DNA from: a virus | Taxonomy: Duplodnaviria; Caudoviricetes | Length of the DNA stretch: 64,000 bases | Virus record (IMG/VR): IMGVR_UViG_3300014204_013734 | Coordinates: 1 to 64,000 of that record | Direction: 5' to 3' (one strand) | Shown: one piece after another, positions 1-64,000 of the stretch | Position numbering within the stretch: the stretch's first letter is position 1 | How the letters are laid out: each line of letters begins with the position of its first letter | The notes under the pieces: model-generated | What the model saw: only the letters and a program-made list of their open reading frames with translations | Database searches by the model: none | Told to the model about the DNA's origin: nothing | Position numbers and translations under genes: made by a program

Positions 1-312
1 GCCGAACAGGAGCGGGAATTCCTGGGACGGGAAGGTGCTTTAGCCCAGGCTAAAGCTGCCGAAGATGTCGGGTTGTTCTGTGGATTCGGTCAGTGGGCGG
101 GGGGTCCAGAACTTCCTTTCGGGGAAGGTATCTTAACAGCGTACACTACCGGCATTTCTATTTCAGTACCCGTTGCGGATATCCGCAACGAATCACCGGA
201 AAATGTCCGGTTTGTCGTAAGTGTCTCCACCAAACACAATCTTGAAAAGCTTTTCAAGGTTCTTGAGACCCTGAAAGGAGTAATTGAAGACATCAGGAAG
301 GTCCGGAAGTGA
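1..312 (+). CDS. C-terminal part of a protein, possibly an ACT-like domain (5' truncated by the window)
   Basis: Frame is open from base 1 to the TGA at 312; tail VRFVVSVSTKHNLEKLFKVLETLKGVIEDIRKV resembles ACT-domain C-termini. Confidence 0.4.
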   Translation, partial: AEQEREFLGREGALAQAKAAEDVGLFCGFGQWAGGPELPFGEGILTAYTTGISISVPVADIRNESPENVRFVVSVSTKHNLEKLFKVLETLKGVIEDIRKVRK

Positions 313-430
313 AGCTTCCGGCGATTTCATACCAAAAGAAACCCTGCATTGGGTACTACCACCCTTAAGATTCAGCCAAACACCCCGCCAAAATCCTGAC
401 ACATGGCCAGGGGCACCATGCCCCCGGCCA

Positions 431-541
431 CATCCCTAAAACCGTATAATAAATTATTCAAAGGGACCCTAAAGGCCAAAAAGACCGTATTGAATCTGTA
501 ATGATTTCGGAAGGTTACGATTTGAAACGGGGTTTGGAACC
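431..541. repeat. ~110 bp non-coding repeat, copy 1
   Basis: Aligns with 14476-14586; shared AAAAAGACCGTATTGAATCTGTA...CGATTTGAAACGGG. Confidence 0.9.
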
Positions 542-577
542 CCGTCAGGAAGCCTTAATCTGACCCCGTTGAACGAT

Positions 578-841
578 TCAACCTACCGGTTCCGTTTCAG
601 TAAGTTCTGGGAAAGCCTCCTCAACCGTCATTCCCAGCATTTCGGAAACCATTGTGCGTACTTTGGCGTCAAATTCAGGGTCCTGTGTTGAACCTCCTGA
701 AAGGACCCTACGGACATCAACCTGCTTCTTTCCGAAATACTGCGCGATGTTACCGATGTAGCAGGGCTTTCCATGGGCATTCACGATGCCCGTGTTCCTT
801 GCGTATTCGTCAAGGGTCTTGATTCGTTCGCTTTCAGTCAT
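578..841 (-). CDS. Small putative HTH DNA-binding protein
   Basis: 87 aa; IAQYFGKKQVDVRRVLSG helix-turn-helix-like segment. Confidence 0.5.
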   Translation of the reverse strand: MTESERIKTLDEYARNTGIVNAHGKPCYIGNIAQYFGKKQVDVRRVLSGGSTQDPEFDAKVRTMVSEMLGMTVEEAFPELTETEPVG

Positions 842-880
842 CGCCTTGCCCCTTTTCCTAGGTCGTGCCCTGGTTGCCTG

Positions 881-1321
881 TTAAGGGGCCACCTTTTCCG
901 GTGCCGGGAGCTCGGGAAGGGTTTGATCAGCCGCCTTGGCCAAATCAACCAACGCCCCGAGGGAAACCTGCAGCCTTGCTGCGGAGTTGAACAGGTAACC
1001 TCCCGCACCCCTGATGGAAGGTTGTCCATTGACAGCCTTTTCCCTAATACCGTCAACGAACCTGGGGAAAGGGAGGGATACCGTCGGGGGGTGGGGGCGG
1101 TCCCAGGGTTCCCGGTCCACTTCCTTCAGCTTGACGGACACCCGAAGTGAACCGTAGCCCTTCTGGATTCCAAGGTATTCGTATTCCGCATCCCAGCGCA
1201 AGTCGGGGTCCAAGGGGTATTCCTTGCCCAACCGTTCAACGGTTTCCTTCAGGATCGGGGCCAGGTCGGTTTGGATTCCTTTCAGGTGGTCTTCCCACTT
1301 GTTTTTGGGAAACTTAGGCAT
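881..1321 (-). CDS. Hypothetical protein
   Basis: 146 aa ORF coupled to the neighbouring gene. Confidence 0.7.
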   Translation of the reverse strand: MPKFPKNKWEDHLKGIQTDLAPILKETVERLGKEYPLDPDLRWDAEYEYLGIQKGYGSLRVSVKLKEVDREPWDRPHPPTVSLPFPRFVDGIREKAVNGQPSIRGAGGYLFNSAARLQVSLGALVDLAKAADQTLPELPAPEKVAP

Positions 1322-1625
1322 TGGCAGTTTCCTGAAGCAGAGTTAGGACGTAAGCCACCGCCTTGTCGGGATGTTTGAACGTCCGTCCCTGGCCAACCGA
1401 CCATCCTTGGTTTACGCTTTGGACATCAAACACAGGCTTTCTGGTTGTACTTCTCCCTATCCAGTCAAACCGAAGATAAAGATCGACCCAGACACGTGCA
1501 TTTGTTTTGTCTGGAAAACAAAGCCGGTTTTCATTCGGGAGCCCCGTAGGGAGATTCGCCTTTTTGGCAGCCGTGAGGAACAGGTTCCAAGCTGCGTTGA
1601 CGGCGTTCTGCTGTTCGTTGGTCAT
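1314..1625 (-). CDS. Hypothetical protein
   Basis: 103 aa; AAGGAG RBS; promoter motif upstream. Confidence 0.75.
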   Translation of the reverse strand: MTNEQQNAVNAAWNLFLTAAKKANLPTGLPNENRLCFPDKTNARVWVDLYLRFDWIGRSTTRKPVFDVQSVNQGWSVGQGRTFKHPDKAVAYVLTLLQETANA

Positions 1626-1646
1626 CGGTGTTCTCCTTCTTGGTTA

Positions 1647-1675
1647 ACTACCGGTTCCGGTAGAATTCCAAGCCG
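1647..1675 (-). promoter_or_regulatory. Phage promoter motif CGGCTTG-N15-CGGTAGT
   Basis: Exact 29-bp spacing; just upstream of an RBS and ATG. Confidence 0.75.
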
Positions 1676-1676
1676 T

Positions 1677-3110
1677 TTATGCCTTCCGTTGCTTCTTTTT
1701 TGCAGTTACCTTCTTCTTTACCGGGGTCTTGACCTTGGTCTTGGTCTTAGGTTGGTTCTTCTTGGCGGTTGCCTTTGTCTTCTTTTCCGGGACCTTGGTC
1801 TTGGGTTGCTTCATTTTTTGGTTGGGGGAACAATTATCGGAACAGATGTTGCTAAGGAAGTCCAGCAATTCCCCGAAGTCATGCTTTGTCGCGCCCTTCA
1901 AGTGTGGATAATTCCATAGAACGGCTTTCAGGCTATTCGGGTCAGACGGGATTTGCGTTTCCGTCTCCATGCTTGTACCCCCATAGGATTTCACAACCCC
2001 AACCGTGACCGAAACGATATCCGGTGTCCTTTGCGTAATGGTCACGCTGCCCTTCGTCGCGACGAAGGGGGGTTTTTCCCAAATACCTTCGCGAAGAAAG
2101 GTCCCATCCCCCAAAGACCAACTTCCAGGAATTCGGATTTCCGCAGACCCCCCGATGCTGGCATTTCCCGTGATGGCCCTGTAGTTATGAACATCGTCTC
2201 CCATCAGTTTGGCATCGCCAAAAATTTGGGCATGGTCCGTGACGAGGACACTGCGGATCAGAGCGTTTCCACTAAGACAGGCATATCCGCTAACTGCGGT
2301 ATCTTTTTCCAGCCGGACGAATCCGGTAACTGTTGCAAAACCAAAGACTTCGGAATCTGGTCCCACGTAGACACTTGGTTCAACAAGTGCGGTTTCCGCG
2401 ACCCAACCCCCTTCCGAACCATCGGGGTTTACGTGAGTGTGAGCCGGAACAGCAGGTATCCACCATTTGTCCTGAAACCTGTGTTGTACTATTTTGTGGT
2501 CGTGACAGTTTGGCCGGGGATTCAGGCCCGCATTATTGGAAGCATTCAGCTTCGTAACGACCTTTTCAGCCACCAAATTGGCAAACCGGTTGGCCGTCCC
2601 GGAACCGGAACTGGTCTTTTCTTTTCCGCAGTGGCACTCCTGGGGGTGCATGTGCGTTTCGTGGGTAGGTTCCTTCCCGCAATGACATTCATGTTGTGGC
2701 GGATAAAGCTTTCCAAAAACCACAGAATCCACACAATACCAGTGGTATACTTTCAGGGCTTCTTTCCCGAAAGCAACCAACAAGTAGGACTGTCCTTGAC
2801 GCAGGAGCTTTCCGCATTCTTGACACGTTTCCGTCCCGGAAGCTTCGTCGTAAGCTTCAATCTGGATCCCGGTCAGTTTCCGGAAACACCGGGTACAATA
2901 CTGTCCTGAGGGAACAGAATTCCTGTGAGTAAAGAAATGGTCATGATGGTAACTGATGTGCACCATAACTGTCGGAATCGTTCCGCAGCAGGAGCAGGAG
3001 CACTTTTCTTGGTTGTCGTTTCTCGTCATCTGCACGAAAGCATTTTTGGGAACCATTTTAAATGCCTTTTCGGGAACCTTTTTAAGCCGTTTCATGTCTT
3101 TATCCTCCAA
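1677..3110 (-). CDS. Multidomain protein: Cys/His-rich Zn-binding N-terminus, hexapeptide-like (left-handed beta-helix) repeats, Lys-rich histone-like tail
   Basis: CxxC motifs; VFGFATVTG/VSGYACLSGNA/IFGDAKL repeats; KKKVTAKKKQRKA tail. Confidence 0.65.
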   Translation of the reverse strand: MEDKDMKRLKKVPEKAFKMVPKNAFVQMTRNDNQEKCSCSCCGTIPTVMVHISYHHDHFFTHRNSVPSGQYCTRCFRKLTGIQIEAYDEASGTETCQECGKLLRQGQSYLLVAFGKEALKVYHWYCVDSVVFGKLYPPQHECHCGKEPTHETHMHPQECHCGKEKTSSGSGTANRFANLVAEKVVTKLNASNNAGLNPRPNCHDHKIVQHRFQDKWWIPAVPAHTHVNPDGSEGGWVAETALVEPSVYVGPDSEVFGFATVTGFVRLEKDTAVSGYACLSGNALIRSVLVTDHAQIFGDAKLMGDDVHNYRAITGNASIGGSAEIRIPGSWSLGDGTFLREGIWEKPPFVATKGSVTITQRTPDIVSVTVGVVKSYGGTSMETETQIPSDPNSLKAVLWNYPHLKGATKHDFGELLDFLSNICSDNCSPNQKMKQPKTKVPEKKTKATAKKNQPKTKTKVKTPVKKKVTAKKKQRKA

Positions 3111-3144
3111 AAGTTCAAATTTACGTTCTGGTTCACACCCCTTG

Positions 3145-3212
3145 ACTACCGAACCGGTCCAAAAACCAAGCCGTAAGTTTTCCCGGCTTGGAATTCTACT
3201 GGTTCCGGTAGT
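3145..3212. promoter_or_regulatory. Divergent pair of promoter motifs (3145-3173 minus, 3184-3212 plus)
   Basis: Two motif copies at the strand switch. Confidence 0.75.
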
Positions 3213-3235
3213 TAGGAATGAAAGGCAGGTTGGTT

Positions 3236-3496
3236 ATGAAAAACAACAATGAAATTGAAAAAATCTGCAGATACTGCGTGGACTATTTATCCACGGAAGG
3301 GCAGTGTTCGCGCCAGGGTAGTAAAACCGATCCTAACAACGGGTGCCCAAGTTACGGTTTCAGGGATCCCTGTGGAAATTGTGAAGACTATTCATTCGCC
3401 AAGCAACGATACTTACATGGGGATTGCCCCTATGAATGGTGTTCCAAGTACTTCAGTTCCAGCAACGACGATGAAGTCGTGGAACAAGAAAATTAA
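3236..3496 (+). CDS. Cys-rich hypothetical protein
   Basis: Multiple CxxC motifs; follows the promoter motif. Confidence 0.65.
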   Translation: MKNNNEIEKICRYCVDYLSTEGQCSRQGSKTDPNNGCPSYGFRDPCGNCEDYSFAKQRYLHGDCPYEWCSKYFSSSNDDEVVEQEN

Positions 3497-3521
3497 CGGG
3501 TAGTTAGGAAGGAGAAAAGAC

Positions 3522-3806
3522 ATGGAAAACCAAGAAAACCAATACCGATGGACGTGGCACTCGTATTGCCAACAACAGGCGGAAGACATGGCCCAATTCC
3601 TTCGGGAGTCTTGCCCAGAATACCCGTTTGAAGTGGTCGTCGGGGGCGAACGGGTCTTTACCCATCCCCAAACCGGGGAAGACGAGTTCGAAACGTTGTA
3701 CGGGATCCTGGGACCTGTCAACCCTTCCCGCGAAGTTTCGGATAAACTGCACAGCTTTGCGGATTTGTTTGAAGCGAACTACAAGAAGGAGGCTTCCAAT
3801 GCTTGA
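3522..3806 (+). CDS. Hypothetical protein
   Basis: 94 aa; AAGGAG RBS. Confidence 0.75.
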   Translation: MENQENQYRWTWHSYCQQQAEDMAQFLRESCPEYPFEVVVGGERVFTHPQTGEDEFETLYGILGPVNPSREVSDKLHSFADLFEANYKKEASNA

Positions 3807-4203
3807 AAATCCGGTCATCCAGAATTTGATGGACTCCGATTTTTCCTGTGCTGTCATAGCCGTCAAGGAAGTGGACTGCACGGGCGCCCGAGATGCCTTG
3901 CGGGCGGAACACATCAAGAATGTCCTCCTTGTCCGAGGGTTCTACAAATCAGGCGAAGTCTACCTGTACATCACGTTGGACGGCAAGGAAGTCCGGTGCA
4001 TCAGCCGGTATGGTACGGACGAGGGGGTAATCCATGACTTGGATGACTTGGCCCGAATCAATGCTCGGTGGTGGGAAAGCAGTCGGGACCGGTGGCATGG
4101 TTGGGAAAAGCCGGACGAAGTATGGTTGCCGCACCTGTTGCGGCTCGGTTTAGTCCGGGTAGAAACTCGTACGGTCTACTTGCCGGTGAATGATGAGTTA
4201 TGA
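3799..4203 (+). CDS. Hypothetical protein
   Basis: ATG at 3799 with AAGGAGG RBS. Confidence 0.7.
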   Translation: MLENPVIQNLMDSDFSCAVIAVKEVDCTGARDALRAEHIKNVLLVRGFYKSGEVYLYITLDGKEVRCISRYGTDEGVIHDLDDLARINARWWESSRDRWHGWEKPDEVWLPHLLRLGLVRVETRTVYLPVNDEL

Positions 4204-4294
4204 AAACCGTAAATACGAGGCTGCATGCCAGAAATGGGTAGAAATCAAGTGTGCGTTGGAAAACAGAAAGACGTGACCAGGAAAGGAAAAGTTC

Positions 4295-4984
4295 ATGAAA
4301 GCGGTTAAGCTAACCAGCAAGAAGCTGACTACCTACGGTAATTTCCAATGGGTTCCTATGGAATGGCGGGTAGCCAACAAGAATCGGTTGAAACAGTGCT
4401 CTGAATCGGCTCTGCACTGTTATCCGACGGCCCGGATTGCGATGTTCATGGAAATTTCCAGCAGTTACTTGTCGGCTAGCCTGTTTCACCAGTGCGAAGT
4501 AGACGAATCACGGGCTTTTCGTTGTGACGGAACCGAAATCTACGCCAAGCGCATGCGATTACTTGACCGCCAAATCACCCCGCCGGTAATCACCAGAGAA
4601 CAACGAGTGCGGATAGCGGTCCGCATGGTAGATTTTGTCATAAGGAAACGGTTGCCTCGATCTCTTCGTTCCCGGTGGAATGCTTGGGTGAAAATGTTTT
4701 CTGTGGAAAACTTCAATCAAGCGTTATTTGAATCCACATCGGAACTAGAGGGCCTCATGCACGAAATATTACCTTATGTCCCAAAAACAAGAAAAGCAAG
4801 AGAAGCAAGAGAAGCAAGTTGCCTTATTATGAGAGGATTCAGATACTTACTATTCTATGAAGACAAATTAGAACATTTGACGGTCCAAATCGTCTTGAAA
4901 GCCCGTCCTCTTTTTGAAAATGGGGATGGTTTTGCCTTTGCCAGGAAGCTGGACCGGATCATTGCCGAAGAGATGAAACGATGA
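4295..4984 (+). CDS. Hypothetical protein, paralog of 9589-10296
   Basis: Shared KL(T/L)S...CEVD..S...DG....KRMR(L/I)L...QRV. Confidence 0.75.
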   Translation: MKAVKLTSKKLTTYGNFQWVPMEWRVANKNRLKQCSESALHCYPTARIAMFMEISSSYLSASLFHQCEVDESRAFRCDGTEIYAKRMRLLDRQITPPVITREQRVRIAVRMVDFVIRKRLPRSLRSRWNAWVKMFSVENFNQALFESTSELEGLMHEILPYVPKTRKAREAREASCLIMRGFRYLLFYEDKLEHLTVQIVLKARPLFENGDGFAFARKLDRIIAEEMKR

Positions 4985-5481
4985 TCCCAACCCCGCTTCC
5001 GACCCCTGAAGAATTTGCGTTGCAATCTCGGTTCGTAGGCAGATGCACTGACCCATCTTTCGTGGAAATCAGGATTGCCAAGATAGCCTTCGCTTTCGCT
5101 ACGGCTTTTCCTTGGACGACACATTTTGATTACCATCGTTATTACCCGGACGGCATTTTAAAAGACCCAAACGTCATTCTGGAAGTAGAAGTCTCGTTCA
5201 ACCGCCTGTTGAGGGCGGTTATGTTGGATCAACGGGTTCGGATTGAACTCCTCAAAGATTACGATGGCCATACCGGAATCCCTTGGGGGAGTTTCATTCT
5301 TGACATGCCCCATTGCTTGGTCCCGTCTTCTCATTGGGACAAGGAGATTTTTAAATCTGAACCTGACCTGATCGGGGCCATTTCAGCCCTGGTAGGAAAG
5401 GAAAACGTGTTGGCAGAACCCTACTTCCTCCTTCCAAGCATTTGTTTTCTTTGTATGTCCATCATTTTGTGGACAGGATAA
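4981..5481 (+). CDS. Paralog family A member, possibly 3' truncated
   Basis: AFPW...DLIGAIS motif. Confidence 0.7.
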   Translation: MIPTPLPTPEEFALQSRFVGRCTDPSFVEIRIAKIAFAFATAFPWTTHFDYHRYYPDGILKDPNVILEVEVSFNRLLRAVMLDQRVRIELLKDYDGHTGIPWGSFILDMPHCLVPSSHWDKEIFKSEPDLIGAISALVGKENVLAEPYFLLPSICFLCMSIILWTG

Positions 5482-5512
5482 ACCGCCATTTTTAGCCTGC
5501 CTCCTTTCAAGA

Positions 5513-5570
5513 ACTACCGGAACCATTAGAATTCCAAGCCGCGGCTTGGTTTCCATACCGGTCCGGTAGT
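5513..5570. promoter_or_regulatory. Back-to-back promoter motifs (5513-5541 minus, 5542-5570 plus)
   Basis: Two 29-bp copies with no gap between them. Confidence 0.75.
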
Positions 5571-5626
5571 CTAGGGGAAGTTGGAATTTGTTGGGAGTCG
5601 GTCTAAAAAAGAAAGGGTCCCTGAAA

Positions 5627-5980
5627 ATGGAAACCAACACTTTCTGTTCCGGCCTTGAGCCTATGGCCAAGGCACTTTTGGAAGCTTTCCCTAAGGAAGC
5701 AGTCCAGTCCATCCAACGGGACGGGAACACTTTCTCCCTGTTCGCGTTCAACCGGCAGTTTAAGGCCGAAGTAAACGAAATGGACCCCCTTGGGATCCAC
5801 GGGATTCTCACCCTATCTTTTCCCGAAGGAATGCCCTTCCAATCTTGGTCGTTTGACCTTGGGGACGACGAAGACGCGGCTCGGGTTGTGACTTCCTTAC
5901 GGAATGACCGCCCCTTCCTGTTCGTATGGACCCCCTTGGGATCCATGGTGTTCTCACCCTGTCCTTTCCCGAAGAAATGA
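5627..5980 (+). CDS. Hypothetical protein (family A-like N-terminus)
   Basis: KALLEAFP shared with KALLEAVPW of 6575-7174. Confidence 0.65.
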   Translation: METNTFCSGLEPMAKALLEAFPKEAVQSIQRDGNTFSLFAFNRQFKAEVNEMDPLGIHGILTLSFPEGMPFQSWSFDLGDDEDAARVVTSLRNDRPFLFVWTPLGSMVFSPCPFPKK

Positions 5981-6032
5981 CCGCCCCTTCCTGTTCGTGC
6001 CGTAAGCATCAGGGGAGTTTGGGAAGGCTGAA

Positions 6033-6578
6033 ATGACCCAGACAAAATTGAATGGCGTTCAAGCAACGATCCTAGCTGCGTTTCCTTGGGCCAGGATTGA
6101 TTTCAACAGAAACAAGGGGGTGGTGTGGGTCAACGCTGACTTGGATTCCAGTGTAAGGATCACTGTAACCCCAAATGAGCAGTGCCTTCTGGTTGAAGGG
6201 ATCAAAAAACCAGACATCCGTGAATGTCTGATGATTTACCCGACCGAAGTTGATATTGTGGGGGCTATTTCTGTAGTTTCCGATGTCCTTTTGGCTTCCG
6301 AATGGGGAAAGAAACAATGTTTTTCTCTTTGGGAATGTACAACAGACAACTTCGCTAATTCTCACATTAACCTCGGCGAAAAGTTCTGGCTTTACGGCAG
6401 AAGGATATGGTTCCCCGATCAAAATGAAAGGGATTGGTATGACGTAGACACAGTTGGGGACGATTTCGTAGCAAACCTGCTACGGAACTGCAATAACCTT
6501 GAAGAAGCATCCCCGATCCAGATGAGGGAAATTTGTTGGAACGCAGGGGAAATCTGTTGGAACGTAGGTAGACAATGA
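6033..6578 (+). CDS. Paralog family A member
   Basis: AAFPW...DIVGAIS. Confidence 0.75.
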   Translation: MTQTKLNGVQATILAAFPWARIDFNRNKGVVWVNADLDSSVRITVTPNEQCLLVEGIKKPDIRECLMIYPTEVDIVGAISVVSDVLLASEWGKKQCFSLWECTTDNFANSHINLGEKFWLYGRRIWFPDQNERDWYDVDTVGDDFVANLLRNCNNLEEASPIQMREICWNAGEICWNVGRQ

Positions 6579-7174
6579 GCAACTTGTTGGCAAAATACCT
6601 GGACCAGAAATTTTCCGGCAACACGCCCATGGTCTTTGTGGGAAAAGCCCTCCTTGAAGCAGTGCCTTGGGTCAATGTAACGACCGACATTTTTGGGGCT
6701 AATTTTGACACGTATTCACACGAAGACTTCGTTGACATAACCGTACGGCCCGCTGTCCTCAAGATTGACCAAGCAATCTCAGTGGTGTTTGCGGCAGACA
6801 AAACAAAGGGTCTTATCAGGGTACGGCTTCCCGAAAAGGTCTCGGACCTGATGTTCAACCCATTCAATCCTGTAGACGTAGTTGGGGCTGTCAGTTGGGC
6901 CATACAGGAGATCATCCGGTCCCCGGAAGCTTCTTCCCCATCCTTCAAGGCTTTTTATAAAGAGTACGGAACCGTTACCGGTTCCGGTATTGGTATGTTA
7001 TCACCCCTGGGAACTTCCTGGTCTCCGAATCCGGTTTCCGGTTCCTGGACTACACTTCAGGAGCATGCACGGTTGGGGTCCGAAACTACCATAAAAAGTT
7101 GGCCCAACACTGTCGCCGGACACCTGGAATTGGCCTTGAAGCTACCCAGCCCGGAGACATGGGCAGGTTTGTAA
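6575..7174 (+). CDS. Paralog family A member
   Basis: EAVPW...DVVGAVS. Confidence 0.75.
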   Translation: MSNLLAKYLDQKFSGNTPMVFVGKALLEAVPWVNVTTDIFGANFDTYSHEDFVDITVRPAVLKIDQAISVVFAADKTKGLIRVRLPEKVSDLMFNPFNPVDVVGAVSWAIQEIIRSPEASSPSFKAFYKEYGTVTGSGIGMLSPLGTSWSPNPVSGSWTTLQEHARLGSETTIKSWPNTVAGHLELALKLPSPETWAGL

Positions 7175-7176
7175 TC

Positions 7177-7205
7177 CGGCTTGGAAAAGTTTTGTTTCCG
7201 GTAGT
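7177..7205 (+). promoter_or_regulatory. Phage promoter motif
   Basis: CGGCTTG-N15-CGGTAGT. Confidence 0.75.
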
Positions 7206-7239
7206 AAAGGGGTGTGGGAAAATGAAAGGGTTAAAGAAA

Positions 7240-7602
7240 ATGGAAAAGTCCGAAGTGATCCGCTATGCCGACGTAGTGTCGGAGGCGTTGGAAAAGCGTG
7301 AGAAAGTGGAAACAAATTCAATAGTACTTCTAGCCCTGAAGGAAGCCAGGACGGAATTCAACACATGGCTTGACTTATACAAGCGGGGAAAACCGTGGCA
7401 TCTTAGTCAGGCTCTTACGGCGCGAGTCAAAGCAGTGACCGTGGAAGATATGGCTGCACGTGACAGCTCTTTGGAAGACCTGGGCATGGATGCCCGCAGG
7501 CTGATGGATAAGGCCATGGGATTGGAATGCTGCGGCAATCAGACCTCCCTTTCGGGAAATATGATAGCTCGCCTTGAAGCCCCGGATTATTACCTGTCGT
7601 GA
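7240..7602 (+). CDS. Hypothetical protein
   Basis: ORF downstream of the promoter motif. Confidence 0.7.
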   Translation: MEKSEVIRYADVVSEALEKREKVETNSIVLLALKEARTEFNTWLDLYKRGKPWHLSQALTARVKAVTVEDMAARDSSLEDLGMDARRLMDKAMGLECCGNQTSLSGNMIARLEAPDYYLS

Positions 7603-7678
7603 AACGGAAGGAAACGACCATGTTGGATGTTGAACGTTCCTAAACAAAACGGCTTCTGGACCGGAAAGGAATCGTTTC

Positions 7679-8020
7679 ATGACCATCCAAGAACTGGAAA
7701 CCACGGTAGCGGAAGCCAAGGCGGCAAGCATGCAAGCCGAAAAGGAATTCAGGGCACTATCTCGGTTAGCTGCTCTTGAAACCCCACGAAAACCCGACAC
7801 CGAGGGTTTCGGCGTTCCTCAATTCCGAACTTCCATATCCGATGCAGATGATGAACGCTTCTTGAATCCCGAAGCTCGGGAATTCAATGAAAAGCGCAAG
7901 GCAGCCAGAAAGAAGGCGGAAAACGCCTTTGCTGTCTGGCAGTCCTTGAAGCGTCAACTTGAAGATGCCGAGAAGTGGAAGATGGTGGAAAACATCTGGA
8001 GGTGTGAAGACCATGGATAA
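7679..8020 (+). CDS. Small coiled-coil protein
   Basis: MTIQEL start shared with the gene at 11295. Confidence 0.7.
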   Translation: MTIQELETTVAEAKAASMQAEKEFRALSRLAALETPRKPDTEGFGVPQFRTSISDADDERFLNPEAREFNEKRKAARKKAENAFAVWQSLKRQLEDAEKWKMVENIWRCEDHG

Positions 8021-8672
8021 AACGAAATTGGAACGTCTGGTCAGTGCAACCGATTCGCTGTATGAACTAGAAGGCCTTTTTTACACGGATCCGGGGGTGT
8101 ACGAACACATCAAAACGGCATCTGCTGCCTTGTCAGGGGCTTGCCGAACCGCCCATCCGTGTTTTGGTTGCAACCAGGAAGATGTTTGCTATCTAGTTAC
8201 CCCGCCGCCCCTGTACACTCCCGTCATCAAAGGAGTTCAATCGGACTCCTGCCCGTACAAGAACGACAGCGAATGTAACCCTTCCAACCTCTGTGGAGAC
8301 CTTGGAAGTTGCGATAGCCTTCTGCCTGTTGAACCCCAGAAGGAAAGCTTTTTCATGCAGTTCTTTTCCAAAGAAGACAACAAACAGGTAGGACAAGCAC
8401 TTCCTACTGCTTCGCCAGACGAAGCAGTTACAGAGGCAAAAACCGCCAACAGGTTTCTAAATGTTCGGGTAAAGAAAGGGTCTTTTATTTCAGCACCTTA
8501 CGATCTGTTTGCCTTGGCCTACATTACCGGTACGTGGACCCTCCCTACCAAATACGAAGGTACTTTCATGGTTACCTTTGGGAAAGAAGGGCAACTTTTC
8601 TTGGGGCGGAAACCGAAGCTTACCCCTTGGTGGAAGAAGGTGTTGTCGGCGATCAAGACGAAAGGGTTTTGA
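8013..8672 (+). CDS. Cys-motif protein, paralog of 11942-12235
   Basis: CRTAHPCFGC...TP.PL(Y/F)TPV..GVQ...CPYK. Confidence 0.75.
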   Translation: MDKTKLERLVSATDSLYELEGLFYTDPGVYEHIKTASAALSGACRTAHPCFGCNQEDVCYLVTPPPLYTPVIKGVQSDSCPYKNDSECNPSNLCGDLGSCDSLLPVEPQKESFFMQFFSKEDNKQVGQALPTASPDEAVTEAKTANRFLNVRVKKGSFISAPYDLFALAYITGTWTLPTKYEGTFMVTFGKEGQLFLGRKPKLTPWWKKVLSAIKTKGF

Positions 8673-8677
8673 AGGGC

Positions 8678-9271
8678 ATGGAACCGACACTTCCAGTGAA
8701 TTTTTACGAAGTGGGCCAGGCTATGTTCCCCTGGGTCCTTAAGGATGATTTCCACGCGTGGGATTTTGATGATTGGTCGGGATTAAACATCTTCCCGACC
8801 GAAAAGCGTCAGTTAGGGGTTCGCATTTTAAAACCCAAGAAGCTGGGAGGAATCAATTCCGGCAGGATATTCCATTTCAACGAGGGGAAGCCAATTGATT
8901 TTTATGGAGTCATGGAATTTGATCCGGAATCGGAAACCGATTTAATCGGGGCGGCATCTTTCCTCGTGGAAAACCTATTGAAAGACCCCCCTTCCTGGTT
9001 TGAGGACCAGTTTTATCTATGGGGACCCCCGAGGTTACAGTGGAATCGGTCCACCAAAGCAAAGGAAAGACGGATTAACGTCGTAGCCCCGTCAAAACAC
9101 GCATGTAAGACGTTTTTTCTAAACAAATCTTCCGGCATGTGGCAACCCTGTCAGTCTGGATGGTGGGACGGCATTCAGAATCCAAATTTATTAACTACCG
9201 ACAAAATAACAACAGAATTCACAGGCATCCCGAAAACGATTGGGGAATGTCTGAAGGCGAAAAAACTTTGA
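8678..9271 (+). CDS. Paralog family A member
   Basis: AMFPW...DLIGAAS. Confidence 0.75.
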   Translation: MEPTLPVNFYEVGQAMFPWVLKDDFHAWDFDDWSGLNIFPTEKRQLGVRILKPKKLGGINSGRIFHFNEGKPIDFYGVMEFDPESETDLIGAASFLVENLLKDPPSWFEDQFYLWGPPRLQWNRSTKAKERRINVVAPSKHACKTFFLNKSSGMWQPCQSGWWDGIQNPNLLTTDKITTEFTGIPKTIGECLKAKKL

Positions 9272-9317
9272 GTTCCGGTAGTATGTGGGTGTAAGGACAA
9301 CACCGAAAGGAAAGAAA

Positions 9318-9587
9318 ATGCAGACATTGCGTGATTTGGCGGACGACGTTCATCGTGCGATACGGTGTTTGGATTTGGTAAACGGAGAAATCTATCACAC
9401 CGGAAGCCCGGACCTCATGTCCCTTGAACCCTTGCTGGAAGATGCCATGCGAAAATTCAATACTTGGAAACGGGCCAAGAACGACGAAAAGAACCCGCAA
9501 ACGATCAAGAACCTTCAGGAAAGCTTTCAGGCGTCGGTGGATTACGTTAACGAACTGGAAAAGACGAGACACTCCGAAGAGGCATAA
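9318..9587 (+). CDS. Hypothetical protein
   Basis: ORF with AAGGA RBS. Confidence 0.65.
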   Translation: MQTLRDLADDVHRAIRCLDLVNGEIYHTGSPDLMSLEPLLEDAMRKFNTWKRAKNDEKNPQTIKNLQESFQASVDYVNELEKTRHSEEA

Positions 9588-9588
9588 A

Positions 9589-10296
9589 ATGTCGCAAATC
9601 TATTTCAAGCTTTTAAGCTCTGACAGGACTTCACGCGACACTTTCAAAGGTGTCAAGTGGGGGTTGAAGAAATGGCAGGTAGCGGCTCCTGGTCCAAGTA
9701 CCTTTCAATTCTACACCTCCCCGGAATTGGCGGTATTCCTGGACCCGATACATAAGGAATATGGTAAGGAATCCCTTCTGTTCACATGTGAAGTGGATGA
9801 TTCCTTACCTGTAAAACACGACGGGCTGCAAGGATCCTGCAAAAGGATGAGAATCCTGAAACGACATCCTCTTCCCACGATGACCCTGAAACAACGGGTC
9901 TATGCCGCTATTTTTATTGCTAAAAGGACCTTGAAAAAAGGAACTATTCCGGTATGGGACACGTGGGCGAAAGAGTATTTGGCCGGAAATCATCCGACTG
10001 ATGCAATATGGGACAAAGCATGGGATAAGGTAAACGCAGTGGCGGAGAAAGCCATGGCGGCGGCTTACACAGAAGATTCCCGTGAATATGCAATCGCAAA
10101 AAACCCCACACGAACGACGTGGGACACACCGTGGGCAAGAATTATCCAAGTTGGAGCGGCGGGGGCAGCATCAGTTGCAATGGTAGCGAAAGAAAAAGAA
10201 TCAAATTTCAATCCGTGGCGGTTCGCGGACCAGTTGACCGAATGCGTTCGGAAGGGGCTACAAAACGAACCCCAAACCAAGAAGCGTCGTCCTTGA
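9589..10296 (+). CDS. Hypothetical protein, paralog of 4295-4984
   Basis: Shared motifs as listed for 4295-4984. Confidence 0.75.
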   Translation: MSQIYFKLLSSDRTSRDTFKGVKWGLKKWQVAAPGPSTFQFYTSPELAVFLDPIHKEYGKESLLFTCEVDDSLPVKHDGLQGSCKRMRILKRHPLPTMTLKQRVYAAIFIAKRTLKKGTIPVWDTWAKEYLAGNHPTDAIWDKAWDKVNAVAEKAMAAAYTEDSREYAIAKNPTRTTWDTPWARIIQVGAAGAASVAMVAKEKESNFNPWRFADQLTECVRKGLQNEPQTKKRRP

Positions 10297-10303
10297 TTGT
10301 TTC

Positions 10304-10332
10304 CGGCTTGGAAATCCTTTCTTCCCGGTAGT
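10304..10332 (+). promoter_or_regulatory. Phage promoter motif
   Basis: CGGCTTG-N15-CGGTAGT. Confidence 0.75.
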
Positions 10333-10379
10333 TTATTCAGAACAGGTTGGTAGAGGACACCAGTAGAAAGGAAACGGTC

Positions 10380-10748
10380 ATGTTGAGAGCCTTCGTCAGT
10401 TTCTGTTATCTTGTCGTATGGTTCATGGTAGCGTTGCTTTTCTTGGATTCTGACATGGTTTGGTACGGGAAGCTGATCTGGATCGTTGGGACCTTACCGG
10501 GCTTCCCTTTCGTGGATTACATCATCAAGAAAGTGGAATGGTGGTTGGACCCGATCCAGCGTATGGCCGTGGCCATACGCAAGGGTAACCTTGAAAAGGC
10601 ATCCCTCATGCGCCAAAAGGCGTATGACCGATACCAAAGTGACAAGGAACTCTGGGCGGCGTCGGGACGTTTGGGATCAGCCCCGGTTAATGTTCCCGCA
10701 TGGCTGGAAGAGGAGTTCTTGGAACTTCGGCGGAAAACAACCTCCTGA
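10380..10748 (+). CDS. Membrane protein
   Basis: Two hydrophobic N-terminal segments. Confidence 0.65.
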   Translation: MLRAFVSFCYLVVWFMVALLFLDSDMVWYGKLIWIVGTLPGFPFVDYIIKKVEWWLDPIQRMAVAIRKGNLEKASLMRQKAYDRYQSDKELWAASGRLGSAPVNVPAWLEEEFLELRRKTTS

Positions 10749-10764
10749 GGAAGGAGACGAGAAA

Positions 10765-10977
10765 GTGGACAGTCTGCAAAAATACACTGTGCGTGCTATG
10801 ATGCGCGAGACATCCCTTCTGCTGGACGCAGCAGCCAAAACCGCAGCGTGCGAAGCAGAAGATGCTACGCATTACGCCTATGATGAGGACACGCTCCGTC
10901 GGTCGCGGGAATCGGAACGGCTTTGGACTGAGGCCGCTGTTGCTGGTAGGACATTGCTAGCACTTATTTCCGAATAA
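10765..10977 (+). CDS. Hypothetical protein
   Basis: GTG start with AAGGAG RBS. Confidence 0.55.
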   Translation: MDSLQKYTVRAMMRETSLLLDAAAKTAACEAEDATHYAYDEDTLRRSRESERLWTEAAVAGRTLLALISE

Positions 10978-11057
10978 TTTCAACTACGGTAGCTGCCGTA
11001 GGGCTTCCCCTTTGACTTGCTCACGAAACACCTGCTTTGCAGGCTAAATACCGATTC

Positions 11058-11086
11058 CGGCTTGGAATCCATTTCATTTCGGTAGT
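11058..11086 (+). promoter_or_regulatory. Phage promoter motif
   Basis: CGGCTTG-N15-CGGTAGT. Confidence 0.75.
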
Positions 11087-11116
11087 CCTTGTGTGGTTGG
11101 AAAGAAAGGAAAAGAA

Positions 11117-11317
11117 ATGGCTGAAAAGACAAAAGAAGAGCTTGCGGAAATTGCAGGGATTTTGAAAAAGAACTACATGTCCAAAAAGGACACTAGCAAA
11201 GTCCTGGATTTTATGTTTGGACCACCGTCAGATCAGCAGGTTGAATTATCCTTGTGGGGGGCGTGGGGGAACCTACGGGGAAAAAAGGAAAACGATGATG
11301 ACCATTCAAGAACTTAA
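11117..11317 (+). CDS. Hypothetical protein
   Basis: ORF after promoter motif and RBS. Confidence 0.6.
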   Translation: MAEKTKEELAEIAGILKKNYMSKKDTSKVLDFMFGPPSDQQVELSLWGAWGNLRGKKENDDDHSRT

Positions 11318-11525
11318 GGATGCCGTTGCATCCGCCCAAAAAGAACACGATACAGCTTTAGCTGCGTTGAGGACCCTTCCGACCTTGAATAAGGCACCGG
11401 GTCGCCCCTTTGACGATCCGGCAACCCGCCGGATTAAGTCGCAGTACCACCTGACTACGGTCAGGTTGAAGCAGGCGGAAGATGCCTTGGCGGAAGCCCT
11501 TCGGCAGTCCCCGTATGGGAGGTGA
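11295..11525 (+). CDS. Small coiled-coil protein
   Basis: MTIQELKDAV start. Confidence 0.65.
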   Translation: MMTIQELKDAVASAQKEHDTALAALRTLPTLNKAPGRPFDDPATRRIKSQYHLTTVRLKQAEDALAEALRQSPYGR

Positions 11526-11528
11526 CAA

Positions 11529-11945
11529 ATGACTGTCCAAGACCTTCATGCCAAATGGCACGAAAAGACTAATCTTTGGTGGGAAAAGGCCGAAAAAGTT
11601 CTTGCCTTAGAATTAGAAAGGGATGAAGGCAAGAGCCAGAATTTCATCGCCGCCGTAAAGGAGTGGGGTACCGCTTGGATCCAGGTTCAGGAATCCTTTT
11701 TTGCTTGGCGTTCCGCTTGGGCTGAACCCGAGGAACAAGAAAAGCATTCCTTAGGAACGGCCGAAGAAGCGGATGAGACGGTGCAAAAGAAGTGGAAAGT
11801 GTTGCTCTTGGCATCCGAAGTAGTAGATATGACCGGAACGGTCCATGATGCTGCGATGGTCAAGTTGCGGAAGGCAGAAGCGGAGTGGCAAGAGGCGTAT
11901 CAGGCGGCGAGAGTAAGAAACAGAAAGAATAGGAAAAACCAATGA
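11529..11945 (+). CDS. Coiled-coil hypothetical protein
   Basis: GGAGGT RBS; 138 aa. Confidence 0.7.
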   Translation: MTVQDLHAKWHEKTNLWWEKAEKVLALELERDEGKSQNFIAAVKEWGTAWIQVQESFFAWRSAWAEPEEQEKHSLGTAEEADETVQKKWKVLLLASEVVDMTGTVHDAAMVKLRKAEAEWQEAYQAARVRNRKNRKNQ

Positions 11946-12235
11946 CAAAGACTGAATTTGACAAGATGGCGGACATGACCTCCGAACCGAGCCCGTTGGC
12001 CCGCCTGTACAACATGGAATCTGAACTCGCCCAAATCGTCCAGTTGTTCAAGGACAACAAGGTCTTGGCAAATCCCCTGCAGGAAGTCACGAAAGCATTG
12101 TCCAAAGTCTGCCGCACGGCACACCCGTGTTTTGGGTGCGGCACGGAAACCTGTAAATTGGCCACTCCGGCGCCCCTGTTCACGCCGGTCGTGGACGGCG
12201 TCCAGAAGTCCGTGTGCCCGTACAAGACACTTTAA
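11942..12235 (+). CDS. Cys-motif protein, paralog of 8013-8672
   Basis: CRTAHPCFGC. Confidence 0.75.
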   Translation: MTKTEFDKMADMTSEPSPLARLYNMESELAQIVQLFKDNKVLANPLQEVTKALSKVCRTAHPCFGCGTETCKLATPAPLFTPVVDGVQKSVCPYKTL

Positions 12236-12241
12236 GGTTTC

Positions 12242-12270
12242 CGGCTTGTAATCTCTTTCCTTCCGGTAGT
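12242..12270 (+). promoter_or_regulatory. Phage promoter motif
   Basis: CGGCTTG-N15-CGGTAGT. Confidence 0.75.
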
Positions 12271-12470
12271 CCTTCTGTGATTGATAACCAAAGGAAGAAA
12301 AAAGTGAACGAAGCCACAGAAGCAGAAAACGAAGCAACAAGCCAGGAACTGGAAGAGTTGCTTCAGTTGTTGGATGACTGGGATGACATGGAAAAGCCTT
12401 CCTTAGCGGAACTGACCTTGGGCATAGAGGTCAGTCTCCAGCACTTGCAGGATAAGGTGTCGGAAAATCA

Positions 12471-12911
12471 ATGAAACGGGATATCCTCGTTCTAAAGGAA
12501 AAGCATGGTCTCCGCTATTTGGACGCCCGCACTCCTAAACTCATTTGTAAAAACGTTCTACGGGTCCTGAGAGACCGGTTGGATTTCGGTTGTTACGGGG
12601 ATGGGACCATCACCCCCCTTCCGCAACCTCCGAAACCGCTGCCTTTTCCAGAGTTCCCCGATTCCAAAACTGTAGAAGAATGGTTGGAAGCTTCCCGGAA
12701 GATATTGGACGACTATTCATGGGCGTTCCGATGTCATTATCATGAAGCCCAGGAAGCAAAGTTCCGGCAACAGGTGATCGCGTGGGTCGCCGCTCCGGAG
12801 ACGTTCCGTGACTGTGATGCACGTCTTGCGTTGAAGACCCGCCGAGACCATGAATACGAAGGTTACGAATGGGAAGAATTGGAAACCTGCGCCGATGAAA
12901 AAAGGGAATAG
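12471..12911 (+). CDS. Hypothetical protein
   Basis: 146 aa ORF in the operon. Confidence 0.7.
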   Translation: MKRDILVLKEKHGLRYLDARTPKLICKNVLRVLRDRLDFGCYGDGTITPLPQPPKPLPFPEFPDSKTVEEWLEASRKILDDYSWAFRCHYHEAQEAKFRQQVIAWVAAPETFRDCDARLALKTRRDHEYEGYEWEELETCADEKRE

Positions 12912-12913
12912 CC

Positions 12914-13504
12914 GTGAACGTATATAACAAAGCTAGGGTCGTGAAAAGTGATCGTGTTTACCCCATGGGGGCTAAATACGAAGTTGATGTTACGACAATT
13001 GGCCCATGGACGGATAACCTTCAGGTCCTTGAAAAGAATCTATCCGATGAAGCTGTTTTGAACGGTTGCAAGCAGCACAATCTTCATATCGGACCCTATC
13101 CGCCTGGGGTTGAAGATATACGATGGGGTAAAACGTATTCCCCATTCACCGTACAGCACATGTATGCCCTGATTGATCCCACAGGTCTTGTGGAATATTG
13201 GGCGATTCTGTCCAAGGAAGCTGAATACGAACTTCCATGGCGAAAAATGCACTGTACCTGCAACCGAGTAGGTAATGCCCTAAGTGATGTCCGTGCCAAC
13301 TTGGAGGCTATGCTTTTAACCCAAAGGAAACACCAAGGCCAGGCGGACTTTGAAAAGATGTGCCTTGTCAATTCAATTGACCGGCTCATCAAGGCAAGTG
13401 AAACGCTGAAGAAAGTTGTAAACAATCATTACGAATACACCGAAGAACCAGACCCTGATTCAAATCGTAACGGCTGGACAACCACTTTGGGTTCTGAATA
13501 TTAG
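12914..13504 (+). CDS. Hypothetical protein
   Basis: 196 aa ORF in the operon. Confidence 0.7.
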   Translation: MNVYNKARVVKSDRVYPMGAKYEVDVTTIGPWTDNLQVLEKNLSDEAVLNGCKQHNLHIGPYPPGVEDIRWGKTYSPFTVQHMYALIDPTGLVEYWAILSKEAEYELPWRKMHCTCNRVGNALSDVRANLEAMLLTQRKHQGQADFEKMCLVNSIDRLIKASETLKKVVNNHYEYTEEPDPDSNRNGWTTTLGSEY

Positions 13505-13515
13505 GAGTTGTTTTC

Positions 13516-13544
13516 CGGCTTGGAATTCTTTTCTTTTCGGTAGT
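13516..13544 (+). promoter_or_regulatory. Phage promoter motif
   Basis: CGGCTTG-N15-CGGTAGT. Confidence 0.75.
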
Positions 13545-13589
13545 CTATATGTTGACGGACGAACGGAAGCCGATAGAAAGGAATTTTCT

Positions 13590-13871
13590 ATGATAGAAAA
13601 AAGCCGGATTCAAGAAGCCCGAGATAAAGAAGAACGGGCGCGTGCAAGATGGGAACTTTGCGTAGCGGCAGCGGAGCTACGCAAAAATGCCTTCAAGGCT
13701 GCAGAAGCGGTGTTGGAAGGGCTTGGTGCTGAAGATACCGGCAGGACCAAGGCATTGGCTGACTGGAAAGAGGCACTCGGTGCCTTGGGGTTTGCACAGG
13801 ACGCCCTAAAGTCCGCTTCCGACCAACTGAAAACTGCAAGTGAAGTACTTGCAGAATGCGAAGGATGGTAA
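13590..13871 (+). CDS. Coiled-coil hypothetical protein
   Basis: 93 aa; AAGGA RBS. Confidence 0.7.
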   Translation: MIEKSRIQEARDKEERARARWELCVAAAELRKNAFKAAEAVLEGLGAEDTGRTKALADWKEALGALGFAQDALKSASDQLKTASEVLAECEGW

Positions 13872-13875
13872 AATC

Positions 13876-14064
13876 ATGGAACCTACCAAAACCGAAGCGG
13901 CAGAACAACAAGTAGTGTGCCCTCATTGTGGCACTGTATTCGGTGTTGATGGGGAAGGCATATGGAACTGCCCCGAACCCGAGTGTGACGCATTGCTACT
14001 TTGGAATAACGACAAGATTCAGGACTTTTTTGAATCTATCCCCCACAATAACGGAAACCGATAG
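13876..14064 (+). CDS. Small Zn-ribbon protein
   Basis: CPHC...CPEPEC. Confidence 0.55.
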   Translation: MEPTKTEAAEQQVVCPHCGTVFGVDGEGIWNCPEPECDALLLWNNDKIQDFFESIPHNNGNR

Positions 14065-14068
14065 ACCC

Positions 14069-14248
14069 ATGACAACCGATACGAACGAAGGACACAACTG
14101 CTTGACGTGCAGTAAGTGGACAGGCACTACGTGCGAATCCTCGGGAGAGTCCCGAACGGAAGAGCAAGTTGTATTTATCGTACGCGTGGGTATGGTTTGT
14201 GATGATTGGGAAAGCCGCCAGGGTAGTGATGAAATTCTGTTGCATTGA
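14069..14248 (+). CDS. Small Cys-containing protein
   Basis: CLTC...C...C. Confidence 0.5.
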   Translation: MTTDTNEGHNCLTCSKWTGTTCESSGESRTEEQVVFIVRVGMVCDDWESRQGSDEILLH

Positions 14249-14266
14249 AGTAAAAGGTAATGAACG

Positions 14267-14494
14267 ATGAATGACACCAATGTAAAAAATAGGATTCGCG
14301 TGATTTGTTGTGTGTGCGGTAGACAAGTAATCCACGGAAGCAGCACTTCGGACGAGTATGTAGCGCCTGGTATGCATCCAAAGGCAGCATTCAGAAAAGG
14401 AGAAGTATTTTGTGATGAATGCGGCAAAGAATTGGACGCTAACGGTCTTTTTCCCGAAGAAAACTGTACTGTCAACATCCCCAAAACCGTTTAA
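14267..14494 (+). CDS. Small Zn-ribbon protein
   Basis: CCVC...CDEC. Confidence 0.6.
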   Translation: MNDTNVKNRIRVICCVCGRQVIHGSSTSDEYVAPGMHPKAAFRKGEVFCDECGKELDANGLFPEENCTVNIPKTV

Positions 14495-14586
14495 TAAACC
14501 CCTCAAAGGGGACCCCTGGCTTAAAAAGACCGTATTGAATCTGTAGCAATTTCAGAATGTTGCGATTTGAAACGGGTTTTGAAACC
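14476..14586. repeat. ~110 bp repeat, copy 2
   Basis: Aligns with 431-541. Confidence 0.9.
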
Positions 14587-14810
14587 GAAGGGTTTCCTCC
14601 TACAGAAGGGTCCCTTATAAAGACCGGTCTTTTTGATTCCTTTTCAGGGGTTACTTCCCGTTTGCCGTGCCGTTACAATTTACTAGACACGCTTAGCAAA
14701 TTGTAGCACTGCCCTTAGAAATGCCTTTTCCACAGGAAAAGACCCTATCGGGCCAGGGACGGACCATTCGTCGGTCCTGGGCCACGTCAGGGCCATTTCC
14801 CCCATGTGCT

Positions 14811-15107
14811 TTACATCCCCGGCTTGGTTTCTTCCAGTGCCCTGGCAGCTTTTGCCAGGTATCGGGCACTGTCTTGGAAAAGGCTTTGCATTTCAACGAC
14901 CGCCTTTTCCTGGGCTTCTTTCAAATTGGAAGCTTTGATTGGAACCTCTGCCAATTCCAGACCGTTCACACAGCTTGTGTTTTGGAATGAAACGGTCCAA
15001 AGTTCTTTGGTTTCCTGCTGCTGTAGGTACAGGCTGAAGCGAGGGAAGGAAGCTTCCCAGACTGGTGGTTGGCGGGTGCTAACGTTCCATACGACAGGTT
15101 TGGTCAA
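14811..15107 (-). CDS. Paralog family B member
   Basis: VVW...VW.A...W.VSF...ASNLKEAQEKA. Confidence 0.75.
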   Translation of the reverse strand: MTKPVVWNVSTRQPPVWEASFPRFSLYLQQQETKELWTVSFQNTSCVNGLELAEVPIKASNLKEAQEKAVVEMQSLFQDSARYLAKAARALEETKPGM

Positions 15108-15166
15108 GATTCAGATTCCTTTCTTCTTGAAGAGGTAGACAACTGGTTTGGACATTGCTTTTCCTT

Positions 15167-15424
15167 TCACAGCAGGGCATCCAACAACTTACCCACACCG
15201 TCCAGGAAGCCTTTCACCTTAGTGATTTTTCCGGTGCAGAAGGTCACCATCATGTCCGTCGCCTGGGCGGCGCACATGGGGCACAGGATGAACTTGTCAA
15301 TCCTGTCGTTCTTGACGGAATCCACAATGGTTCGGATCGGGACGATGTTTTTGACATGGTCCGGATCAATACCATGGAATTCTTCCCCACACTTACAACA
15401 TTTGCAAACCACGACTATCGGCAT
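15167..15424 (-). CDS. Small Zn-binding protein
   Basis: CCKC...CPMC. Confidence 0.6.
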   Translation of the reverse strand: MPIVVVCKCCKCGEEFHGIDPDHVKNIVPIRTIVDSVKNDRIDKFILCPMCAAQATDMMVTFCTGKITKVKGFLDGVGKLLDALL

Positions 15425-15795
15425 GGCATTTGGTTTGGTTTGGGTTTACTTTGGTTCTTTTTGGTTTTGCAGGAACGCTTCTGTAGGTCCTGCTCTTTTT
15501 TGGGCAGCGTGGCCGATTCTAAAACCTCGGTGACGGTTTCCAGATAGCCTATGCTTTTCAAGATTTTACACTGCATTTCACCCAAGGACTTTTCCTTGGC
15601 TTCTTTCAACCCGGACGCCGAGAACACTGCACATGCCTTGTATTCCGAACCGCTTGTGGCAATGAAGGAAATGGACCACTTGTCCCCAGTTTTCGTTTCT
15701 TGCATCAGGCGCAAATACAACCCCGGGTGTGACGGGAACAGGGCCAGCCACACATCCCAATGAGGTTCCTTTTTCCAGACAAGCTTTTTTGACAT
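15415..15795 (-). CDS. Paralog family B member
   Basis: LVW...VWLA...WSISF...ASGLKEAKEKS. Confidence 0.75.
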   Translation of the reverse strand: MSKKLVWKKEPHWDVWLALFPSHPGLYLRLMQETKTGDKWSISFIATSGSEYKACAVFSASGLKEAKEKSLGEMQCKILKSIGYLETVTEVLESATLPKKEQDLQKRSCKTKKNQSKPKPNQMPCR

Positions 15796-15798
15796 GCC

Positions 15799-16113
15799 TC
15801 AGGTTCCTTTTTTGGTACGGAAAGCACGGTAGGCAATTGCTTTGGCCCCCGGAAGGATCTGGCCTTGGACTGTGACTTCGCAAGGGTCATCCCCCAGTAC
15901 CCAACAGGCCACGAGTAAGACAAGGTAACCGCGCAGGTCCACTAGGAGCATTACATCCTGTTCGGAGGACACCGGGAAGGGACTTCCGGGTTTGATGAAT
16001 ATCCAGCCTTCCTTCTCCAGACGTGTCCGGCGGCTGACAAACAGGTTCTTCAAGAAGCCCTTGAGCTTTTCCATTCGCTTTAGTCCTTGATTTCGTGAAC
16101 GTGGAAGCACCAA
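15799..16113 (-). CDS. Hypothetical protein (start uncertain)
   Basis: ORF fills the operon gap. Confidence 0.55.
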   Translation of the reverse strand: MVLPRSRNQGLKRMEKLKGFLKNLFVSRRTRLEKEGWIFIKPGSPFPVSSEQDVMLLVDLRGYLVLLVACWVLGDDPCEVTVQGQILPGAKAIAYRAFRTKKGT

Positions 16114-16508
16114 ACTTCCGGGAAGGAGTCATCCTCGTCATACAGGTATTGGCACTGTGGTTTTTTGTCCCCGTAGTAATCGCCCCACTTTTCCCACCGC
16201 CAGCCATCTTCGGCCGGCTCTTCAGCCTTGATGATCCTGGTCAAGGACACGACGAACCGACGAGGATCGGAATGCAAGGCGGGGCCGAACTTCTGGACGA
16301 ACTGTGCGGGCGAATCCACTACCCCGTAACAGCCTACGTCAGGTCCCAGATCCGGGTATCCCTCTACCTGGAATCCGTTTGATTTTAAGACCAAGTCCAT
16401 GTTGAAGTGGTTCGTTTCAAAGATGCCGGACCCAAGATTCGGAATGTTCTTCGTCTTCATCTTTGATGCTGAGTGCGTTTTGCGCAGTGACGTAAGGTCA
16501 ACTAACAT
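16080..16508 (-). CDS. Hypothetical phage protein
   Basis: 142 aa; GWRWEKWGDYYG motif. Confidence 0.7.
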   Translation of the reverse strand: MLVDLTSLRKTHSASKMKTKNIPNLGSGIFETNHFNMDLVLKSNGFQVEGYPDLGPDVGCYGVVDSPAQFVQKFGPALHSDPRRFVVSLTRIIKAEEPAEDGWRWEKWGDYYGDKKPQCQYLYDEDDSFPEVWCFHVHEIKD

Positions 16509-17167
16509 CAGACATCTCCAAGCTTCTGTTTCCTGATGGACAAGGTTTCCGTATTGAGAATGCCGAGTGCCTTCAGGACATCGCCCATCGGGGTGAGAAA
16601 GTTATTTGGCATCTGAATGTTTATGTTTACCCACGGGCGACAAGAACCAAAAAGTTCCCTGACAGGCACCTTCGCTTCAAACCCACACTTCGTCACTTCC
16701 AGAAAGCCTGCTCCCGTCTTGGGGTCAATCGTGAAACCAGCCTTCCAACCGTATTCAGCCAGACCAGAAGCGTTCAGATCCGTCCTGAGTCTGTTGAAGA
16801 TACCCTGCTGTTCAAGGATGTTGCGGAACCCCTCCGATTCCTTTTCCCGCTGAATACCGTTCAGCATGATCTCCGTCCAGTCGTGTATGTTTTCTTGCAG
16901 GAATTCCACGACTTCCTTGGCATTTCTGAATTCCTTTTTGTCAACTTCTTCAAAAATCATTGGCGAAATGGGGGTCAGCAAAAATCCGAAATCCCCCGAA
17001 AGTATCCTACACATTGTTCTGTCTGAATCCTTCGGGATGATGTGGATATGTTCTTTGTACGTCATATGTCCCCACGGAAAGAATGGGGCAACTAGAATGT
17101 TGGTACTGTCAACCACGAAGAGGATATTCGCTTTCGTCAACAGCTTTTTGAGCTTCTTCATCTTCAA
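16508..17167 (-). CDS. Paralog family C member
   Basis: LKKLLTKANI...ILEQQGIFNR. Confidence 0.7.
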   Translation of the reverse strand: MKMKKLKKLLTKANILFVVDSTNILVAPFFPWGHMTYKEHIHIIPKDSDRTMCRILSGDFGFLLTPISPMIFEEVDKKEFRNAKEVVEFLQENIHDWTEIMLNGIQREKESEGFRNILEQQGIFNRLRTDLNASGLAEYGWKAGFTIDPKTGAGFLEVTKCGFEAKVPVRELFGSCRPWVNINIQMPNNFLTPMGDVLKALGILNTETLSIRKQKLGDV

Positions 17168-17904
17168 TCTTCCTTCCTAGACACGGTTTCCCTGTAAATC
17201 AGGGCTTCCGATACGTCCATCGGGCGGACCACATTGCGGTAATTAAGGTCGGCGATGGTCCGTGCGACCCGCAGCACATCAAAGAAAGCGGCAAGGGAAA
17301 GTTGCTGCCGGTCAGTCTGGTTTTTCATGATCCGATTGATTTCTTCATCCGAAAGACATTCCATCGCCCTGATGTTGTCCATGTCAGCATTCAAGTACCT
17401 CTCCCCAAACCGAGAAGCCTGGAAACGCCAAGCTTCTCGGACGCGCACGGCGACTTGTTGGGTAGTTTCAAGGCGCTCCTTCTCAGAAACGGAAATCAGA
17501 GAAGTAAGGTCCTTAAAACTTGGGGGACTTACTTGAAGGTGAAGTGCATGCCGGTAGGGAAGGGCATCCCGGTGCTTCAGAACATCAGTCAGATCACAGA
17601 AACATTTGGAAATGTTGTCCATGACACGTCCACAAGGGCACGGAAGCCCTTCGGCCGCTTCAATCATCCTGTCCCCGATGTTTGTTGTGTAGGTCAGGGC
17701 GGAACCTTCTTGACTTTTTTCCACTGTACAGTGAGGGCTTTCGGCTGCTTGTTCCCACAATCCGAAGAAGGCCCCGAGGAGGAATGTTTTTCCGGTTCCT
17801 GGCGCCCCGATCAGCAAAAGGGAGTGTCCGCCTGCTACTGCAATTTCCATCGCACGCTTCACGTGCTGTTGTCCGCCTATGGCGGAAAAATCAGGGAATT
17901 TCAT
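17164..17904 (-). CDS. Shortened ComM/YifB (Mg-chelatase-like) AAA protein
   Basis: DFSAIGGQQHVKRAMEIAVAGGHSLLLIGAPGTGKT; PCPCG; LRVARTIADL...EALIYR. Confidence 0.8.
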   Translation of the reverse strand: MKFPDFSAIGGQQHVKRAMEIAVAGGHSLLLIGAPGTGKTFLLGAFFGLWEQAAESPHCTVEKSQEGSALTYTTNIGDRMIEAAEGLPCPCGRVMDNISKCFCDLTDVLKHRDALPYRHALHLQVSPPSFKDLTSLISVSEKERLETTQQVAVRVREAWRFQASRFGERYLNADMDNIRAMECLSDEEINRIMKNQTDRQQLSLAAFFDVLRVARTIADLNYRNVVRPMDVSEALIYRETVSRKED

Positions 17905-18215
17905 CAGGAACCTTTCTTTGATAGATTGGGAATGTCCCATGCCTTCCTGATGGTGTCGGCAATCTTGCCGGCGGCGGTTTTGGGACAGTCCCACGGATCA
18001 AGGGGCGGGTCCAAAGGAATCCATCCCTTGTCTGCCGTGAAAGCGGACGGGTCGGCGGCTAGGACCGGGACCCAAGGCAACCCGTCAGGGGACTTGCCTT
18101 CCTTCACGTGGACGCGGAACTGGCGTTTCAGGTCACGGGCCTGTTCGGGGACCCACTTGCGGGCTAGAAAGACAGCGTGATCTTGAATGAAGGCTTCCAT
18201 TCGTTCGGGGGTCAT
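17904..18215 (-). CDS. Hypothetical protein
   Basis: 103 aa coupled ORF. Confidence 0.65.
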   Translation of the reverse strand: MTPERMEAFIQDHAVFLARKWVPEQARDLKRQFRVHVKEGKSPDGLPWVPVLAADPSAFTADKGWIPLDPPLDPWDCPKTAAGKIADTIRKAWDIPNLSKKGS

Positions 18216-18220
18216 TTCTG

Positions 18221-18499
18221 TTATTCCTTCACAGGGGTTTCCCAGTAGAATCTTGACTTATCAGAACTGGGAAAAGTCAATACCATTCCGTCAGGGGTTT
18301 TACTCAGGGTTCCCGTGACTCCCATCAGGGCACCTCGCCACGTCAAGGTTGCAGTCTTCTGGTCAGGCTCGATGATAATAGTTCCAAAATAGTCGGAATA
18401 ATCTACCATCCTGATTTGGAGGGTAGTCCGACCACTTTCATCCTGCTTCGTTGAAATAACCTCAAGCCTGGACCTAGGGTAGTATGTCATTGGGTACAC
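18221..18499 (-). CDS. Hypothetical protein
   Basis: 92 aa ORF. Confidence 0.6.
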   Translation of the reverse strand: MYPMTYYPRSRLEVISTKQDESGRTTLQIRMVDYSDYFGTIIIEPDQKTATLTWRGALMGVTGTLSKTPDGMVLTFPSSDKSRFYWETPVKE

Positions 18500-18797
18500 C
18501 CATCGCTAGGAGATCGGTCTTTAGAGATTTAATGCCAGCCATAATCGTTTCGGCCATGCTGTTGAGTGCTTTCCATTTGGCCTCTTTTAAGGAACGAGCC
18601 TGGAAAGAAATGACCGCCGAAAAGTCGGTCTGCCTGAAGGAAATCAGTCCTGGTTCCCGGCCTTTTTTCATGTCAAAAGAGGATATCCAGAAGTCACCCC
18701 CTTCTTTCCGTAAAACAATCGTCCGACCAGACCGTTTCAGGCATGCCGTCCAGACAAGATCAGTTTCGGTTAGTTTCCAGACAACGTGTTCGGTCAT
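18474..18797 (-). CDS. Paralog family B member
   Basis: VVW...VWTA...WISSF...ARSLKEAKWKA. Confidence 0.75.
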   Translation of the reverse strand: MTEHVVWKLTETDLVWTACLKRSGRTIVLRKEGGDFWISSFDMKKGREPGLISFRQTDFSAVISFQARSLKEAKWKALNSMAETIMAGIKSLKTDLLAMGVPNDILP

Positions 18798-18848
18798 AGG
18801 TCAGGTTCCTTTCGCGCCGGAATTGTTGTCGTCCCGGTTCTTGTACAT

Positions 18849-18877
18849 ACTACCGGAACGGTAGGGTTTCCAAGCCG
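18849..18877 (-). promoter_or_regulatory. Phage promoter motif
   Basis: Reverse complement of CGGCTTG-N15-CGGTAGT. Confidence 0.75.
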
Positions 18878-18882
18878 TCCCG

Positions 18883-19512
18883 TCATTCCGGGAATCCCGA
18901 TGCCGTCCTAACATCTTCTGCCAAGTTAGCCAGAATGGCCAGAACGGTAGACACATCCATGACGGACACGGATCCCGTCGAGAAAAATTTGACAGGGGAC
19001 CGTGTCCCATTACTTCCGGGGAAAGGCACTGAAGCGAACGCACAAGATTTTGAGGATTCTGAATCTGTAAAGGCCATTTCCAACCTATCTTCTTCGCAGT
19101 ATTCACGTACGTAGCGGAATGTCCATCCGGGACAAAAAGACAGTGCCTTCCGGGCTTTATCAAAAGCACCCCTATTTTCCAGAGTAGCTAAAACAGCATC
19201 CCGCGACACACGTTCGTCAAGCAGATATTCCGTTTTGGAAATGGTTTCCTTAACGAAGGAAAGGGTTCCCAAAGCCCTTTCAAATGTCCTGGAAGGATAG
19301 AACTCCGTTTCGGGAAAACGGGGAGACACCACGAACATGTGATGCCCGTTTGGCATGGTTCGTTCAACCATTACGCTGCATACTCGAACAGTTGGAGTGC
19401 CGCAAAGGACTTCAATCACAGGTCCGATTGAACTCTTTACTACATCGTAGGGGATTCCTTCCTTGTCCAGAAGGGCGGACAGTTCAGACTGTTTCTTTTT
19501 TCTGCTGCTCAT
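18883..19512 (-). CDS. Paralog family C member
   Basis: LSALLDKEGI...LENRGAFDKA...SVPFP. Confidence 0.75.
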   Translation of the reverse strand: MSSRKKKQSELSALLDKEGIPYDVVKSSIGPVIEVLCGTPTVRVCSVMVERTMPNGHHMFVVSPRFPETEFYPSRTFERALGTLSFVKETISKTEYLLDERVSRDAVLATLENRGAFDKARKALSFCPGWTFRYVREYCEEDRLEMAFTDSESSKSCAFASVPFPGSNGTRSPVKFFSTGSVSVMDVSTVLAILANLAEDVRTASGFPE

Positions 19513-19535
19513 TTATTTTTCCTTTGGTTTTGCCC

Positions 19536-19928
19536 TCAGAATACTTTTGTTTCTACCAGTCCATCAAATAAGTCTTGCAACGCCTGGTCCGGCCGAATGA
19601 CTTTCACTGGACGGGGTTGGGTGATACGAAGTTCATTGGCCCGGGTAGCAATGAACTCTGAAAGATCCTTTAGGTCACGTATGTTTTCTGTCTTCAACCG
19701 GTTTTTGATGGCCTGCTTGGCAGCGTTGAAACGGACAAGGTCAAGGTTAGGTCCAAACAAAAGTTGTACGCGGTCATCGTTTTGTGACAATTTGGCGTCA
19801 AGAAAACCGGTTTCCGGGCAAAGGAGCAGTACCCCCACATTGACACATTCCAAACGTGCCGGGTCGGGGCAATATTGGATTAGGCTGTAGTAGCTTTTCA
19901 GGGTTTTCAGAGTGCTTCCCTTTGACAT
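19536..19928 (-). CDS. DUF3037-family protein
   Basis: YYSLIQYCPD.AR.ECVNVGVLL...ITQPRPV...L..LF..LV. Confidence 0.75.
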   Translation of the reverse strand: MSKGSTLKTLKSYYSLIQYCPDPARLECVNVGVLLLCPETGFLDAKLSQNDDRVQLLFGPNLDLVRFNAAKQAIKNRLKTENIRDLKDLSEFIATRANELRITQPRPVKVIRPDQALQDLFDGLVETKVF

Positions 19929-19942
19929 CGGATATTTTCCTT

Positions 19943-20332
19943 TCAGGTGTTACCCAAAGCCCCCGGCAGGGCGATTGCAAGATCCAAAGCTTCTTCCGTA
20001 TGGGTCCTGATTTTTTCGGCTAATTCCGCAACGGCCTTTCTGATTTCCTCATCATCAACACCGGGCGGTCTTTCAACGGGAAACAGGATGTCGGACATGT
20101 GAACAAAGACGGAAAAGAATGGGAATCTGCTTTCAAGATCGCGGGCAGCATACGCCTTGGAGAAAGCTTCTTCAAACTCGGCAATTTCTTCCGGGTTGGC
20201 CCCTTTGTCAGAAGTGAAACCCCATTCTTCGGCTAGGTCTTTCTTGAATTCGTTCGGGTCCGTGTAGGCCCCAGGGTTTTCGACGGGGATCAATGTCCGT
20301 CGTCCAACGGGTGAGGGGTTTGTTTTTTGCAT
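19943..20332 (-). CDS. Hypothetical protein
   Basis: 129 aa; AAGGA RBS. Confidence 0.65.
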   Translation of the reverse strand: MQKTNPSPVGRRTLIPVENPGAYTDPNEFKKDLAEEWGFTSDKGANPEEIAEFEEAFSKAYAARDLESRFPFFSVFVHMSDILFPVERPPGVDDEEIRKAVAELAEKIRTHTEEALDLAIALPGALGNT

Positions 20333-20388
20333 GCTTCAAAAAATCCTTCCTTCTTTCTTTAACCAATCCCAAAAACGATTCTGATTCG

Positions 20389-20745
20389 TCACGGGGCAAC
20401 CTTTTCCGGTTTGTTGTCAAAATTAATGTACGGTTGGTCACAGGGGATTTTGGTGTTCTTCACCAAAAATCCTTTAACAGAAACCCCGCGGTAATTTTCA
20501 TCCTGATTGTTTATCACGAGACCGACCCCTAAAGCACCTTCCAGCGTATTGACTCCGATATTCTCTGGCCATGCGCAGGCCCTGATAATTTCACCGGTGT
20601 CCCGGTCCGTGATGACATGGATCAACCACGTCGTGCGAATCCGTTCTTCTTCCTGGAATTGCTGGTTCCGCTTCGACCAGTTACTGTCTGGCGCGCAAGC
20701 GACGCACATCATGGCCAGAAGCATAACGAAAATCAAGTACTTCAT
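20389..20745 (-). CDS. Putative lipoprotein
   Basis: Signal peptide ending in a lipobox-like VAC. Confidence 0.55.
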   Translation of the reverse strand: MKYLIFVMLLAMMCVACAPDSNWSKRNQQFQEEERIRTTWLIHVITDRDTGEIIRACAWPENIGVNTLEGALGVGLVINNQDENYRGVSVKGFLVKNTKIPCDQPYINFDNKPEKVAP

Positions 20746-21482
20746 GGGAGGTTTACCTTTTCCGCAGGTTTCAGATAATCCAGGTATCTGGCAATCAGAT
20801 TTTCGTTTAGGGTCGCGGTCGTTTCAATCGTTCCGTCCTGACTGTGGAAGCAGGGTTCGTCAAGCTTCCTGATGCCCAAACCTTGCGTTGACGAACTCTT
20901 CGCATATTCATATTTCCCTCGGAGGTTGTTGAAAAACAAGACCGACAGTCCGTTGTCTTGTACCATGTCGGATGGTTTGTTTTTTTCACAGGCATACTGG
21001 ATGATACCCGTGGCGTTGTCCTTGATGGCGTACAAGCCCCACACCTCAGAAGACTTCTTTGCGGCAATTACGGCGAGTTCCCCAACCGCCGACAGTTTCT
21101 TTTCCGTGCCGGTCACTTTTTGCCCGTCAATCGCTTGTGGGTCAAGCCTTTTGGCCAAGGAGGTTGGTTGTGGGAGATACCAAACCTTGAAGACATCTTC
21201 TTCGGTTGGTACGACCATCAAACCAACATAAAGGATGCCAAACCAGAGGGAAAAAACGGAAGCTAACGGACAGAAAATCCATAAAGCATTCTTCTTTTCT
21301 TTGGCATTCATCACATTCTTAGGCTTCTCGGGAGCTGTAATGGTGCCTGTGAAAAAAATGCACCCTGCGGTTATCCAGAAGAAGAGTGACATGATAGCCG
21401 CAATGACAACGGCAATTGTCATGCCGATCTTGATTTCATCAAGCCGCAAGAGTAACAAAGACACGAATTCAAGGGAAGTCAT
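20742..21482 (-). CDS. Membrane protein
   Basis: Two TM segments; I.D..TG.I..AC shared with 20389-20745. Confidence 0.65.
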   Translation of the reverse strand: MTSLEFVSLLLLRLDEIKIGMTIAVVIAAIMSLFFWITAGCIFFTGTITAPEKPKNVMNAKEKKNALWIFCPLASVFSLWFGILYVGLMVVPTEEDVFKVWYLPQPTSLAKRLDPQAIDGQKVTGTEKKLSAVGELAVIAAKKSSEVWGLYAIKDNATGIIQYACEKNKPSDMVQDNGLSVLFFNNLRGKYEYAKSSSTQGLGIRKLDEPCFHSQDGTIETTATLNENLIARYLDYLKPAEKVNLP

Positions 21483-21486
21483 GGTT

Positions 21487-22152
21487 TTAGTTCCTTTGTG
21501 TTGAAAGTACCTGAAATGCGTCTTCCGCCATGTTCTGAAGAATGGTCAAGACCTTGATGAGTTCTCCGATAGAAATCAGATTCCAGTCATTGACGTTTAC
21601 ACGGGATTTGGTCCCGTTATCAAAACCGTCAATATCCGGAAATGGAACGGAAACTGAAATTCTCTTTGTGATGCCGTCGTCAATGACCACAGAAACCATT
21701 TCCAGCCATCCCATATCTTCGTCTCCTTTCTGACGGGTGTAACAGGGCAGCCATCGAAGACACAGTGACACATCGGATTGGATGGCATTTTGAGCCCGAT
21801 CAAACACACCCGCGTTTTCCAGGACAGTGACGGCCCGCGCTGAATCAATATTGTATTTTTCCTGGATGTCCAGGATCGGGTCTGCCTCAGCAAGGATTTC
21901 TTTGACAAAAGAAATGGCTCTTTGGTCTTTGACGAAGCCTCGGGTTGGAGCAGAATGATGAGGGATGTGTGTGTTCACCATAAGGCTCCCCCGATCATGA
22001 ATCCACAGGTGTGCTACAACCCATGTAGGATATTTTTTTGACGGGATCTCAATTATTGTTCCGTCCGAAACCTTTTTCTCTTGGTAAAGGATGCCCTCTT
22101 GGGTCAGGAGAAGGGAAAGGTCTTGGAATCGCTTGCTCTTGGTTCTTCTCAT
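21487..22152 (-). CDS. Paralog family C member
   Basis: LSLLLTQEGI...LENAGVFDRA...SVPFP. Confidence 0.75.
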   Translation of the reverse strand: MRRTKSKRFQDLSLLLTQEGILYQEKKVSDGTIIEIPSKKYPTWVVAHLWIHDRGSLMVNTHIPHHSAPTRGFVKDQRAISFVKEILAEADPILDIQEKYNIDSARAVTVLENAGVFDRAQNAIQSDVSLCLRWLPCYTRQKGDEDMGWLEMVSVVIDDGITKRISVSVPFPDIDGFDNGTKSRVNVNDWNLISIGELIKVLTILQNMAEDAFQVLSTQRN

Positions 22153-22168
22153 GTACGGAACTCCTTGT

Positions 22169-22894
22169 CTATTGGACCAACACGGGCATTCTGGCCACAG
22201 TAAGCATTTCGTCACAGATGCCAGCAAGTGTGTGGAACTCCAGAAGCACAAATGTCAGTTCATCAAGGGACTGGACGTTTTCAATGTGGACAAGCCCCTC
22301 TACCGTGCGGCACAGGGTCCGGTCGGCAACGAACGGGAACTGTACCGTGATTTCTGGATTAAGTTGTCTGCCAGGGATGGCTTTGGACACTTTCAGGTCT
22401 CCATACCGGTTTGCTATTCTAAATACCGACCCCGGTATGTATTCTGCTACCCACCCCATGGCTGCCAAACGAACGGCGGGCGCAGTCGAAGCCAAGTTTG
22501 CCAGTAATCCGCTGATGTTTTTGTAGTGGGTGTTCCACGCTAAAACAATGTTTTTCTCTTCTTCTATTTTCGCGAGAAGCTCCGTTACCCGCTTGACCGC
22601 AGACGCGAGATGCGTGCACCGCGTAGTCCGAACCAAATTCCCGGAACCGAACATTTCGGTAACGTAATAGGGTTTGTCAAGCTGTTCTGCTTGACAAAAA
22701 TTAAGCTTTTTTCTTTTGAATTCAATGGTACATCTGACGTATGACGTGATGTAGTCAGAAGGCTGCTTCGGTATGCAGAAACAGTTCTCAAAACGCTTAT
22801 AAGCGATTCCCTGGGCATTCAAAGCTGCTTCAAGTTCATCCAACTGTTTCTTGACGATTTCGGGTCGCGTCATCATGTTCAACCTTTCCAACAT
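22169..22894 (-). CDS. Paralog family C-like member
   Basis: ELEAALNAQGI; close to 22902-23573. Confidence 0.7.
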   Translation of the reverse strand: MLERLNMMTRPEIVKKQLDELEAALNAQGIAYKRFENCFCIPKQPSDYITSYVRCTIEFKRKKLNFCQAEQLDKPYYVTEMFGSGNLVRTTRCTHLASAVKRVTELLAKIEEEKNIVLAWNTHYKNISGLLANLASTAPAVRLAAMGWVAEYIPGSVFRIANRYGDLKVSKAIPGRQLNPEITVQFPFVADRTLCRTVEGLVHIENVQSLDELTFVLLEFHTLAGICDEMLTVARMPVLVQ

Positions 22895-22901
22895 CGGAAA
22901 C

Positions 22902-23573
22902 TCAGTCAGGAATCTGAATGATGGCGTCACATTCCTCAACGAAACTTAAAAAGACGGATGTAACCAACGCCAGTTCTTTGATAGAGAGGGGATTCAACAA
23001 AGCCTGTTTGGTCAAATACGCTTCGGAGGCAGGGTGCCTCTCACCGTCCATGATGGACGGGAACCGAAGCCCAATTGACATTGATTCCTTGAAGTTGGTG
23101 AATTCATTCCGGTATACTTCCAAGATTCCGTAGTCGCAAAGACCTTCTCGGAAGTTGTAACGTGCTGTCCATCCAGAACCCAAAAGACGGACGTTGGTCA
23201 CGTCCAACACCTCTGAAAGACTTTCCGCGATCTGTTTGTTGCGGTCCATCCATGTCGTTTCAAGAGTCTTCCGTTCCTGGTTTTGGGCTAACAGCTTAAC
23301 TACATGGGCGGCAGCAAGGTTCATGTTCTTGAACCTAACCGGTTTTTCAGATCCTTGTAGGTCAGATACCTTGTATCTGGGTTGATCCAGAATTTCTTCT
23401 CTAGATCCGTGCTTTTGTAGGCCAAATTCAGCCCGACAACGGACGTTGACCTGATATTTGTTGGGAATGTGGAAGCAACTGCCCGTGCAATCCCCGGTAA
23501 TGCCTTTGGCGGCAAGGGCTGTTGCCAATTCCTTTATCCAGTTTTCCAGGATTTCGTTCCGGTCAATCTTCAT
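22902..23573 (-). CDS. Paralog family C-like member
   Basis: ELATALAAKGI...VRC..EF...LD.P.Y.V. Confidence 0.7.
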   Translation of the reverse strand: MKIDRNEILENWIKELATALAAKGITGDCTGSCFHIPNKYQVNVRCRAEFGLQKHGSREEILDQPRYKVSDLQGSEKPVRFKNMNLAAAHVVKLLAQNQERKTLETTWMDRNKQIAESLSEVLDVTNVRLLGSGWTARYNFREGLCDYGILEVYRNEFTNFKESMSIGLRFPSIMDGERHPASEAYLTKQALLNPLSIKELALVTSVFLSFVEECDAIIQIPD

Positions 23574-23605
23574 TTTGGATGCCCTTTCCTGTTCCACACG
23601 TAAGG

Positions 23606-23634
23606 ACTACCGGAATCGCATCCTTTCCAAGCCG
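23606..23634 (-). promoter_or_regulatory. Phage promoter motif
   Basis: Motif with exact spacing. Confidence 0.75.
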
Positions 23635-23743
23635 GAATCTGTTTACTTGAATTGGTTGAAGAACCAGTTCACCCCGAAGATGAAAAGCATAGTGAAAACA
23701 ACCATTAAGGTAAAACGTGTACCGGGGTCCATGAAAAGCCGCC

Positions 23744-24370
23744 TTAGCGGTGTTTCTGGCCCGTCAGGCCGATGTCATCAACCATGCCGGGCCATTCTTC
23801 AAGAAGGAACAGTCTTGACTTCTTCGTCATATAGCATCGAAATTCCTTCGGGGGGATGTCTGGAATCGTGTCGTACATGAGCTTTTTCCAGACTCGGACG
23901 GAAAGTCGGCTGGCTTCAATTTCCCATGCAAGTTGAACAGACAACCGTTTCCCATAACCCGGAAGGTGCCGGATCGGGTTGTTGTAGAATTTCCATTGGA
24001 TGGCGTGGGATAATTCATGCGCTAGCGTGGCTACAAACTGCCAGGACGGCATGAAACATGTTCCGTCTTCTTCTGGTATGGAAAGAAGACAGATTTCCCC
24101 TGGTTTGTCTTTTTTCCAGTACTGGAACCAACCGCTACCCGACTCTTCGTCGCCAGGGGTCATTGTGAATTTGCAATTGTAGAAGGCGCATAGACGTTCG
24201 GCGTCCCTGACCCACTTTAAGGGAAAAGGCCCGAAACCAGGCGTCCCCTTCCATCGTTTTGATTCCGTATAGGGTCGGAGCTTCCATCCAGGTGGGGCGA
24301 CGATCATTGCCGTCATGACATCAAGACGGATCTTCGGGTGCAAATCCCACAATGTGGGGAATGGTTTCAT
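23744..24370 (-). CDS. Putative zinc metallopeptidase-like protein
   Basis: TLAHELSH...WEIEA. Confidence 0.6.
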   Translation of the reverse strand: MKPFPTLWDLHPKIRLDVMTAMIVAPPGWKLRPYTESKRWKGTPGFGPFPLKWVRDAERLCAFYNCKFTMTPGDEESGSGWFQYWKKDKPGEICLLSIPEEDGTCFMPSWQFVATLAHELSHAIQWKFYNNPIRHLPGYGKRLSVQLAWEIEASRLSVRVWKKLMYDTIPDIPPKEFRCYMTKKSRLFLLEEWPGMVDDIGLTGQKHR

Positions 24371-24600
24371 CGGTTGTTTTTCAACCTGTGTTGTGTCAAG
24401 TGTTCTTCCACTTCATCCTTGGACGCGAACCAAGGATGAAGACCCTTGACGGGTTTTCCGTCCACGCCGTAAGCAATCTTGCCGCATCGAAGCGTCTTGA
24501 AGCAACTGCCTCGGGGGAAGTCTGTATCACTGTTGATGATCCAAACTTCCCCTTCCTGTAATTCGGGATGCTCCGATTGGTCATACCCTTTTTGGGCCAT
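24367..24600 (-). CDS. Hypothetical protein
   Basis: 77 aa coupled ORF. Confidence 0.6.
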   Translation of the reverse strand: MAQKGYDQSEHPELQEGEVWIINSDTDFPRGSCFKTLRCGKIAYGVDGKPVKGLHPWFASKDEVEEHLTQHRLKNNR

Positions 24601-24673
24601 CCTATGTCCCCCTTGGTTTCAAACGGTAAATGGCCAGACGATTTTGCCTAGCCATTACCATTTCAATGATAGT

Positions 24674-25303
24674 TCAAATAGTGGCCATACCGTCTTCAAG
24701 GCCAACCACCTGACGCAGTTCCTTTTCCCTGGCAATCATACCGTGGATGTTCTTCTGGATTTTATCCTCAATCCAACACCCGAGCTCATGATACCCTTGG
24801 GCGGAAATGATGCTTCCCCTGGCGACCATGATTTGGACCAAGGGCATCACCAGATTGATTGTTTCCTTGATGTATTTCTTCAGCCAATCCGGATCCGTGA
24901 CGATGTCAAAATCGTCGGTATTTGCGATCCGGTCCATCAACTTGATGGCAATGATGTTGGGATGGGCATGTTGCAACATGGCGAAATATATCTCGGGGTT
25001 CGTTTCCCCGAGCTTCGTTTTGGACAACATGGCAACGGCCCCGGCGACCCAATGGCCGAACTTGCCAACCATTTCATCCCAGGAAAACAAAGGAGAATCC
25101 TCTCGCACATCATGCAGGAGGGCCGCACATTTGTCCCGGGTAGCGAAAAAGAACGGAGCCTCTTCCATCAGATTCAGTACCCGAAGGGGATGCGTGTAGA
25201 AGGGGGCATTCGTATTTCGCCGAATTTGACCGGCATGCATCTTTTTCATGTAGCTGATGCACGCCAGAAGAGTATCGTCCCGCACTTTTATGCTTCCTGA
25301 CAT
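24674..25303 (-). CDS. HD-domain protein, small alarmone hydrolase (RelA/SpoT hydrolase, Mesh1-like)
   Basis: HAGQIR..TNAPFYTHP..V; AALLHDVRED; IKLMDRIAN. Confidence 0.8.
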   Translation of the reverse strand: MSGSIKVRDDTLLACISYMKKMHAGQIRRNTNAPFYTHPLRVLNLMEEAPFFFATRDKCAALLHDVREDSPLFSWDEMVGKFGHWVAGAVAMLSKTKLGETNPEIYFAMLQHAHPNIIAIKLMDRIANTDDFDIVTDPDWLKKYIKETINLVMPLVQIMVARGSIISAQGYHELGCWIEDKIQKNIHGMIAREKELRQVVGLEDGMATI

Positions 25304-25307
25304 GGTT

Positions 25308-25508
25308 TTATCCTGTCTTGGTATGGAATGCCTGACTATACAACAACAAAAAGTTTGAAGATTTCGCTTCCTTGCACTGTTCATTCGTCACTTCTTCGTA
25401 TGGGATTCCGTACATTTCCGCAGCACACGCCCGATGGAAGTCCGCTTGATCTTGTTTCTGGTTTTTTAGAATCCGATGCAGGTCGGTGACGGTCAACTTG
25501 ATGGTCAT
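25308..25508 (-). CDS. Stand-alone family A DNA polymerase motif B (O-helix) fragment
   Basis: DFHRACAAEMYGIPYEEVTNEQCKEAKSSNFLLLY. Confidence 0.6.
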   Translation of the reverse strand: MTIKLTVTDLHRILKNQKQDQADFHRACAAEMYGIPYEEVTNEQCKEAKSSNFLLLYSQAFHTKTG

Positions 25509-25651
25509 TTGATTTCTTTCTTCACTTTCAAAAGCATCACAAGGTTAGCGGCCACAAGAGACATGACCGCTAATGAAAAGCAGACTAAAAACTGGTGAAG
25601 AAATTCCAAGACTGCTTCCATTTTTGTTTCCTTTCCGTATCCTCTACAAAG

Positions 25652-25680
25652 ACTACCCGTCAGGAAGGTTTTACAAGCCG
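25652..25680 (-). promoter_or_regulatory. Phage promoter motif (GGGTAGT variant)
   Basis: Motif with exact spacing. Confidence 0.7.
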
Positions 25681-25745
25681 GATAAGGGAAAGGGTCCTGG
25701 TCTTTTAAACCAGGACCCTTTTCAAAAAGTACGGAACCAAGAGGA

Positions 25746-26516
25746 TTATTTTGATTCCGTGTCGTCCCCGGAAAATATGAAGGTCGTGTTGGGAGGTTCC
25801 TCCCCGTGGCGTTGAATGGTTAAACTGATGCCGGAAGCATCGGCAACCTGCCAGTCAGCATTGGGCCATTCAGAATCGCCATTATCCTTCTTCTGGAGAA
25901 GGAGTGTTTGTTCGGGGGCTGTCTTGTCTACGAACAGCACCATGGACCCTTCGGAAGCGTCAAACAATCGCGTATCAAGTTGAGTGAACCACGGGGGTTC
26001 CTCTCGGGTGTCAGGGCTGTCGCTGATTTGTGCTCTAGCCTTGGAAATAGAATCGTTGATGTTCCATTCCGACAGATTCTTTTCCAAAAGTTCTTGGAGG
26101 ACATGGAGAATCTCGTGGGTTACGGAATCTGACGCAATTTCCGCCCAATCCAGGTCATTTGACATAGCACAGGACCAAAAAGTAGCGTCCAGGTTGAGAA
26201 GGATGTGTCCCGTCGGTATGCGGTCCGGGTTTTCCTCCTTGACCGAACCGATTTCATACGCACCCCATCCAGGCATGTCGTGATCAGATTGGGTGATGGC
26301 CAGACGGAACCGGGTCGGTTTGGGCAGGGACCCATCAGAAACCCCTTTCAGGAATGTTTCGGCTTCTTCCCGACAGGAAGCCTTTCCATCAAGAAGGTTC
26401 TGAATGGTTTTCAAGGCGGCCGCCAACCGTGCTTCTGTCGCGTCCTCCTTCTCGTCAAGAAGGTTTCGGATGATATTCAGGGATGCTGCCAACTGTGTTT
26501 CTTTCGTGTCATCCAT
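25746..26516 (-). CDS. Hypothetical protein with HExxH motif
   Basis: VTHEILH; N-terminal LAA.L..I.NLLD.K duplicated. Confidence 0.65.
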   Translation of the reverse strand: MDDTKETQLAASLNIIRNLLDEKEDATEARLAAALKTIQNLLDGKASCREEAETFLKGVSDGSLPKPTRFRLAITQSDHDMPGWGAYEIGSVKEENPDRIPTGHILLNLDATFWSCAMSNDLDWAEIASDSVTHEILHVLQELLEKNLSEWNINDSISKARAQISDSPDTREEPPWFTQLDTRLFDASEGSMVLFVDKTAPEQTLLLQKKDNGDSEWPNADWQVADASGISLTIQRHGEEPPNTTFIFSGDDTESK

Positions 26517-27094
26517 TATGGTTGTCCCTTTTGCTGCAACATGTTCATCCACAGAATACCTTGTTCTTCAGCGTCGGTCAAGGCTTCGTGATTGTGTTTC
26601 GGGCATCCGGCGAACCATTCTTTCGGAAGGTTCCTTTTACCCGTGTTCCGAAACGGAAGGCCTAGTCTGTCACTTGCGATTGACTTCAGACAAAGCCCGC
26701 TGTGGCTGAACGGGGACTTTCCGGTGAACTTGATCAGATACCAGAAGATGAACATGAAGTCCCAGGTAGCCGGCCATCCGACGAACACGGGTTTGCCGGG
26801 AAGACTTTCAAGCCATTCGGTGAAGTCCTTCATGACTTCTTCCGGCGGTCGGGCGTCGGCACGGGCTTTGGCCCATGCCTCAGGCCGTTTTGACCACCAC
26901 TCCATCGTTTTCGGGTCTCCGGAAGCTCCTGGAAGGGTGTCCAGGTTGGCTGAAAAGTCCCAAAAACGATTCCAATTACCGCCGGTCTTCACCTGGAAAG
27001 AAACGGCGCCGAAGGACAACATGGAATGGGGGCCGGGAATGGGTCCGTCGGCCTCCACGTCCACGCTGACGAAAATTTCGTCATTTTTCGTCAT
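26516..27094 (-). CDS. DEDDh 3'-5' exonuclease (RNase AS/Rv2179c-like)
   Basis: SVDVEADGPIPG..SMLSFG; WDFMF; HEALTDA. Confidence 0.85.
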   Translation of the reverse strand: MTKNDEIFVSVDVEADGPIPGPHSMLSFGAVSFQVKTGGNWNRFWDFSANLDTLPGASGDPKTMEWWSKRPEAWAKARADARPPEEVMKDFTEWLESLPGKPVFVGWPATWDFMFIFWYLIKFTGKSPFSHSGLCLKSIASDRLGLPFRNTGKRNLPKEWFAGCPKHNHEALTDAEEQGILWMNMLQQKGQP

Positions 27095-27372
27095 GACCAG
27101 ACGACCACGGCGGGGGAAACCTTAAGCTTGAGGGACTTGGATGCCGCGACCTGGACAGCCTCGCCGGTCTTCGGGTTACGCCCGATACGTGCTTCCTTGG
27201 AAACCGGTTGGAAGACGCCAAGACCAACGACCGGGACCGCCACGTCTTCCTTCAGGGTCTTGGTCGTAACCGTGGAAACGAAGGCCTCCAGGATCATGCT
27301 GACTACCTTGGCATCCACGCCCGTTTTGACGCTGATTGCATTCAGGAGTTCATGTTTTCCGAGTTTCTGCAT
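27091..27372 (-). CDS. hup: HU/IHF-family DNA-binding protein
   Basis: GLGVF...ARIGRNPKTGEAVQVAAS. Confidence 0.9.
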   Translation of the reverse strand: MQKLGKHELLNAISVKTGVDAKVVSMILEAFVSTVTTKTLKEDVAVPVVGLGVFQPVSKEARIGRNPKTGEAVQVAASKSLKLKVSPAVVVWS

Positions 27373-27432
27373 TGTAATTCCTCTTGTCGTTTGGGTGAAG
27401 AAAGCGGGTGCTTCCCGCTACGGTAAAAGTAC

Positions 27433-27759
27433 TCAGGGTTTCAGGGCCAACAGCCGATCAATTTCTGCGGCAATCAAGGCTCCTGCTTTTTCAAGGTGAC
27501 GGATACGGTCCTTTTGGGTCATGTCAAGGGGATCTTTTTTAACTGGTTTCCACCAAGACAAACCCCAAGGGAAAAGACGTTCCCCATCTGTGACCCATCC
27601 CCTGCGATTTTCCGCTGGGAATGGTTCTCCATGTTGAATGTAAGCCACTGCGGCAGTGGCCATTTCGCCTTTGACGTGTTCCGCATCATGTTCGGCAGAC
27701 CAACCCTCTTCCTCTACCTGCCGTTTACGTTCGGCAGCGATCCGTTCAATACCAGTCAT
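27433..27759 (-). CDS. Conserved phage protein
   Basis: IAAERKRQVEEEGWSAEHD...LEKAGALIAAEIDRL. Confidence 0.75.
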   Translation of the reverse strand: MTGIERIAAERKRQVEEEGWSAEHDAEHVKGEMATAAVAYIQHGEPFPAENRRGWVTDGERLFPWGLSWWKPVKKDPLDMTQKDRIRHLEKAGALIAAEIDRLLALKP

Positions 27760-27773
27760 TCCCTTTTTTCCTT

Positions 27774-28034
27774 TCAGCGTTTTAGGAACCGGGTAGCCGT
27801 CTGCCATCCGGAAGACAGGATTTTCTGTCCGTCTTTAGATACCCATCCCTTGTCCATGGCATGCTGCAAATAAACACTCGGTGTCCAAGGACTTGATCCC
27901 GATTGTTGCAACGGACCTAGCATCTTATTGGATTTGAGATACGCGTCGCACCAGTCAACCATGAATTTGCGGGTCATCTGGTCAATGAAAAGTTGCTCGT
28001 TGGTGTTTGGTTCATTAGCAGTTGGTTTAGGCAT
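27774..28034 (-). CDS. Hypothetical protein
   Basis: 86 aa ORF. Confidence 0.6.
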   Translation of the reverse strand: MPKPTANEPNTNEQLFIDQMTRKFMVDWCDAYLKSNKMLGPLQQSGSSPWTPSVYLQHAMDKGWVSKDGQKILSSGWQTATRFLKR

Positions 28035-28244
28035 GTCAATTACCCTTGCTTTTCTTCGTCCAGAACCCGCAAAAGATCTGCAATGACCAAAACCATTGGA
28101 AGCAGCTTTTTTACTACGGAGTCTGGAATTTCCCTAAGCCCCCTGCAACAATCCCTATTCGGACAAAAGGGGCTTTCATCAGCCCACGAAGCGCCACAGA
28201 ACGAACAAAAATTTTCCATAGGTTAGACCCTCCTTTCCATGTCT

Positions 28245-28913
28245 TTACCCTAAATCAACCAAAGGAAGCGGGCACCACCAAGGTATTGGTTTCCACCGAA
28301 CTAGAGGTGGCGCTATCGGATCATAGTGTTCAGTAGCAGAAATGGCGTGACGGGCGGCGCCGTCCAACCACGGAGACTTGTAAGCCCTGGTACAAACCAT
28401 CCCTCCTTTGCAGTCCGACCATTGGATGAAAGGACAATCTTTGCAGGATTCTACTCGTTCGTGAAGCAATCTGGGAATGCCCTGTTCCGGTTTTGGAGGA
28501 AGCGGAATGCTTGGAATGATGCTACGATTCCCCTTCTCCGTGTTGCAACGGACACATAACGGACGAAGATTGTTCAAGTTGTAGGTCCCGCCTTTGGATT
28601 TGGGGACCACATGGTCAATATTGATTCGGACATGACACCGTCCTTCTTCTACGGCATAAAGGGACAAGTTTGGAAATTGGAGTTCCTGTGATTCGTTTTT
28701 GTGGCATTCAAGGGAAAAGAACATCCCTTCAATCCCACAACATACACATCGGGTTCCCCATTTCTTGAACACACGTAATCCAATGCCATCTACCTTTACC
28801 ATCCGCCCAAGGATACGTTCCTTGGGGGCGGGCGGATCCCGTACCAAAGCCATGACATCCTGGATGGAAACTCCTCCGAAGGACGTGTATGTACCGCCAC
28901 GCAAACACGTCAT
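28245..28913 (-). CDS. HNH endonuclease
   Basis: IDHVVPKSKGGTYNLNNLRPLCVRCNTEK. Confidence 0.85.
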   Translation of the reverse strand: MTCLRGGTYTSFGGVSIQDVMALVRDPPAPKERILGRMVKVDGIGLRVFKKWGTRCVCCGIEGMFFSLECHKNESQELQFPNLSLYAVEEGRCHVRINIDHVVPKSKGGTYNLNNLRPLCVRCNTEKGNRSIIPSIPLPPKPEQGIPRLLHERVESCKDCPFIQWSDCKGGMVCTRAYKSPWLDGAARHAISATEHYDPIAPPLVRWKPIPWWCPLPLVDLG

Positions 28914-28914
28914 G

Positions 28915-31140
28915 TTAGTCTATGGTCCGGCTCCAAACGGCCTTCGGGTTGTTTTCGTAACTCTTGCACCGGCGAATCTCGTACCAGCCCGCTTCCAGGC
29001 CAATGAGGTGTTCGTGTTCCGGATGTTCTACACGAAACGTTGAGTCGGCACGAAGGAACCCGAGCCTATTTTGGGGCGTCTTGGCAGTGCTCTGGAACAA
29101 GCACAAAGACTCTTCCGAAAGGAACTGGTGACTTTCAAATTCAAACCCATTGCTGGTTTCTGGGTTTGCTACTTTAGCCCCGGCGGCAATCGGGTTGTTG
29201 TTGCACTTGATGAAGAGGAGGTCCCCTTGTTGCGCCATCACGTCAGAAGCAGGGACATTCCCCGCCATGTACTGGTAGCAGGCGTCCACAAGCTGGCAGG
29301 CCGGAGTTGCAACCCCATTCTTTGACCGTTGCGGACGGACCCTGTGAAAATGGACGCGGGGTCCTGACCGGAGATTTTCAAAGATAATGAGGAATGTCGG
29401 ATAGCCGCGGGCAGTAGTGGTTCCGGTCAAGGTGTAGTAGCAGAGCCCATAATCGTCACGGCCATTCAATTTGCTTTCCAGATCGGAAACGACGATTCCT
29501 CCGCTGACGGGATCCGTGAATCCTTCTTCAAACAGATGGAAGTGACGGCTATAACACCATTGGGTGCGTGCCCCCGATACAGCTAGGGCCACGTAAGGCA
29601 CGGTCACGACATGTGTACCGTTGTCCGCTACGGGTGTCAAAGCAGATCGGCGTTTGACGGTAGCTTTAGCATCATCATCGTCGTTCATTTCCAAATCATA
29701 TTGGGACTCCACGAACCGGGGAACTGCCGTCCAGGTCTTACCGCCCGTGTGCCGCTTGAGGTACTTTTCAAGCTTGAACATGAATGACAGGAACGGAGTA
29801 ATATCCCGTTCATATGTCGTTCGCCGGCTGGCGTCCTTGGCAATGGCGAAAATGGTTTCGGACCAATCTTTCCGCCCCAAAGCCTTTTCCCAAATAGGGA
29901 ATTCAACGTTGATGGGATCCTTGTTGACCTGATGGAAGACCCCAAGCGGAATGTTGCCGGATTCCACGGCGGCGCGCAACTTCGGGAAGGAAGCCTTGTC
30001 AATCCCGAGCCCGTCCGCTTGTGCACCATTCCCTTTCCGTTTCGTCCAGTCGGATTTGGCGTCCTGTTCCTGGACGGCATCGGACGCACCGGGAAGATTA
30101 AGGCAGATAATCCTGGTGACCCGCCCTTTGTCATCATCCCATTTGAAATGCTTCAGTTCATTTCCAAGGGTGCTACTGTAACGGTCAGTCCATTCCGTTT
30201 TGGATGCATTTACACGAGCTTCCCACAAGGTCTTCAAGAAGGAATTGAAATCGTAACCCACCTTTTCCAGCATGGTAGCCAGAAGGCTGTTGTTCTTACG
30301 TTTGTTGATCGTCCTGGCGTCAAACAACCAAAGGAAAAACAGATGGTCAACGGGATTTTCCTTTGCTAACCATTCCAGATTTTCCTTGATCCCCTTCTTT
30401 CGCATGGTTGCCTTGATACCGGAATCGTCCACGGTCCTGTCGGTCCAGTTGTGGTCAAAGTAGCTTTTCCACCACAGATCGGGGGATTCCGCCAACTTGC
30501 TTTTACCGACATGTCGCAACAGGACCTCAAGGGGGTTGTTTCGGTTAAAGGAATCCGAGTGGGTACTGCCCCACCGATAAGATGAAGTCGTGTGGATGCG
30601 AAGGGCGAGCGATTCTTCCCATTCTCGGCACATACCATGGAATTCCGATTTGACAACAATTTTAGGACCTCCGTTTACGAGGGTCGCCTCACCGAAATTG
30701 GGTTGTTTGAATCCAATATCCCCAACCTCCGACGTGCCGTCTTCCATCGTGATCTTAATGGGAAGAAAGGCGTAATGGACGAAGGTTTTCCGTGTGTCAC
30801 CGGAACTGAGAATAGGTCGGGCATCTTCAAAACAGTATCCGACAAAACCGGCCTGATCTCTTAAATCCGATCCAGTTTCCCGTTTTTTTGGAACCGCATG
30901 CCCTATCGGAATGGCCCTGAAAAATGGCTTTTCGGCAACGAAACTTTTTCGAGAACCGAACCAAAGTTTCTCTGAGGAAACGAACACGTGGTTGCTAAGG
31001 GCATAGCCCTTGATTGTACCACCGCCGGGTATATCAACCCGACATTCGGCGACGGCAACGTCATTTGGAATCACGTCCCCAAATTGTTCAATGACCCGAT
31101 CAGGATATTCCTCAGACGGGAAATGGATGTGTGTTGTCAT
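28915..31140 (-). CDS. Large hypothetical protein (741 aa)
   Basis: Long ORF; C-terminal QQGDLLF...HPEH..L..GWYEIRR domain. Confidence 0.8.
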   Translation of the reverse strand: MTTHIHFPSEEYPDRVIEQFGDVIPNDVAVAECRVDIPGGGTIKGYALSNHVFVSSEKLWFGSRKSFVAEKPFFRAIPIGHAVPKKRETGSDLRDQAGFVGYCFEDARPILSSGDTRKTFVHYAFLPIKITMEDGTSEVGDIGFKQPNFGEATLVNGGPKIVVKSEFHGMCREWEESLALRIHTTSSYRWGSTHSDSFNRNNPLEVLLRHVGKSKLAESPDLWWKSYFDHNWTDRTVDDSGIKATMRKKGIKENLEWLAKENPVDHLFFLWLFDARTINKRKNNSLLATMLEKVGYDFNSFLKTLWEARVNASKTEWTDRYSSTLGNELKHFKWDDDKGRVTRIICLNLPGASDAVQEQDAKSDWTKRKGNGAQADGLGIDKASFPKLRAAVESGNIPLGVFHQVNKDPINVEFPIWEKALGRKDWSETIFAIAKDASRRTTYERDITPFLSFMFKLEKYLKRHTGGKTWTAVPRFVESQYDLEMNDDDDAKATVKRRSALTPVADNGTHVVTVPYVALAVSGARTQWCYSRHFHLFEEGFTDPVSGGIVVSDLESKLNGRDDYGLCYYTLTGTTTARGYPTFLIIFENLRSGPRVHFHRVRPQRSKNGVATPACQLVDACYQYMAGNVPASDVMAQQGDLLFIKCNNNPIAAGAKVANPETSNGFEFESHQFLSEESLCLFQSTAKTPQNRLGFLRADSTFRVEHPEHEHLIGLEAGWYEIRRCKSYENNPKAVWSRTID

Positions 31141-32297
31141 TTTTCAAAGTCCTTTTCGGTCAAGCAGGCCACAAATCCATGGCCTTCAATGTTGAAGACG
31201 GGAGCAGGTATGTCACGTCCGTTGTCCCGGACGGTTCCTGGTGGGGCATAAGGAACGGTTTGCACGTCTTCTTTGAAAGCATGTTGGTGGAAAACAGCCC
31301 CTACTTTGAATTTGTCCCCGGTCCTAATAAGCAGCGGGGCGTTCAAAGTTGCTTTCCGATTGCCTTGGTTTTTGACCACTTCCACAAGGTTGTTGGTTTT
31401 CCAATCGTTGCTGTTATAAACTAGGACTGCATCATCAGATGTGAACATTTCTCCCTTTTCACGGGGTGAAACCAACCAGTAAGCCCCACACACCCTCACA
31501 GCGACGGAACCGAAAACCTTGCCGTCCCCGCCCGGCGTGAATCCGGCACGATTTTGATTCACAATTAGGTCAAATTTCCGTTTCGCTTCCGCAACCTGGG
31601 AACGTGCCTCTCTGGTTTCTTTCGTAACCGGGATGTCACCCCACCACAAATCCCGAAAAACCGTCCTGTAGTGGACATCGGACAAAATTCCATCCAAGAA
31701 TCCGTAGAAGCCTTCCCAATCCCCATCAAAGGAATGGACGGACAAGTCCGGCATCACAACGTGCTTGATGTGCAGATTCTTTAGGTCGTTCGCCACTACA
31801 GCATTGCAACGTGCCTTGTGGGCGACATGACCTGCGGCGGCTACGAGTTCCTTCTTTGTGGCGCCGGACAGCATCTTGCAGCCGATCAAGGTCAAGTCGG
31901 GGTTCGCCGCCTTCATTCGTTCAATGACTCTCGGGGCCAGTTTGAATGGAATCTGGATGATGTCTTCTTCCTTGAACCCTTCGGTCGGCATCTTGCCTAT
32001 GATGGGTTCTGACGGAATCCAATTAACCACAGCGGCCGCCATTATGGCAGCATTGACCTTCGGTGCTATTGCCAAGCACTTGGCCATGTAGTCGTCAAAC
32101 CCTTGATGACGGGCAATTTCCAATCCCTCCTGGGGTTTGACCTGCATTGTGTCAGCGACCAACAGGATGACTTCATCCCCGTTCTGGATGCGTCTTTTGG
32201 CGTATTCCAAGGCCCACACACCTCGGGAACGGTTTCCGACGAGTTTGTTGTCGTCAAGCCGCCCGTAGACCGGACCGGCGGTAATGAGTACCTTCAT
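31137..32297 (-). CDS. CoaB/Dfp (phosphopantothenoylcysteine synthetase)-like protein with extra C-terminal domain
   Basis: KVLITAGP....LD......NRSRG; IMAAAVVNW; LIGCK; VVANDL. Confidence 0.7.
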   Translation of the reverse strand: MKVLITAGPVYGRLDDNKLVGNRSRGVWALEYAKRRIQNGDEVILLVADTMQVKPQEGLEIARHQGFDDYMAKCLAIAPKVNAAIMAAAVVNWIPSEPIIGKMPTEGFKEEDIIQIPFKLAPRVIERMKAANPDLTLIGCKMLSGATKKELVAAAGHVAHKARCNAVVANDLKNLHIKHVVMPDLSVHSFDGDWEGFYGFLDGILSDVHYRTVFRDLWWGDIPVTKETREARSQVAEAKRKFDLIVNQNRAGFTPGGDGKVFGSVAVRVCGAYWLVSPREKGEMFTSDDAVLVYNSNDWKTNNLVEVVKNQGNRKATLNAPLLIRTGDKFKVGAVFHQHAFKEDVQTVPYAPPGTVRDNGRDIPAPVFNIEGHGFVACLTEKDFEK

Positions 32298-32314
32298 AAT
32301 CAAACCTCGTCCCT

Positions 32315-32650
32315 TTATGATGGGAACCCGCACCGCAAATAGAAAACTTGAATGGCCGCACCCATTAAGTCCAGGTTCGTGTCGGTGCTGTATCGGCATC
32401 GGAGGACTGGCTTTTCGGATAGCTCATCACGGGTTCCGAACCACCAGTTGTTGCTGGTGCCGAGCTGCCAATCTGTCTGAATTGGTTTGTTCGGGTCCAT
32501 CGGATAAACGGTTCCTCCGGCAACTATGTCGCACAGGATTTGTGCATATTGCCGGAATTTGTCCTGATTCTCGGGTTTCCTGACATCCAGGTTTTGCGGA
32601 AGCAAAACTTCCTGGAATGACGGGCTGTTTGAAAATCGTCCGGTTCCCAT
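32315..32650 (-). CDS. Hypothetical protein
   Basis: GGAGGT RBS. Confidence 0.65.
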   Translation of the reverse strand: MGTGRFSNSPSFQEVLLPQNLDVRKPENQDKFRQYAQILCDIVAGGTVYPMDPNKPIQTDWQLGTSNNWWFGTRDELSEKPVLRCRYSTDTNLDLMGAAIQVFYLRCGFPS

Positions 32651-33357
32651 TAGATACCTCCCTTTCTGCACAACCATCGGAGCGACCGCCCCGACTTGAA
32701 CATTTGGACTGAAAATCCTGAACCAAGAAGCTTCTTGAGCTTCTCAGAATCGTGGTACTTGAAATAGGTCACGTCCCAATCCGGACCGTTGGTCAACCGG
32801 ACCTGAAGGTGGAATACGTGACCAAACAAGGACGTGTACGCTTCAGCAAATCGCGTTCGTTTTGTGTCGTGGCGGTTCTGTAAGGTTCCGCCTTCCGTCT
32901 CCTTGAATCGGATTCCGAACGGGGACGGTTTCTCAAAGGAATTGAAGACGAACACCCCGCCTGGTTTCAGCACCCGGTGGACCCCAGGGACGACCTTTTC
33001 CATGTCAAGGTAGCCGACCGCTTGGCGGCAGACCACTACATTGAACAGGTCATGTTCGTAAAGATAACCCACGGACTCCGCCCGACCTGTTTTTTCCAGG
33101 ACAAATGTTCCTGGACGCACCCTGGGATTCAGGTCCAGGAGGTGCAGGAAGTCCTGTCGGATCCGGGTAGTAGTCCGCAAGAGATGTTCCCCTTTTGTGC
33201 GTCGCCAAGCTTCTTCTGAAACTACCCCAGTGCCTCCGGCGAGGTCCAACAGGTATTGGCCGGGCTTCCACCCGGCAAGATCCAGCAAGGTTCCCGGATT
33301 TGCCGTCCATGGAGCGTAGATGTTGTTGTAGTTGTTTGTCATGCACGACAAATTCAT
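32650..33357 (-). CDS. Class I SAM-dependent methyltransferase
   Basis: LLDLAGGTG; VHRVLKPGGVFVF. Confidence 0.85.
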   Translation of the reverse strand: MNLSCMTNNYNNIYAPWTANPGTLLDLAGWKPGQYLLDLAGGTGVVSEEAWRRTKGEHLLRTTTRIRQDFLHLLDLNPRVRPGTFVLEKTGRAESVGYLYEHDLFNVVVCRQAVGYLDMEKVVPGVHRVLKPGGVFVFNSFEKPSPFGIRFKETEGGTLQNRHDTKRTRFAEAYTSLFGHVFHLQVRLTNGPDWDVTYFKYHDSEKLKKLLGSGFSVQMFKSGRSLRWLCRKGGI

Positions 33358-33971
33358 CAGACACCTTCCTTATCAAGCCGGTGATAGTTGCCGTCTCCGG
33401 TCTGGGCAATTTCACAAGCATTCAACAGAGCCTCCAAGAAACTGTCAACCAGTTTTGGATTCACGGCCATGCCGGAGGCGTCAATGAATGCCTTTACAGC
33501 TTCTTCGTCCTTCCCTCCGTCCGCCAAGGCGTCCAGGATCAACGATTGGACAGCGGACTTGACCCTAGCGGGGGATAGTTCTTTCTGGACCTTCTTTTTG
33601 TTGATGGCAGGTCCAGGCTGGGAAATTTCCTTCGGTTCTACGGAATCTTCAAATGCGTCCTCTTTTTGAATAGGGCGGACATAACCTTCCGGTTCCGGGT
33701 TCAACCCGTCTGGAAGAGGGTACTTCTGGGGAGGAAATTCTCCGTCTACACCCCCCATGTGCATCAAGGTGATGGTTTCCGCTTTGTGCGGATCCATCGT
33801 ATTGGCTATGAAGGACACACGGGTCCCTTCCGTTTTAATGGTAGACACCTTAAAAGGGGCCCCTTCATTAACCCGCACAGTTGAACCCGTCTTCAAGAGT
33901 TCAAGGTTTTCAAGCCGGGACCAAGTCCCGTCGTCATTTTGTTTGTCATATCTTCCAAAATAGTTGCTCAT
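33357..33971 (-). CDS. Hypothetical protein
   Basis: AAGGAGGT RBS after promoter motif. Confidence 0.75.
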   Translation of the reverse strand: MSNYFGRYDKQNDDGTWSRLENLELLKTGSTVRVNEGAPFKVSTIKTEGTRVSFIANTMDPHKAETITLMHMGGVDGEFPPQKYPLPDGLNPEPEGYVRPIQKEDAFEDSVEPKEISQPGPAINKKKVQKELSPARVKSAVQSLILDALADGGKDEEAVKAFIDASGMAVNPKLVDSFLEALLNACEIAQTGDGNYHRLDKEGV

Positions 33972-33991
33972 CAAGGACCTCCTTTCCCTAA

Positions 33992-34059
33992 ACTACCCGC
34001 AAAAGAAATTTTCCAAGCCGCCAAAAAATCCGGCTTGGAATTTACATGAATCCGGTAGT
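33992..34059. promoter_or_regulatory. Divergent pair of promoter motifs (33992-34020 minus, 34031-34059 plus)
   Basis: Two copies at the strand switch; 10-bp gap as at 3145-3212. Confidence 0.75.
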
Positions 34060-34090
34060 CCGTTCAGATTGACCGTTTAGGAGGAAAAAG

Positions 34091-34528
34091 ATGGCAAAGT
34101 ACAATATCATGCGGGCATGTGGACACGTTGAAATCGTTCAAATCTTCGGGACGAACGCCCACTGTGAACGAGACCGACGGGAAGTATATGAGGGCACATT
34201 ATTGTGTCGGACCTGTTTACAGGCCAAACGCCTCAAGTATGAGGAAACGAAATGTTTACCCGTACTTACGGGGTCCGAAAAGCAGATTGCTTGGGCCATC
34301 ACGATCCGGTCCAAGTTGCTGGAATCCGCCAAAAAGACGCGAACCCGAATTGAAGGGATGGCTCAGGCATCTGATCGGGATGCAACCCTGCACCTGATTG
34401 ACGAAACGGTGAAAATTCTTTTAGAACAAACGGTTGCGTCTTGGTGGATCAACAATCAGGACAAGACCATTCAGGAACATTCCGCCAATCTGCTTCGGGT
34501 AAACCCAACACTCCACGAAGGACGGTGA
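34091..34528 (+). CDS. Phage protein
   Basis: CGH...C..C; LTGSEKQIAWA..IR; ASWWI. Confidence 0.75.
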   Translation: MAKYNIMRACGHVEIVQIFGTNAHCERDRREVYEGTLLCRTCLQAKRLKYEETKCLPVLTGSEKQIAWAITIRSKLLESAKKTRTRIEGMAQASDRDATLHLIDETVKILLEQTVASWWINNQDKTIQEHSANLLRVNPTLHEGR

Positions 34529-34531
34529 CCT

Positions 34532-35122
34532 ATGGCGACCGAAGACATTAAGAAACACCTTGGGGGATTGGTTGTTGCCCTGTCCATGGCCAATCCGAAA
34601 CGGATCAAGAAGGTGAAGGACGACGAAGGACGGACCATCCGTTCCTTTGACTTTCCCGGGACGGGATTTGCTGCCGCCGTGGTGACCGACGAGAAAGACA
34701 AGGGTGTCCTCTACACGGTCATCAGTTCAGACTTGGACCCGAATGATAGTGACATGTTGAAGGGCTTGATGAAGGTTCCGAAGGTTGAACCCATCATGCT
34801 GGTCCCCCCTTCGGAACAGGCATCCACCGGAATTCTCTCTGAGTTCTACTTTGCATGGGAATCGGATCCCGAAAACGGGGAAGACTTCGTTGAAGGAGGG
34901 GTGTTTGGAATCATCCATAAGAAATTGTGGGATGATAAAAAACGCTGGGATGACACCGATCCTGCCATTCACATCATCCCCTGCGATGCCCCGATTGCCC
35001 AAGAAATGACCTGTACCTGGTCAATTATTCCGGGTCATTCTAAAGCGGAAGCTCGCAAGTGGCTTCTAGCCCAAGGGGCGACGGAAAACAAAAATCTCTT
35101 CAACTGGCAACCGGGGGTCTAA
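34532..35122 (+). CDS. Hypothetical protein
   Basis: 196 aa ORF. Confidence 0.7.
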   Translation: MATEDIKKHLGGLVVALSMANPKRIKKVKDDEGRTIRSFDFPGTGFAAAVVTDEKDKGVLYTVISSDLDPNDSDMLKGLMKVPKVEPIMLVPPSEQASTGILSEFYFAWESDPENGEDFVEGGVFGIIHKKLWDDKKRWDDTDPAIHIIPCDAPIAQEMTCTWSIIPGHSKAEARKWLLAQGATENKNLFNWQPGV

Positions 35123-35123
35123 C

Positions 35124-36608
35124 ATGTACGAATTTTCCATCGCCAGGAACATCCTGGGGAATCGGGAACCCTCTTTGCTCATGACGGACGGGTACAAGTT
35201 CGCCATGGCACAGGCAGGTTTTCCGCTGCGAACGGAAACCTTTTACATGACGTTCCGTCACGGGGGACCCTGGTACATCCCCTTTGACCTGGAAAAGATC
35301 GTGGAGGCATTCCTTCCGAATCTCCCGAAGGATGCGGAAAAAAACTTCTTGGAAAAAAGTGGCTATCGTCCTACCCCGGCGATGAGGGTAGCCCTCTACC
35401 AAGGCCTAAAAGTGGTCATTCGGGCCGCCCCGAAAGGATCTTGGGTCCTGGCTAAGGAACCCATCCTGACCATCACGGGTCCTTCCTTCCTAGTTTCCTG
35501 GTTGGAACCTTTGGTCCTGATGCTGCATTTCCCGATCCAGGTAGCCACGGAAGCCCTGAAGGGACGAAAAGAATTCCCTTGTACTTGTCGGGATGAAATG
35601 GGGATTGTGGCAGAAACCCTTGAAGTTACCCTTTCTTCCCTCGCTGGACTTCAGCTTACGGACGAATCCGTCCAATACCGGGCGGACGTTGCAAAGCGTT
35701 TGGCTTCCTTGATCAACGCCCTGGAAGACAAGGATCCGAAGCGCATCTTTGAAGTCGGGATGCGGGCATGCACCTGCATGGCCATGCACCGGATCGCCTT
35801 GGAGGAATGCAAGAAGGCTGGAATCACGGCTACTTCCAATGTGTTTTTGGCCAATGAACTGGACATGGTCGCTGTTGGCACCACGGGCCACGAACACATC
35901 CAACGGTGGGGAGACGACCTGACTGCCTGTCGGGCGATGCGGGACATGCGTCCCCAACGACCATCGTGTTTGCCCGACACGTTTGATGCCATGGGGCTGG
36001 GGCTTCCAGCCGCCCTCTTGTCTTTCCTGGAACAACCAAACCGGGAAGGAACGGTCAGGTTTGATTCCGGTGACCAGAAGCCCCAACTCTACGCCGTAGA
36101 AGGCGTGTCCCAAAAGCTACTTCTGAACAAGCCAAACTACATCTTTGAAGATGGCATTGATGAACAAAAGATCATCCGGGACGAGGATTGGTGCCGGGAG
36201 CTCGGCATTGCCCCCGAACGCCGGGCGTTTGGGTCAGGTCAGTTTATCGTGAGAGCCGAATTCACGTACATGACCCGCGACCGGGTTGCCGCCGTCTACA
36301 AGCTGTGCAAGACCGGGGACCTCCCCGTCATGAAGACCTGTGCTACGGCGCCGACCAAAGCGTCCGTGCCCGGCGTACCCGTCACGTTCCGCCGAGTTCG
36401 TGTCGGTGCCTGTGACCAAGCATACAACAGCTTCGCCGGACTGATCGGGCAGGAAGGGGAAACTCCCCCTGTCGGGTTCGTCTCGTTAGATTCCCGGCTT
36501 GGAAAGCCTGACTTTCCGGTAGACCCTATGGAAGTGGGGTTCAGCCCCGAAACGGAAAAGTTGATTGGCGACTGTCTGAAGCGCATTGCAGACAGCCAGT
36601 CGCTTTAA
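35124..36608 (+). CDS. pncB: Nicotinate phosphoribosyltransferase
   Basis: TDGYKFAMAQA; FEVGMRA; TSNV; GTTGHE; PDTFD; VRFDSGD. Confidence 0.8.
   Translation: MYEFSIARNILGNREPSLLMTDGYKFAMAQAGFPLRTETFYMTFRHGGPWYIPFDLEKIVEAFLPNLPKDAEKNFLEKSGYRPTPAMRVALYQGLKVVIRAAPKGSWVLAKEPILTITGPSFLVSWLEPLVLMLHFPIQVATEALKGRKEFPCTCRDEMGIVAETLEVTLSSLAGLQLTDESVQYRADVAKRLASLINALEDKDPKRIFEVGMRACTCMAMHRIALEECKKAGITATSNVFLANELDMVAVGTTGHEHIQRWGDDLTACRAMRDMRPQRPSCLPDTFDAMGLGLPAALLSFLEQPNREGTVRFDSGDQKPQLYAVEGVSQKLLLNKPNYIFEDGIDEQKIIRDEDWCRELGIAPERRAFGSGQFIVRAEFTYMTRDRVAAVYKLCKTGDLPVMKTCATAPTKASVPGVPVTFRRVRVGACDQAYNSFAGLIGQEGETPPVGFVSLDSRLGKPDFPVDPMEVGFSPETEKLIGDCLKRIADSQSL
36495..36523 (+). promoter_or_regulatory. Internal promoter motif upstream of nadE
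   Basis: CGGCTTG-N15-CGGTAGA. Confidence 0.55.
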
Positions 36609-37764
36609 AGAAAGGATCAAACCTATGCCTGTCCTTGACGGAGTTAAGTTGATTGAAAACCGAATTGAAGCGATTCGGGCATTCCACAAGAATGCCAGCA
36701 TCATCAAGGCCGAACTGGACCTGTCCGGCGGGATTGATTCCGCCGTCATGGCATGGCTTCTTGTCCGTGCCCTCGGACCGGAAAACGTTCTCTTGGTCCA
36801 TACCAGGATCAACACCGACTATAAGCAGACGGATCGGGCATCCCGTTTGGCTCAGGACCTTAAGGCGACGTTCGTGAACGTTGATCTGACCGGGCTTTTT
36901 GACATGTTGTCGTCCCAAATGATGGTCTCGCTTGGCGGGCCCGTTGGAACACCTGCCTGCAATCAGCTTAGTAAGCGGTGCAAAGAAGATCCGACCATCC
37001 TGGGATCCATCCGGTCCACACTCCGGGCACCCGTTGGCCGCGGATTCAACCGCATGTTCGGTGGTGGCATCCGCCACGGGACCGGAAACGAATGTGAAGA
37101 CCGTTACCTTCGCTTCTACCAAAAGGGCGGGGATGGGGAAGTTGACACGAATCCCCTGGAAATGCTTTCAAAGACCGAAATCTTCCAGCTTGCCTACACC
37201 ATCGCGGAAACCGAACGAGGAACCCCCCTGGAAGGAATCTTCCGCGAATTGATCACCGTGAAACCTTCCCCCGATCTGTGGGGAAAGGGTGACACCCATA
37301 ACGATGAAGATGAACTTCAATCGTGGACTGGGGTTTCCTTCACTTACGGGAAGGTAGACCCGTTGACCGGGGACATTCTGGAATTCGGGACCATTGAACG
37401 GGTGTCCCGGCTTCTGGACCAGAAGTTTGAAGTCCCAAATTTATGGTCCTTGGGTTTGTTCCCTGAAGGTACTCCCGTTCCTTTCCCCACGACCACTTGC
37501 GGGGAAGTCCTATTCAAGGATGACCTCCACGGACTGGATACCGTCTTGGATTGCATGGCACTCATTGCCGACAAAACAGGGATCTTTCGAAACACATTTT
37601 TTCCAGGAACATCACGCCGTCAGATCCGTGATTTTTTGCTTGCCGCCCGCAAGGCGGAAAGACAGACCCGTCACAAGGGGAACGGGAACATTCCAACCCT
37701 TGGTACACGGTCGGAACTGGTTGAGGCGGGCATCCTGACCGACAAACTGACAGTCAAGGGATGA
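36586..37764 (+). CDS. nadE: NH3-dependent NAD+ synthetase (start uncertain, alternative 36625)
   Basis: LSGGIDSAV; GTGNECE; FYQKGGDG; KPSPDLW. Confidence 0.85.
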   Translation: MQTASRFKERIKPMPVLDGVKLIENRIEAIRAFHKNASIIKAELDLSGGIDSAVMAWLLVRALGPENVLLVHTRINTDYKQTDRASRLAQDLKATFVNVDLTGLFDMLSSQMMVSLGGPVGTPACNQLSKRCKEDPTILGSIRSTLRAPVGRGFNRMFGGGIRHGTGNECEDRYLRFYQKGGDGEVDTNPLEMLSKTEIFQLAYTIAETERGTPLEGIFRELITVKPSPDLWGKGDTHNDEDELQSWTGVSFTYGKVDPLTGDILEFGTIERVSRLLDQKFEVPNLWSLGLFPEGTPVPFPTTTCGEVLFKDDLHGLDTVLDCMALIADKTGIFRNTFFPGTSRRQIRDFLLAARKAERQTRHKGNGNIPTLGTRSELVEAGILTDKLTVKG

Positions 37765-38075
37765 AATCCATGTCGCTTCACACGGAAAAAGTTTTGGCGG
37801 AACTGAACCAAACGTTCCAAATTGTTTGGGAAAAGCATTTACCAAGACTTTCCAGAAGCGTCCTGCAAGCCCTTATCAACAGCAATGGGACTTGTACAGC
37901 CCGAATGATTTCTGATTTGTCAGAAATAGACGTAAACAAAGCTTCTGTGATCCTGGGAAGGTTAGTGAAGTTGGGATACGTAGAAGAAGAGAAAGTCAAC
38001 CGACGACTGAAGAAATACCGTCTATCGGAAAATCACAAGTGGTTTTTTCTGTGGGCGAAAAGGAACGAAAAATGA
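37761..38075 (+). CDS. Winged-helix transcriptional regulator
   Basis: TARMISDLS...SVILGRLVKLGYV. Confidence 0.65.
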   Translation: MKSMSLHTEKVLAELNQTFQIVWEKHLPRLSRSVLQALINSNGTCTARMISDLSEIDVNKASVILGRLVKLGYVEEEKVNRRLKKYRLSENHKWFFLWAKRNEK

Positions 38076-38407
38076 TCACCCTCAAAAAGGAAAAAGAACT
38101 GGACCAGGACGGAAGCATTTACTACTTCGTGTACGTCTACGGATCCAAGGGATACGAGGAACTCTCCGCTGTTTCTTCTTCGATGTTTAAAAACATCCCT
38201 TCCGAAGACATCTTGGTAGACGTAGAAGTCGCTAAGGAAACAGGAACCCTGGTGTTAAAATACACGTCATCTACACCATTACCGAACGATTCGGACTTCC
38301 TGTTTCCCGATGAGGAAACAAGGAAGATACACGAAGAGGAACGAGAAAAGGCCCTCAAGGAAAACTTGGAATTTATTTCCATTTCCTTAAACCAGCTTGG
38401 AAGATAA
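38072..38407 (+). CDS. Hypothetical protein
   Basis: Coupled ORF. Confidence 0.6.
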   Translation: MITLKKEKELDQDGSIYYFVYVYGSKGYEELSAVSSSMFKNIPSEDILVDVEVAKETGTLVLKYTSSTPLPNDSDFLFPDEETRKIHEEEREKALKENLEFISISLNQLGR

Positions 38408-38437
38408 CCAAGCGCAACCACAGGAAGAGAGGAATCT

Positions 38438-39283
38438 ATGAAAGTTCATCTGTTTATAGTGGACCCCCAGGAAGACTTTTGCAATCCGAAGGGGGCTCTG
38501 TTCGTCAACGGCGCCGACAAGGACATGCAGCGGCTTGCTGCAATGGTCCGCCGCCTGAAGGGCAAGATTGACGACATCACTGTCACCCTTGACTCCCACC
38601 GCAAGGTGGACGTCAGCCACCCGATCTGGTGGAAGCGGGTCGGAGACGGTGCCTGCCCGAACCCCTTCACCATCCTGGGCCCGTCGGCCGACGGGCAGCG
38701 CATCGTCACCATGAAGTTGGACAACGGGGCTTGGGTTCCGACCAATGAGGAATGGACGACCTACATGCCGTCCTGGTTCAACAGGAGTTTGGACTATCTC
38801 AAGAAGCTTGCCGCTACGGGCCGCTACCCCCACTGCATCTGGCCCGAACACTGCCTCATCGGCACGCCCGGCCACAACGTTCAGGGAGACCTCATGGGGG
38901 CTCTCAGCGAATGGGAAGCCCAGTTCGCCGTGATTAACTACGTCACGAAGGGGTCCAACATCTGGACGGAGCACTTTTCCGCCGTCAAAGCCGAAGTGCC
39001 GGACCCGTCCGATCCGTCCACGCAGGTCAACACGGACCTGATCAAGGTTCTGGAAGAATCCGACCTCGTCGTCACCGGGGGAGAAGCTTTGAGTCATTGC
39101 TTAGCCAATAGTCTTAGGGACGTTGTGGCAGCGTTTTCCGACCCGAAGTACGTCCAAAAGGTAGTGCTGCTCACCGACGCCACCAGCAACGTCACGGGAT
39201 TTGATTTCCTTGGGGACGCTTTCCTCAAGGACATGAAGGCCCTCGGCATGCAGACTTCAACAACCACGGATTTCCTGCGCTAA
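38438..39283 (+). CDS. pncA: Nicotinamidase / isochorismatase-family cysteine hydrolase
   Basis: IVDPQEDFC..GALFV; LDSH; WPEHC; KG; GEALSHC. Confidence 0.85.
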   Translation: MKVHLFIVDPQEDFCNPKGALFVNGADKDMQRLAAMVRRLKGKIDDITVTLDSHRKVDVSHPIWWKRVGDGACPNPFTILGPSADGQRIVTMKLDNGAWVPTNEEWTTYMPSWFNRSLDYLKKLAATGRYPHCIWPEHCLIGTPGHNVQGDLMGALSEWEAQFAVINYVTKGSNIWTEHFSAVKAEVPDPSDPSTQVNTDLIKVLEESDLVVTGGEALSHCLANSLRDVVAAFSDPKYVQKVVLLTDATSNVTGFDFLGDAFLKDMKALGMQTSTTTDFLR

Positions 39284-39314
39284 AGGCACCGGGGAATCAG
39301 AAAGGAAGAAAACC

Positions 39315-40064
39315 ATGAAGTTCACGAACGACAACATGCAGGAACAGAAGATCAGTGGGGGAAACTTCAAGTTCACCCACGTTGACACCAGCACCCTCGG
39401 AGCCCCCGAATACACTCTTGTTGGACTCGTCGTTGACGCGTCCGGGTCCGTGATGCCTTATGCGGTCGCCCTTGAAGCGATGATCAAGGAAATCGTCAAG
39501 GCATGCCGCAGGAGCCCCAGAGCTGACAACCTCCAACTGCGGTTGATTACGTTCAATCGCAGCGTGCAGGAAGTGCATGGGTTTAAGCCCCTGCCGACTT
39601 GCAACGAAAATGACTATGTCGGCGCCTTGAAGCCATACGGAACGACGGCTCTGTTTGACGCCACGTACAGCATGGCTAAGGCCCTGGCCCAGTACGGCGA
39701 AGATCTGCAGAAGCAGGACTTTTCCGTCAATGCCGCCATGTTCGTCCTAACGGACGGACAAGATAACGATTCAACCGTTACAGCGGGCATGGTGAAGCAG
39801 GCACTTGACGAGGCTCGTTCCCAGGAACGGCTTGAGTCCATCATGCCGGTTCTGATCGGGGTCGGTGCCGGTTCTGACGCCGATGCTGGCCTGGACCAAT
39901 ATCTCCAGGCGTTCAAGGACGAAGCCGGGTTCCAGCAGTACGTTGCCCTGGATAAGGCGGATGAAAAGAATCTTGCGAAGCTCGCGCAATTCATCAGCAA
40001 GTCCATTTCGTCCCAGTCCTCTGCGCTTGGTACGGGCGGAGCAAGCCAGAATATGACGTTCTAA
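39315..40064 (+). CDS. vWA domain protein (TerY-like)
   Basis: VVDASGSV MIDAS; GTTALFDA; LTDGQDN. Confidence 0.85.
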   Translation: MKFTNDNMQEQKISGGNFKFTHVDTSTLGAPEYTLVGLVVDASGSVMPYAVALEAMIKEIVKACRRSPRADNLQLRLITFNRSVQEVHGFKPLPTCNENDYVGALKPYGTTALFDATYSMAKALAQYGEDLQKQDFSVNAAMFVLTDGQDNDSTVTAGMVKQALDEARSQERLESIMPVLIGVGAGSDADAGLDQYLQAFKDEAGFQQYVALDKADEKNLAKLAQFISKSISSQSSALGTGGASQNMTF

Positions 40065-40079
40065 CCGTTCGCCTACACG

Positions 40080-40111
40080 TGTCCGCCGGTTCTTTAAGGA
40101 ACCGGCGGACA
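40080..40111 (+). terminator. Strong hairpin (terminator or stabiliser)
   Basis: TGTCCGCCGGTTC-TTTAAG-GAACCGGCGGACA. Confidence 0.65.
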
Positions 40112-40136
40112 TCTTACCTTTGAATTGGAAATAGTG

Positions 40137-41246
40137 ATGCTGCAAGACCTTTCGTTGGAACGCTTCTTGATATATCCCAAAGACGGAAATTGGGATAATT
40201 GGGATTGGTCCGCTATCTGCGGAAACCCCGAAGCCTCGAAGATCATAAAAGAAGCCGAAGGAAGTGGCGGGTGTGGCCTCGGATTCCATCCTGAACTTGG
40301 ATGGATGCTTCTTTGTTCCGGGCAAGGGGCATTCGTGGGTTGGCATCAAAGGGGCGACCTCGCCAAATGGACCGGAGAAAACCCTTCCCCAAGGAAACCC
40401 TGGACTGGAACTATCTACGCTGATGATCATTTTTCCATTGGGTCTGCACACACGGTGTGTCAGGATTACACCCGATCAAGGAATACCACTACCGATGGTT
40501 TCCTTGGTGGAACTTGTGCCATCGTTTCGGACGGTTGTTCCGCTTCTAAGGATTCTGATTTCGGGGCTCGTTTCATGACCCTCTGCGCTTTGAAAGAGGG
40601 TAGCCTGAACGGAATCCTTCCGATGGAAGCTTCCCGCATTGCTTCTGGTGCTGAAACCGCTGGAGGGATTCTGCTGAAAACGTTTCTTGACCGTGAATGC
40701 CTCAACGCTACCTGCCTCTTCGCCGGGGTACGAAAAGACGGACTGGTTCAGGTTCAAGCGTTCGGAGATGGCGTGATTGTCGTCCGGCGACGGGATGGTT
40801 CCATTGAAACGTATGAGGTGGACCACGGAGGGATTCCGGCTTATCCGGCCTATCTTCTGGACCCGGAACTTGCCGAACAATACAAGGCCGAAATGACCGG
40901 CAAGTTGAAAGTCAAGGTGACGGTAGACGGAAAGACCGTTGACGTTTGGGACATTTCGTGCAAGAAATGGCCGGAATTTTCGTTCACAGTTGACCCGGCC
41001 GACACTGACTTGGTTGTCCTGATGACAGACGGAGCACAGTCATTTCAGAATATGACCGGAATGGCCCCGGTTCCTGTGCCGTTGGCAGAAGTCGTTTCCC
41101 ACGTCCTTGACTTCAAGAGCATGACGGGCTCATTCCTGAATCGTCGGCTTCATGCTTTTGAAACGAAGGAATGCCCCAAACTCGGTTGGCGCCACTACGA
41201 TGATTTCGGGGTTGCCGCCCTGTGGATGATGGAAGAAACAAAATGA
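40137..41246 (+). CDS. PP2C-family protein phosphatase with N-terminal extension
   Basis: H..CQD; VSDGCS; GDG; MTDG; DDF. Confidence 0.8.
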   Translation: MLQDLSLERFLIYPKDGNWDNWDWSAICGNPEASKIIKEAEGSGGCGLGFHPELGWMLLCSGQGAFVGWHQRGDLAKWTGENPSPRKPWTGTIYADDHFSIGSAHTVCQDYTRSRNTTTDGFLGGTCAIVSDGCSASKDSDFGARFMTLCALKEGSLNGILPMEASRIASGAETAGGILLKTFLDRECLNATCLFAGVRKDGLVQVQAFGDGVIVVRRRDGSIETYEVDHGGIPAYPAYLLDPELAEQYKAEMTGKLKVKVTVDGKTVDVWDISCKKWPEFSFTVDPADTDLVVLMTDGAQSFQNMTGMAPVPVPLAEVVSHVLDFKSMTGSFLNRRLHAFETKECPKLGWRHYDDFGVAALWMMEETK

Positions 41247-42982
41247 AGGTCTGGATCAAGGGACAGTCCAATCCCATTGAACTGACGCAAAGCAACTACG
41301 TTGCGGGCGGCGGAGAAGGGGATGTCTACGTCAAGGGTAGTGTCGGGTTCAAGATTTACCACGACCCGACCAAGATGATCCCCCTGGGCAAGATCCAGGA
41401 ACTAGCTGTTCTGTCCGATCCCAGAATCAACAAACCGCAAACCCCTCTTGTGGACGCCAAGGGGAAACCCATCGGCTACACGATGCAGTTTTACAAGGAT
41501 TGCTGGGCCTTGTGCCAGCTTTTCCCTCGCGACTTCAGGAACCGGAACGGTATCACCCATGACATGTCCGGCCATCTCGTCATGAAGATGCGGGAAGGGA
41601 TTGATGCCGTTCACAAGACCGGCATCCTGATCGTTGACCTCAACGAACTGAACTTCCTCGTCACGAAACGGTTCGATGATGTCCGATTCATTGACGTTGA
41701 TTCTTGGCAAACCCCCCGCCATCCGGCGACGGCCATCATGTCGTCAATCCGGGATTGGCGCAACCAAGCATCCCCATTCAGCCCGGAATCCGATTGGTGG
41801 TCTTTCGGTATTGTCAGCTTCCAGATGTTTATCGGAATGCACCCGTTCAAGGGACGATACAAAGGCCCGGAAGACAAGTTCAAGACCAAACTGCCGACCG
41901 ATGACCCAGCAGATGATTTTGCCGTAACCCGTCGTCGCATGGAAGCTGGCGTATCCGTTTTCCGTAAAGACGTGGGGGTTCCGGCGGCAGCTTATCCTTT
42001 TGACGTGATTCCCCCGTCATGGAGGGCTTGGTATGAAGCTCTCTTTGAAAAGGGGGTACGTTGCGCCCCGCCTCTTGATTTCGGCGCCCCATTCATCATT
42101 ATCCCGAAGACCGTCACCGTAGCCGGCACGGACAAGCTGGACATTTCCGAAATGTTTGAAATGGACGGAAATATCCTTGGCATGTGGAGCGATGGGACCC
42201 GGTTGGTCATTGCCACTCCGAAAGGAGTGTTCGTAGACAGGCACAGGTTCGCCGACACGCCAAAGACCCCGGTAGTGGCCTTTTCACCCCGTTCGGGGCA
42301 CCCCATCCTGATGGACGGGACAGGTTCCGATTCCGGTTTTCCGACGACCAACCTGGATACCAGCACCGGTTCCCAAATCGGCATGGCTTTTTCCGAAATG
42401 GCCTGTACGGACGGACGGGCATATGTCAGGGCTACTGATCAGGTGCATGAAGTCATCTTGACCGACGCTGGGAACCAAGTCATTCCTTCCACAAAGGAAA
42501 CCGTCAGAATCCTTGAACACGCAACGAAACTGTTCCCCGGCGTCGTTATCCAAAAGATGCTCGGGGCAACTTACGTGTCCCTCCTGGTTGAATCCGGCAA
42601 GGCCATTCAGGTCAGGATGAAGGATCTGGACGGACACAAGATAGTGGACGCAAAACTTGACAAAGGGGTCCTGATGGTGATAGGAGTCAAACGGGGCCAG
42701 TACGACAGGTTCGTGTTCCGGTTCGCCCCAGACGACACCTATGATGTGCGGGTAATCAAGGATGTGGCAACGCACGACTTGAACTTCGTGACTTTGGATT
42801 CAGGGGTTTGCGTCTGCATCAACGAAGAGGAAGACCTGGAAGTATTTTCAGCCAGGAAGGATTCACAAACGATGAAGGTCATCCAGGATCCGATCATTGC
42901 CGGTGACATGAAGTTGGGTAAACATGCCGGGAGCGTGGTTTTCGCCAAGGGGAACAAGGTGTTCAAGATGAGGATGAAATGA
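41243..42982 (+). CDS. Ser/Thr protein kinase-like protein
   Basis: GGGEGDVY; KIY; DLNELNFLV; IDVDS; D.WSFG; HPFKG. Confidence 0.85.
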   Translation: MKVWIKGQSNPIELTQSNYVAGGGEGDVYVKGSVGFKIYHDPTKMIPLGKIQELAVLSDPRINKPQTPLVDAKGKPIGYTMQFYKDCWALCQLFPRDFRNRNGITHDMSGHLVMKMREGIDAVHKTGILIVDLNELNFLVTKRFDDVRFIDVDSWQTPRHPATAIMSSIRDWRNQASPFSPESDWWSFGIVSFQMFIGMHPFKGRYKGPEDKFKTKLPTDDPADDFAVTRRRMEAGVSVFRKDVGVPAAAYPFDVIPPSWRAWYEALFEKGVRCAPPLDFGAPFIIIPKTVTVAGTDKLDISEMFEMDGNILGMWSDGTRLVIATPKGVFVDRHRFADTPKTPVVAFSPRSGHPILMDGTGSDSGFPTTNLDTSTGSQIGMAFSEMACTDGRAYVRATDQVHEVILTDAGNQVIPSTKETVRILEHATKLFPGVVIQKMLGATYVSLLVESGKAIQVRMKDLDGHKIVDAKLDKGVLMVIGVKRGQYDRFVFRFAPDDTYDVRVIKDVATHDLNFVTLDSGVCVCINEEEDLEVFSARKDSQTMKVIQDPIIAGDMKLGKHAGSVVFAKGNKVFKMRMK

Positions 42983-43494
42983 ACATACAAGGCGAAATCT
43001 GCTATATGTTCCTGAACATGAAACGGGATTGGCAACCAGTCATTGAAAAGAAGGCAGGTTCTTTGGCCCGATTCCACAACGGGATGATCCATAAAGCTGG
43101 AATCCGTGCCAAAAAAGTGAAGCTTCCTTGGTTCACGGTGGAATCGGAAACAGTTTGGGGACTTAGGGACAAGGTTGAAACCCTCATCAAAGAATTGATT
43201 GCTGAACCATTCCCCAAAGAATCCTTAGTAGTCCTGGCGTTGAAAAGATCTGTTGAGACGACCTTCAAAATGTCAATGCCGCCTGAAAAGACATTCCGTC
43301 AGGTGTATTCCATTGACATAGCCTTGGGAATGTTTGAAAATGTCCATGAAGAAACAAGCACCAAGGACATCCAGGATATCCTTGAAAGTCTTGAACAAGC
43401 ATATGTAGGAGAAGACATTTGGTGCAACGCACAGTCATCTCTTGATGACAGTTTCAATCCAAACCTAAAATTCGGGAGAAAGAAAAGAACATGA
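42979..43494 (+). CDS. Hypothetical protein
   Basis: 171 aa coupled ORF. Confidence 0.65.
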   Translation: MNIQGEICYMFLNMKRDWQPVIEKKAGSLARFHNGMIHKAGIRAKKVKLPWFTVESETVWGLRDKVETLIKELIAEPFPKESLVVLALKRSVETTFKMSMPPEKTFRQVYSIDIALGMFENVHEETSTKDIQDILESLEQAYVGEDIWCNAQSSLDDSFNPNLKFGRKKRT

Positions 43495-43745
43495 TTTGCC
43501 AATGGTGCAACAAGGAAATGTTGGCGGTAGACACCTGTGAGGGCAACTGCGAAGTGGAATACCCGGACGGGACAAAGTTGCCATCCGTCCCATATCAATC
43601 CCACAATGCCGCTGGCCGATGCCACGACTGCAACATCAAGCATGGGGGATTTCACCATCCGGGATGCGACATGGGAAGGTGTCCCAAGTGCGGCGGGCAG
43701 TTGATTTCCTGCGGGTGTCTCAATGCACCGGAGGAAGAGGAATGA
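43491..43745 (+). CDS. Cys/His-rich Zn-binding phage protein
   Basis: CHDC....GGFHHPGCD..RCPKCGGQLISCGC. Confidence 0.7.
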   Translation: MICQWCNKEMLAVDTCEGNCEVEYPDGTKLPSVPYQSHNAAGRCHDCNIKHGGFHHPGCDMGRCPKCGGQLISCGCLNAPEEEE

Positions 43746-44230
43746 GACCTAGCTGGGACGACTATTTCATGGGGATCGTGGGTCAAGTAGCAAAACGATG
43801 CACCTGCGCCCGCACCCCTAAAGGGGCAGTTCTCGTCAAGGATCATCGCATCATTGCTACTGGATACATCGGGTCAGTTGCCGGACAGCCCCATTGCGAC
43901 GAAGCAGGGCATCAGATGGTTGACAGACATTGTGTCAGAACAATCCATGCGGAAGCCAATGCCATTGCCCAGGCAGCACGGCACGGCATTTCTACAGAAG
44001 GGGCAACCTGCTACACGACCGTCCTTCCCTGTTGGACATGTCTGAAACTGTTGATCAATTCAGGAATCGCCCGTGTCGTTTGGAAGGACCCTTATCTTCC
44101 ACAACCAGGAGATCCAGCGGAAACATCCCACGCTGAAATCGTGAGGCTGGCACTGGAATGCGCCACCGACCTGGAAGCCAAAGGGTTGTTCAAGTTGGAA
44201 AGATGGGAATCTAAACAGGACGTCTCCTGA
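43742..44230 (+). CDS. dCMP deaminase
   Basis: RPSWDDYFM; HAEANA; PCWTC. Confidence 0.9.
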   Translation: MRPSWDDYFMGIVGQVAKRCTCARTPKGAVLVKDHRIIATGYIGSVAGQPHCDEAGHQMVDRHCVRTIHAEANAIAQAARHGISTEGATCYTTVLPCWTCLKLLINSGIARVVWKDPYLPQPGDPAETSHAEIVRLALECATDLEAKGLFKLERWESKQDVS

Positions 44231-44304
44231 AATTGTTCTGTGCCCCCAAGAGTGCTTTTACGGGTATTAGAACAGAAGACACAATCTGAAAAGGAGAAAG
44301 AATT

Positions 44305-44754
44305 ATGCTGGACACTGTGAAGGAATTGAAGATATTTGAAGGTTTCCTCGCACAGGAAGTCACGTCTCGTGAACGGATGCTTGCAGAGACAAAGAAGCGA
44401 TTTGACGCCGTCCGTGAAATTATAAGTCAGCTTGACGAAACCCCGAAGAAACAAAAAGTTTCTTCGGGCCAGGAAGAACCTAAAAAGATTACAGAGAAGA
44501 CCAACAAAAAGATTCAGAAGGACCGGAAGCCGATGCCAAGAACAAAACCATCTTGCAGGGAACGCATTTCCAAAATCATGGCTGAAAACACAACCCAGTT
44601 GACCACAGCGGAATTCTTAGCTAAGATGCCGGATATGCGGGCACAGACGGTCAGGTGGACATTGTGGTACATGATCGGTAAAGGGCTGATTACGTGCGAT
44701 TCCGACGGGAAGTATAGTCCGGCTAAGTCTGATCAGGTTAGGGAAATGCCGTGA
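44305..44754 (+). CDS. Coiled coil plus putative winged helix protein
   Basis: AAGGAG RBS; layout similar to 47367-47705. Confidence 0.65.
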   Translation: MLDTVKELKIFEGFLAQEVTSRERMLAETKKRFDAVREIISQLDETPKKQKVSSGQEEPKKITEKTNKKIQKDRKPMPRTKPSCRERISKIMAENTTQLTTAEFLAKMPDMRAQTVRWTLWYMIGKGLITCDSDGKYSPAKSDQVREMP

Positions 44755-45032
44755 AACGTTCCTATTTCTTGCATGCCATAGCTGAAATTACACGACTTAA
44801 CCAAGAATATCAGGCAGCCGTGGAATTGACGCAAAAAGTTTTGGCACGTGGAACAGAACTTGAAACGGAACTTCAATGGCACTGCGGGTTGTCAAAAGCT
44901 GAAAAATTATTGAAAGACACCAACGAATCCGTGGATGCACACCAAAAAGCCTGGATCGCCAGAGCCCGACTCAACAAAGCCAAAGCGGAACTTGAAGCGG
45001 AGTTGTTAACGGACCCAACGATTCAAGCTTAA
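44751..45032 (+). CDS. Hypothetical protein
   Basis: C-terminus similar to 45043-45312. Confidence 0.6.
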   Translation: MKRSYFLHAIAEITRLNQEYQAAVELTQKVLARGTELETELQWHCGLSKAEKLLKDTNESVDAHQKAWIARARLNKAKAELEAELLTDPTIQA

Positions 45033-45042
45033 GGAGGAAACA

Positions 45043-45312
45043 ATGAAGTATAAAGACTTTTCCGAAAAGGTAGGAAGGGTTGAACATTTGCGAACTGAAC
45101 TTGGCACGGCGTTGGACAAGTTCGTATCGGTTTCCCATTGGCGGGAACAACTTCCGACAACCATGTTTCCAGGCGTTGAAGCTTCAACCCCTGCTGACAA
45201 ACCATTCCTTGATGCCCTCTATTCTATGTGGCGGGCCAGTGCTGAACTCCGAAAGGCAGAACGGGAATTGGATGTCCTTTTGCTGACTAGCCCTCCAACC
45301 TTAGAAGACTGA
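45043..45312 (+). CDS. Hypothetical protein
   Basis: AAGGAGG RBS. Confidence 0.65.
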   Translation: MKYKDFSEKVGRVEHLRTELGTALDKFVSVSHWREQLPTTMFPGVEASTPADKPFLDALYSMWRASAELRKAERELDVLLLTSPPTLED

Positions 45313-45314
45313 AA

Positions 45315-45899
45315 ATGCCGCCGAAAATTGAAATTGTCCAAGGGGACATCACGAAATTGAAAGTTGACGTCATCGTTAACGCAGCCCGACCTTCCCTTCT
45401 TGGAGGCGGGGGTGTTGATGGGGCTATTCACCAAGCTGCAGGCCCGAAACTTCGCACGGCATGTGCATTGTTCCCTGAAAAGGAACCGGGAATCCGGTGC
45501 CGAACAGGGGAAGCACTAACCACCCTTGGATTTTCCCTTCCCGCACAATTCGTCATCCATACGGTTGGGCCCGTTTACGACGAAACCCTCCGAATTCCAG
45601 AACGTGAATATCTTCCACCAGAGACAGACAAGGATGAACTTCTCTTCCGTTGTTACATGGCGAGTTTGTCCGTTGCTAACCGATTGTCCAACAAATTCGG
45701 GTGCAAAACGGTAGCGTTTCCCGCCATTTCCTGTGGTGTATATGGGTGTCCGGTAGAGAAAGGCGTAGAAATCGCCTTACGTGCGTTCCAAGCGAAACCG
45801 TGGAACGTAGACAAGATTTTCTTAGTCCTGTTCACCGACTTGGACTTCCTCATTGCTTTGAACATTGAAGCTTCGATGAAAGGAAACGCCCATGCCTGA
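45315..45899 (+). CDS. Macrodomain ADP-ribose hydrolase (YmdB/MacroD-like)
   Basis: GDIT; VNAA; GGGGVDGAIH; HTVGP; AISCGVYG. Confidence 0.9.
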   Translation: MPPKIEIVQGDITKLKVDVIVNAARPSLLGGGGVDGAIHQAAGPKLRTACALFPEKEPGIRCRTGEALTTLGFSLPAQFVIHTVGPVYDETLRIPEREYLPPETDKDELLFRCYMASLSVANRLSNKFGCKTVAFPAISCGVYGCPVEKGVEIALRAFQAKPWNVDKIFLVLFTDLDFLIALNIEASMKGNAHA

Positions 45900-46278
45900 C
45901 GAACGTCATCTTGCAATCCGTCGTATCCTTCTCCCGAGGGATACGAACCACCGGGGAGAAATTTTCGGTGGGGCTATCTTGGCTGAAATTGACTTGGCCG
46001 GGGCGTTTGAAGCCCGACGGTACACGAAACACGACGTGGCAACCATCGCCATGAAGGAAGTCGTGTTCAAGAAACCTGTCAAGGTCGGCGATGTGGTCAG
46101 TTTTTGGACTTCCGTAGTTGATATCGGAACAACTTCCATTCACGTCCGGGTTGAAATGACAGCCAGCCGGGATGGCCAAAGCGACGAAGAACACGTCACG
46201 GCCGCCGAACTGGTCTACGTTGCTGTCAAAAAGGGTGCTGACGGGGATCTTCACAAGGTTCCGGTACAGGAAGGTTGA
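45892..46278 (+). CDS. Hotdog-fold acyl-CoA thioesterase (YciA-like)
   Basis: PRDTNHRGEIFGG; FKKPVKVGD. Confidence 0.85.
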   Translation: MPDERHLAIRRILLPRDTNHRGEIFGGAILAEIDLAGAFEARRYTKHDVATIAMKEVVFKKPVKVGDVVSFWTSVVDIGTTSIHVRVEMTASRDGQSDEEHVTAAELVYVAVKKGADGDLHKVPVQEG

Positions 46279-46281
46279 ATC

Positions 46282-47130
46282 ATGGGCTACAAAGGGACGT
46301 TGCAACGTACTGATTTTGGGGATCGGATGAAAATGCTTGAATCAGGTACATCCGACCGCCTGATGCCTTTAGTGCCCGTCCTCGCCCGATTGGACGGACG
46401 GTCATTCCATTCCTTCTGTAAAGGGTTGCGCAAACCCTTTGACCCGTTCTTTGGAGTGGCCATGCAGCAAACTGCCGAATGGTTGGTTAGAAAGACGGGA
46501 GCCCTTGCAGGTTACACCCAATCGGACGAAATCACACTAATGTGGTTTTCCGACGATCCTACTAGCCAGAAGGTGTTTTTTGACCGGCGTCTCCTGAAAA
46601 TGGTTTCCGTACTTGCATCTTTAGCTACCGTCCGTTTCAACCAGAAATTCTCCGAAAACTGGCCAGATTTCATTGATCCGGAAAACCCGCCCGTGTTTGA
46701 CTGCCGCGTGTGGGTCGTCCCCAATAAGGACGAAGCAGCAAATTCCTTCTTGTGGAGGATCGAAGATGCCAAAACCAACAGCATCCAAGCGTTGGGGCAG
46801 GCCAACTTTTCCCACAACCGACTCCAGGGAATGAAGAACGGCGAAATCGTCGCCGCCTTGTTGTCGGAAAAGGGGATCAACTGGAATTTCCTGCCACAAC
46901 AATTTCGGTTTGGGACATTCATACAGAGGAAAACAGTCGTCCGCCCCTTCACCCATGAGGAATTGGAGAGGCTTCCCAAAAAGCACGAAGCCATAACCAA
47001 CCCAGGGCTCCTGGTTGAACGGTCGGACGTAACTACCATGCCCATGCCGGACTTCGGAAAAGTACAAAACCGCGTAGGGGTCCTGTTCAACGGGGAAGCC
47101 CCGATCATGCGCACGGAAACGTGCCCCTAA
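46282..47130 (+). CDS. tRNA(His) guanylyltransferase Thg1-like protein
   Basis: RLDGRSFHSF; YTQSDEI; FDCR. Confidence 0.9.
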   Translation: MGYKGTLQRTDFGDRMKMLESGTSDRLMPLVPVLARLDGRSFHSFCKGLRKPFDPFFGVAMQQTAEWLVRKTGALAGYTQSDEITLMWFSDDPTSQKVFFDRRLLKMVSVLASLATVRFNQKFSENWPDFIDPENPPVFDCRVWVVPNKDEAANSFLWRIEDAKTNSIQALGQANFSHNRLQGMKNGEIVAALLSEKGINWNFLPQQFRFGTFIQRKTVVRPFTHEELERLPKKHEAITNPGLLVERSDVTTMPMPDFGKVQNRVGVLFNGEAPIMRTETCP

Positions 47131-47366
47131 CGAAAAAGGAACCCATCATGTTGAGTTCTACAAAGAAAGCATTACAGATTGAACTGGAGGACCTCCAAAG
47201 GCTCAAGAAGGAAATCCTACGGGAAGAACGGCATATCAAGGCACTCCTCGGTATCACCCAGAAACCCAAAAAATACCCAGAAGTACCTGGTGAGGAAGAG
47301 GAAGAAGACCTGTAAAGAGAGACCCCTAGGTATGGAAAAGAACCAAAAGTACAGGAAGGTGAAAAA

Positions 47367-47705
47367 ATGAGGAATCTGCAAACGTTGAAGAGTGAAATAA
47401 AGACCCAACTGACGAGGTTGGAACAGGATGCAAGTCTGTTACGGTTAGCCTTGCGCAGCCTGGAAGGCAGTACCGACCCGACAGTTGGCAGAAATAGCAG
47501 GAATAGCAGGAACCGGAAGACAACCCTTTCGGTGATCATGGACATCATCGCTACGCAACCTGCCAAGGCTACGACCCGCTACCTTCTTCAGAAGGTTTCC
47601 GCCGAAGCCCGCGTCAAGACAGGAACCGTAACCATGGCTTTGTGGCATGCCAAAAAGGATGGGTTGCTGTCCAAGGTCGGAACTACGTGGCGGCGCACAA
47701 AGTGA
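47367..47705 (+). CDS. Hypothetical DNA-binding protein
   Basis: 112 aa, basic. Confidence 0.6.
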   Translation: MRNLQTLKSEIKTQLTRLEQDASLLRLALRSLEGSTDPTVGRNSRNSRNRKTTLSVIMDIIATQPAKATTRYLLQKVSAEARVKTGTVTMALWHAKKDGLLSKVGTTWRRTK

Positions 47706-48268
47706 AGAAGGTATGTGGAATCTATGGCGGGGGTTTCAATCCCCCGCACATAGGTCACGTCATGGCGGTGCAGCACGCATTGCTGTTCGGAAAAATGGAT
47801 TCCGTCCGGGTTTTCCCGTGTTGGAGGCATGCTTTCTCCAAAGATGTCGACCTAGTTCCGTTCAAAGACCGTGTCGAAATGGCCCGGTTGGCGTTTGTCG
47901 GGGATCCCAGGATTGTCGTTGATGATTTGGAAATCCGATTGTGGACATGCCACACAATTGATCTCATTAAAAGTGTAAAGGAAACAGAACCGGAAACGGA
48001 TTTTGTCCTAATCATCGGGTCGGACAACCTTGCCGTTTGGCAGAAATGGCACCGTTGGCAGGACATTGATCGGATGGTTGGAAAATTCATCGTACCGAGA
48101 CAAGGGTCAACGGATTCTCCTTGGGCTATTCCGGATATCAACAGCACGGAAATCCGGAAATGGATTTCTGAAAACGAATGGGAAAAAGTCGAAAAAACGG
48201 TCCCCCCTGAAGTGGTGGCTTTTATCAGAAACAAAGGGTTCTGGCAGGGACAACTACGCAAAGACTGA
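47702..48268 (+). CDS. nadD: Nicotinate-nucleotide adenylyltransferase
   Basis: GGGFNPPHIGH; IIGSDN; WHRWQ; INSTEIR. Confidence 0.9.
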   Translation: MKKVCGIYGGGFNPPHIGHVMAVQHALLFGKMDSVRVFPCWRHAFSKDVDLVPFKDRVEMARLAFVGDPRIVVDDLEIRLWTCHTIDLIKSVKETEPETDFVLIIGSDNLAVWQKWHRWQDIDRMVGKFIVPRQGSTDSPWAIPDINSTEIRKWISENEWEKVEKTVPPEVVAFIRNKGFWQGQLRKD

Positions 48269-48280
48269 AAAGGGATTTCC

Positions 48281-48778
48281 ATGGAAGACAACTACCTTGA
48301 AATGGAAGATGGTTTGTATCTGCGAACGATTGGGCCTTTTTTCATCACCGATAAATTCCCGGACCTCCCAGGTGTGTATTGCTTGAACGGTCCTTGGAAA
48401 TCCGTAGTGCGTGTTTCTGGTTGTGAATCAGGGGCGATTATAATCACGGTCCTATTGGATCCGAAAATTGCCAAAGAACACCAAGTCTTGTTGGACAAGT
48501 ACCAACAGGATTTAGAAAAGTGGCCAGAAATGGTTCGGATATGGGAATCCACTACAGACCACAAAATGGGATTTTTCAAGACCGAACGCCCGAAGGAACC
48601 CGTACCGCCACCCAAGATGGGAATAAAAATAGCGGTCTTGTATGCGGATGACAAAGAGCCCTTCAAGGTTCGGGGAACCTTAACTCCGATAGGGGTTGTG
48701 GATGACACACATTTCTTCAACGTCACCGACGAATTGGAACCTCCTTCCGACTTTTTTGGAAGGCTTTTGGGGCGATGA
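48281..48778 (+). CDS. Hypothetical protein
   Basis: 165 aa ORF. Confidence 0.65.
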   Translation: MEDNYLEMEDGLYLRTIGPFFITDKFPDLPGVYCLNGPWKSVVRVSGCESGAIIITVLLDPKIAKEHQVLLDKYQQDLEKWPEMVRIWESTTDHKMGFFKTERPKEPVPPPKMGIKIAVLYADDKEPFKVRGTLTPIGVVDDTHFFNVTDELEPPSDFFGRLLGR

Positions 48779-48797
48779 AAATTTTTTCATTTTTTTC

Positions 48798-48826
48798 TTG
48801 ACATTCACAAAACCCTGTGTAATAGT
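48798..48826 (+). promoter_or_regulatory. Sigma70-type promoter
   Basis: TTGACA, then TAATAGT 16 bp downstream; T-rich upstream element. Confidence 0.55.
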
Positions 48827-48958
48827 GGATTTGTTGTTAGGGTTTTGAGGAAAATGAAATGGAATCAGTTGGAACAACCTTCGGCGGTAGGAAACCAAAT
48901 GGCGGGCATACCGCCATCGTGAACCCCGCCGTCGCGTCAGCAGAACGCGATCCAAATA

Positions 48959-48987
48959 GCTTTCCCCACGTAGATGGGGATGATCCG
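48959..48987 (+). repeat. Solitary type I-E CRISPR-repeat-like unit 1
   Basis: GCTTTCCCCACGTAGATGGGGATGATCCG, 29 nt. Confidence 0.6.
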
Positions 48988-49036
48988 GGAGTTCCTGGCA
49001 TGTAGCGTCTCGTCGCAAAGCACGGACAGGCGCCAC

Positions 49037-49067
49037 AGAAGCCGGGAACCGAAAGTTCCCGGCTTCT
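49037..49067 (+). terminator. Hairpin terminator-like element
   Basis: AGAAGCCGGGAAC-CGAAA-GTTCCCGGCTTCT. Confidence 0.65.
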
Positions 49068-49083
49068 CACGTTAAAAAAGAAA

Positions 49084-49112
49084 CGGCTTGGAATTTGAAT
49101 CTTCCCGGTAGT
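49084..49112 (+). promoter_or_regulatory. Phage promoter motif heading the tRNA array
   Basis: CGGCTTG-N15-CGGTAGT. Confidence 0.75.
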
Positions 49113-49210
49113 TGAAATCGGGAACAGTTATTTGACAACTGAATAGAACAACGACATGACAATGACGAGGGTGGCAGGTTTGCCACCTGTCACCCTCGTT
49201 TTCTATTGTG

Positions 49211-49283
49211 GTGGACGTAGATCAATTGGAAGATCGACAGACTGTGGCTCTGTAGGTTGCGGATTCGAACTCCGTCGTCCACA
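49211..49283 (+). tRNA. tRNA-His(GUG), no CCA
   Basis: Cloverleaf; anticodon arm ACAGA-CTGTGGC-TCTGT. Confidence 0.9.
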
Positions 49284-49284
49284 C

Positions 49285-49370
49285 GCCTGACAAACCCAAG
49301 CAGCCTCTCCGTGGCGTCAGGCATCAACCCGTGGAACCTGCCAAATAGGTTCACGGGGCCAAACGCTTGG
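49285..49370 (+). ncRNA. HDV-like ribozyme 1
   Basis: P1 GCCTGAC/GTCAGGC; P2 CCAAGC/GCTTGG; P3 GCC/GGC; J4/2 GCCAA. Confidence 0.85.
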
Positions 49371-49400
49371 AAATAAAATAATTCACTAGGCAGAAATCGT

Positions 49401-49476
49401 TCACCCTTAGCTCAGCGGTAGAGCGACGGGCTGTTAACCCGTGTCAGCACAGGTTCAATCCCTGTAGGGTGATCCA
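49401..49476 (+). tRNA. tRNA-Asn(GUU), CCA encoded
   Basis: Cloverleaf. Confidence 0.9.
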
Positions 49477-49488
49477 ATTTTTATCCAT

Positions 49489-49562
49489 AGTGACGAAGCC
49501 GAAGGAGTCGAGGCACCGGCCCGTCAAGCCGGATGAAGCGGGGGCGGGTCCCGTCGTCACTG
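49489..49562 (+). tRNA. Atypical tRNA-Asp(GUC), no CCA
   Basis: Stems intact; C33; T-loop GGCGGGT; G73. Confidence 0.7.
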
Positions 49563-49643
49563 GTCTGGTAAATCAAGCAGCCTCCACGTTGGCACCAGAC
49601 GGTAACCTACTATCCTAAGAAGAAGTAGGGCTAATTGCTTGAT
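49563..49643 (+). ncRNA. HDV-like ribozyme 2
   Basis: P1 GTCTGGT/ACCAGAC; P2 TCAAGCA/TGCTTGA; L3 TCCACGTT; GCTAA. Confidence 0.85.
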
Positions 49644-49690
49644 CAAGAATTTTTTGAATACTCTGAGAAAGGGTGGGTAGCTCCCATCCC

Positions 49691-49795
49691 GGAATCTGGA
49701 ACAACTGACCCGAAAGGGCGGTTCACCCAACAACCAGACTCTGACAAGGCTGGCGAGGTGGCAGAGACTGCAGGAACACTGTCGTTCCAGATTCC
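49691..49795 (+). ncRNA. Unassigned structured RNA
   Basis: 12-bp closing stem GGAATCTGGAAC/GTTCCAGATTCC with internal hairpins. Confidence 0.5.
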
Positions 49796-49807
49796 AAATT
49801 TTTTGAC

Positions 49808-49884
49808 CGGGGTGTAGGGAAGTAGGTATCCCACCTGGTTTGGGACCAGGAAACTCGCGAGTTCGACCCTCGCCACCCCGACCA
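49808..49884 (+). tRNA. tRNA-Pro(UGG), CCA encoded
   Basis: Cloverleaf. Confidence 0.9.
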
Positions 49885-49897
49885 TTTTTGATTCAAA

Positions 49898-49971
49898 CGG
49901 ACCGTGGGGCAGTCTGGTAGCCCGCGTGAATGGGGTTCACGAAGTCGCTGGTTCAAATCCAGTCGGTCCGA
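49898..49971 (+). tRNA. tRNA-Pro(GGG), no CCA
   Basis: Cloverleaf. Confidence 0.9.
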
Positions 49972-50059
49972 ATCCGATGATCCAAGCAGCTTCCACGATA
50001 GCATCGGATGTCAACCTGACAGAACCTTTTTCAAGGGGTTTCAGGGCTAATCGCTTGGG
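49972..50059 (+). ncRNA. HDV-like ribozyme 3
   Basis: P1 ATCCGAT/ATCGGAT; P3 GCT/AGC; GCTAA. Confidence 0.85.
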
Positions 50060-50066
50060 AAATAAT

Positions 50067-50143
50067 CCGACACTGGCCTAACCCGGTAAGGTGCGTGCTT
50101 CGGGAGCACGAAATTCCCGATTCAAACTCGGGGTGTCGGACCA
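50067..50143 (+). tRNA. tRNA-Pro(CGG), CCA encoded
   Basis: Cloverleaf. Confidence 0.85.
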
Positions 50144-50199
50144 TTTTTGGGTAAAAACAAGGAATTCCTTGTGGGATTTACTTTGTAAGGAACTGAGTT

Positions 50200-50760
50200 A
50201 TGGCAAGGACAAGTGTAATTTATAATCTTTCAACAGAAGAATTCAAAACTGTTGTAGAAGAAGCCTTTACAATGACGGACATATTAGAAAAATGTGGTCT
50301 TCGTCCTGTGGGGTCTAACCGAAAAACCGTTCAACGCAGGGCAGAAAAAGAAAATGTATCGCTAAAACATTTGAAAAGCATACAGGGAAAAAGACCATCC
50401 CAAGCAATCCCCTTGGAAAAAACAATGACGGAAGATTCTTCTTATAAAAGCAGCCGTCTAAAAGAGAGATTGGTCAAATTAGGTATTTTGACTGACCGGT
50501 GTTCCATTTGTGGCCAAGCCCCTGTTTGGAACGGTAAGCCTTTAGTGCTTCATTTGGATCATATCAACGGAAACCATGAAGACAACCGATTGGAAAATCT
50601 TCGGATTGTGTGTCCTCATTGCGATTCTCAACTACCCACGTACAAAGGGAGAAACAAGTACCACGCCCCTAAACCCAGATGCGATTGCGGGGCTGTGAAA
50701 AGCCGACCTTCAAAACACTGTCGGAAGTGTGAAGCTAAAAACCGAATTAAGAGATCGTAG
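50200..50760 (+). CDS. HNH homing endonuclease
   Basis: LHLDHINGNHEDNRLENLRIVCPHCDS. Confidence 0.9.
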   Translation: MARTSVIYNLSTEEFKTVVEEAFTMTDILEKCGLRPVGSNRKTVQRRAEKENVSLKHLKSIQGKRPSQAIPLEKTMTEDSSYKSSRLKERLVKLGILTDRCSICGQAPVWNGKPLVLHLDHINGNHEDNRLENLRIVCPHCDSQLPTYKGRNKYHAPKPRCDCGAVKSRPSKHCRKCEAKNRIKRS

Positions 50761-50826
50761 CTCAACTGGTAGAGCAAGTGGCTTTTAACCACTAGGTTGA
50801 GGTTTCGAGTACCTCCGATCTCACCA
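50751..50826 (+). tRNA. tRNA-Lys(UUU), CCA encoded
   Basis: Cloverleaf; overlaps the HNH stop codon. Confidence 0.9.
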
Positions 50827-50836
50827 TTTCTAATAT

Positions 50837-50898
50837 GCGGACATCGTCCACTCTTTACTGGCGGGAATACCGCCATCACGTTGAAGCTGCCCGCTCCA
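50837..50898 (+). ncRNA. Short tRNA-like element (Gly-like acceptor, U73, CCA)
   Basis: GCGGACA...TGCCCGC-T-CCA around a TGGCGG/CCGCCA hairpin. Confidence 0.45.
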
Positions 50899-50905
50899 AT
50901 TTTTT

Positions 50906-50981
50906 GGTCCCGTCGTCTAGTGGCCCAGGACGCTGGCCTTTCACGCCGGAAACACGGATTCGAATTCCGTCGGGACTACCA
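50906..50981 (+). tRNA. tRNA-Glu(UUC), CCA encoded
   Basis: Cloverleaf. Confidence 0.9.
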
Positions 50982-50994
50982 TTTTATTTTTTCA

Positions 50995-51023
50995 CGGCTT
51001 GGTTTCTTTTCCTGTTCGGTAGT
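50995..51023 (+). promoter_or_regulatory. Phage promoter motif heading the Y RNA/Ro60 unit
   Basis: CGGCTTG-N15-CGGTAGT. Confidence 0.75.
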
Positions 51024-51086
51024 ATGCGCGTGAAGCAGATTTTTCAGTGAAGCAGCTTCGGGTATAAGCAGAAGGTCTTTGAAAAA

Positions 51087-51156
51087 TGTCGGGGTGTGCA
51101 GTTTTCGGATACTTCATTGTCAAGAAAATACCGAAAACGATCAGTTGACCCCGACA
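51087..51156 (+). ncRNA. Y RNA-like 1 (short)
   Basis: Terminal stem TGTCGGGG/CCCCGACA; GTGCAG...TTGACC. Confidence 0.65.
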
Positions 51157-51166
51157 ATCGTTCTTT

Positions 51167-51243
51167 GCTTCCAGGGTGCAGAATGCGGTTACTCCAGACT
51201 TGTCATCTGATCCCGTACCGTATTTGACCGATTGCCTGGAGGC
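51167..51243 (+). ncRNA. Y RNA-like 2 (short)
   Basis: GGTGCAGAATGCGGTTACT; terminal stem TCCAGG/CCTGGA. Confidence 0.6.
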
Positions 51244-51251
51244 TCAATTCG

Positions 51252-51404
51252 TGAAAGTGAAGGCGGTGTGCAGATGTGCGGTTACTTCACATTTGGGGTG
51301 GGAGGTCGTGGGTTCAAGTCCCACCTTGGCCTTCGGGTCAAGTAGCTCAGTCGGTAGAGCGCCAAAACGTTACCGTCATCGCCTGTTGATCGCCTTCACT
51401 TTCA
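51252..51404 (+). ncRNA. YrlA-like Y RNA 3 with permuted tRNA domain
   Basis: T arm GGTTCAAGTCC precedes D arm TAGCTCAGTCGGTAGAGC; long terminal stem. Confidence 0.85.
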
Positions 51405-51422
51405 AGTTGATCAGGTTTCCTG

Positions 51423-51562
51423 TAACCCGGGTGTGCAGAATGCGGTTACTTCGGAAAAAATCTGGATATGGGGGTTCAAATCCCTCTGGAAGCGCAAGTT
51501 TCCATCGTCTAATGATAGGACACCAGATGATAAAGTCCGCATCCGATTTTTGACCTGGGTTA
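51423..51562 (+). ncRNA. YrlA-like Y RNA 4 with permuted tRNA domain
   Basis: T arm GGTTCAAATCC precedes D arm TCGTCTAATGATAGGAC; terminal stem. Confidence 0.8.
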
Positions 51563-51594
51563 ATTTCCACCCTTACCTCAAAAGGAGGTGTGCC

Positions 51595-53394
51595 TTGAAC
51601 TTCAGTAAGAAGACGAAAACGGAAGCGGCTGTATCGGTCACCAACAAGGCTGGCGGGAAAGGCTATCGTGCCTCCTCGGCTTTGGACGCCCTCATCATGA
51701 AAGTGGGGAAGCCTGGATTTTCCGAACCCACTTACTACGGCGATCCCCAGGAATCCATCATGAAGAAAATGGGGGACCTGGAAGTCAACGTGGAAAACTT
51801 GACCGAAGAGGCAGTATCCATCCTTGAGGACATTGTCCTGGCGGTCAAGGATGCCGTGCACAGCAAGAAGCAAGACGAGTTGGCGGATGTCCTCCGTCTA
51901 GCTTGTTACCTGCGCAACGAAAACAAGATCAGGATGACCCCACAGGTCATTCTGGCCATGTGTTCAAAGATTCCGGCACTCCAACACCTGTGCCGGCTGT
52001 ATGCCCCGAAGATCGTCGTGCGGGCGGACGAAATCAAAGAAGCCTTTGCGGCTGCCCGCTTCCTGTTCAACCCGGTTTCCAAAGATGACAAGTACGGTCG
52101 TGCGTCCCATCATGGGACCATTTCCAAGTCGCTGAAGAAGGCTCTTGGGGATTCCTTCTCCCGTTTCCCGGAACGGGACTTCCTCAAGTGGGCAGGCAAG
52201 GGAGACATCAGCTTCAAGGATGTCCTCCTGATGTGCTATCAGGCGTTTGACGGAAAGTCCAGACCCGCCAATTGGCCAGTCAGTCCCGCCATGTGGCGAT
52301 GGTTGGTGTACGACGAAGTCAGTGAAGCCGTTCCCCAAGCTTTGGCTTGGGAACAGTTGAACAAGCTGGCTACCTGGGGTGAGGAAGCTCGTGAATTGGT
52401 CCGGAAGTCCGGGGCTACGTGGGAAGTCATTGCTTCCAAGTTCGGCGGATCCACCGATCCGAAGCAGGCTGCGGAAGTGTGGGAATGGCTTGCGACGGCA
52501 ACGACTACGGACGGAAACAAAACACGCCGTGTCATGCCTTATCAGGCAACCTTGATGAACCTGCGCAACTTCGCGGAAAAGGGCGTATCCAACAAGGCCA
52601 AGAATGAAGTAGCCAAGTTCTTGGTTGAAGCGGCTCCCCATTCCCGCATGTTGCCGATGCAATTCATGTCGGCGAGGAAGGCCGTTGAAGACCCCTTGTT
52701 CCAGAAGGCTATTGCAATGGCCATTGACGCCACTGCGGATAGTCTGCCGGGGCTGCTTGGGTCTACGGTCGTGGCAGTGGATACTTCGGGGTCCATGGAA
52801 ACGCCTTTGGTCCAACGTCAGAATACATACCGCGGCAAGACCCAGAATCCCATGACGGTGAAAGAAGCGGCGTGTCTGCTCGGGGCCATTTGTTACCGCA
52901 AGGCGGAAGGATGGGCCATTATCGGGGCACTGGCGTCAGGTTGGTCTCAAATCAAGGTCAGCCAAACTTCATCCGTCTTGGACGTGGCCAACATTGTCCA
53001 CGAACGTAACGTTGGAGCCGGAACTAACCTGGGGGACCTGTTTGCTACCCTCAAGCAACAGAAGACGATGCCTGACCGTATTATCCTTCTGACCGACGGT
53101 CAAAGCTGGATGGGCGAACGTTCCTGTTATTACGGGAGCACCAGCGGTTCCTGCAACGACAACATCAAGGCATACCGGTCGGCGGGGTGGACCGGGCACC
53201 TGCATGAAATCCACATGGTTCCTTACGAAACCACGGCGTCCGAACCCGACAAGAAGTGTCACGTGTTTTCCAGTTATTCCGAAAATCTGGTCAACATGGT
53301 GCGAGCTGCAGAAGGGCTGGAAGCCGAGTCCGAAAAGGTGGACACCTTCAACGTGGAAGCCTTCAAGGCTGAAATGCGAAAGCTGTATCCGTAG
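51595..53394 (+). CDS. Ro60/Rsr-like TROVE + vWA RNA-binding protein
   Basis: AAGGAGGT RBS and TTG start; YLRNE...VVRADE; MPYQATLMNLRN; VDTSGSM; LLTDGQ. Confidence 0.9.
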   Translation: MNFSKKTKTEAAVSVTNKAGGKGYRASSALDALIMKVGKPGFSEPTYYGDPQESIMKKMGDLEVNVENLTEEAVSILEDIVLAVKDAVHSKKQDELADVLRLACYLRNENKIRMTPQVILAMCSKIPALQHLCRLYAPKIVVRADEIKEAFAAARFLFNPVSKDDKYGRASHHGTISKSLKKALGDSFSRFPERDFLKWAGKGDISFKDVLLMCYQAFDGKSRPANWPVSPAMWRWLVYDEVSEAVPQALAWEQLNKLATWGEEARELVRKSGATWEVIASKFGGSTDPKQAAEVWEWLATATTTDGNKTRRVMPYQATLMNLRNFAEKGVSNKAKNEVAKFLVEAAPHSRMLPMQFMSARKAVEDPLFQKAIAMAIDATADSLPGLLGSTVVAVDTSGSMETPLVQRQNTYRGKTQNPMTVKEAACLLGAICYRKAEGWAIIGALASGWSQIKVSQTSSVLDVANIVHERNVGAGTNLGDLFATLKQQKTMPDRIILLTDGQSWMGERSCYYGSTSGSCNDNIKAYRSAGWTGHLHEIHMVPYETTASEPDKKCHVFSSYSENLVNMVRAAEGLEAESEKVDTFNVEAFKAEMRKLYP

Positions 53395-53396
53395 CA

Positions 53397-53425
53397 ATGT
53401 TCCCCACGTATGTGGGGGTGTTCCG
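53397..53425 (+). repeat. Solitary type I-E CRISPR-repeat-like unit 2
   Basis: ATGTTCCCCACGTATGTGGGGGTGTTCCG, 29 nt. Confidence 0.65.
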
Positions 53426-53515
53426 ACCCTGTGGGAGAATATGGGGACGCCCTTCTTTCACAGGATCTTCCCGTGGGTTTGGGGGACGCCTTAAACCCAC
53501 GGGATCTTTTCATGG

Positions 53516-53592
53516 CGGGCCGTAGCTCAATTGGTTAGAGCGCAGTCCTGATAAGGCTGAGGCCGTGGATTCAATCTCCACCGGCCCGACCA
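53516..53592 (+). tRNA. tRNA-Ile(GAU), CCA encoded
   Basis: Cloverleaf. Confidence 0.9.
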
Positions 53593-53630
53593 ATTCCGTT
53601 CTTTAGGGTAAGTGTTTGTGGATGATTTGA

Positions 53631-53703
53631 TGCGGAGTGGAGCAGCGGCTAGCTCAGCAGGCTCATAACCTGAAGATCGGTGGTTCGAGTCCATCCTCCG
53701 CTA
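53631..53703 (+). tRNA. tRNA-Met(CAU), initiator-like, no CCA
   Basis: Unpaired 1:72; TGGAGCAG D arm. Confidence 0.85.
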
Positions 53704-53785
53704 ACCCGACAATTCCAGACAGCCTCCACGACGGCGTCGGGTGTCAACCTACCTAAAAGCTAAGGTAGGGCTAATTGTCTTGGAA
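53704..53785 (+). ncRNA. HDV-like ribozyme 4
   Basis: P1 ACCCGAC/GTCGGGT; L3 TCCACGAC; GCTAA. Confidence 0.85.
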
Positions 53786-53822
53786 AAACGACCCCCCTGA
53801 TTTCAGCAAGGAACATGACAAA

Positions 53823-54206
53823 ATGACCCCTGATTTTGACATTGCGGATGTGAAAGCCCCGGAAGGAAGGTCCATCAAATTCACCATTAGGGAACGTTTC
53901 GGACCCCGGGTGTGGAAGATGACAACTGTACGGACCCAGGACGATTGGGATCCGGTCATTGAACCGATGCGGAAACCGGAAGACATGAAAGCCGGTATGG
54001 ATATCCTGATCTGGTTAGGACAAGACGAATGCGGCAGGGACCATTGGAGAACCGAAAAGGTTCTGGAAGACCCTGTGGGATCGTTCCATACCATCCCCCG
54101 TGAAGATTGTTTCAGGCCCTTGCAGTTTGATGAAGACCGGCAGAGCTGGATCGAAGGCGGATTCATCTACCTTCACGGTATGGAAAGACTGGAAACCATC
54201 AAATAA
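53823..54206 (+). CDS. Hypothetical protein (start uncertain)
   Basis: ATG inside the 53775-54206 ORF with AAGGA upstream. Confidence 0.6.
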   Translation: MTPDFDIADVKAPEGRSIKFTIRERFGPRVWKMTTVRTQDDWDPVIEPMRKPEDMKAGMDILIWLGQDECGRDHWRTEKVLEDPVGSFHTIPREDCFRPLQFDEDRQSWIEGGFIYLHGMERLETIK

Positions 54207-54229
54207 GCCCTATGGAAAGGTAAGGAAAA

Positions 54230-54745
54230 ATGAAAGTTTCAGGACAGGATTTGATTCAAGCCATCAAGGAACAGTCACACCTCCGGGACCTTACCGAAAC
54301 GGAGTTTGAAGGATCCTTGTATGCCTTTCCCAGCGAAAGCAAGGATTCCCCGGAACGGGTTATGGAACGGCTCCTTGACATTGAAACGACAATTGCAAAG
54401 CTCCAGGCAGCGCAAGGGTTGTACAACCAAAAGGTCAAAGTGACGGTGTCTGGTGAAAACCTCACTTTGGCCGAAGCCGTCAAACGTATCGGGGGTTTGG
54501 CCCGTGTGGAAGCCTGTTGGCGGAAAACGGCGAAGTCTGGAGGGGAAGATCAGTTATACGGGCGCCGCATGGAAAGACCCGCAGTGGCCGACACGGAATT
54601 CGCCAAAAAGATGATTGAGGCTAAGGTTGCCAACCAGAAGGCAAAGGAAACTGCCAAAACTGTGGCTAACCTGCGTTCGGCCATTCAGGCCGGAAACACG
54701 AAGAGGGTTGAAATTGAAGGTTTGGACCCGGACTGCTTTGTGTAG
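54230..54745 (+). CDS. DIP1984-like coiled-coil protein
   Basis: LQAAQGLYNQKV.V....LTLAEAVK...LRSAIQAGN. Confidence 0.6.
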   Translation: MKVSGQDLIQAIKEQSHLRDLTETEFEGSLYAFPSESKDSPERVMERLLDIETTIAKLQAAQGLYNQKVKVTVSGENLTLAEAVKRIGGLARVEACWRKTAKSGGEDQLYGRRMERPAVADTEFAKKMIEAKVANQKAKETAKTVANLRSAIQAGNTKRVEIEGLDPDCFV

Positions 54746-54945
54746 TTCAGGTTCGGGATGCAAGTACCGCAAGGGAACGCGTCCAGACGTGGAAGACCAT
54801 TCAAATATACAGGATACGGATTCAATGACACCGCACCCCCACCTGATCCCAACGTCCCGATTGCTTAGGACGACAAAAGGGCATACTTGGTGTCGATCCG
54901 GATGCTCCCCTACTTCCTGCTTTCGGTCTTCCACGTTCTTGTCAA

Positions 54946-55018
54946 GGGGCTTTGGCGCAATTGGTAGCGCGTCTGCTTTGCACGCAGAAGGCAGGGGGTT
55001 CGAACCCCCCAAGCTCCA
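54946..55018 (+). tRNA. tRNA-Ala(UGC), no CCA
   Basis: Cloverleaf; G3-U70. Confidence 0.9.
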
Positions 55019-55099
55019 GTCCGACGATCCCAAGCGGCCTCCACGACGGCGCCGGATGGTTAACCTGTAGAAAGTTTCTGCAGGGCTAACAGCTTGGGA
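55019..55099 (+). ncRNA. HDV-like ribozyme 5
   Basis: P1 GTCCGAC/GCCGGAT (G-U first pair, one mismatch); GCTAA. Confidence 0.8.
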
Positions 55100-55131
55100 G
55101 AAATTTTCATGTCACAAGAAAGGAACCTGAA

Positions 55132-55332
55132 ATGATCCGTACCATTTGTAAAATGGCAATCAACACCCAAGACGACCTACCAGTTACCGACAAGGTGTTG
55201 TCCTTGGAAATTTTCCCAGTGAACAAGACTAACATGGTTTCCTTGTCCGTAGGGGATGAATTTTCCATTTCCGTAACGCTTGATGATCTGTATGCAGCGG
55301 TAGACGCTTTGTTTTCTTCACGCCCAGAATAA
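55132..55332 (+). CDS. Hypothetical protein
   Basis: AAGGA RBS; 66 aa. Confidence 0.6.
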   Translation: MIRTICKMAINTQDDLPVTDKVLSLEIFPVNKTNMVSLSVGDEFSISVTLDDLYAAVDALFSSRPE

Positions 55333-55429
55333 TTGGCCTAACATCCTTTTCAGGAAAAGGCTTCCAACGGAAAAGAGAAGGTTGACAGGGGCGTTGCATT
55401 GATGGACGCATGAAGGAAACAGCAAAAGA

Positions 55430-55645
55430 ATGGATGACAATCTAGACAGGGTTTTGGGTTTCTACGAACGGGCATTTGAGAAAATCCAAGAAAAGGTTTT
55501 CGGTCCTGAACTACGGGAACCCGTGGACCTGGAAACCATGAAACTCAGTATCCAAAGAGACTTGGGGGTTTCAGCCCAGGCAGTGGAACTGGTCCGTTTA
55601 GCTTTGGAACAAACGAAGAGCAAAACCAAGAAAGATTTGGTGTGA
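55430..55645 (+). CDS. Hypothetical protein
   Basis: 71 aa ORF. Confidence 0.55.
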   Translation: MDDNLDRVLGFYERAFEKIQEKVFGPELREPVDLETMKLSIQRDLGVSAQAVELVRLALEQTKSKTKKDLV

Positions 55646-55653
55646 TTTTCTTT

Positions 55654-55743
55654 GGAAGAGTCGCCTAGTGGCTTAGGGCGGCGGTCTTGAAAACCGCAGA
55701 TCCTTAACGGGATCCGAGGGTTCAAACCCCTCCTCTTCCGCCA
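55654..55743 (+). tRNA. tRNA-Ser(UGA), CCA encoded
   Basis: Long variable arm; G73. Confidence 0.9.
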
Positions 55744-55748
55744 AAATT

Positions 55749-55824
55749 TGGGCTGTAGCTCAGAGGATAAAGCAGCCGCCTCCTAAGCGGAAGATCGCGG
55801 ATTCGATTTCCGCCAGCCCAACCA
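55749..55824 (+). tRNA. tRNA-Arg(CCU), CCA encoded
   Basis: Cloverleaf. Confidence 0.9.
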
Positions 55825-55837
55825 ATTCCAAAACAAC

Positions 55838-55911
55838 CGGGGCGTAGTTCAGATGGAAAGAACACCGGCCTTCTAAGCCGAAAGTCGTGAGTTCAAGCCT
55901 CACCGCCCTGA
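55838..55911 (+). tRNA. tRNA-Arg(UCU), no CCA
   Basis: Cloverleaf. Confidence 0.9.
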
Positions 55912-55985
55912 ATCCGACGAACCTAAGCAACTTCCACGAAGTGTCGGATGTCAACCTGCAGAAACTGTAGGGCTAATCGCTTGGG
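55912..55985 (+). ncRNA. HDV-like ribozyme 6
   Basis: P1 ATCCGAC/GTCGGAT; P3 ACT/AGT; GCTAA. Confidence 0.85.
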
Positions 55986-56061
55986 AAATGATCCGTTCAA
56001 TGATTTCAAGGTAGGGTTTAGAAGTTCGTTCTTTGAAATACTTGAAAAGATACCTCATTTT

Positions 56062-56136
56062 GAGGGATTAACTCAGTGGTAGAGTGCCGGTCCTACAAAC
56101 CGGATGTCGGCGGATCGTTCCCGCCATCCCTCACCA
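56062..56136 (+). tRNA. Atypical tRNA-Val(UAC), CCA encoded
   Basis: C33; T-loop ATCGTTC. Confidence 0.75.
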
Positions 56137-56148
56137 ACCTATAACTAG

Positions 56149-56226
56149 CCGCCCGTCGCCCAACTGGAAAGGGCACCAGGCTACGAACCTGGAACAGTGG
56201 GGATTCGACCTCCTCCGGGCGGACCA
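56149..56226 (+). tRNA. tRNA-Arg(ACG), CCA encoded
   Basis: Cloverleaf. Confidence 0.85.
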
Positions 56227-56249
56227 TTTCATTCTGGGGGCTATCCAAA

Positions 56250-56278
56250 GTGTTCCCCACTTACGTGGGGCTGTTCCA
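56250..56278 (+). repeat. Solitary type I-E CRISPR-repeat-like unit 3
   Basis: GTGTTCCCCACTTACGTGGGGCTGTTCCA, 29 nt. Confidence 0.55.
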
Positions 56279-56303
56279 GGCGAGTTCAAACCTTGCCCCA
56301 GAT

Positions 56304-56376
56304 GCGGGAATAGCTCAGTTGGTAGAGCAATAGCCTTCCAAGCTATGGGCCACGGGTTCAAGTCCCGTTTCCCGCT
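56304..56376 (+). tRNA. tRNA-Gly(UCC), no CCA
   Basis: Cloverleaf; U73. Confidence 0.9.
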
Positions 56377-56463
56377 ACCCGGTCAAACCAGACAGCCTTC
56401 ACGACGGCGCCGGGTGTCAACCTGTGAATCCTTTTCAAAGGGTTTACAGGGCTAATGGTCTGG
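56377..56463 (+). ncRNA. HDV-like ribozyme 7
   Basis: P1 ACCCGGT/GCCGGGT; P2 CCAGAC/GTCTGG; GCTAA. Confidence 0.85.
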
Positions 56464-56476
56464 AAAACAATAATTT

Positions 56477-56551
56477 GCGAACGTAGTGCAGTGGTAGCAC
56501 GCAACCTTGCCATGGTTGAAGTCACGGGTTCAAATCCCGTCGTTCGCTCCA
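56477..56551 (+). tRNA. tRNA-Gly(GCC), CCA encoded
   Basis: Cloverleaf. Confidence 0.9.
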
Positions 56552-56563
56552 TTTTTTATTCAA

Positions 56564-56638
56564 AACCCTGTAGACTACCGACTAGGTCAGGAGCCCCTCA
56601 AGCTCCAGGAACGGGGTTGGCACCCGTCAGGGTTACCA
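56564..56638 (+). tRNA. Atypical tRNA with CUC anticodon (Glu), CCA encoded
   Basis: Stems intact; C33; T-loop TTGGCAC. Confidence 0.7.
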
Positions 56639-56641
56639 TAT

Positions 56642-56717
56642 GGGGCTGTAGCTCAGTTGGAAGAGTGCTTGCTTCGCATGCAAGAGGTCGGGGTTTCGAA
56701 TACCCCCAGCTCCACCA
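56642..56717 (+). tRNA. tRNA-Ala(CGC), CCA encoded
   Basis: Cloverleaf; G3-U70. Confidence 0.9.
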
Positions 56718-56720
56718 TTT

Positions 56721-57083
56721 TCATTCTTCCCAATCAGGTTCCCATGAAGCTTCAATTTCGGCATCGATGCGGGCCTGCCGGTGTTCCATCCGATGACAAT
56801 TGGGACAGAGGATTCGCAGGTTGTGCAGGCGGTTGTCATGATGGTCAAAATTGATGTGGTGGACTTCCAGGACTTCCGAACATAGGTCCCACCCGCAGCA
56901 ATCACACCTGTGGGGGTTGTTGCCGAAGGCGAGTTTCCTGTAGGACTTCAACTTCATGATCCGCCAGGACCGCCGATGCTTGCGGCAGCACCAAAACACA
57001 CCCGTTTTGGATCGGGCGATGGCAGCGGCAGTTCGGTAGATTGGTTTTCCACAGAAAGCGCATTGTTGGTTAGGATTGGGCAT
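56721..57083 (-). CDS. HNH endonuclease, antisense within the tRNA array
   Basis: LEVHHINFDHHDNRLHNLRILCPNCH. Confidence 0.85.
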   Translation of the reverse strand: MPNPNQQCAFCGKPIYRTAAAIARSKTGVFWCCRKHRRSWRIMKLKSYRKLAFGNNPHRCDCCGWDLCSEVLEVHHINFDHHDNRLHNLRILCPNCHRMEHRQARIDAEIEASWEPDWEE

Positions 57084-57118
57084 GTCAAGTTCCTTTCAGG
57101 GTAGAATACCCTGTTCGG

Positions 57119-57192
57119 TCTGGGATGGTCTAGTGGCAAGACTTTGGGCCTTGGACCCAAAAACGGAAGTTCGAACCTTCCTCCCAGAACCA
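57119..57192 (+). tRNA. tRNA-Gln(UUG), C33, CCA encoded
   Basis: Anticodon arm TTGGG-CCTTGGA-CCCAA. Confidence 0.85.
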
Positions 57193-57220
57193 TTTTCTTG
57201 AACCGAAAGGAAAACGAAAA

Positions 57221-57415
57221 ATGTCAACATGTAAAACGTGCGGAAAAACATGGACGAAAGACCATCCGGTTTCAAAATTCTGGTTCACATGCAAACCGGA
57301 TGAGGGAACCAGCGAAGGACATCCGTTTGACAATATGACAATCATCGGATACCCTAATTGCCGGCCAGACTGGCCCCCGCCGCCTGAATTGGAACCCATT
57401 TTCGGAGAAGGATAA
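57221..57415 (+). CDS. Hypothetical protein
   Basis: AAGGA RBS; CKTC. Confidence 0.6.
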   Translation: MSTCKTCGKTWTKDHPVSKFWFTCKPDEGTSEGHPFDNMTIIGYPNCRPDWPPPPELEPIFGEG

Positions 57416-57418
57416 TAC

Positions 57419-57658
57419 ATGCCTTGGGACGACAGATTGGTGTGGGAAAAGAAAGGCTTCATTACCTTCATTGGGGACGATGAATTTGAAGCTGAACTTG
57501 ACGACGGTTCTCTCTACCAGGGATGCAATGAAGATTTTTGCGTCCAAGAACAAAGTAAAGTATCCATCGGTCTGAGGATAATTATCAGGCATTGGAAAAG
57601 ACACTATCAGGAGGGACAGTATTCAGGCTTGAAGTTGTGGCAGACCGTCTTGGAATAA
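57419..57658 (+). CDS. Hypothetical protein
   Basis: 79 aa ORF. Confidence 0.6.
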   Translation: MPWDDRLVWEKKGFITFIGDDEFEAELDDGSLYQGCNEDFCVQEQSKVSIGLRIIIRHWKRHYQEGQYSGLKLWQTVLE

Positions 57659-57970
57659 CACCGTCACCGAAAGAAGAAACGACATGGAAAATTTCCTGTT
57701 TGTCGTGTTTTTGGTGAAATGTCCCGTGTGTGGGTCGGAAAAGATTTTCCTGGGTTTGGTTGGGACCAACATAGCCAAATGCCTCAACTGTAGTGCCCGT
57801 ATAATGCTGTCCTGAACCAACGGAGGACCGGTTGGCATGAAGACAATAGTAGAAATCTTTGGGGTACTTGGGATTGTAGTCTGCACTACCTTGAAATTTG
57901 ACAAAGGTGTAGACGTGTGCAAGAATCTAGTTCTCATGGTAGCCCCTTACGACATGAAAGACTGAATCAT

Positions 57971-58042
57971 GGCGGACTGCATCGGGTATGCCGGACGGTT
58001 TCATAAGCCGTTCCGCGAAGGGATCGTGTCCCTCGTCCGCTA
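57971..58042 (+). tRNA. Highly atypical tRNA with CAU anticodon
   Basis: GGCGGAC/GTCCGCT acceptor; ACGGT-TTCATAA-GCCGT; aberrant D and T loops. Confidence 0.55.
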
Positions 58043-58043
58043 C

Positions 58044-58114
58044 GTGGGTATGGCCGAGAGGCAAGGCACGGGTCTGCAAAACCCGGCACCCCGGTCCAAA
58101 TCCGGGTGCCCACT
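58044..58114 (+). tRNA. tRNA-Cys(GCA), no CCA
   Basis: Cloverleaf; U73. Confidence 0.9.
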
Positions 58115-58189
58115 GCCCGACAGAACCGAGCAACCTCCACGAAGGTGTCGGGCGTCAACCTATGGGAAACCACAGGGCCAATTGCTTGG
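58115..58189 (+). ncRNA. HDV-like ribozyme 8
   Basis: P1 GCCCGAC/GTCGGGC; P3 ACC/GGT; GCCAA. Confidence 0.85.
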
Positions 58190-58221
58190 ATAATTGCTTG
58201 GGTTAACAAGGAGGGATTCCG

Positions 58222-58888
58222 ATGGAACAAAGGCTGATTGAAATCAGGGCCGCCGAAGGCGGGGAAGATGCCAAGTTGTTGGTCAACGACCAGTTAGGGG
58301 TGTACACGAAGGTGTGTGCCATCTACGGTCTTTGAAACCGAATACATTGACGCACGTCCGGGTTTTATCAGCTTTACGGTCACCGGGGAAAAGGTTGCCG
58401 TATTTGACCAGGAAGCAGGTGGCCACAGATGGCAAAGGGTCCCCCCAACCGAACGAAAGGGACGGGTTCACACTTCAACAATAACGGTTGCCGTTCTCCC
58501 GCTTCGTGAATCCGTGGAATGCCTTGATTTGAAGGATGTAGTGATTGAAACCACGAGAGGTTCGGGACCTGGCGGGCAGCACCGGAACATGACGGACAGT
58601 TGTGTAGTCGTCCGGCACATCCCGACAAAAATCTCTGTCCGAGTTGACATGCGGTCGCAACACCAAAGCCGACGCATGGCTTTGGCCATCTTGTCGGCTC
58701 GGTTGCAGGAACGGGAAGAAACGGCTTCCCTGGACGCTGCAAACAAACAGCGCAAAAGCCAGATCGGTTCTGGTCAGCGTGGGGACAAGATACGTACCTA
58801 CCGGACACAGGATGACCTAGTGAAGGACCACAGGACGGGCAAGAAGATGTCCCTGCACCGTTGGGTAGAAGGAAGATGGGATTGGTAA
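58222..58888 (+). CDS. Class I peptide chain release factor-like protein (RF1-type PxT, GGQ), made via +1 frameshift at 58330-58335
   Basis: Frame 0 IEIRAAEGGEDA ends CTT-TGA; +1 frame has EAGGHRWQRVPPTE.KGRVHTS, GPGGQ, KIRTY. Confidence 0.85.
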
Positions 58889-58914
58889 TAGGTTCCCTCA
58901 AAGAGGTGCCGGCA

Positions 58915-59106
58915 ATGAAAAGAAGCCCGCAGATACCTGTTGAAGAACTGAAAGTACGGATTGAACGGACAAAAGCTTTTCTTTCTACGCCGGAAGGACG
59001 AAAGCAACTGCAAGAAGCCTTCCGTCGTGGGGAAGAAGAAGCGGAACGCATCAAAAAGGCGTGCATTCCAACCCTTCAATCCCTTGAAGAACCCTGCACC
59101 ATCTAA
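58915..59106 (+). CDS. Hypothetical protein
   Basis: GAGGTG RBS. Confidence 0.55.
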   Translation: MKRSPQIPVEELKVRIERTKAFLSTPEGRKQLQEAFRRGEEEAERIKKACIPTLQSLEEPCTI

Positions 59107-59112
59107 GTTGAA

Positions 59113-59189
59113 GGTCCTGTAGCTTAATTGGTCAAAGTCTCCGCCTCATAAGCGGCAAGATCCGGGTTCGAGGCCCGGCAGGACCACCA
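59113..59189 (+). tRNA. tRNA-Met or Ile2 (CAU), CCA encoded
   Basis: Cloverleaf. Confidence 0.85.
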
Positions 59190-59367
59190 ATTCATGAAAG
59201 GAACTCCATGAGCGGAGCACAATGTAAATACCGATCCGTGTCCAGCACCTGTCAGGACTGCGGGGAAACCTTCGTTTACATCAAGAACGGATCCTTTACG
59301 AAACAACGTTGGCGTTGCGACAAATGTGACCAAAAAGCCAAGGAATTCCGTAGGAAAGACAAGCAAC

Positions 59368-59676
59368 ATGCCGACAGACCTAAAATGCCCTTTGTGTGGC
59401 CGGATGATGCCCCCGGGTTTGATGGAAAAGCATCACCTGCGTACCCGTCGAACGGACAAGGACGAAACGGAAAAGGTTTGCCGGGAATGTCACAAAACGA
59501 TCCATGCTTTGTTCCGGAATCAAGACCTGCGGGATCCCCGATTAGGACTTGACAATTTGGAAGGGCTTATGGAAGATGGATGTTTCATCAAGGCATTGGG
59601 ATTCATCAGGAAACTTCCGCCGGGCAGCTTCTTGACTACCAGGGAATCCAATCACCGGAAAGGACACAAACGATGA
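59368..59676 (+). CDS. Small HNH-like protein
   Basis: CPLCGR...HHL...CRECHKTIHALF. Confidence 0.7.
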   Translation: MPTDLKCPLCGRMMPPGLMEKHHLRTRRTDKDETEKVCRECHKTIHALFRNQDLRDPRLGLDNLEGLMEDGCFIKALGFIRKLPPGSFLTTRESNHRKGHKR

Positions 59677-59879
59677 CGGAAAAGATATTGCTGGGCATCC
59701 TCAAGTTCACGAGCCTTCCTAAAAATCACTGACTAGCCCTCTTAGGACCTATTATGTCACACTGCCCTGTAGTTATAGGGCAGTGTGACATATGAGTTCT
59801 GGGGCCAACCTAGCCCTAAATAAAAGTCCTGTCGCTGTCCTGTTCGGTTCCTTCCTGTACTGTAAGAAAGGGTTGTGTC

Positions 59880-60428
59880 ATGGATGCGCAGGTTTTGGCG
59901 TTAAATAGCGGCTACATGCCCATTGACATCATTCCGTGGCGGCAAGCCATCACCGATGTTTTCAGCGGCCGTGCCGTGGTTGAGGAAAACTATGAAGACC
60001 TGTTCATCAGGACTTCATCCATGTCATTTCCTATGCCCTCCATTATCCGGTTCGTGACGAAAGCTTTCGGATTCTTCCGCCGGGGTGTCAAATTCAACCG
60101 GAAGAACATTTGGCTCCGGGACCGGGGTGTCTGCCAGTACTGTGGTCACAAAGTGCCCGTAACCAACTTCACCTTTGACCACGTAGTTCCGCGGAACCAG
60201 GGCGGAAAGTCCGTGTGGGAAAACATCGTTGTGGCGTGTCATCCCTGCAACCAGAAGAAGAAGGATATGACCCCGGTACAGGCGAAGATGAAGCTCCTGA
60301 CGAAACCCATCAGGCCGAAGAACCTTCCTGGGTTATGGACCCCGATGGGTTGGAAGGAAGAAATGCCCAAATCTTGGAAGGCGTTCCTTGCTTCCGAACG
60401 TTACTGGAACGACACGTTGGACGCATGA
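59880..60428 (+). CDS. HNH endonuclease (McrA-like)
   Basis: RDRGVCQYCG; TFDHVVPR.QGG.S.WEN.V.AC..CN. Confidence 0.9.
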   Translation: MDAQVLALNSGYMPIDIIPWRQAITDVFSGRAVVEENYEDLFIRTSSMSFPMPSIIRFVTKAFGFFRRGVKFNRKNIWLRDRGVCQYCGHKVPVTNFTFDHVVPRNQGGKSVWENIVVACHPCNQKKKDMTPVQAKMKLLTKPIRPKNLPGLWTPMGWKEEMPKSWKAFLASERYWNDTLDA

Positions 60429-60430
60429 AA

Positions 60431-60464
60431 CGAAAAGGCCAGGGAAGCTTCCCTGGCCTTTTCG
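60431..60464. terminator. Bidirectional terminator between convergent genes
   Basis: GAAAAGGCCAGGGA-AGCT-TCCCTGGCCTTTTC. Confidence 0.75.
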
Positions 60465-60479
60465 GTCTTTGGACGAAAG

Positions 60480-61109
60480 TTACTTTTCAGGCAAGGCCGG
60501 TTTCTTCCCGAACACGTCAAGAGGCTCGTTGTCCTTGCCTTCCCTGAAAACCGCTTCGGTCTTGGTGCTGGTCACGATAGAATAATCCAGGACGGTGATT
60601 TTGCCGTCGCCATCAATGTCCTTCGCCGGAGCGTTATCACCAACCATGACGTTGGGGATGTCAAAAAAGCCACGGTAGACCGATCCGGGGAATTGTTGGA
60701 TATGGTCCCGGAACCTGCGTTGCTTGTCCGCCAGATCCTTCTGGCCTTGGGCGAAGGTGTTACGCCCCGCTTCAATGACATCTTGAATCTTGCGGTACAT
60801 TCCCGGATCCAAAGTGGGGTTGGATTCCTGGATCCACTTCATCATAGGGCTTTCCCCAACGGGATAACGTGCCTGCATCAAACCCAAGTAAAGGTCCTTG
60901 GCATCGCCCTTGTATTCCTGGGTAACTTGGGCAACTTCCTTCACCGACTTCTAGAACTTGTCGTAGTCGGCCTTGTTGGCCGACACTTGTGCAACGGTCG
61001 TGTTCTGGAGTGCGACCGCCGTGTTGCTCCACGAAATGCCCCCGAAGACGACCACAAGGACCGTCACGAAGACAAACAACCCGATCCCGATTCCGATTAC
61101 CTTAGCCAT
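60480..61109 (-). pseudogene. LemA-like membrane-anchored protein interrupted by an in-frame TAG (60951-60953)
   Basis: Two ORFs in one frame: ...YDKF*KSVKEVAQV...WIQESNP. Confidence 0.65.
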
Positions 61110-62185
61110 TAGTTTCTCCTTTTGAAGCGTTGTTTCCATTTGTCACCGAAGATGTCTTGTTCGTGTGCCCACCAAATCAGGCCACACGACAACCCGATAG
61201 CCATTACGTACAAGAGGACAAGAACCCACGTAGGCGGAGTCGCCGCCGATGCGAGATATTCCCATTCAGCCATTGGTGTCCGGACGAATTTCGTGCTGAT
61301 GGCATTTCGAATAACGCCAAGACCCTTTTCCCACTCATCCGTTCTCAAACCTTGCAGGCCATCCCGCAAAGCAATTTTCAAGTCTTCAACCCTTGAAAGC
61401 GTAACAACCCGGACCCAATTGAACTTACCGTCCTTGACACCGATCACGATGTTGACCGAATTCTTCGGTCCGTACAACCACTTAGCTTCAAGGGCATCAG
61501 CCCAAATCGGGTCTGTTTTATCCGTGACGATCATTGTCACATCAACCTGATTTGATGCCCCCAAGTCAGCGTTGATTTCCAGCAATTCCCGATTCCATTC
61601 GGGCGGCAGGACTATCCCCGCACTGACGACTTTAGAGACTTTGTACAAATCGTGGATTGCCGGGAAAGGCGGGACGGTTTCCAACATAGCCGGATCAGCG
61701 ACTTTGTTGACGAGGCTGTAGGGGTCCGCTTTGAGGTAGTTTTGGAAGTGATGGGCGACCGCCGCCGGTTCTCCGATTATGGCGTTCGTCCATGCCTTCG
61801 GGACGTTGCTTTCCCAAGGTTCACAGGAATCAACGGAAATGGAATCCCCCGTTGAAACGGAAAGGGACCACCAATAATCATGGGGATGGGCACATTCTTC
61901 GTGGGATGACGTACAATTACCGTCCTTGTCCCTGGAATCGCATACGGACCGGCAATGGCAGCAACCTTGAGACCCGTGATCCTTGCTGGTGATCCGTCCG
62001 TTCCAGTGTTCCACGTCTCTCATGGAACCCCATTTGCAGATCTGGAACCCTCCGGCACATACAAGGCATCCAATGCCCGTAATGAGCAGGAGCTCTTTCC
62101 AGGAAATCCTGCTTGGCCACAGAGAATATGCGGCAGTTCCGAGGACCAAGGGAACTAGAACCAATCCCAGCATGTGCATGGGCAA
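61109..62185 (-). CDS. Membrane protein
   Basis: Two N-terminal TM segments, one C-terminal; Cys-rich loop. Confidence 0.8.
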   Translation of the reverse strand: MPMHMLGLVLVPLVLGTAAYSLWPSRISWKELLLITGIGCLVCAGGFQICKWGSMRDVEHWNGRITSKDHGSQGCCHCRSVCDSRDKDGNCTSSHEECAHPHDYWWSLSVSTGDSISVDSCEPWESNVPKAWTNAIIGEPAAVAHHFQNYLKADPYSLVNKVADPAMLETVPPFPAIHDLYKVSKVVSAGIVLPPEWNRELLEINADLGASNQVDVTMIVTDKTDPIWADALEAKWLYGPKNSVNIVIGVKDGKFNWVRVVTLSRVEDLKIALRDGLQGLRTDEWEKGLGVIRNAISTKFVRTPMAEWEYLASAATPPTWVLVLLYVMAIGLSCGLIWWAHEQDIFGDKWKQRFKRRN

Positions 62186-62189
62186 CCTC

Positions 62190-62954
62190 TTATCTTTCCT
62201 CTTTCAACAATTCAGCCGCAAGATTACGTTTCAATGCTTCTGGAGCAATTCCAATGATCCAGTTTTTGCCGCCGAAGGGCCATGTGGTCGTTGAAATGGC
62301 AATTTCCGGAATGTTGTATTCCTGGCCCCATTTTTCAATTCGGATAAAGTTTTCCCCGTTTGAATTCGTGACGGCTTCAAGCGAGAGACGGTATGTAGAG
62401 GGAATGGGTGCGCCGGACAACAGGCACCCGATTCGGTCAAACAACCAAAGAAAAAGATCCCCGTCTTTGTTCGGGTCATATCCTGCTTTGGTACAAGCCC
62501 CAAAGAAACGCCAAAATTCGCAGGAATCCGTTGCACGGGAACGAAGGTACAAATTGTCACAAGCGTTGGAAAATAACTGAGCATCCTTCAACCAAGTTGC
62601 ATCATCCTGTCTTGGTTTCGGTCTTGGCGTGAATGAAAAGACCACGCGGATTACTGAATTTCGGGAAGTTTCAGTTAAGGCATAAGCCCCTTTATCCATA
62701 CAGTAACCCCATTTGCAACACGTTTCCGTGGCTTGCACCAGGTTGAATCCTGGAATCACGTCCATCAAAACGAACATGGTGCTTTCATCATTTTCAGGAG
62801 GGATGGTTGATTGGGAAGCCAGCTTGGCTTCAATTTCAGCTTTCCTGGAAACCAATCCGGCCCGTTCAATTACGCTGGATTCGGGGAGTAGTGTAATTAG
62901 ATGTTCCAGCGCAGTCCCTTCCGCCTGGAGCGAATTGTATTCCTTGATGTCCAT
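62190..62954 (-). CDS. Hypothetical protein
   Basis: 254 aa; GAGGT RBS. Confidence 0.7.
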   Translation of the reverse strand: MDIKEYNSLQAEGTALEHLITLLPESSVIERAGLVSRKAEIEAKLASQSTIPPENDESTMFVLMDVIPGFNLVQATETCCKWGYCMDKGAYALTETSRNSVIRVVFSFTPRPKPRQDDATWLKDAQLFSNACDNLYLRSRATDSCEFWRFFGACTKAGYDPNKDGDLFLWLFDRIGCLLSGAPIPSTYRLSLEAVTNSNGENFIRIEKWGQEYNIPEIAISTTTWPFGGKNWIIGIAPEALKRNLAAELLKEER

Positions 62955-62963
62955 GGTTCAACC

Positions 62964-63392
62964 TCACTTTCCGAACATTGCCCAATGCGGAGCAATAGCG
63001 CAAATGGCGGTAGATTCCCCATACGTTTTATTCCAGTCCGTGTCGTTGAACACAGCGAACCCGCGCAGGTTGTCCCCATCTTGATCCGGTCTCTTCCCGT
63101 AAGGATTCTGCGCAAGCCAGCTCTCTACCATCGGGACAACTGCATCTAAATCAAGCGGGGCTGGAAACTTGGAAACCAAAATTTGGTTATGATCGGGAAA
63201 GGCCCAATGAAGAACCAACGCCTTGGCAGGTTGGTCTTCATGCCCATAACTGGGGATAGTTGTGTCCTTGACGGAAAACCCTACGGCAGTTTGGTAGGCG
63301 TCAAAGAAGAACGACAACGCCCGTTTAAGGTGTTCCGTCCCCAAAGAACGGACAGTGACGTGGAAGTTACTGTGGTTAAGGAAGTTCTTCAT
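62964..63392 (-). CDS. Conserved phage protein
   Basis: PDQDGDNLRGF...PHWAMFGK. Confidence 0.7.
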   Translation of the reverse strand: MKNFLNHSNFHVTVRSLGTEHLKRALSFFFDAYQTAVGFSVKDTTIPSYGHEDQPAKALVLHWAFPDHNQILVSKFPAPLDLDAVVPMVESWLAQNPYGKRPDQDGDNLRGFAVFNDTDWNKTYGESTAICAIAPHWAMFGK

Positions 63393-63406
63393 GGGGGTGT
63401 TTCCTT

Positions 63407-63991
63407 TCAAACGTCTCGTCCAACGAGGGAATGGTCCCTGATCAAGTGACCGCATTGGCAACAGAAACCATCCCCGGAATCTACGCAGTAGGAAATCCAT
63501 TCGTCGGTTTGGGGGTCAATCCTTCCTCCGCACGAATCAATGTCCATCCGGTGAAGTCCTTCATCCAAAGCACCCGTCTGGTCATTGTAGTAAAACTTCA
63601 CCAGTGAAGCCAAGTTCAGGAATGCTTCTTCAAGGGTATCACCCCCACAAGACAACCGGGTGTCCATCCCCCATTCCCAACGGTTCTGGTCATTCCATCC
63701 TTCGGGCGGTTCCTCTTCAAAATCCTTCAGGTCGTTCCAACCCCCTGCTTCAATCCAGACACGGAAAGCAGTGTTACGAGGGTCGGGTTCGGTCCACGAC
63801 CATTCAAGGGTCGGATCAACCCAAGCGTGTTCAATGGAAACACATTCGTCAAAGGATCCGCCGATCCGTTCTTCCCGTTCAACCCATTCGGATTCAGGGG
63901 TTGTGGGATGAAACATATCCTCACCATCCGGGGGCCATTTGACCGTGACAGGATAAGTCCACAAGGGATGTTCCGTGAGCCAGTGGATCAT
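63407..63991 (-). CDS. Hypothetical protein (may extend beyond the window)
   Basis: 194 aa ORF at the window edge. Confidence 0.65.
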   Translation of the reverse strand: MIHWLTEHPLWTYPVTVKWPPDGEDMFHPTTPESEWVEREERIGGSFDECVSIEHAWVDPTLEWSWTEPDPRNTAFRVWIEAGGWNDLKDFEEEPPEGWNDQNRWEWGMDTRLSCGGDTLEEAFLNLASLVKFYYNDQTGALDEGLHRMDIDSCGGRIDPQTDEWISYCVDSGDGFCCQCGHLIRDHSLVGRDV

Positions 63992-64000
63992 CGCCTTACG

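Follow-up and report, generated by a model that had tools for sequence, protein, structure and literature searches.

The DNA analyzed here (hereafter, the window) comprises the first 64,000 nucleotides of the virus record IMGVR_UViG_3300014204_013734 (Duplodnaviria; Caudoviricetes) and includes a tRNA island in which three solitary 29-nt repeat units, designated U1, U2 and U3, are embedded (Table 1). U1 is located in the leader before tRNA-His, U2 in the 3' untranslated region (UTR) of the Ro60 gene and U3 in the spacer between tRNA-Arg and tRNA-Gly; the island also contains two HNH genes. A preliminary description of the window had reported the units at exactly these positions and had ascribed to them the geometry of type I-E CRISPR repeats, and both points were confirmed. 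In every unit, a lead of 5 nt precedes a hairpin with the 6-bp stem CCCCAC/GTGGGG and a loop of 4 nt, and a tail of 8 nt follows. These are the features expected of an I-E repeat, namely a length of approximately 29 nt, a GC-rich stem of 6–7 bp, a tetraloop and a 3' tail of 8 nt resembling ATGAACCG.

Table 1. Repeat units and neighboring features in the tRNA island (positions in the window)
Feature	Position	Strand	Details and basis
Sigma70-like promoter upstream of U1	48798..48826	+	TTGACA, 17 nt, TG-AATAGT (extended -10); 10/12 consensus matches
Predicted 48-codon ORF reading through U1	48859..49005	+	Gene callers; GAGGA ribosome-binding site
U1, solitary I-E repeat unit	48959..48987	+	Loop GTAG, tail ATGATCCG; covariance model, pattern scan
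Strong 13-bp hairpin 3' of U1	49037..49066	+	Fold; lacks a U-tract, not scored as terminator
Ro60/TROVE gene	51595..53394	+	U2 in its 3' untranslated region
U2, solitary I-E repeat unit	53397..53425	+	Loop GTAT, tail GTGTTCCG; covariance model, pattern scan
Terminator-like 16-bp hairpin with T-run, between U2 and tRNA-Ile	53469..53504	+	Fold, terminator scan
tRNA-Arg(ACG), CCA encoded	56149..56226	+	Ends 23 nt before U3
Inter-tRNA module	56233..56302	+	6-bp closing stem (56233-56238 with 56297-56302) around two hairpins, that of U3 and a further small one
U3, solitary I-E repeat unit	56250..56278	+	Loop TTAC, tail CTGTTCCA; covariance model, pattern scan
tRNA-Gly(TCC)	56304..56376	+	Starts 25 nt past U3

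U1–U3 are genuine type I-E repeat units. The preliminary description had made its interpretation dependent on a close match to real I-E repeats, and such a match exists: the core motif of the units is the repeat of real I-E arrays with a 61-nt period, found in more than 100 genomes from many phyla. A degenerate 25-nt pattern with up to three mismatches detected only U1–U3 in the window (0.02 matches expected from shuffles), and a covariance model of the unit recovered them with E values of 4e-13 to 4e-11 in the island and 2e-11 to 2e-9 in the whole record. Full-length matches were confined to the plus strand, on which Ro60 and all 21–22 tRNA genes also lie, and the hairpins of all three units form in minimum-energy folds. 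Small defects are present: the stem of U1 has a single C-A mismatch at its top, in the loop-closing pair, and the tail of U3 deviates at two of its eight positions. The trinucleotides 5' of the units (ATA, GCA and AAA) are not all good I-E PAMs. A full-model scan of 48700–57300 with filters off found no second repeat, full or degenerate, below an E value of 0.6, and the units are thus truly solitary.

U1 had been described as lying between a promoter and a terminator. The sigma70-like site, with a predicted start approximately 125 nt before U1, is a consensus match only; the downstream hairpin is real, but it lacks a U-tract and received no terminator call. Since U1 overlaps the predicted 48-codon ORF, for which no family match was found, it may not be strictly intergenic, whereas U2 and U3 are. 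The spacing of U2 holds as originally given, with the unit beginning 3 nt past the Ro60 stop codon (stop at 53392–53394, U2 from 53397). We considered U2 as the Y RNA of Ro60 and rejected this candidate; a YrlA-like match was found upstream of Ro60 instead. The inter-tRNA module around U3 is a weak structure, with a fold z-score of only -0.9. The leader containing U1 showed no similarity to the leader region of the phage's other tRNA block, compared, uninformatively, at guessed coordinates. In other IMG/VR contigs carrying the repeat motif, lone units were not near tRNA genes, so the tRNA context is not a general feature of the motif.

The absence of cas genes, a premise of the original interpretation, is true of the window and of the trimmed 381-kb virus record but false for the phage. 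The complete phage is represented by a contig of 444,386 bp, 99.99–100% identical to the window, and the 63 kb missing from the virus record contain a cas3-cse1-cse2-cas7e-cas5e-cas6e operon, with all six genes above the NCBIfam type I-E cut-offs, and an array of approximately 33 repeats directly downstream of cas6e. This array is heterogeneous in its loops, tails and spacer lengths (9–64 nt). The operon has no cas1 or cas2, and Cas1 was not found in the record or in gene calls across the 63-kb gap. An assembly chimera was rejected as the origin of the cas locus: both flanks are 100% identical to the virus record, the GC content is that of the phage, and two further assemblies contain part of the operon, with a 24-kb Logan contig joining it to the same upstream phage genes. 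Provirus trimming removed the operon from the public record, so that for huge phages a 'cas-less' call based on a trimmed record can be wrong. Phage Cas6e aligns to Cse3 of Thermus thermophilus (E 9e-23) and retains the PY.MH catalytic motif, and the nearest non-self homologues of Cas7e are 36–42% identical and come from many phyla.

Comparison of the repeats connects U1–U3 to this phage-borne system. Across the 31 phage-array repeats compared, T13 occurs in 25, A14 in 28 and T26 in 29, and all three nucleotides are present in each of U1–U3; by contrast, T13-A14 occurs in only 3, and T26 in only 8, of 118 arrays that share this stem and come from bacteria or archaea. U1 is identical to one phage-array repeat at 26/29 positions, repeats of the phage array also contain the loops found in U2 and U3 as well as the tails found in U1 and U2, and TTAC, the loop of U3, is the commonest loop there. 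U1–U3 follow the idiosyncratic signature of the phage array rather than that of bacterial repeats, and because this signature is rare in bacterial arrays we regard them as orphan copies of the phage's own repeat.

The phage also carries spacers that nearly match itself. Spacer 3 of the main array matches the phage's own cas6e at 31/33 positions, with an AAG PAM. In addition, the virus record contains a mini-array of five units at 197039–197255, whose spacers of 11–25 nt nearly match neighboring genes (24/25, with a seed mismatch, and 19/21). These near-self spacers, aimed at adjoining genes, would fit competition between near-identical phages. We searched for such competitors and for a host. 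The flanks of U1–U3, in which a search for targets had been proposed, match nothing in the phage, the 63-kb gap, the relatives, the fetched loci or GenBank phages. Sister phages were not found through the Ro60 protein in viral and metagenome contigs, through Cas7e in viral contigs, or through exact-pattern searches with spacer 3 of the main array and spacer 4 of the mini-array, which likewise yielded no targets. No empty sites were detected in metagenomes with the U3 flanks separated by a variable gap, and the phage array matched neither GenBank phages nor the relatives. Dispersed units were absent from three related IMG/VR records, one of which has a canonical 3-repeat mini-array, and two relatives with Ro60 proteins at 43–45% identity (GC 36–40%) have no units at all. 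The suggestion that the repeat might point to the host was not borne out. An exact search of species genomes with the most canonical unit gave no match, and none of 1627 spacers, taken from approximately 120 loci of bacteria and viral contigs whose repeats are of this type, matches the phage.

On balance, we favor the interpretation that U1–U3 are sites for the phage's own Cas6e. In this scheme, the units would be transcribed within the tRNA-island RNAs, and phage Cas6e, an enzyme of the Thermus Cse3 type with its catalytic Tyr/His motif kept, would bind the hairpins and cleave each repeat 8 nt before its 3' end (predicted cuts at 48979/48980 in U1, 53417/53418 in U2 and 56270/56271 in U3). 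The earlier proposal of Cas6e cleavage sites was thus close to the mark, except that the enzyme is the phage's own and not one borrowed from the host. Of the two cleavage products, the upstream RNA would end in the hairpin with Cas6e still bound as a cap, and the downstream RNA would start with the 8-nt Cascade 5' handle and continue into phage flank. Weighing against this interpretation and its possible guide function are the flanks without matches, the negative searches for a sister phage with an empty or variant site, the defects of U1 and U3, the possible position of U1 inside a translated small ORF, the trinucleotides 5' of the units and the lack of such units in the other tRNA block. The effect of the cut could be a guide-like RNA derived from the flank, RNA processing or regulation, or nothing.

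The consequence that we judge most likely, while holding a guide or exclusion function of the flanks to be a tentative proposal, is that the handle-tagged RNAs load phage Cascade as additional, non-canonical guides. Type I-E Cascade functions with crRNA made without Cas6e processing (PMC4499155), and I-E RNAs that carry the handle, a short spacer and an untrimmed 3' tail show Cas-dependent accumulation (bioRxiv 10.1101/2024.10.29.618823). Only U3 lies at a spacer-like distance from a downstream processing site: given the position of tRNA-Gly, we infer that RNase P would end the handle-tagged RNA at 33 nt, with a guide of 25 nt. Such guides would act on sister phages that have the same sequence but not the inserted repeat, whereas the phage's own copy would be spared because the repeat tail occupies the place where the PAM is needed. 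An extension that we regard as unlikely, but worth stating, is that each unit is a 29-bp element of RNA-guided exclusion or homing, in which the phage's inserted repeat makes adjacent phage sequence a Cascade guide against uninterrupted sister phages. The 5' end of the guide would be made by Cas6e, and the 3' end of the U3 guide by RNase P at the next tRNA; the carrier, in which the repeat tail replaces the PAM, would be immune, and a cut rival repaired from the carrier would thereby acquire the repeat. If true, the element would correspond, in minimal form and without a protein, to the homing endonucleases found in phage tRNA regions.

The same evidence of cognate Cas6e recognition, namely the operon, the Cse3 alignment and the repeat signature, agrees with pure RNA processing or regulation by phage Cas6e without any guide function. 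The units might separate or stabilize transcripts, for example by providing a Cas6e-capped end in place of the Ro60 terminator hairpin or by detaching the leader from the tRNA operon, or they might soak up single-turnover Cas6e and thereby tune phage CRISPR activity during strong expression of the island. Their placement at junctions between transcripts (in the leader of an operon, in a 3' UTR before a terminator-like hairpin and in a spacer between tRNAs) and the lack of a detectable target for their flanks in the searched sequences would suit this explanation, and near-self spacers with a good PAM would make restraint of its own system useful to the phage. Nevertheless, we know of no natural precedent for Cas6e sites in mRNA or tRNA processing, RNase P, RNase Z and RNase E process tRNA operons well without further help, and a covariance-model scan found no repeat units in the second tRNA block of the phage; we consider the explanation rather unlikely. 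Still less probable, in our view, is that the units are non-functional relics, that is, array repeats scattered by recombination or by off-target spacer integration and tolerated in non-coding gaps. In favor of this reading, only one genotype is represented, by four assemblies that are 99.98–100% identical, the distant relatives do not have dispersed units, and U1 and U3 bear minor defects. Against it, the stem, the TT of the lead and most tail positions are preserved in all eight extra-array units, whereas the loops and the first 3 nt vary; moreover, all eight are on the transcribed strand and none lies within a long ORF.

The interpretation suggested originally, that the units are decoys mimicking the repeat of a host system, has to be considered against the known RNA anti-CRISPRs (Racrs). 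A Racr is a viral solitary repeat unit that acts as a dominant-negative decoy by mimicking the host repeat, is borne on an element without cognate cas genes, and is intergenic and often beside acr genes; it corresponds to the host's CRISPR-Cas in both repeat and subtype, and as a small RNA it inhibits interference (PMC10651486). Similar to Racrs (Camara-Wilpert et al. 2023, PMC10651486; Faure et al. 2019), of which type I-E examples are experimentally known, U1–U3 are single, phage-borne, transcribable repeats outside arrays and mostly in non-coding sequence, with no other full or partial repeat within approximately 100 bp and with a promoter-like site before one of them, U1. The stem and handle are common to many bacterial I-E repeats, which makes cross-recognition plausible, so that a host or rival phage whose I-E system uses a similar repeat could have its Cas6e or Cascade subunits sequestered. 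Unlike a Racr-bearing element, however, this phage genome includes a cognate I-E operon and array, the units show the signature of the phage array rather than a bacterial one, and U2 and U3 would be embedded in longer transcripts. The decoy interpretation loses its main support, because Racrs are by definition borne on elements without cognate cas genes; decoys would also poison the phage's own system. In addition, a PHROG search of eight small ORFs neighboring the units found no match, with no known acr family detected in this way, and the exact host repeat was not found in the species genomes. Overall, we consider a decoy function to be unlikely.

The phage itself resembles the huge phages with CRISPR-Cas systems that lack an adaptation module, for which inter-phage competition is a proposed use (Al-Shayeb et al. 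2020, as summarized in PMC11656645): it exceeds 200 kb and has a type I interference module and its own array but no cas1/cas2. It differs in the lone copies of its own repeat dispersed in a tRNA island and in an array with variable loops, variable tails and spacers of 9–64 nt, features not described in PMC10651486 or PMC11656645. The proposed guide function of U1–U3 also has conceptual, and only conceptual, parallels in tRNA regions. In engineered tRNA-guide RNA arrays, processing of the flanking tRNAs can release a small RNA precisely. Phage T4 has the homing endonuclease SegB in its tRNA region, and its marker exclusion centers on tRNA clusters; the present island likewise contains its two HNH genes, but no protein nuclease gene lies within the unit itself. 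Virus-borne mini-CRISPR arrays, reportedly described in SPV1/SPV2 by Medvedeva et al. in 2019, share the same phage-versus-phage or phage-versus-Cas logic. So do the viral crRNA-like 'Cracr' arrays (bioRxiv 10.1101/2024.10.29.618823). These classes have at least two units enclosing a spacer with a match in a rival virus or in the promoter of a cas or toxin gene; the 5-unit cluster at approximately 197 kb fits near them, if loosely, and U1–U3 belong to neither, having no second repeat and no separate spacer.

At present, a lone CRISPR repeat in a phage is taken to be a decoy that counters host immunity. In this phage, the cognate system is phage-borne, and the repeats are located within the RNA operon that undergoes the heaviest processing. 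If phage Cas6e cuts U1–U3, then either Cas6e has been recruited for general viral RNA processing or a single repeat suffices to obtain a working guide from neighboring sequence, and either outcome, if true, would widen the definition of a CRISPR locus. A single-repeat guide, in particular, would represent a very compact natural solution both for producing guides and for competition among phages in the manner of a gene drive.

The three lone 29-nt units in the tRNA-gene island, U1, U2 and U3, lie exactly where the preliminary description had placed them, and the geometry assigned to them there holds in each: a lead of 5 nt precedes a CCCCAC/GTGGGG stem that encloses a 4-nt loop, and a tail of 8 nt follows. 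In U1 the pair closing the loop is a C-A mismatch, the only one in that stem. When the 64-kb window was searched with a degenerate 25-nt pattern allowing up to three mismatches, these units were the sole matches (3 against 0.02 expected), and they lie on the strand that, in this island, also carries Ro60/TROVE and 21-22 tRNA genes. A covariance model (R1), in which the phage units were combined with three from a relative and with eight bacterial repeats, scored them in the island at E-values of 4e-13 to 4e-11, and their hairpins are present in the minimum-energy folds of the local contexts. The core motif is the repeat of arrays with a 61-nt period, which is typical of type I-E, in over 100 genomes of bacteria and archaea belonging to many phyla, and it is also the array repeat in many IMG/VR contigs; single phage units are identical to such repeats at 24-27 of 29 positions. 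The close match on which the preliminary description had made its reading depend was found, and by sequence comparison U1-U3, known from one phage genotype, are real I-E repeats.

The claim that these units mimic a host repeat was not borne out, since their signature is that of a CRISPR array belonging to the phage itself. In this main array, T13 is present in 25 of 31 repeats, A14 in 28 and T26 in 29, and all three bases occur in each of U1-U3; of 118 bacterial and archaeal arrays that share the stem, T13-A14 is found in only 3 and T26 in 8, and their loops are 30% A+T. The main-array repeats are heterogeneous in tail and in loop (TTAC ten times, together with GCAA, GTAA, GTAT and others), and their spacers measure 9-64 nt, mostly 27-39 nt. 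The U3 loop is the commonest of these loops and the U2 loop is also found there, as are the tails of U1 (six times) and U2 (twice). When the main array was compared with the record by BLAST, the matches were exactly the dispersed units. By their shared signature, loops, tails and BLAST matches, U1-U3 are copies of the phage's own repeat.

The absence of cas genes noted in the preliminary description holds for the window and for the 381,280-bp record, classed 'provirus', of which the window is the first 64 kb and in which Cas6e, Cas7e and Cas1 profiles found no match; it does not hold for the phage, whose 444,386-bp ENA contig k141_2421636 carries a cas operon. This contig, which matches 21.8 kb of the window at 99.995% identity, also encodes the Ro60 protein. 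Approximately 63 kb of it is missing from the record, between the record's two ends. In a gene-by-gene walk, for which the cas genes were rescanned and the other genes were partly labelled by precomputed Pfam, this gap contained about 30 kb of tandem paralogous genes for ~190-aa proteins, a few enzymes including an NAD-dependent ligase, and then cas3 (864 aa), cse1, cse2, cas7e, cas5e and cas6e, all six above the NCBIfam curated type I-E cut-offs. The main array, of 2 kb and ~33 repeats, is directly downstream of cas6e. No cas1 or cas2 was found in this walk; adaptation-less CRISPR systems are known in huge phages (PMC11656645). The tandem genes number more than 40, run head to tail and encode proteins of ~180-220 aa with no Pfam matches among them, and they look like a very large paralogue family. 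A gene for a PARP-domain protein follows the main array.

An assembly artefact was ruled out as the source of the cas locus: its flanks are identical to window positions 1-13095 on one side and to the record's final 2.9 kb on the other, its GC content (51%) equals that of the phage, and part of the same operon is present in two other assemblies. One of these, a 24-kb Logan contig, has the same phage genes upstream of it, and the other, a JGI contig of 26.8 kb, encodes an identical Cas7e. The phage is present in landfill and groundwater samples (ERZ27247350, SRR6484787, JGI 3300035208). The nearest non-self homologues of Cas7e share only 36-42% identity with it, so the locus is not one that was recently taken from a host. 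Most likely, the region was lost from the public record when provirus trimming removed it as 'host-like'.

Coordinates of the repeat units and neighbouring features (window positions unless stated; L241 is the piece of k141_2421636 with the cas operon and array)
Feature	Position	Strand	Remark
U1	48959-48987	+	I-E repeat unit; predicted Cas6e cut 48979/48980
U2	53397-53425	+	I-E repeat unit; predicted Cas6e cut 53417/53418
U3	56250-56278	+	I-E repeat unit; predicted Cas6e cut 56270/56271
I-E interference operon and main array	L241 5398-14600 (k141_2421636 ~386,668-395,870)		outside the window, absent from the 381-kb record
Main-array spacer 3	L241 12770-12802		
Spacer 3 match in cas6e 3' end	L241 12453-12485		
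PARP-domain protein gene	L241 14693-16357		
Tandem genes	contig ~337-365 kb (pieces L234 13400-21400, L236, L237, L238)		~30 kb
Five-unit mini-array	record 197039-197255		spacers 15, 11, 21, 25 nt
Inverted repeat around mini-array	record 197065-197080 and 197256-271		16 nt, 15/16; record (G000) 197039-197271 = L004 1454-1686
Mini-array of relative G003	G003 250529-250679 (L230 1439-1589)	-	three repeats
Thg1-like tRNA-His guanylyltransferase gene	46282-47130		
Cytidylyltransferase-like protein gene	47642-48268		
HDV-F-prausnitzii match	49285-49370	+	below threshold
Rfam tRNA match	49489-49562	+	low-scoring
YrlA match	51278-51379	+	below threshold
Short RF-1-domain protein gene	58316-58888		

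A regular-expression scan and R1 detected exactly eight units in the 381-kb record: U1-U3 and a tandem mini-array of five, which has an exonuclease gene on one side and a gene for a 399-aa protein on the other and is bracketed by an inverted repeat. Two of its spacers nearly match these flanking genes, next to PAM-like AAC and AAA: one at 24 of 25 positions at 198040, with the sole mismatch at seed position 7, and the other at 19 of 21 at ~196358-196378. The 322-kb relative G003 carries a canonical I-E mini-array with a 61-nt period and two 32-nt spacers, in which no two of the three repeats share a stem, the differences being compensatory; Cas7e was not found in the part of the G003 record searched.

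The local contexts of the units differ. U1 is preceded, at ~125 nt, by a good sigma70-like site and followed by tRNA-His; the hairpin 3' of U1 has no U-tract, and gene callers predicted that an ORF of 48 codons, with a plausible ribosome-binding site, spans the unit. The Ro60 3' UTR opens with U2, after which come a second hairpin, a terminator-like 16-bp hairpin with a T-run, and tRNA-Ile. A gap of 23 nt separates U3 from the encoded CCA of tRNA-Arg(ACG), and one of 25 nt separates it from tRNA-Gly(TCC) on the other side; cuts here by Cas6e and RNase P would yield a 33-nt RNA ending at 56303 and consisting of an 8-nt handle and 25 nt. Elsewhere in the island, a match covering the whole YrlA (bacterial Y RNA-like) model just upstream of Ro60 (38.4 bits, threshold 69; E 9.5e-6) is a candidate phage Y RNA. 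An HDV-like ribozyme match (35.5 bits, threshold 44; E 1e-3) starts one base after tRNA-His and, if real, would form the 3' end of this tRNA by self-cleavage. A 38.9-bit Rfam tRNA match between tRNA-Asn and the proline tRNAs, not reported by ARAGORN, is possibly a degenerate or tRNA-like gene. The island also encodes a Thg1-like protein, a cytidylyltransferase-like protein, a short RF-1-domain protein and two HNH endonucleases.

The phage Cas6e, encoded at L241 11927-12556, aligned over its full length to Thermus thermophilus Cse3 (E 9e-23); the Tyr and His residues of PY.MH are conserved in it, and so is the C-terminal glycine-rich loop. The Thermus I-E repeat stem is likewise CCCCAC/GTGGGG. 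The findings above support, at slightly better than even confidence, a reading of U1-U3 as substrates of the phage's own Cas6e, which would cut at the 3' base of each stem. One rival reading, that the units serve only RNA processing or Cas6e titration, we consider unlikely. The nearest described elements are the solitary repeat units (SRUs) that act as RNA anti-CRISPRs (Racr; PMC10651486), but one of their defining features is a lack of cognate cas genes on the element, whereas this phage carries such genes; Racr-type decoys are the least probable reading. Mini-arrays and Cracr arrays require a second repeat, whereas the R1 scan found no second, degenerate repeat near any of the three units, which are thus truly solitary. 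That they are relics is scarcely more probable than that they are decoys. Lone copies of a huge phage's own repeat inside a tRNA island are not described in PMC10651486 or PMC11656645, and none were found by literature search.

We tentatively favor a further possibility, that cuts at U1-U3 generate guide-like RNAs from the flank, although it too is doubtful: searches turned up neither a target nor an empty site nor a sister genome, only U3 lies at a spacer-like distance from a processing site, and the native triplets upstream of the units are not all good PAMs. It is favored because I-E Cascade works with crRNAs produced without Cas6e processing (PMC4499155), because I-E RNAs that bear the handle, a spacer of 21-24 nt and an untrimmed tail build up in a Cas-dependent manner (preprint 10.1101/2024.10.29.618823), and because the phage's main array already contains spacers of 23-30 nt and its arrays carry near-self spacers against genes adjoining them. 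Spacer 3 of the main array, for example, is identical at 31 of 33 positions to the 3' end of cas6e in this same phage, beside a canonical AAG PAM, and both mismatches (positions 11 and 27) fall outside the seed; it either poses a risk of self-targeting or is aimed at a rival cas6e allele. Judged from sequence, such near-self spacers are the mark of a conflict among phages that are almost identical. In such a conflict, a lone repeat would provide a guide against any sister genome in which the flank is uninterrupted, and the carrier would be spared because the repeat tail sits in the PAM position.

Follow-up and report, generated by a model that had tools for sequence, protein, structure and literature searches.

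P4-bearing HDV-like candidate ribozymes at the 3′ ends of CCA-less tRNAs in a non-gut megaphage

Theta ribozymes and the megaphage elements

Theta ribozymes, described in 2024, are minimal HDV-like ribozymes that occur next to tRNAs in gut Caudoviricetes (Kienbeck et al. 2024, PMC10879173). Four of them, which lack P4 but share their L3, P3 and J4/2 sequences with the elements described below, cleave themselves in vitro at the tRNA 3′ end and are inactivated by a C-to-U change; only 4.5% of theta-linked tRNAs encode CCA (PMC10879173). Genes for a DRB0094-type RNA ligase and a tRNA nucleotidyltransferase are enriched in theta-carrying phages (PMC10879173), and the theta ribozymes were identified as the known relative in an earlier note on the DNA studied here, correctly in our comparison. 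This DNA is a 64-kb stretch (the window) of the 381-kb genome of a landfill/groundwater megaphage, in which elements of 73–88 nt follow eight tRNA genes; twelve tRNA genes carry such an element in the whole genome, about one-third of the total.

These elements are related to theta ribozymes but carry a P4; their linkage to tRNAs and the missing CCA are therefore features already published. In both groups the cleavage site, predicted in the megaphage, abuts the 3′ end of a CCA-less tRNA, and the cores are alike: P3 is ACC/GGU or GCC/GGC, L3 reads U-C-C-N-C-G, J4/2 reads C-U-A-A, and a RUAAC-type stretch follows P1.1. The megaphage also encodes a tRNA nucleotidyltransferase and a DRB0094-type RNA ligase, as theta host phages tend to do. 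However, theta ribozymes lack P4 (L4 of 5–8 nt, total length ~53–60 nt), whereas P4 spans 6–13 bp in 11 of the 12 megaphage copies, which measure 72–88 nt. The first base is G in the published theta examples compared but A, within a Watson–Crick A-U pair, in 8 of 12 megaphage copies, and P1.1, a 2-bp CC/GG in theta, is 1 bp in 8 of 12. Theta ribozymes are reported from phages that infect Bacteroidota and Bacillota of the mammalian gut, often in connection with suppressor tRNAs and recoding; the ORFs of the megaphage, by contrast, read in the standard code, and no suppressor tRNA was found.

The full P4 and the A-U first pair, both judged less usual in the earlier note, indeed set the elements apart from the theta ribozymes published so far, as does the number of copies. 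The TCAA/GTAA-like linker before P4 had been flagged in the same way, but it is not unusual: theta L4 is GTAACG or ATAACG, and environmental HDV-like ribozymes have GTAAACC. The environmental copies that we retrieved share the core CCUCCACG...GUAAACC-P4-GGGCUAA with the megaphage elements but, unlike them, have no adjacent tRNA. Canonical HDV-like ribozymes (RF00094; RF02682, HDV-F-prausnitzii; RF01787, drz-agam-1) have the same pseudoknot of P1, P1.1, P2, P3 and P4 with a catalytic C in J4/2.

Placement, fold and covariation

All eight elements reported for the window are present (Table 1). Reading of the acceptor stems places the start of P1 directly after the discriminator in seven and after A73-C74 in the His copy, as had been described. 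Across the genome the ribozyme starts 0–1 nt past the discriminator in 12 of 12 copies, and the same spacing holds in 3 of 3 copies from two further metagenome contigs, L021 and L059. The elements sit where a cut would free the tRNA at the discriminator base.

Table 1. tRNA genes and HDV-like elements in window coordinates; scores are for covariance model R1.
Feature	Coordinates	Strand	Remarks
tRNA-His -1 position	49210	+	encoded G
tRNA-His(GUG)	49211..49284	+	A73 + encoded C74, no CCA; ARAGORN, Rfam, acceptor stem read
HDV-like ribozyme after tRNA-His	49285..49370	+	77.3 bits; P1 GCCUGAC/GUCAGGC, P1.1 U-A, P4 12 bp, J4/2 GCCAAA
tRNA-Asp(GUC)	49489..49562	+	G73, no CCA; Rfam tRNA 38.9 bits; read directly; missed by ARAGORN
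HDV-like ribozyme after tRNA-Asp	49563..49642	+	85.8 bits; P1.1 2 bp, J1.1/4 GGUAA
tRNA-Pro(GGG)	49898..49971	+	no CCA; ARAGORN, Rfam, acceptor stem read
HDV-like ribozyme after tRNA-Pro(GGG)	49972..50059	+	86.3 bits; first pair A-U, P3 GCU/AGC, P4 12 bp; 7 nt to start of next downstream tRNA
tRNA-Met(CAU)	53631..53703	+	no CCA; ARAGORN, acceptor stem read; initiator-like by direct reading (U1.U72 mismatch, A11:U24)
HDV-like ribozyme after tRNA-Met	53704..53785	+	85.2 bits; single bulged U in P2
tRNA-Ala(UGC)	54946..55018	+	G3.U70, A73, no CCA; ARAGORN, acceptor stem read
HDV-like ribozyme after tRNA-Ala	55019..55098	+	76.6 bits; first pair G.U, A.C mismatch at P1 position 6, P1.1 2 bp
tRNA-Arg(UCU)	55838..55911	+	no CCA; ARAGORN, acceptor stem read
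HDV-like ribozyme after tRNA-Arg(UCU)	55912..55985	+	80.9 bits; P3 ACU/AGU, P4 7 bp
tRNA-Gly(UCC)	56304..56376	+	U73, no CCA; ARAGORN, acceptor stem read
HDV-like ribozyme after tRNA-Gly(UCC)	56377..56463	+	85.4 bits; L3 UUCACG, P4 13 bp
tRNA-Cys(GCA)	58044..58114	+	U73, no CCA; ARAGORN, acceptor stem read
HDV-like ribozyme after tRNA-Cys	58115..58189	+	80.3 bits; P3 ACC/GGU

The nested double pseudoknot proposed for the eight copies is borne out by their MAFFT alignment: 98.3% of its cells pair, with compensatory changes at 14 of the 22 pairs. Sliding the partners by 1–3 columns lowers pairing to 27–44%, and none of 500 shuffles equals the observed values. With 15 copies aligned, 97.9% of cells pair and compensatory pairs rise to 17 of 22. 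P2 and P1.1 are not pairs in the covariance model and therefore serve as an independent check; P2 is 98.9% paired, with compensatory changes in five of its six pairs. The U, C and G of L3, the G-C of J4/2 including the catalytic C, and the next two A's are invariant in all 15 copies, positions that we take to be HDV U20, C24, G25, G74, C75, A77 and A78. The elements carry all the sequence and structure hallmarks of HDV-like self-cleaving ribozymes.

Individual stems largely match the earlier description. The alignment contains the four P3 variants given there (GCC/GGC, GCT/AGC, ACT/AGT and ACC/GGT), and the first pair is A-U in four of the eight copies, as counted before, with G-C in three and G.U in one. 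P1.1 does switch from C-G in seven copies to U-A in His, but it is not a single pair in Asp and Ala, which have a second C-G. P1 of the Ala copy has an A.C mismatch at position 6, and three copies in all have this mismatch. The first pair of HDV is a G1.U37 wobble, and HDV mutagenesis has found that an A-U replacement lowers activity but does not abolish it. The Ser(CGA) copy, with two P1 mismatches and a P4 of only 3 bp, may be weak or dead. Just past the Cys ribozyme, the P2 3′ strand is repeated in a second copy (58194–58202).

We built covariance model R1 from the eight window copies. In the 64 kb it recovers exactly these eight, in line with the number reported earlier, at 76.6–86.3 bits, and the next best match scores 12.1 bits. 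The model also finds four copies beyond the window, which belong to the same record but lie on its minus strand, and the three in L021 and L059, all at tRNA 3′ ends; together, all matches score 58.7–86.3 bits against a 12-bit background. None of the Rfam HDV-family models reaches its gathering score (best, the His copy against RF02682, 35.5 versus 44 bits; the Ala copy is also sub-threshold against RF00094, 23.7 bits, and RF01787, 18.6 bits).

CCA-encoding and ribozyme-linked tRNAs

In the whole genome, CCA is encoded by none of the 12 ribozyme-linked tRNAs and by all 24 of the remaining tRNAs. For the window, the earlier note had set 8 ribozyme-linked tRNAs without CCA against 15 others with it; acceptor-stem reading upholds the first number, but ARAGORN, Rfam and direct reading give 14 for the second. 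A T-run follows the CCA of the CCA-encoding tRNAs, and none lies 3′ of the ribozyme elements. L021 has two ribozyme-linked tRNAs without CCA and 14 tRNAs with it, and in more distant Ro-bearing phages without ribozymes CCA is encoded by 18 of 18 tRNAs.

Predicted cleavage, end healing and alternative readings

From their sequences, we consider it very probable that the elements are canonical P4-bearing HDV-like self-cleaving ribozymes acting as 3′ trailers of CCA-less tRNAs, and cleavage at the tRNA end, which the earlier note had inferred, is predicted with similarly high confidence. The transcribed element would fold into the nested double pseudoknot. There the J4/2 cytosine, together with a bound Mg2+, would catalyse an attack on the phosphate 5′ of ribozyme position +1 by the 2′-OH of the tRNA's final nucleotide. 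The tRNA would be freed at the discriminator (at C74 for His) with a 2′,3′-cyclic phosphate, and the ribozyme would retain a 5′-OH on the downstream RNA, whether this is an mRNA or the next tRNA. The cyclic phosphate would then have to be opened and removed before CCA is added. The other two-thirds of the tRNAs, which encode CCA, would presumably be processed by ordinary host RNases.

The likeliest healing agents would be two fused domains of a phage protein, a 2H cyclic phosphodiesterase and a class II CCA/poly(A)-type nucleotidyltransferase, with host enzymes as the alternative; we assign healing and CCA addition to the phage protein only tentatively. The two domains form the N-terminus of a 3122-aa multi-enzyme head-module protein. 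Both HxT motifs of the 2H domain are invariant among 27 relatives, the domain matches TIGR02258 (RNA 2′,3′-cyclic phosphodiesterase) at E 1.5e-5, and its AF2 model (pLDDT 87.5) is closest to the D. radiodurans CPDase and E. coli LigT (E 2.5e-7). The nucleotidyltransferase domain matches PF01743 (E 2.7e-16) as well as solved structures of CCA-adding enzymes and poly(A) polymerases (E 1e-15), and it is indistinguishable from a poly(A) polymerase. Together with the DRB0094-type RNA ligase and an RtcB that the phage encodes, these domains are candidate end-healing enzymes. Against healing by the phage protein, LigT-type 2H enzymes leave a 2′-phosphate, and Tpt1, a PNK 3′-phosphatase and an HD domain were not found in the 381 kb of the phage genome. 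The 2H domain lies in the head protein and could instead degrade cyclic-nucleotide defence signals; its fold matches also include viral cGAMP and 2-5A phosphodiesterases.

The E. coli CCA-adding enzyme is a class II nucleotidyltransferase joined to an HD-domain phosphohydrolase. It (NF008137) would be the functional analogue of the phage protein, as both combine a nucleotidyltransferase with a domain for 2′,3′-cyclic phosphate ends; the phage phosphoesterase, however, has a LigT/CPDase-type 2H fold in place of the HD domain and is N-terminal within 3122 aa. Against the NF008137 model ('CCA addition/repair protein') the phage nucleotidyltransferase scores 54 bits, far under the cut-off of 451.

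Cleavage itself is what a reading of the elements as non-catalytic trailers would deny, with the HDV-like shape acting as a protective 3′ structure, a terminator, or a protein or RNase recognition site. The non-wobble first pair of most copies, the P1 mismatches of some and the sub-threshold Rfam matches are in keeping with it, but we regard it as very improbable: the J4/2 C and AA and the L3 U, C and G are invariant though a mere hairpin could dispense with them, P1.1 is kept and covaries, T-runs are absent after the elements, and the close theta relatives are proven ribozymes (PMC10879173). Nor does it seem at all likely that the units are mobile or duplicating cassettes whose CCA pattern records gene origin rather than functional need, the ribozyme mainly insulating the unit or setting a 5′-OH on downstream RNA. 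Such a history would fit the similarity of the ribozymes (69% mean column identity) behind unrelated tRNAs, a CCA/ribozyme state that varies among syntenic arrays, and the ORFs that follow several copies, such as the release-factor gene after Cys. Against this, the exact discriminator junction is kept in every copy, compensatory changes indicate selection on the fold once copies had diverged, a CCA-less tRNA still requires a 3′ cut, and neither an HNH gene nor a transposase gene accompanies the units consistently.

A less remote, though still rather unlikely, reading accepts cleavage and makes the blocked end its purpose: one-third of the phage tRNAs would stay uncharged, and shielded from 3′ exonucleases, for as long as phage phosphoesterase and CCA-adding activities are absent. 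Such licensing is favoured by the strict division of a single genome's tRNAs into CCA-encoding and ribozyme-linked ones and by relatives that manage with CCA-encoding tRNAs only, and a regulatory role has been raised for theta ribozymes too (PMC10879173). In a relative, the 2H-nucleotidyltransferase head-module protein adjoins the capsid gene, and the enzyme may be delivered with the DNA. However, the ribozyme-linked isoacceptors vary among relatives, with Arg(UCU) and Cys in this phage and Ile(GAU) in L021, which argues against a fixed regulated subset. Under licensing, these tRNAs would rely on phage enzymes for their use, and that use could be timed.

On the preferred reading, as self-cleaving trailers, the ribozymes have a protein counterpart in RNase Z, which cuts CCA-less precursors in trans right after the discriminator and leaves a 3′-OH to which CCA is then added. 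The ribozyme cut site is likewise directly past the discriminator, but the ribozyme would act in cis, leave a predicted 2′,3′-cyclic phosphate and call for an additional healing step. Since its cut would free the tRNA at the discriminator, the ribozyme would do the work of RNase Z on CCA-less precursors. To what is known of theta ribozymes, the elements add a canonical P4, a mostly Watson–Crick first pair, a 1-bp P1.1 and 12 copies per genome, in a megaphage from outside the gut.

Fold and placement of the tRNA-linked ribozymes

ARAGORN and Rfam together place 22 tRNA genes on the plus strand of the window, tRNA-Asp being detected by Rfam and not by ARAGORN. Reading the sequence with the acceptor stems checked by hand locates an element of 73–88 nt directly 3′ of eight of them, namely tRNA-His, Asp, Pro(GGG), Met(CAU), Ala(UGC), Arg(UCU), Gly(UCC) and Cys. 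The earlier note had described HDV-like ribozymes fused to these same eight tRNAs, and the elements are present at all of them, with an HDV fold supported by the pairing count below. P1 begins immediately past the discriminator base in seven copies and, as had been read for the His copy, after A73-C74 at position 49285.

A covariance model built from these eight copies (R1; P1, P3 and P4 as pairs, the remainder as sequence) returns exactly the eight from the window with filters off (76.6–86.3 bits; next match 12.1 bits). When it is run on the whole IMG/VR record (381,280 bp, GC 50.6%, CheckV 72% complete), four additional copies appear, all on the minus strand. The HDV-like families of Rfam come closest with RF02682 (35.5 bits against a gathering score of 44) and RF00094 (24.6 and 23.7 bits against 50), and none reaches its threshold; at gathering thresholds, tRNAs alone and zero ribozyme models are matched in the window. 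By megablast, the array matches GenBank phages at tRNA-Gly only, and a promoter and terminator scan gave nothing informative.

Coordinates of the ribozyme copies, tRNAs and neighbouring genes
Feature	Position	Strand	Details
tRNA array	window 49211–59189	+	22 tRNA genes
tRNA-His	window 49210–49284 (G at -1 included)	+	
tRNA-Asp	window 49489–49562	+	
Ribozyme copy	record 79144–79208	-	upstream tRNA-Ser(CGA); R1
Ribozyme copy	record 81722–81803	-	upstream tRNA-Thr(CGU); R1
Ribozyme copy	record 85861–85946	-	upstream tRNA-Ser(GGA); R1
Ribozyme copy	record 86323–86394	-	upstream tRNA-Leu(CAG); R1
Repeated P2 strand, Cys ribozyme	window 58180–58202		
3122-aa ORF	record 146071–155439	+	2H phosphoesterase, class II nucleotidyltransferase, weak zincin/ATLF-like match, topoisomerase IB core
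RtcB RNA ligase	record 69052–71661	-	outside the window
Release-factor gene (P0002)	window 58222–58888	+	directly after Cys ribozyme
YrlA-like Y RNA	window 51278–51379	+	RF02553, 38.4 bits, E 1e-5 (gathering score 69)
TROVE/Ro60-like protein	window 51433–53394	+	directly downstream of Y RNA, within tRNA array
Thg1-like guanylyltransferase	window 46282–47127	+	PHROG 4717 E 3e-74; PF04446 E 7e-28
HNH endonuclease-like ORF	window 50200–50757	+	amid tRNA genes; weak Pfam match
HNH endonuclease-like ORF	window 56721–57080	-	amid tRNA genes; weak Pfam match
NAD salvage genes	window 35124–37764	+	nicotinamide phosphoribosyltransferase-like and NAD synthetase-like (PHROG 448, 11189)

The HDV topology was mapped onto a MAFFT alignment of the eight window copies as a P1 of 7 bp, a P2 of 6 bp crossing P1, a P3 of 3 bp, a single P1.1 pair joining L3 to the base that follows P1, and the first 5 bp of P4. 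Paired cells amount to 98.3%, against 27–44% once the 3′ partners are shifted by 1–3 columns (26–44% over the eight- and 15-copy counts together). Both sides change in 14 of the 22 pairs, and for pairing, compensatory pairs and covariation alike none of 500 shuffles comes up to the alignment's values. Counting 15 copies (the 12 of the genome and three from metagenome contigs) gives 97.9% pairing with 17 of 22 pairs compensatory, and P2, though not paired in R1, is 98.9% paired with five of its six pairs compensatory. By helix, compensatory pairs number 5–6 of 7 in P1, 3–5 of 6 in P2, 2 of 3 in P3, 1 of 1 in P1.1 and 3 of 5 in P4, and all five helices of the canonical P1, P1.1, P2, P3, P4 double pseudoknot are supported. 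The L3 motif U-Y-Y-N-C-G and the J4/2 motif G-C-Y-A-A occur in all 15 copies, with the U, C and G of L3, the G-C of J4/2 and the AA that follows invariant; we take these bases to be the counterparts of HDV U20, C24, G25, G74, the catalytic C75, A77 and A78.

Variation between copies also follows the earlier description: the P3 variants GCC/GGC, GCU/AGC, ACU/AGU and ACC/GGU are all seen, the P1.1 pair switches from C-G in seven window copies to U-A in the His copy, and four copies have A-U as their first pair. P1.1 is a single pair in 8 of the 12 genome copies and 2 bp in the other four, a second pair being present in the Asp and Ala copies. P4 spans 6–13 bp in 11 of the 12, the exception being the Ser(CGA) copy with 3 bp. 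In the Ala copy the first pair is G.U and position 6 of P1 is mismatched as A.C. A G1.U wobble at the cleavage-site pair occurs in only two of the 12 genome copies, A-U in about 7–8 and G-C in about 2–3, and the 15-copy tally is eight A-U, four G-C, two G.U and one A.C; the wobble is a preference of the HDV family, not an absolute requirement. In the Cys ribozyme the 3′ strand of P2, AATTGCTTGG, recurs as AATTGCTTGGG 4 nt further downstream, either an alternative P2 partner or a duplication scar.

Encoded CCA and ribozymes in this phage and its relatives

The record contains 36 tRNAs, and the 12 that are linked to a ribozyme all lack an encoded CCA, while the remaining 24 all encode it, usually with a T-run after the CCA. 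Random placement of 12 ribozymes among 36 tRNAs would give this split once in about 1.25 billion (36 choose 12). The CCA-or-ribozyme rule is unusually clean in this phage. For the window, the absence of CCA from all eight ribozyme-linked tRNAs holds as originally noted, and the number of other tRNAs with CCA is corrected from 15 to 14. Almost always the CCA of these 14 (for example at 49884, 50143, 56551 and 57192) runs immediately into Ts (CCATTTTT, CCAATT), and the same is seen in L021, a metagenome contig with tRNA-linked copies, and in loci L141 and L142. The T-run marks the alternative 3′-end route and may act as a processing signal of the RNase E type.

Scanning JGI metagenome contigs by pattern, with R1 and ARAGORN as filters, yields two contigs with the tRNA-ribozyme arrangement. 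L021 carries 16 tRNAs. Two of them, the CCA-less Gly(CCC) and Ile(GAU), have a ribozyme immediately 3′ (62.9 and 67.1 bits), and the remaining 14 encode CCA followed by a T-run; in L059, tRNA-Arg(UCU) is ribozyme-linked. The start lies 0–1 nt after the discriminator in all 12 genome copies and in the three from these relatives. L021 and the window array have in common the order Ser-UGA, Arg-CCU, Arg-UCU, Val, Arg-ACG, Gly with ribozyme, Gly-GCC. Despite this shared order, the tRNAs for Arg(UCU) and Cys end in CCA in L021 and in a ribozyme in the window, and Ile(GAU) shows the opposite. Because gene order is shared and these states differ, the two solutions appear to switch at corresponding genes, a correspondence that gene order alone supports, tRNA identities of roughly 70–80% being too weak to assign orthology by sequence.

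Other searches returned no further members. The strict pattern has no match in IMG/VR viral contigs, and the five matches of a looser pattern there are all chance occurrences, lacking both an R1 match and a tRNA. The looser pattern also gave 47 matches in 185,579 species genomes, none of them confirmed by R1, so the subfamily was not found in prokaryote genomes by the pattern route. Querying viral contigs with the Ro-like protein encoded inside the array or with the 2H-nucleotidyltransferase fragment of the 3122-aa ORF returned no close relatives. Phage contigs bearing a Ro-like protein at 43–45% identity have tRNA arrays without a ribozyme and encode CCA on all 18 tRNAs, and L140, a 101-kb contig of a relative with the same polyprotein, has zero tRNAs within 10 kb of the polyprotein gene.

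The same DNA is present in one landfill metagenome run, which is probably its source, and in two groundwater runs of another study, which places the phage in a setting other than the gut. No RNA runs are among the sequencing runs listed as matching the array or a 1.1-kb part of it.

Relation to theta and other HDV-like ribozymes

Theta ribozymes are minimal HDV-like ribozymes without P4, with a cleavage site ≤5 nt from the 3′ end of phage tRNAs (Kienbeck et al. 2024, PMC10879173). Among 1753 unique examples, four self-cleave in vitro and their C-to-U versions are inactive; only 4.5% of theta-linked tRNAs encode CCA, and the function was described as so far limited to Caudoviricetes of the mammalian gut (PMC10879173). 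The supplementary tables show the layout as P1, J1/2, P2, ACC, T, CC, ACGN, GGT, P1', GG, L4, CTAA(N), P2', with an L4 of 5–8 nt such as GTAACG or ATAACG (PMC10879173). In full-text literature searches, the theta study was the only paper to connect HDV-like ribozymes with phage tRNAs.

The present elements resemble theta in their P3, L3 and J4/2 sequences and in a RUAAC stretch after P1.1, in a start 0–1 nt after the discriminator, within the 5-nt distance used for theta, and in the linked tRNAs, none of the 12 encoding CCA. The TCAA/GTAA-like linker had been thought unusual; this view was not borne out, the RUAAC stretch being common to theta. The full P4 and the A-U first pair, both likewise proposed as unusual, do set the copies apart. 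P4 reaches 6–13 bp in 11 of 12 copies, whereas theta is minimal with a short L4; +1 is A in 8 of the 12 genome copies, mostly as a Watson-Crick A-U pair, where the published theta motif examples have G; and P1.1 is one pair in 8 of 12, compared with two-base CC/GG in those examples.

Other environmental HDV-like ribozymes that the pattern scan retrieved have the same P4-bearing core but no adjacent tRNA. They comprise a form of about 70 nt with GGGAAGC... and a 96-nt form, on metagenome contigs from freshwater and soil (L016, L020, L025, L031, L063, L066, L075, L083 and L023-L078). Their surroundings are AT-rich, some contigs hold two or three of them, and they score 27–46 bits with R1. As this core is common to them, the build of the tRNA-linked copies is that of an ordinary HDV-like ribozyme, and the novelty is that it serves in the role of theta. 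The tRNA-linked ribozyme observation is confirmed, and the sequences support the reading that canonical, P4-bearing HDV-like ribozymes would perform the theta job in an environmental megaphage.

Candidate healing enzymes and neighbouring genes

By analogy with HDV and theta ribozymes, each element would cut 5′ of its own first base, releasing the tRNA at its discriminator with a 2′,3′-cyclic phosphate and keeping a 5′-OH on the ribozyme. We infer this self-cleavage and end chemistry from the analogy, and the cyclic phosphate would then have to be removed before CCA addition, a step that is not discussed for theta (PMC10879173). Theta-carrying phages are strongly enriched in tRNA nucleotidyltransferase and DRB0094-family RNA ligase (PMC10879173). 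This phage encodes an intein-bearing RtcB, a DRB0094-type RNA ligase and the nucleotidyltransferase ORF, so its gene content parallels theirs. The RtcB intein, about 340 aa, falls between RtcB profile positions 50 and 49, with PF01139 in two parts and a PF14890 Intein_splicing match.

The 3122-aa ORF begins with a predicted 2H domain (residues ~25–236) bearing two HxT motifs, HTTF and HATI, whose H46, T48, H137 and T139 do not vary among 27 relatives. It scores 21.4 bits with PF13563 and 25 bits with TIGR02258 (RNA 2′,3′-cyclic phosphodiesterase), both below cut-off, and its sequence matches nothing significantly in the PDB. An alignment-based AF2 model (pLDDT 87.5; a single-sequence model at 44.9 was unusable) places the two H-x-T/S-x motifs on a predicted symmetric two-lobed fold of the LigT/ThpR/CPDase type, with drCPDase of D. 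radiodurans (5h7e) and E. coli LigT as best PDB matches (E 2.5e-7 to 1e-6). After an RVASRF junction, residues ~237–700 match class II nucleotidyltransferases (PF01743, E 2.7e-16) and solved CCA-adding and poly(A) polymerase structures (E 1e-15), with GGAVRN, DVD, RRDFTFN and NDPSR readable for the motifs GG..R and DxD of the PolyA_pol head domain, RRD and the DxxR template motif. PcnB and CCA-adding models score alike, all far below cut-offs, so these scores do not separate CCA-adding from poly(A) specificity. The 2H domain has 484 relatives, many of them within proteins of 1500–3400 aa, and the polyprotein gene of one relative adjoins a capsid gene.

For healing the end and adding CCA, the fusion of 2H phosphodiesterase and nucleotidyltransferase offers a concrete candidate. 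We regard as tentative, and on balance doubtful, a self-contained three-step route of ribozyme cut in cis, opening of the cyclic phosphate by the 2H domain and CCA addition by the fused nucleotidyltransferase; the enzymes would arrive in a capsid-delivered polyprotein, and a third of the tRNAs would be usable only with phage enzymes, independently of host RNase Z-type and CCA-repair activities. LigT-type enzymes leave a 2′-phosphate, and Tpt1 (PF01885), PNK 3′-phosphatase (PF08645) and HD (PF01966) domains were not found in the 381 kb, an estimated 72% of the genome. An alternative reading makes the 2H domain a phosphodiesterase with an anti-defence role.

The Y RNA, the Ro60-like protein and RtcB resemble the bacterial rsr-yrlA-rtcB RNA-repair set, and Ro-like relatives at 43–45% identity likewise lie among phage tRNAs. 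The tRNA-His has A73, the eukaryotic state where bacteria have C73, with a G encoded at -1, and the Thg1-like tRNA-His guanylyltransferase may restore a G-1 that host RNase P would trim. A prfB-style site interrupts the release-factor gene: after 36 codons the frame reaches CTT TGA, and shifting by +1 at CTT-T yields a continuous 221-aa protein with GGQ and PPT (PxT-like) motifs. Its best match is to RF1 domains 2–4 (NF001859, 199.8 bits, below cut-off), PrfH being weaker. This N-terminally truncated RF1-like factor appears to employ the frameshift trick of RF2. The HNH-like ORFs may be homing elements that reshuffle the tRNA array.

With one genome using two 3′-end solutions, each tRNA having either CCA with a T-run or a ribozyme, and with the same isoacceptor differing in its solution between relatives, the phage offers a natural comparison set. 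Its 12 divergent, active-looking copies could be drawn on as a small library of natural HDV-like ribozymes to form exact 3′ ends in synthetic tRNA arrays. The arrangement known from theta is seen here with full-size, canonical HDV-like ribozymes of environmental megaphages, on 12 of the 36 tRNAs in a single genome.
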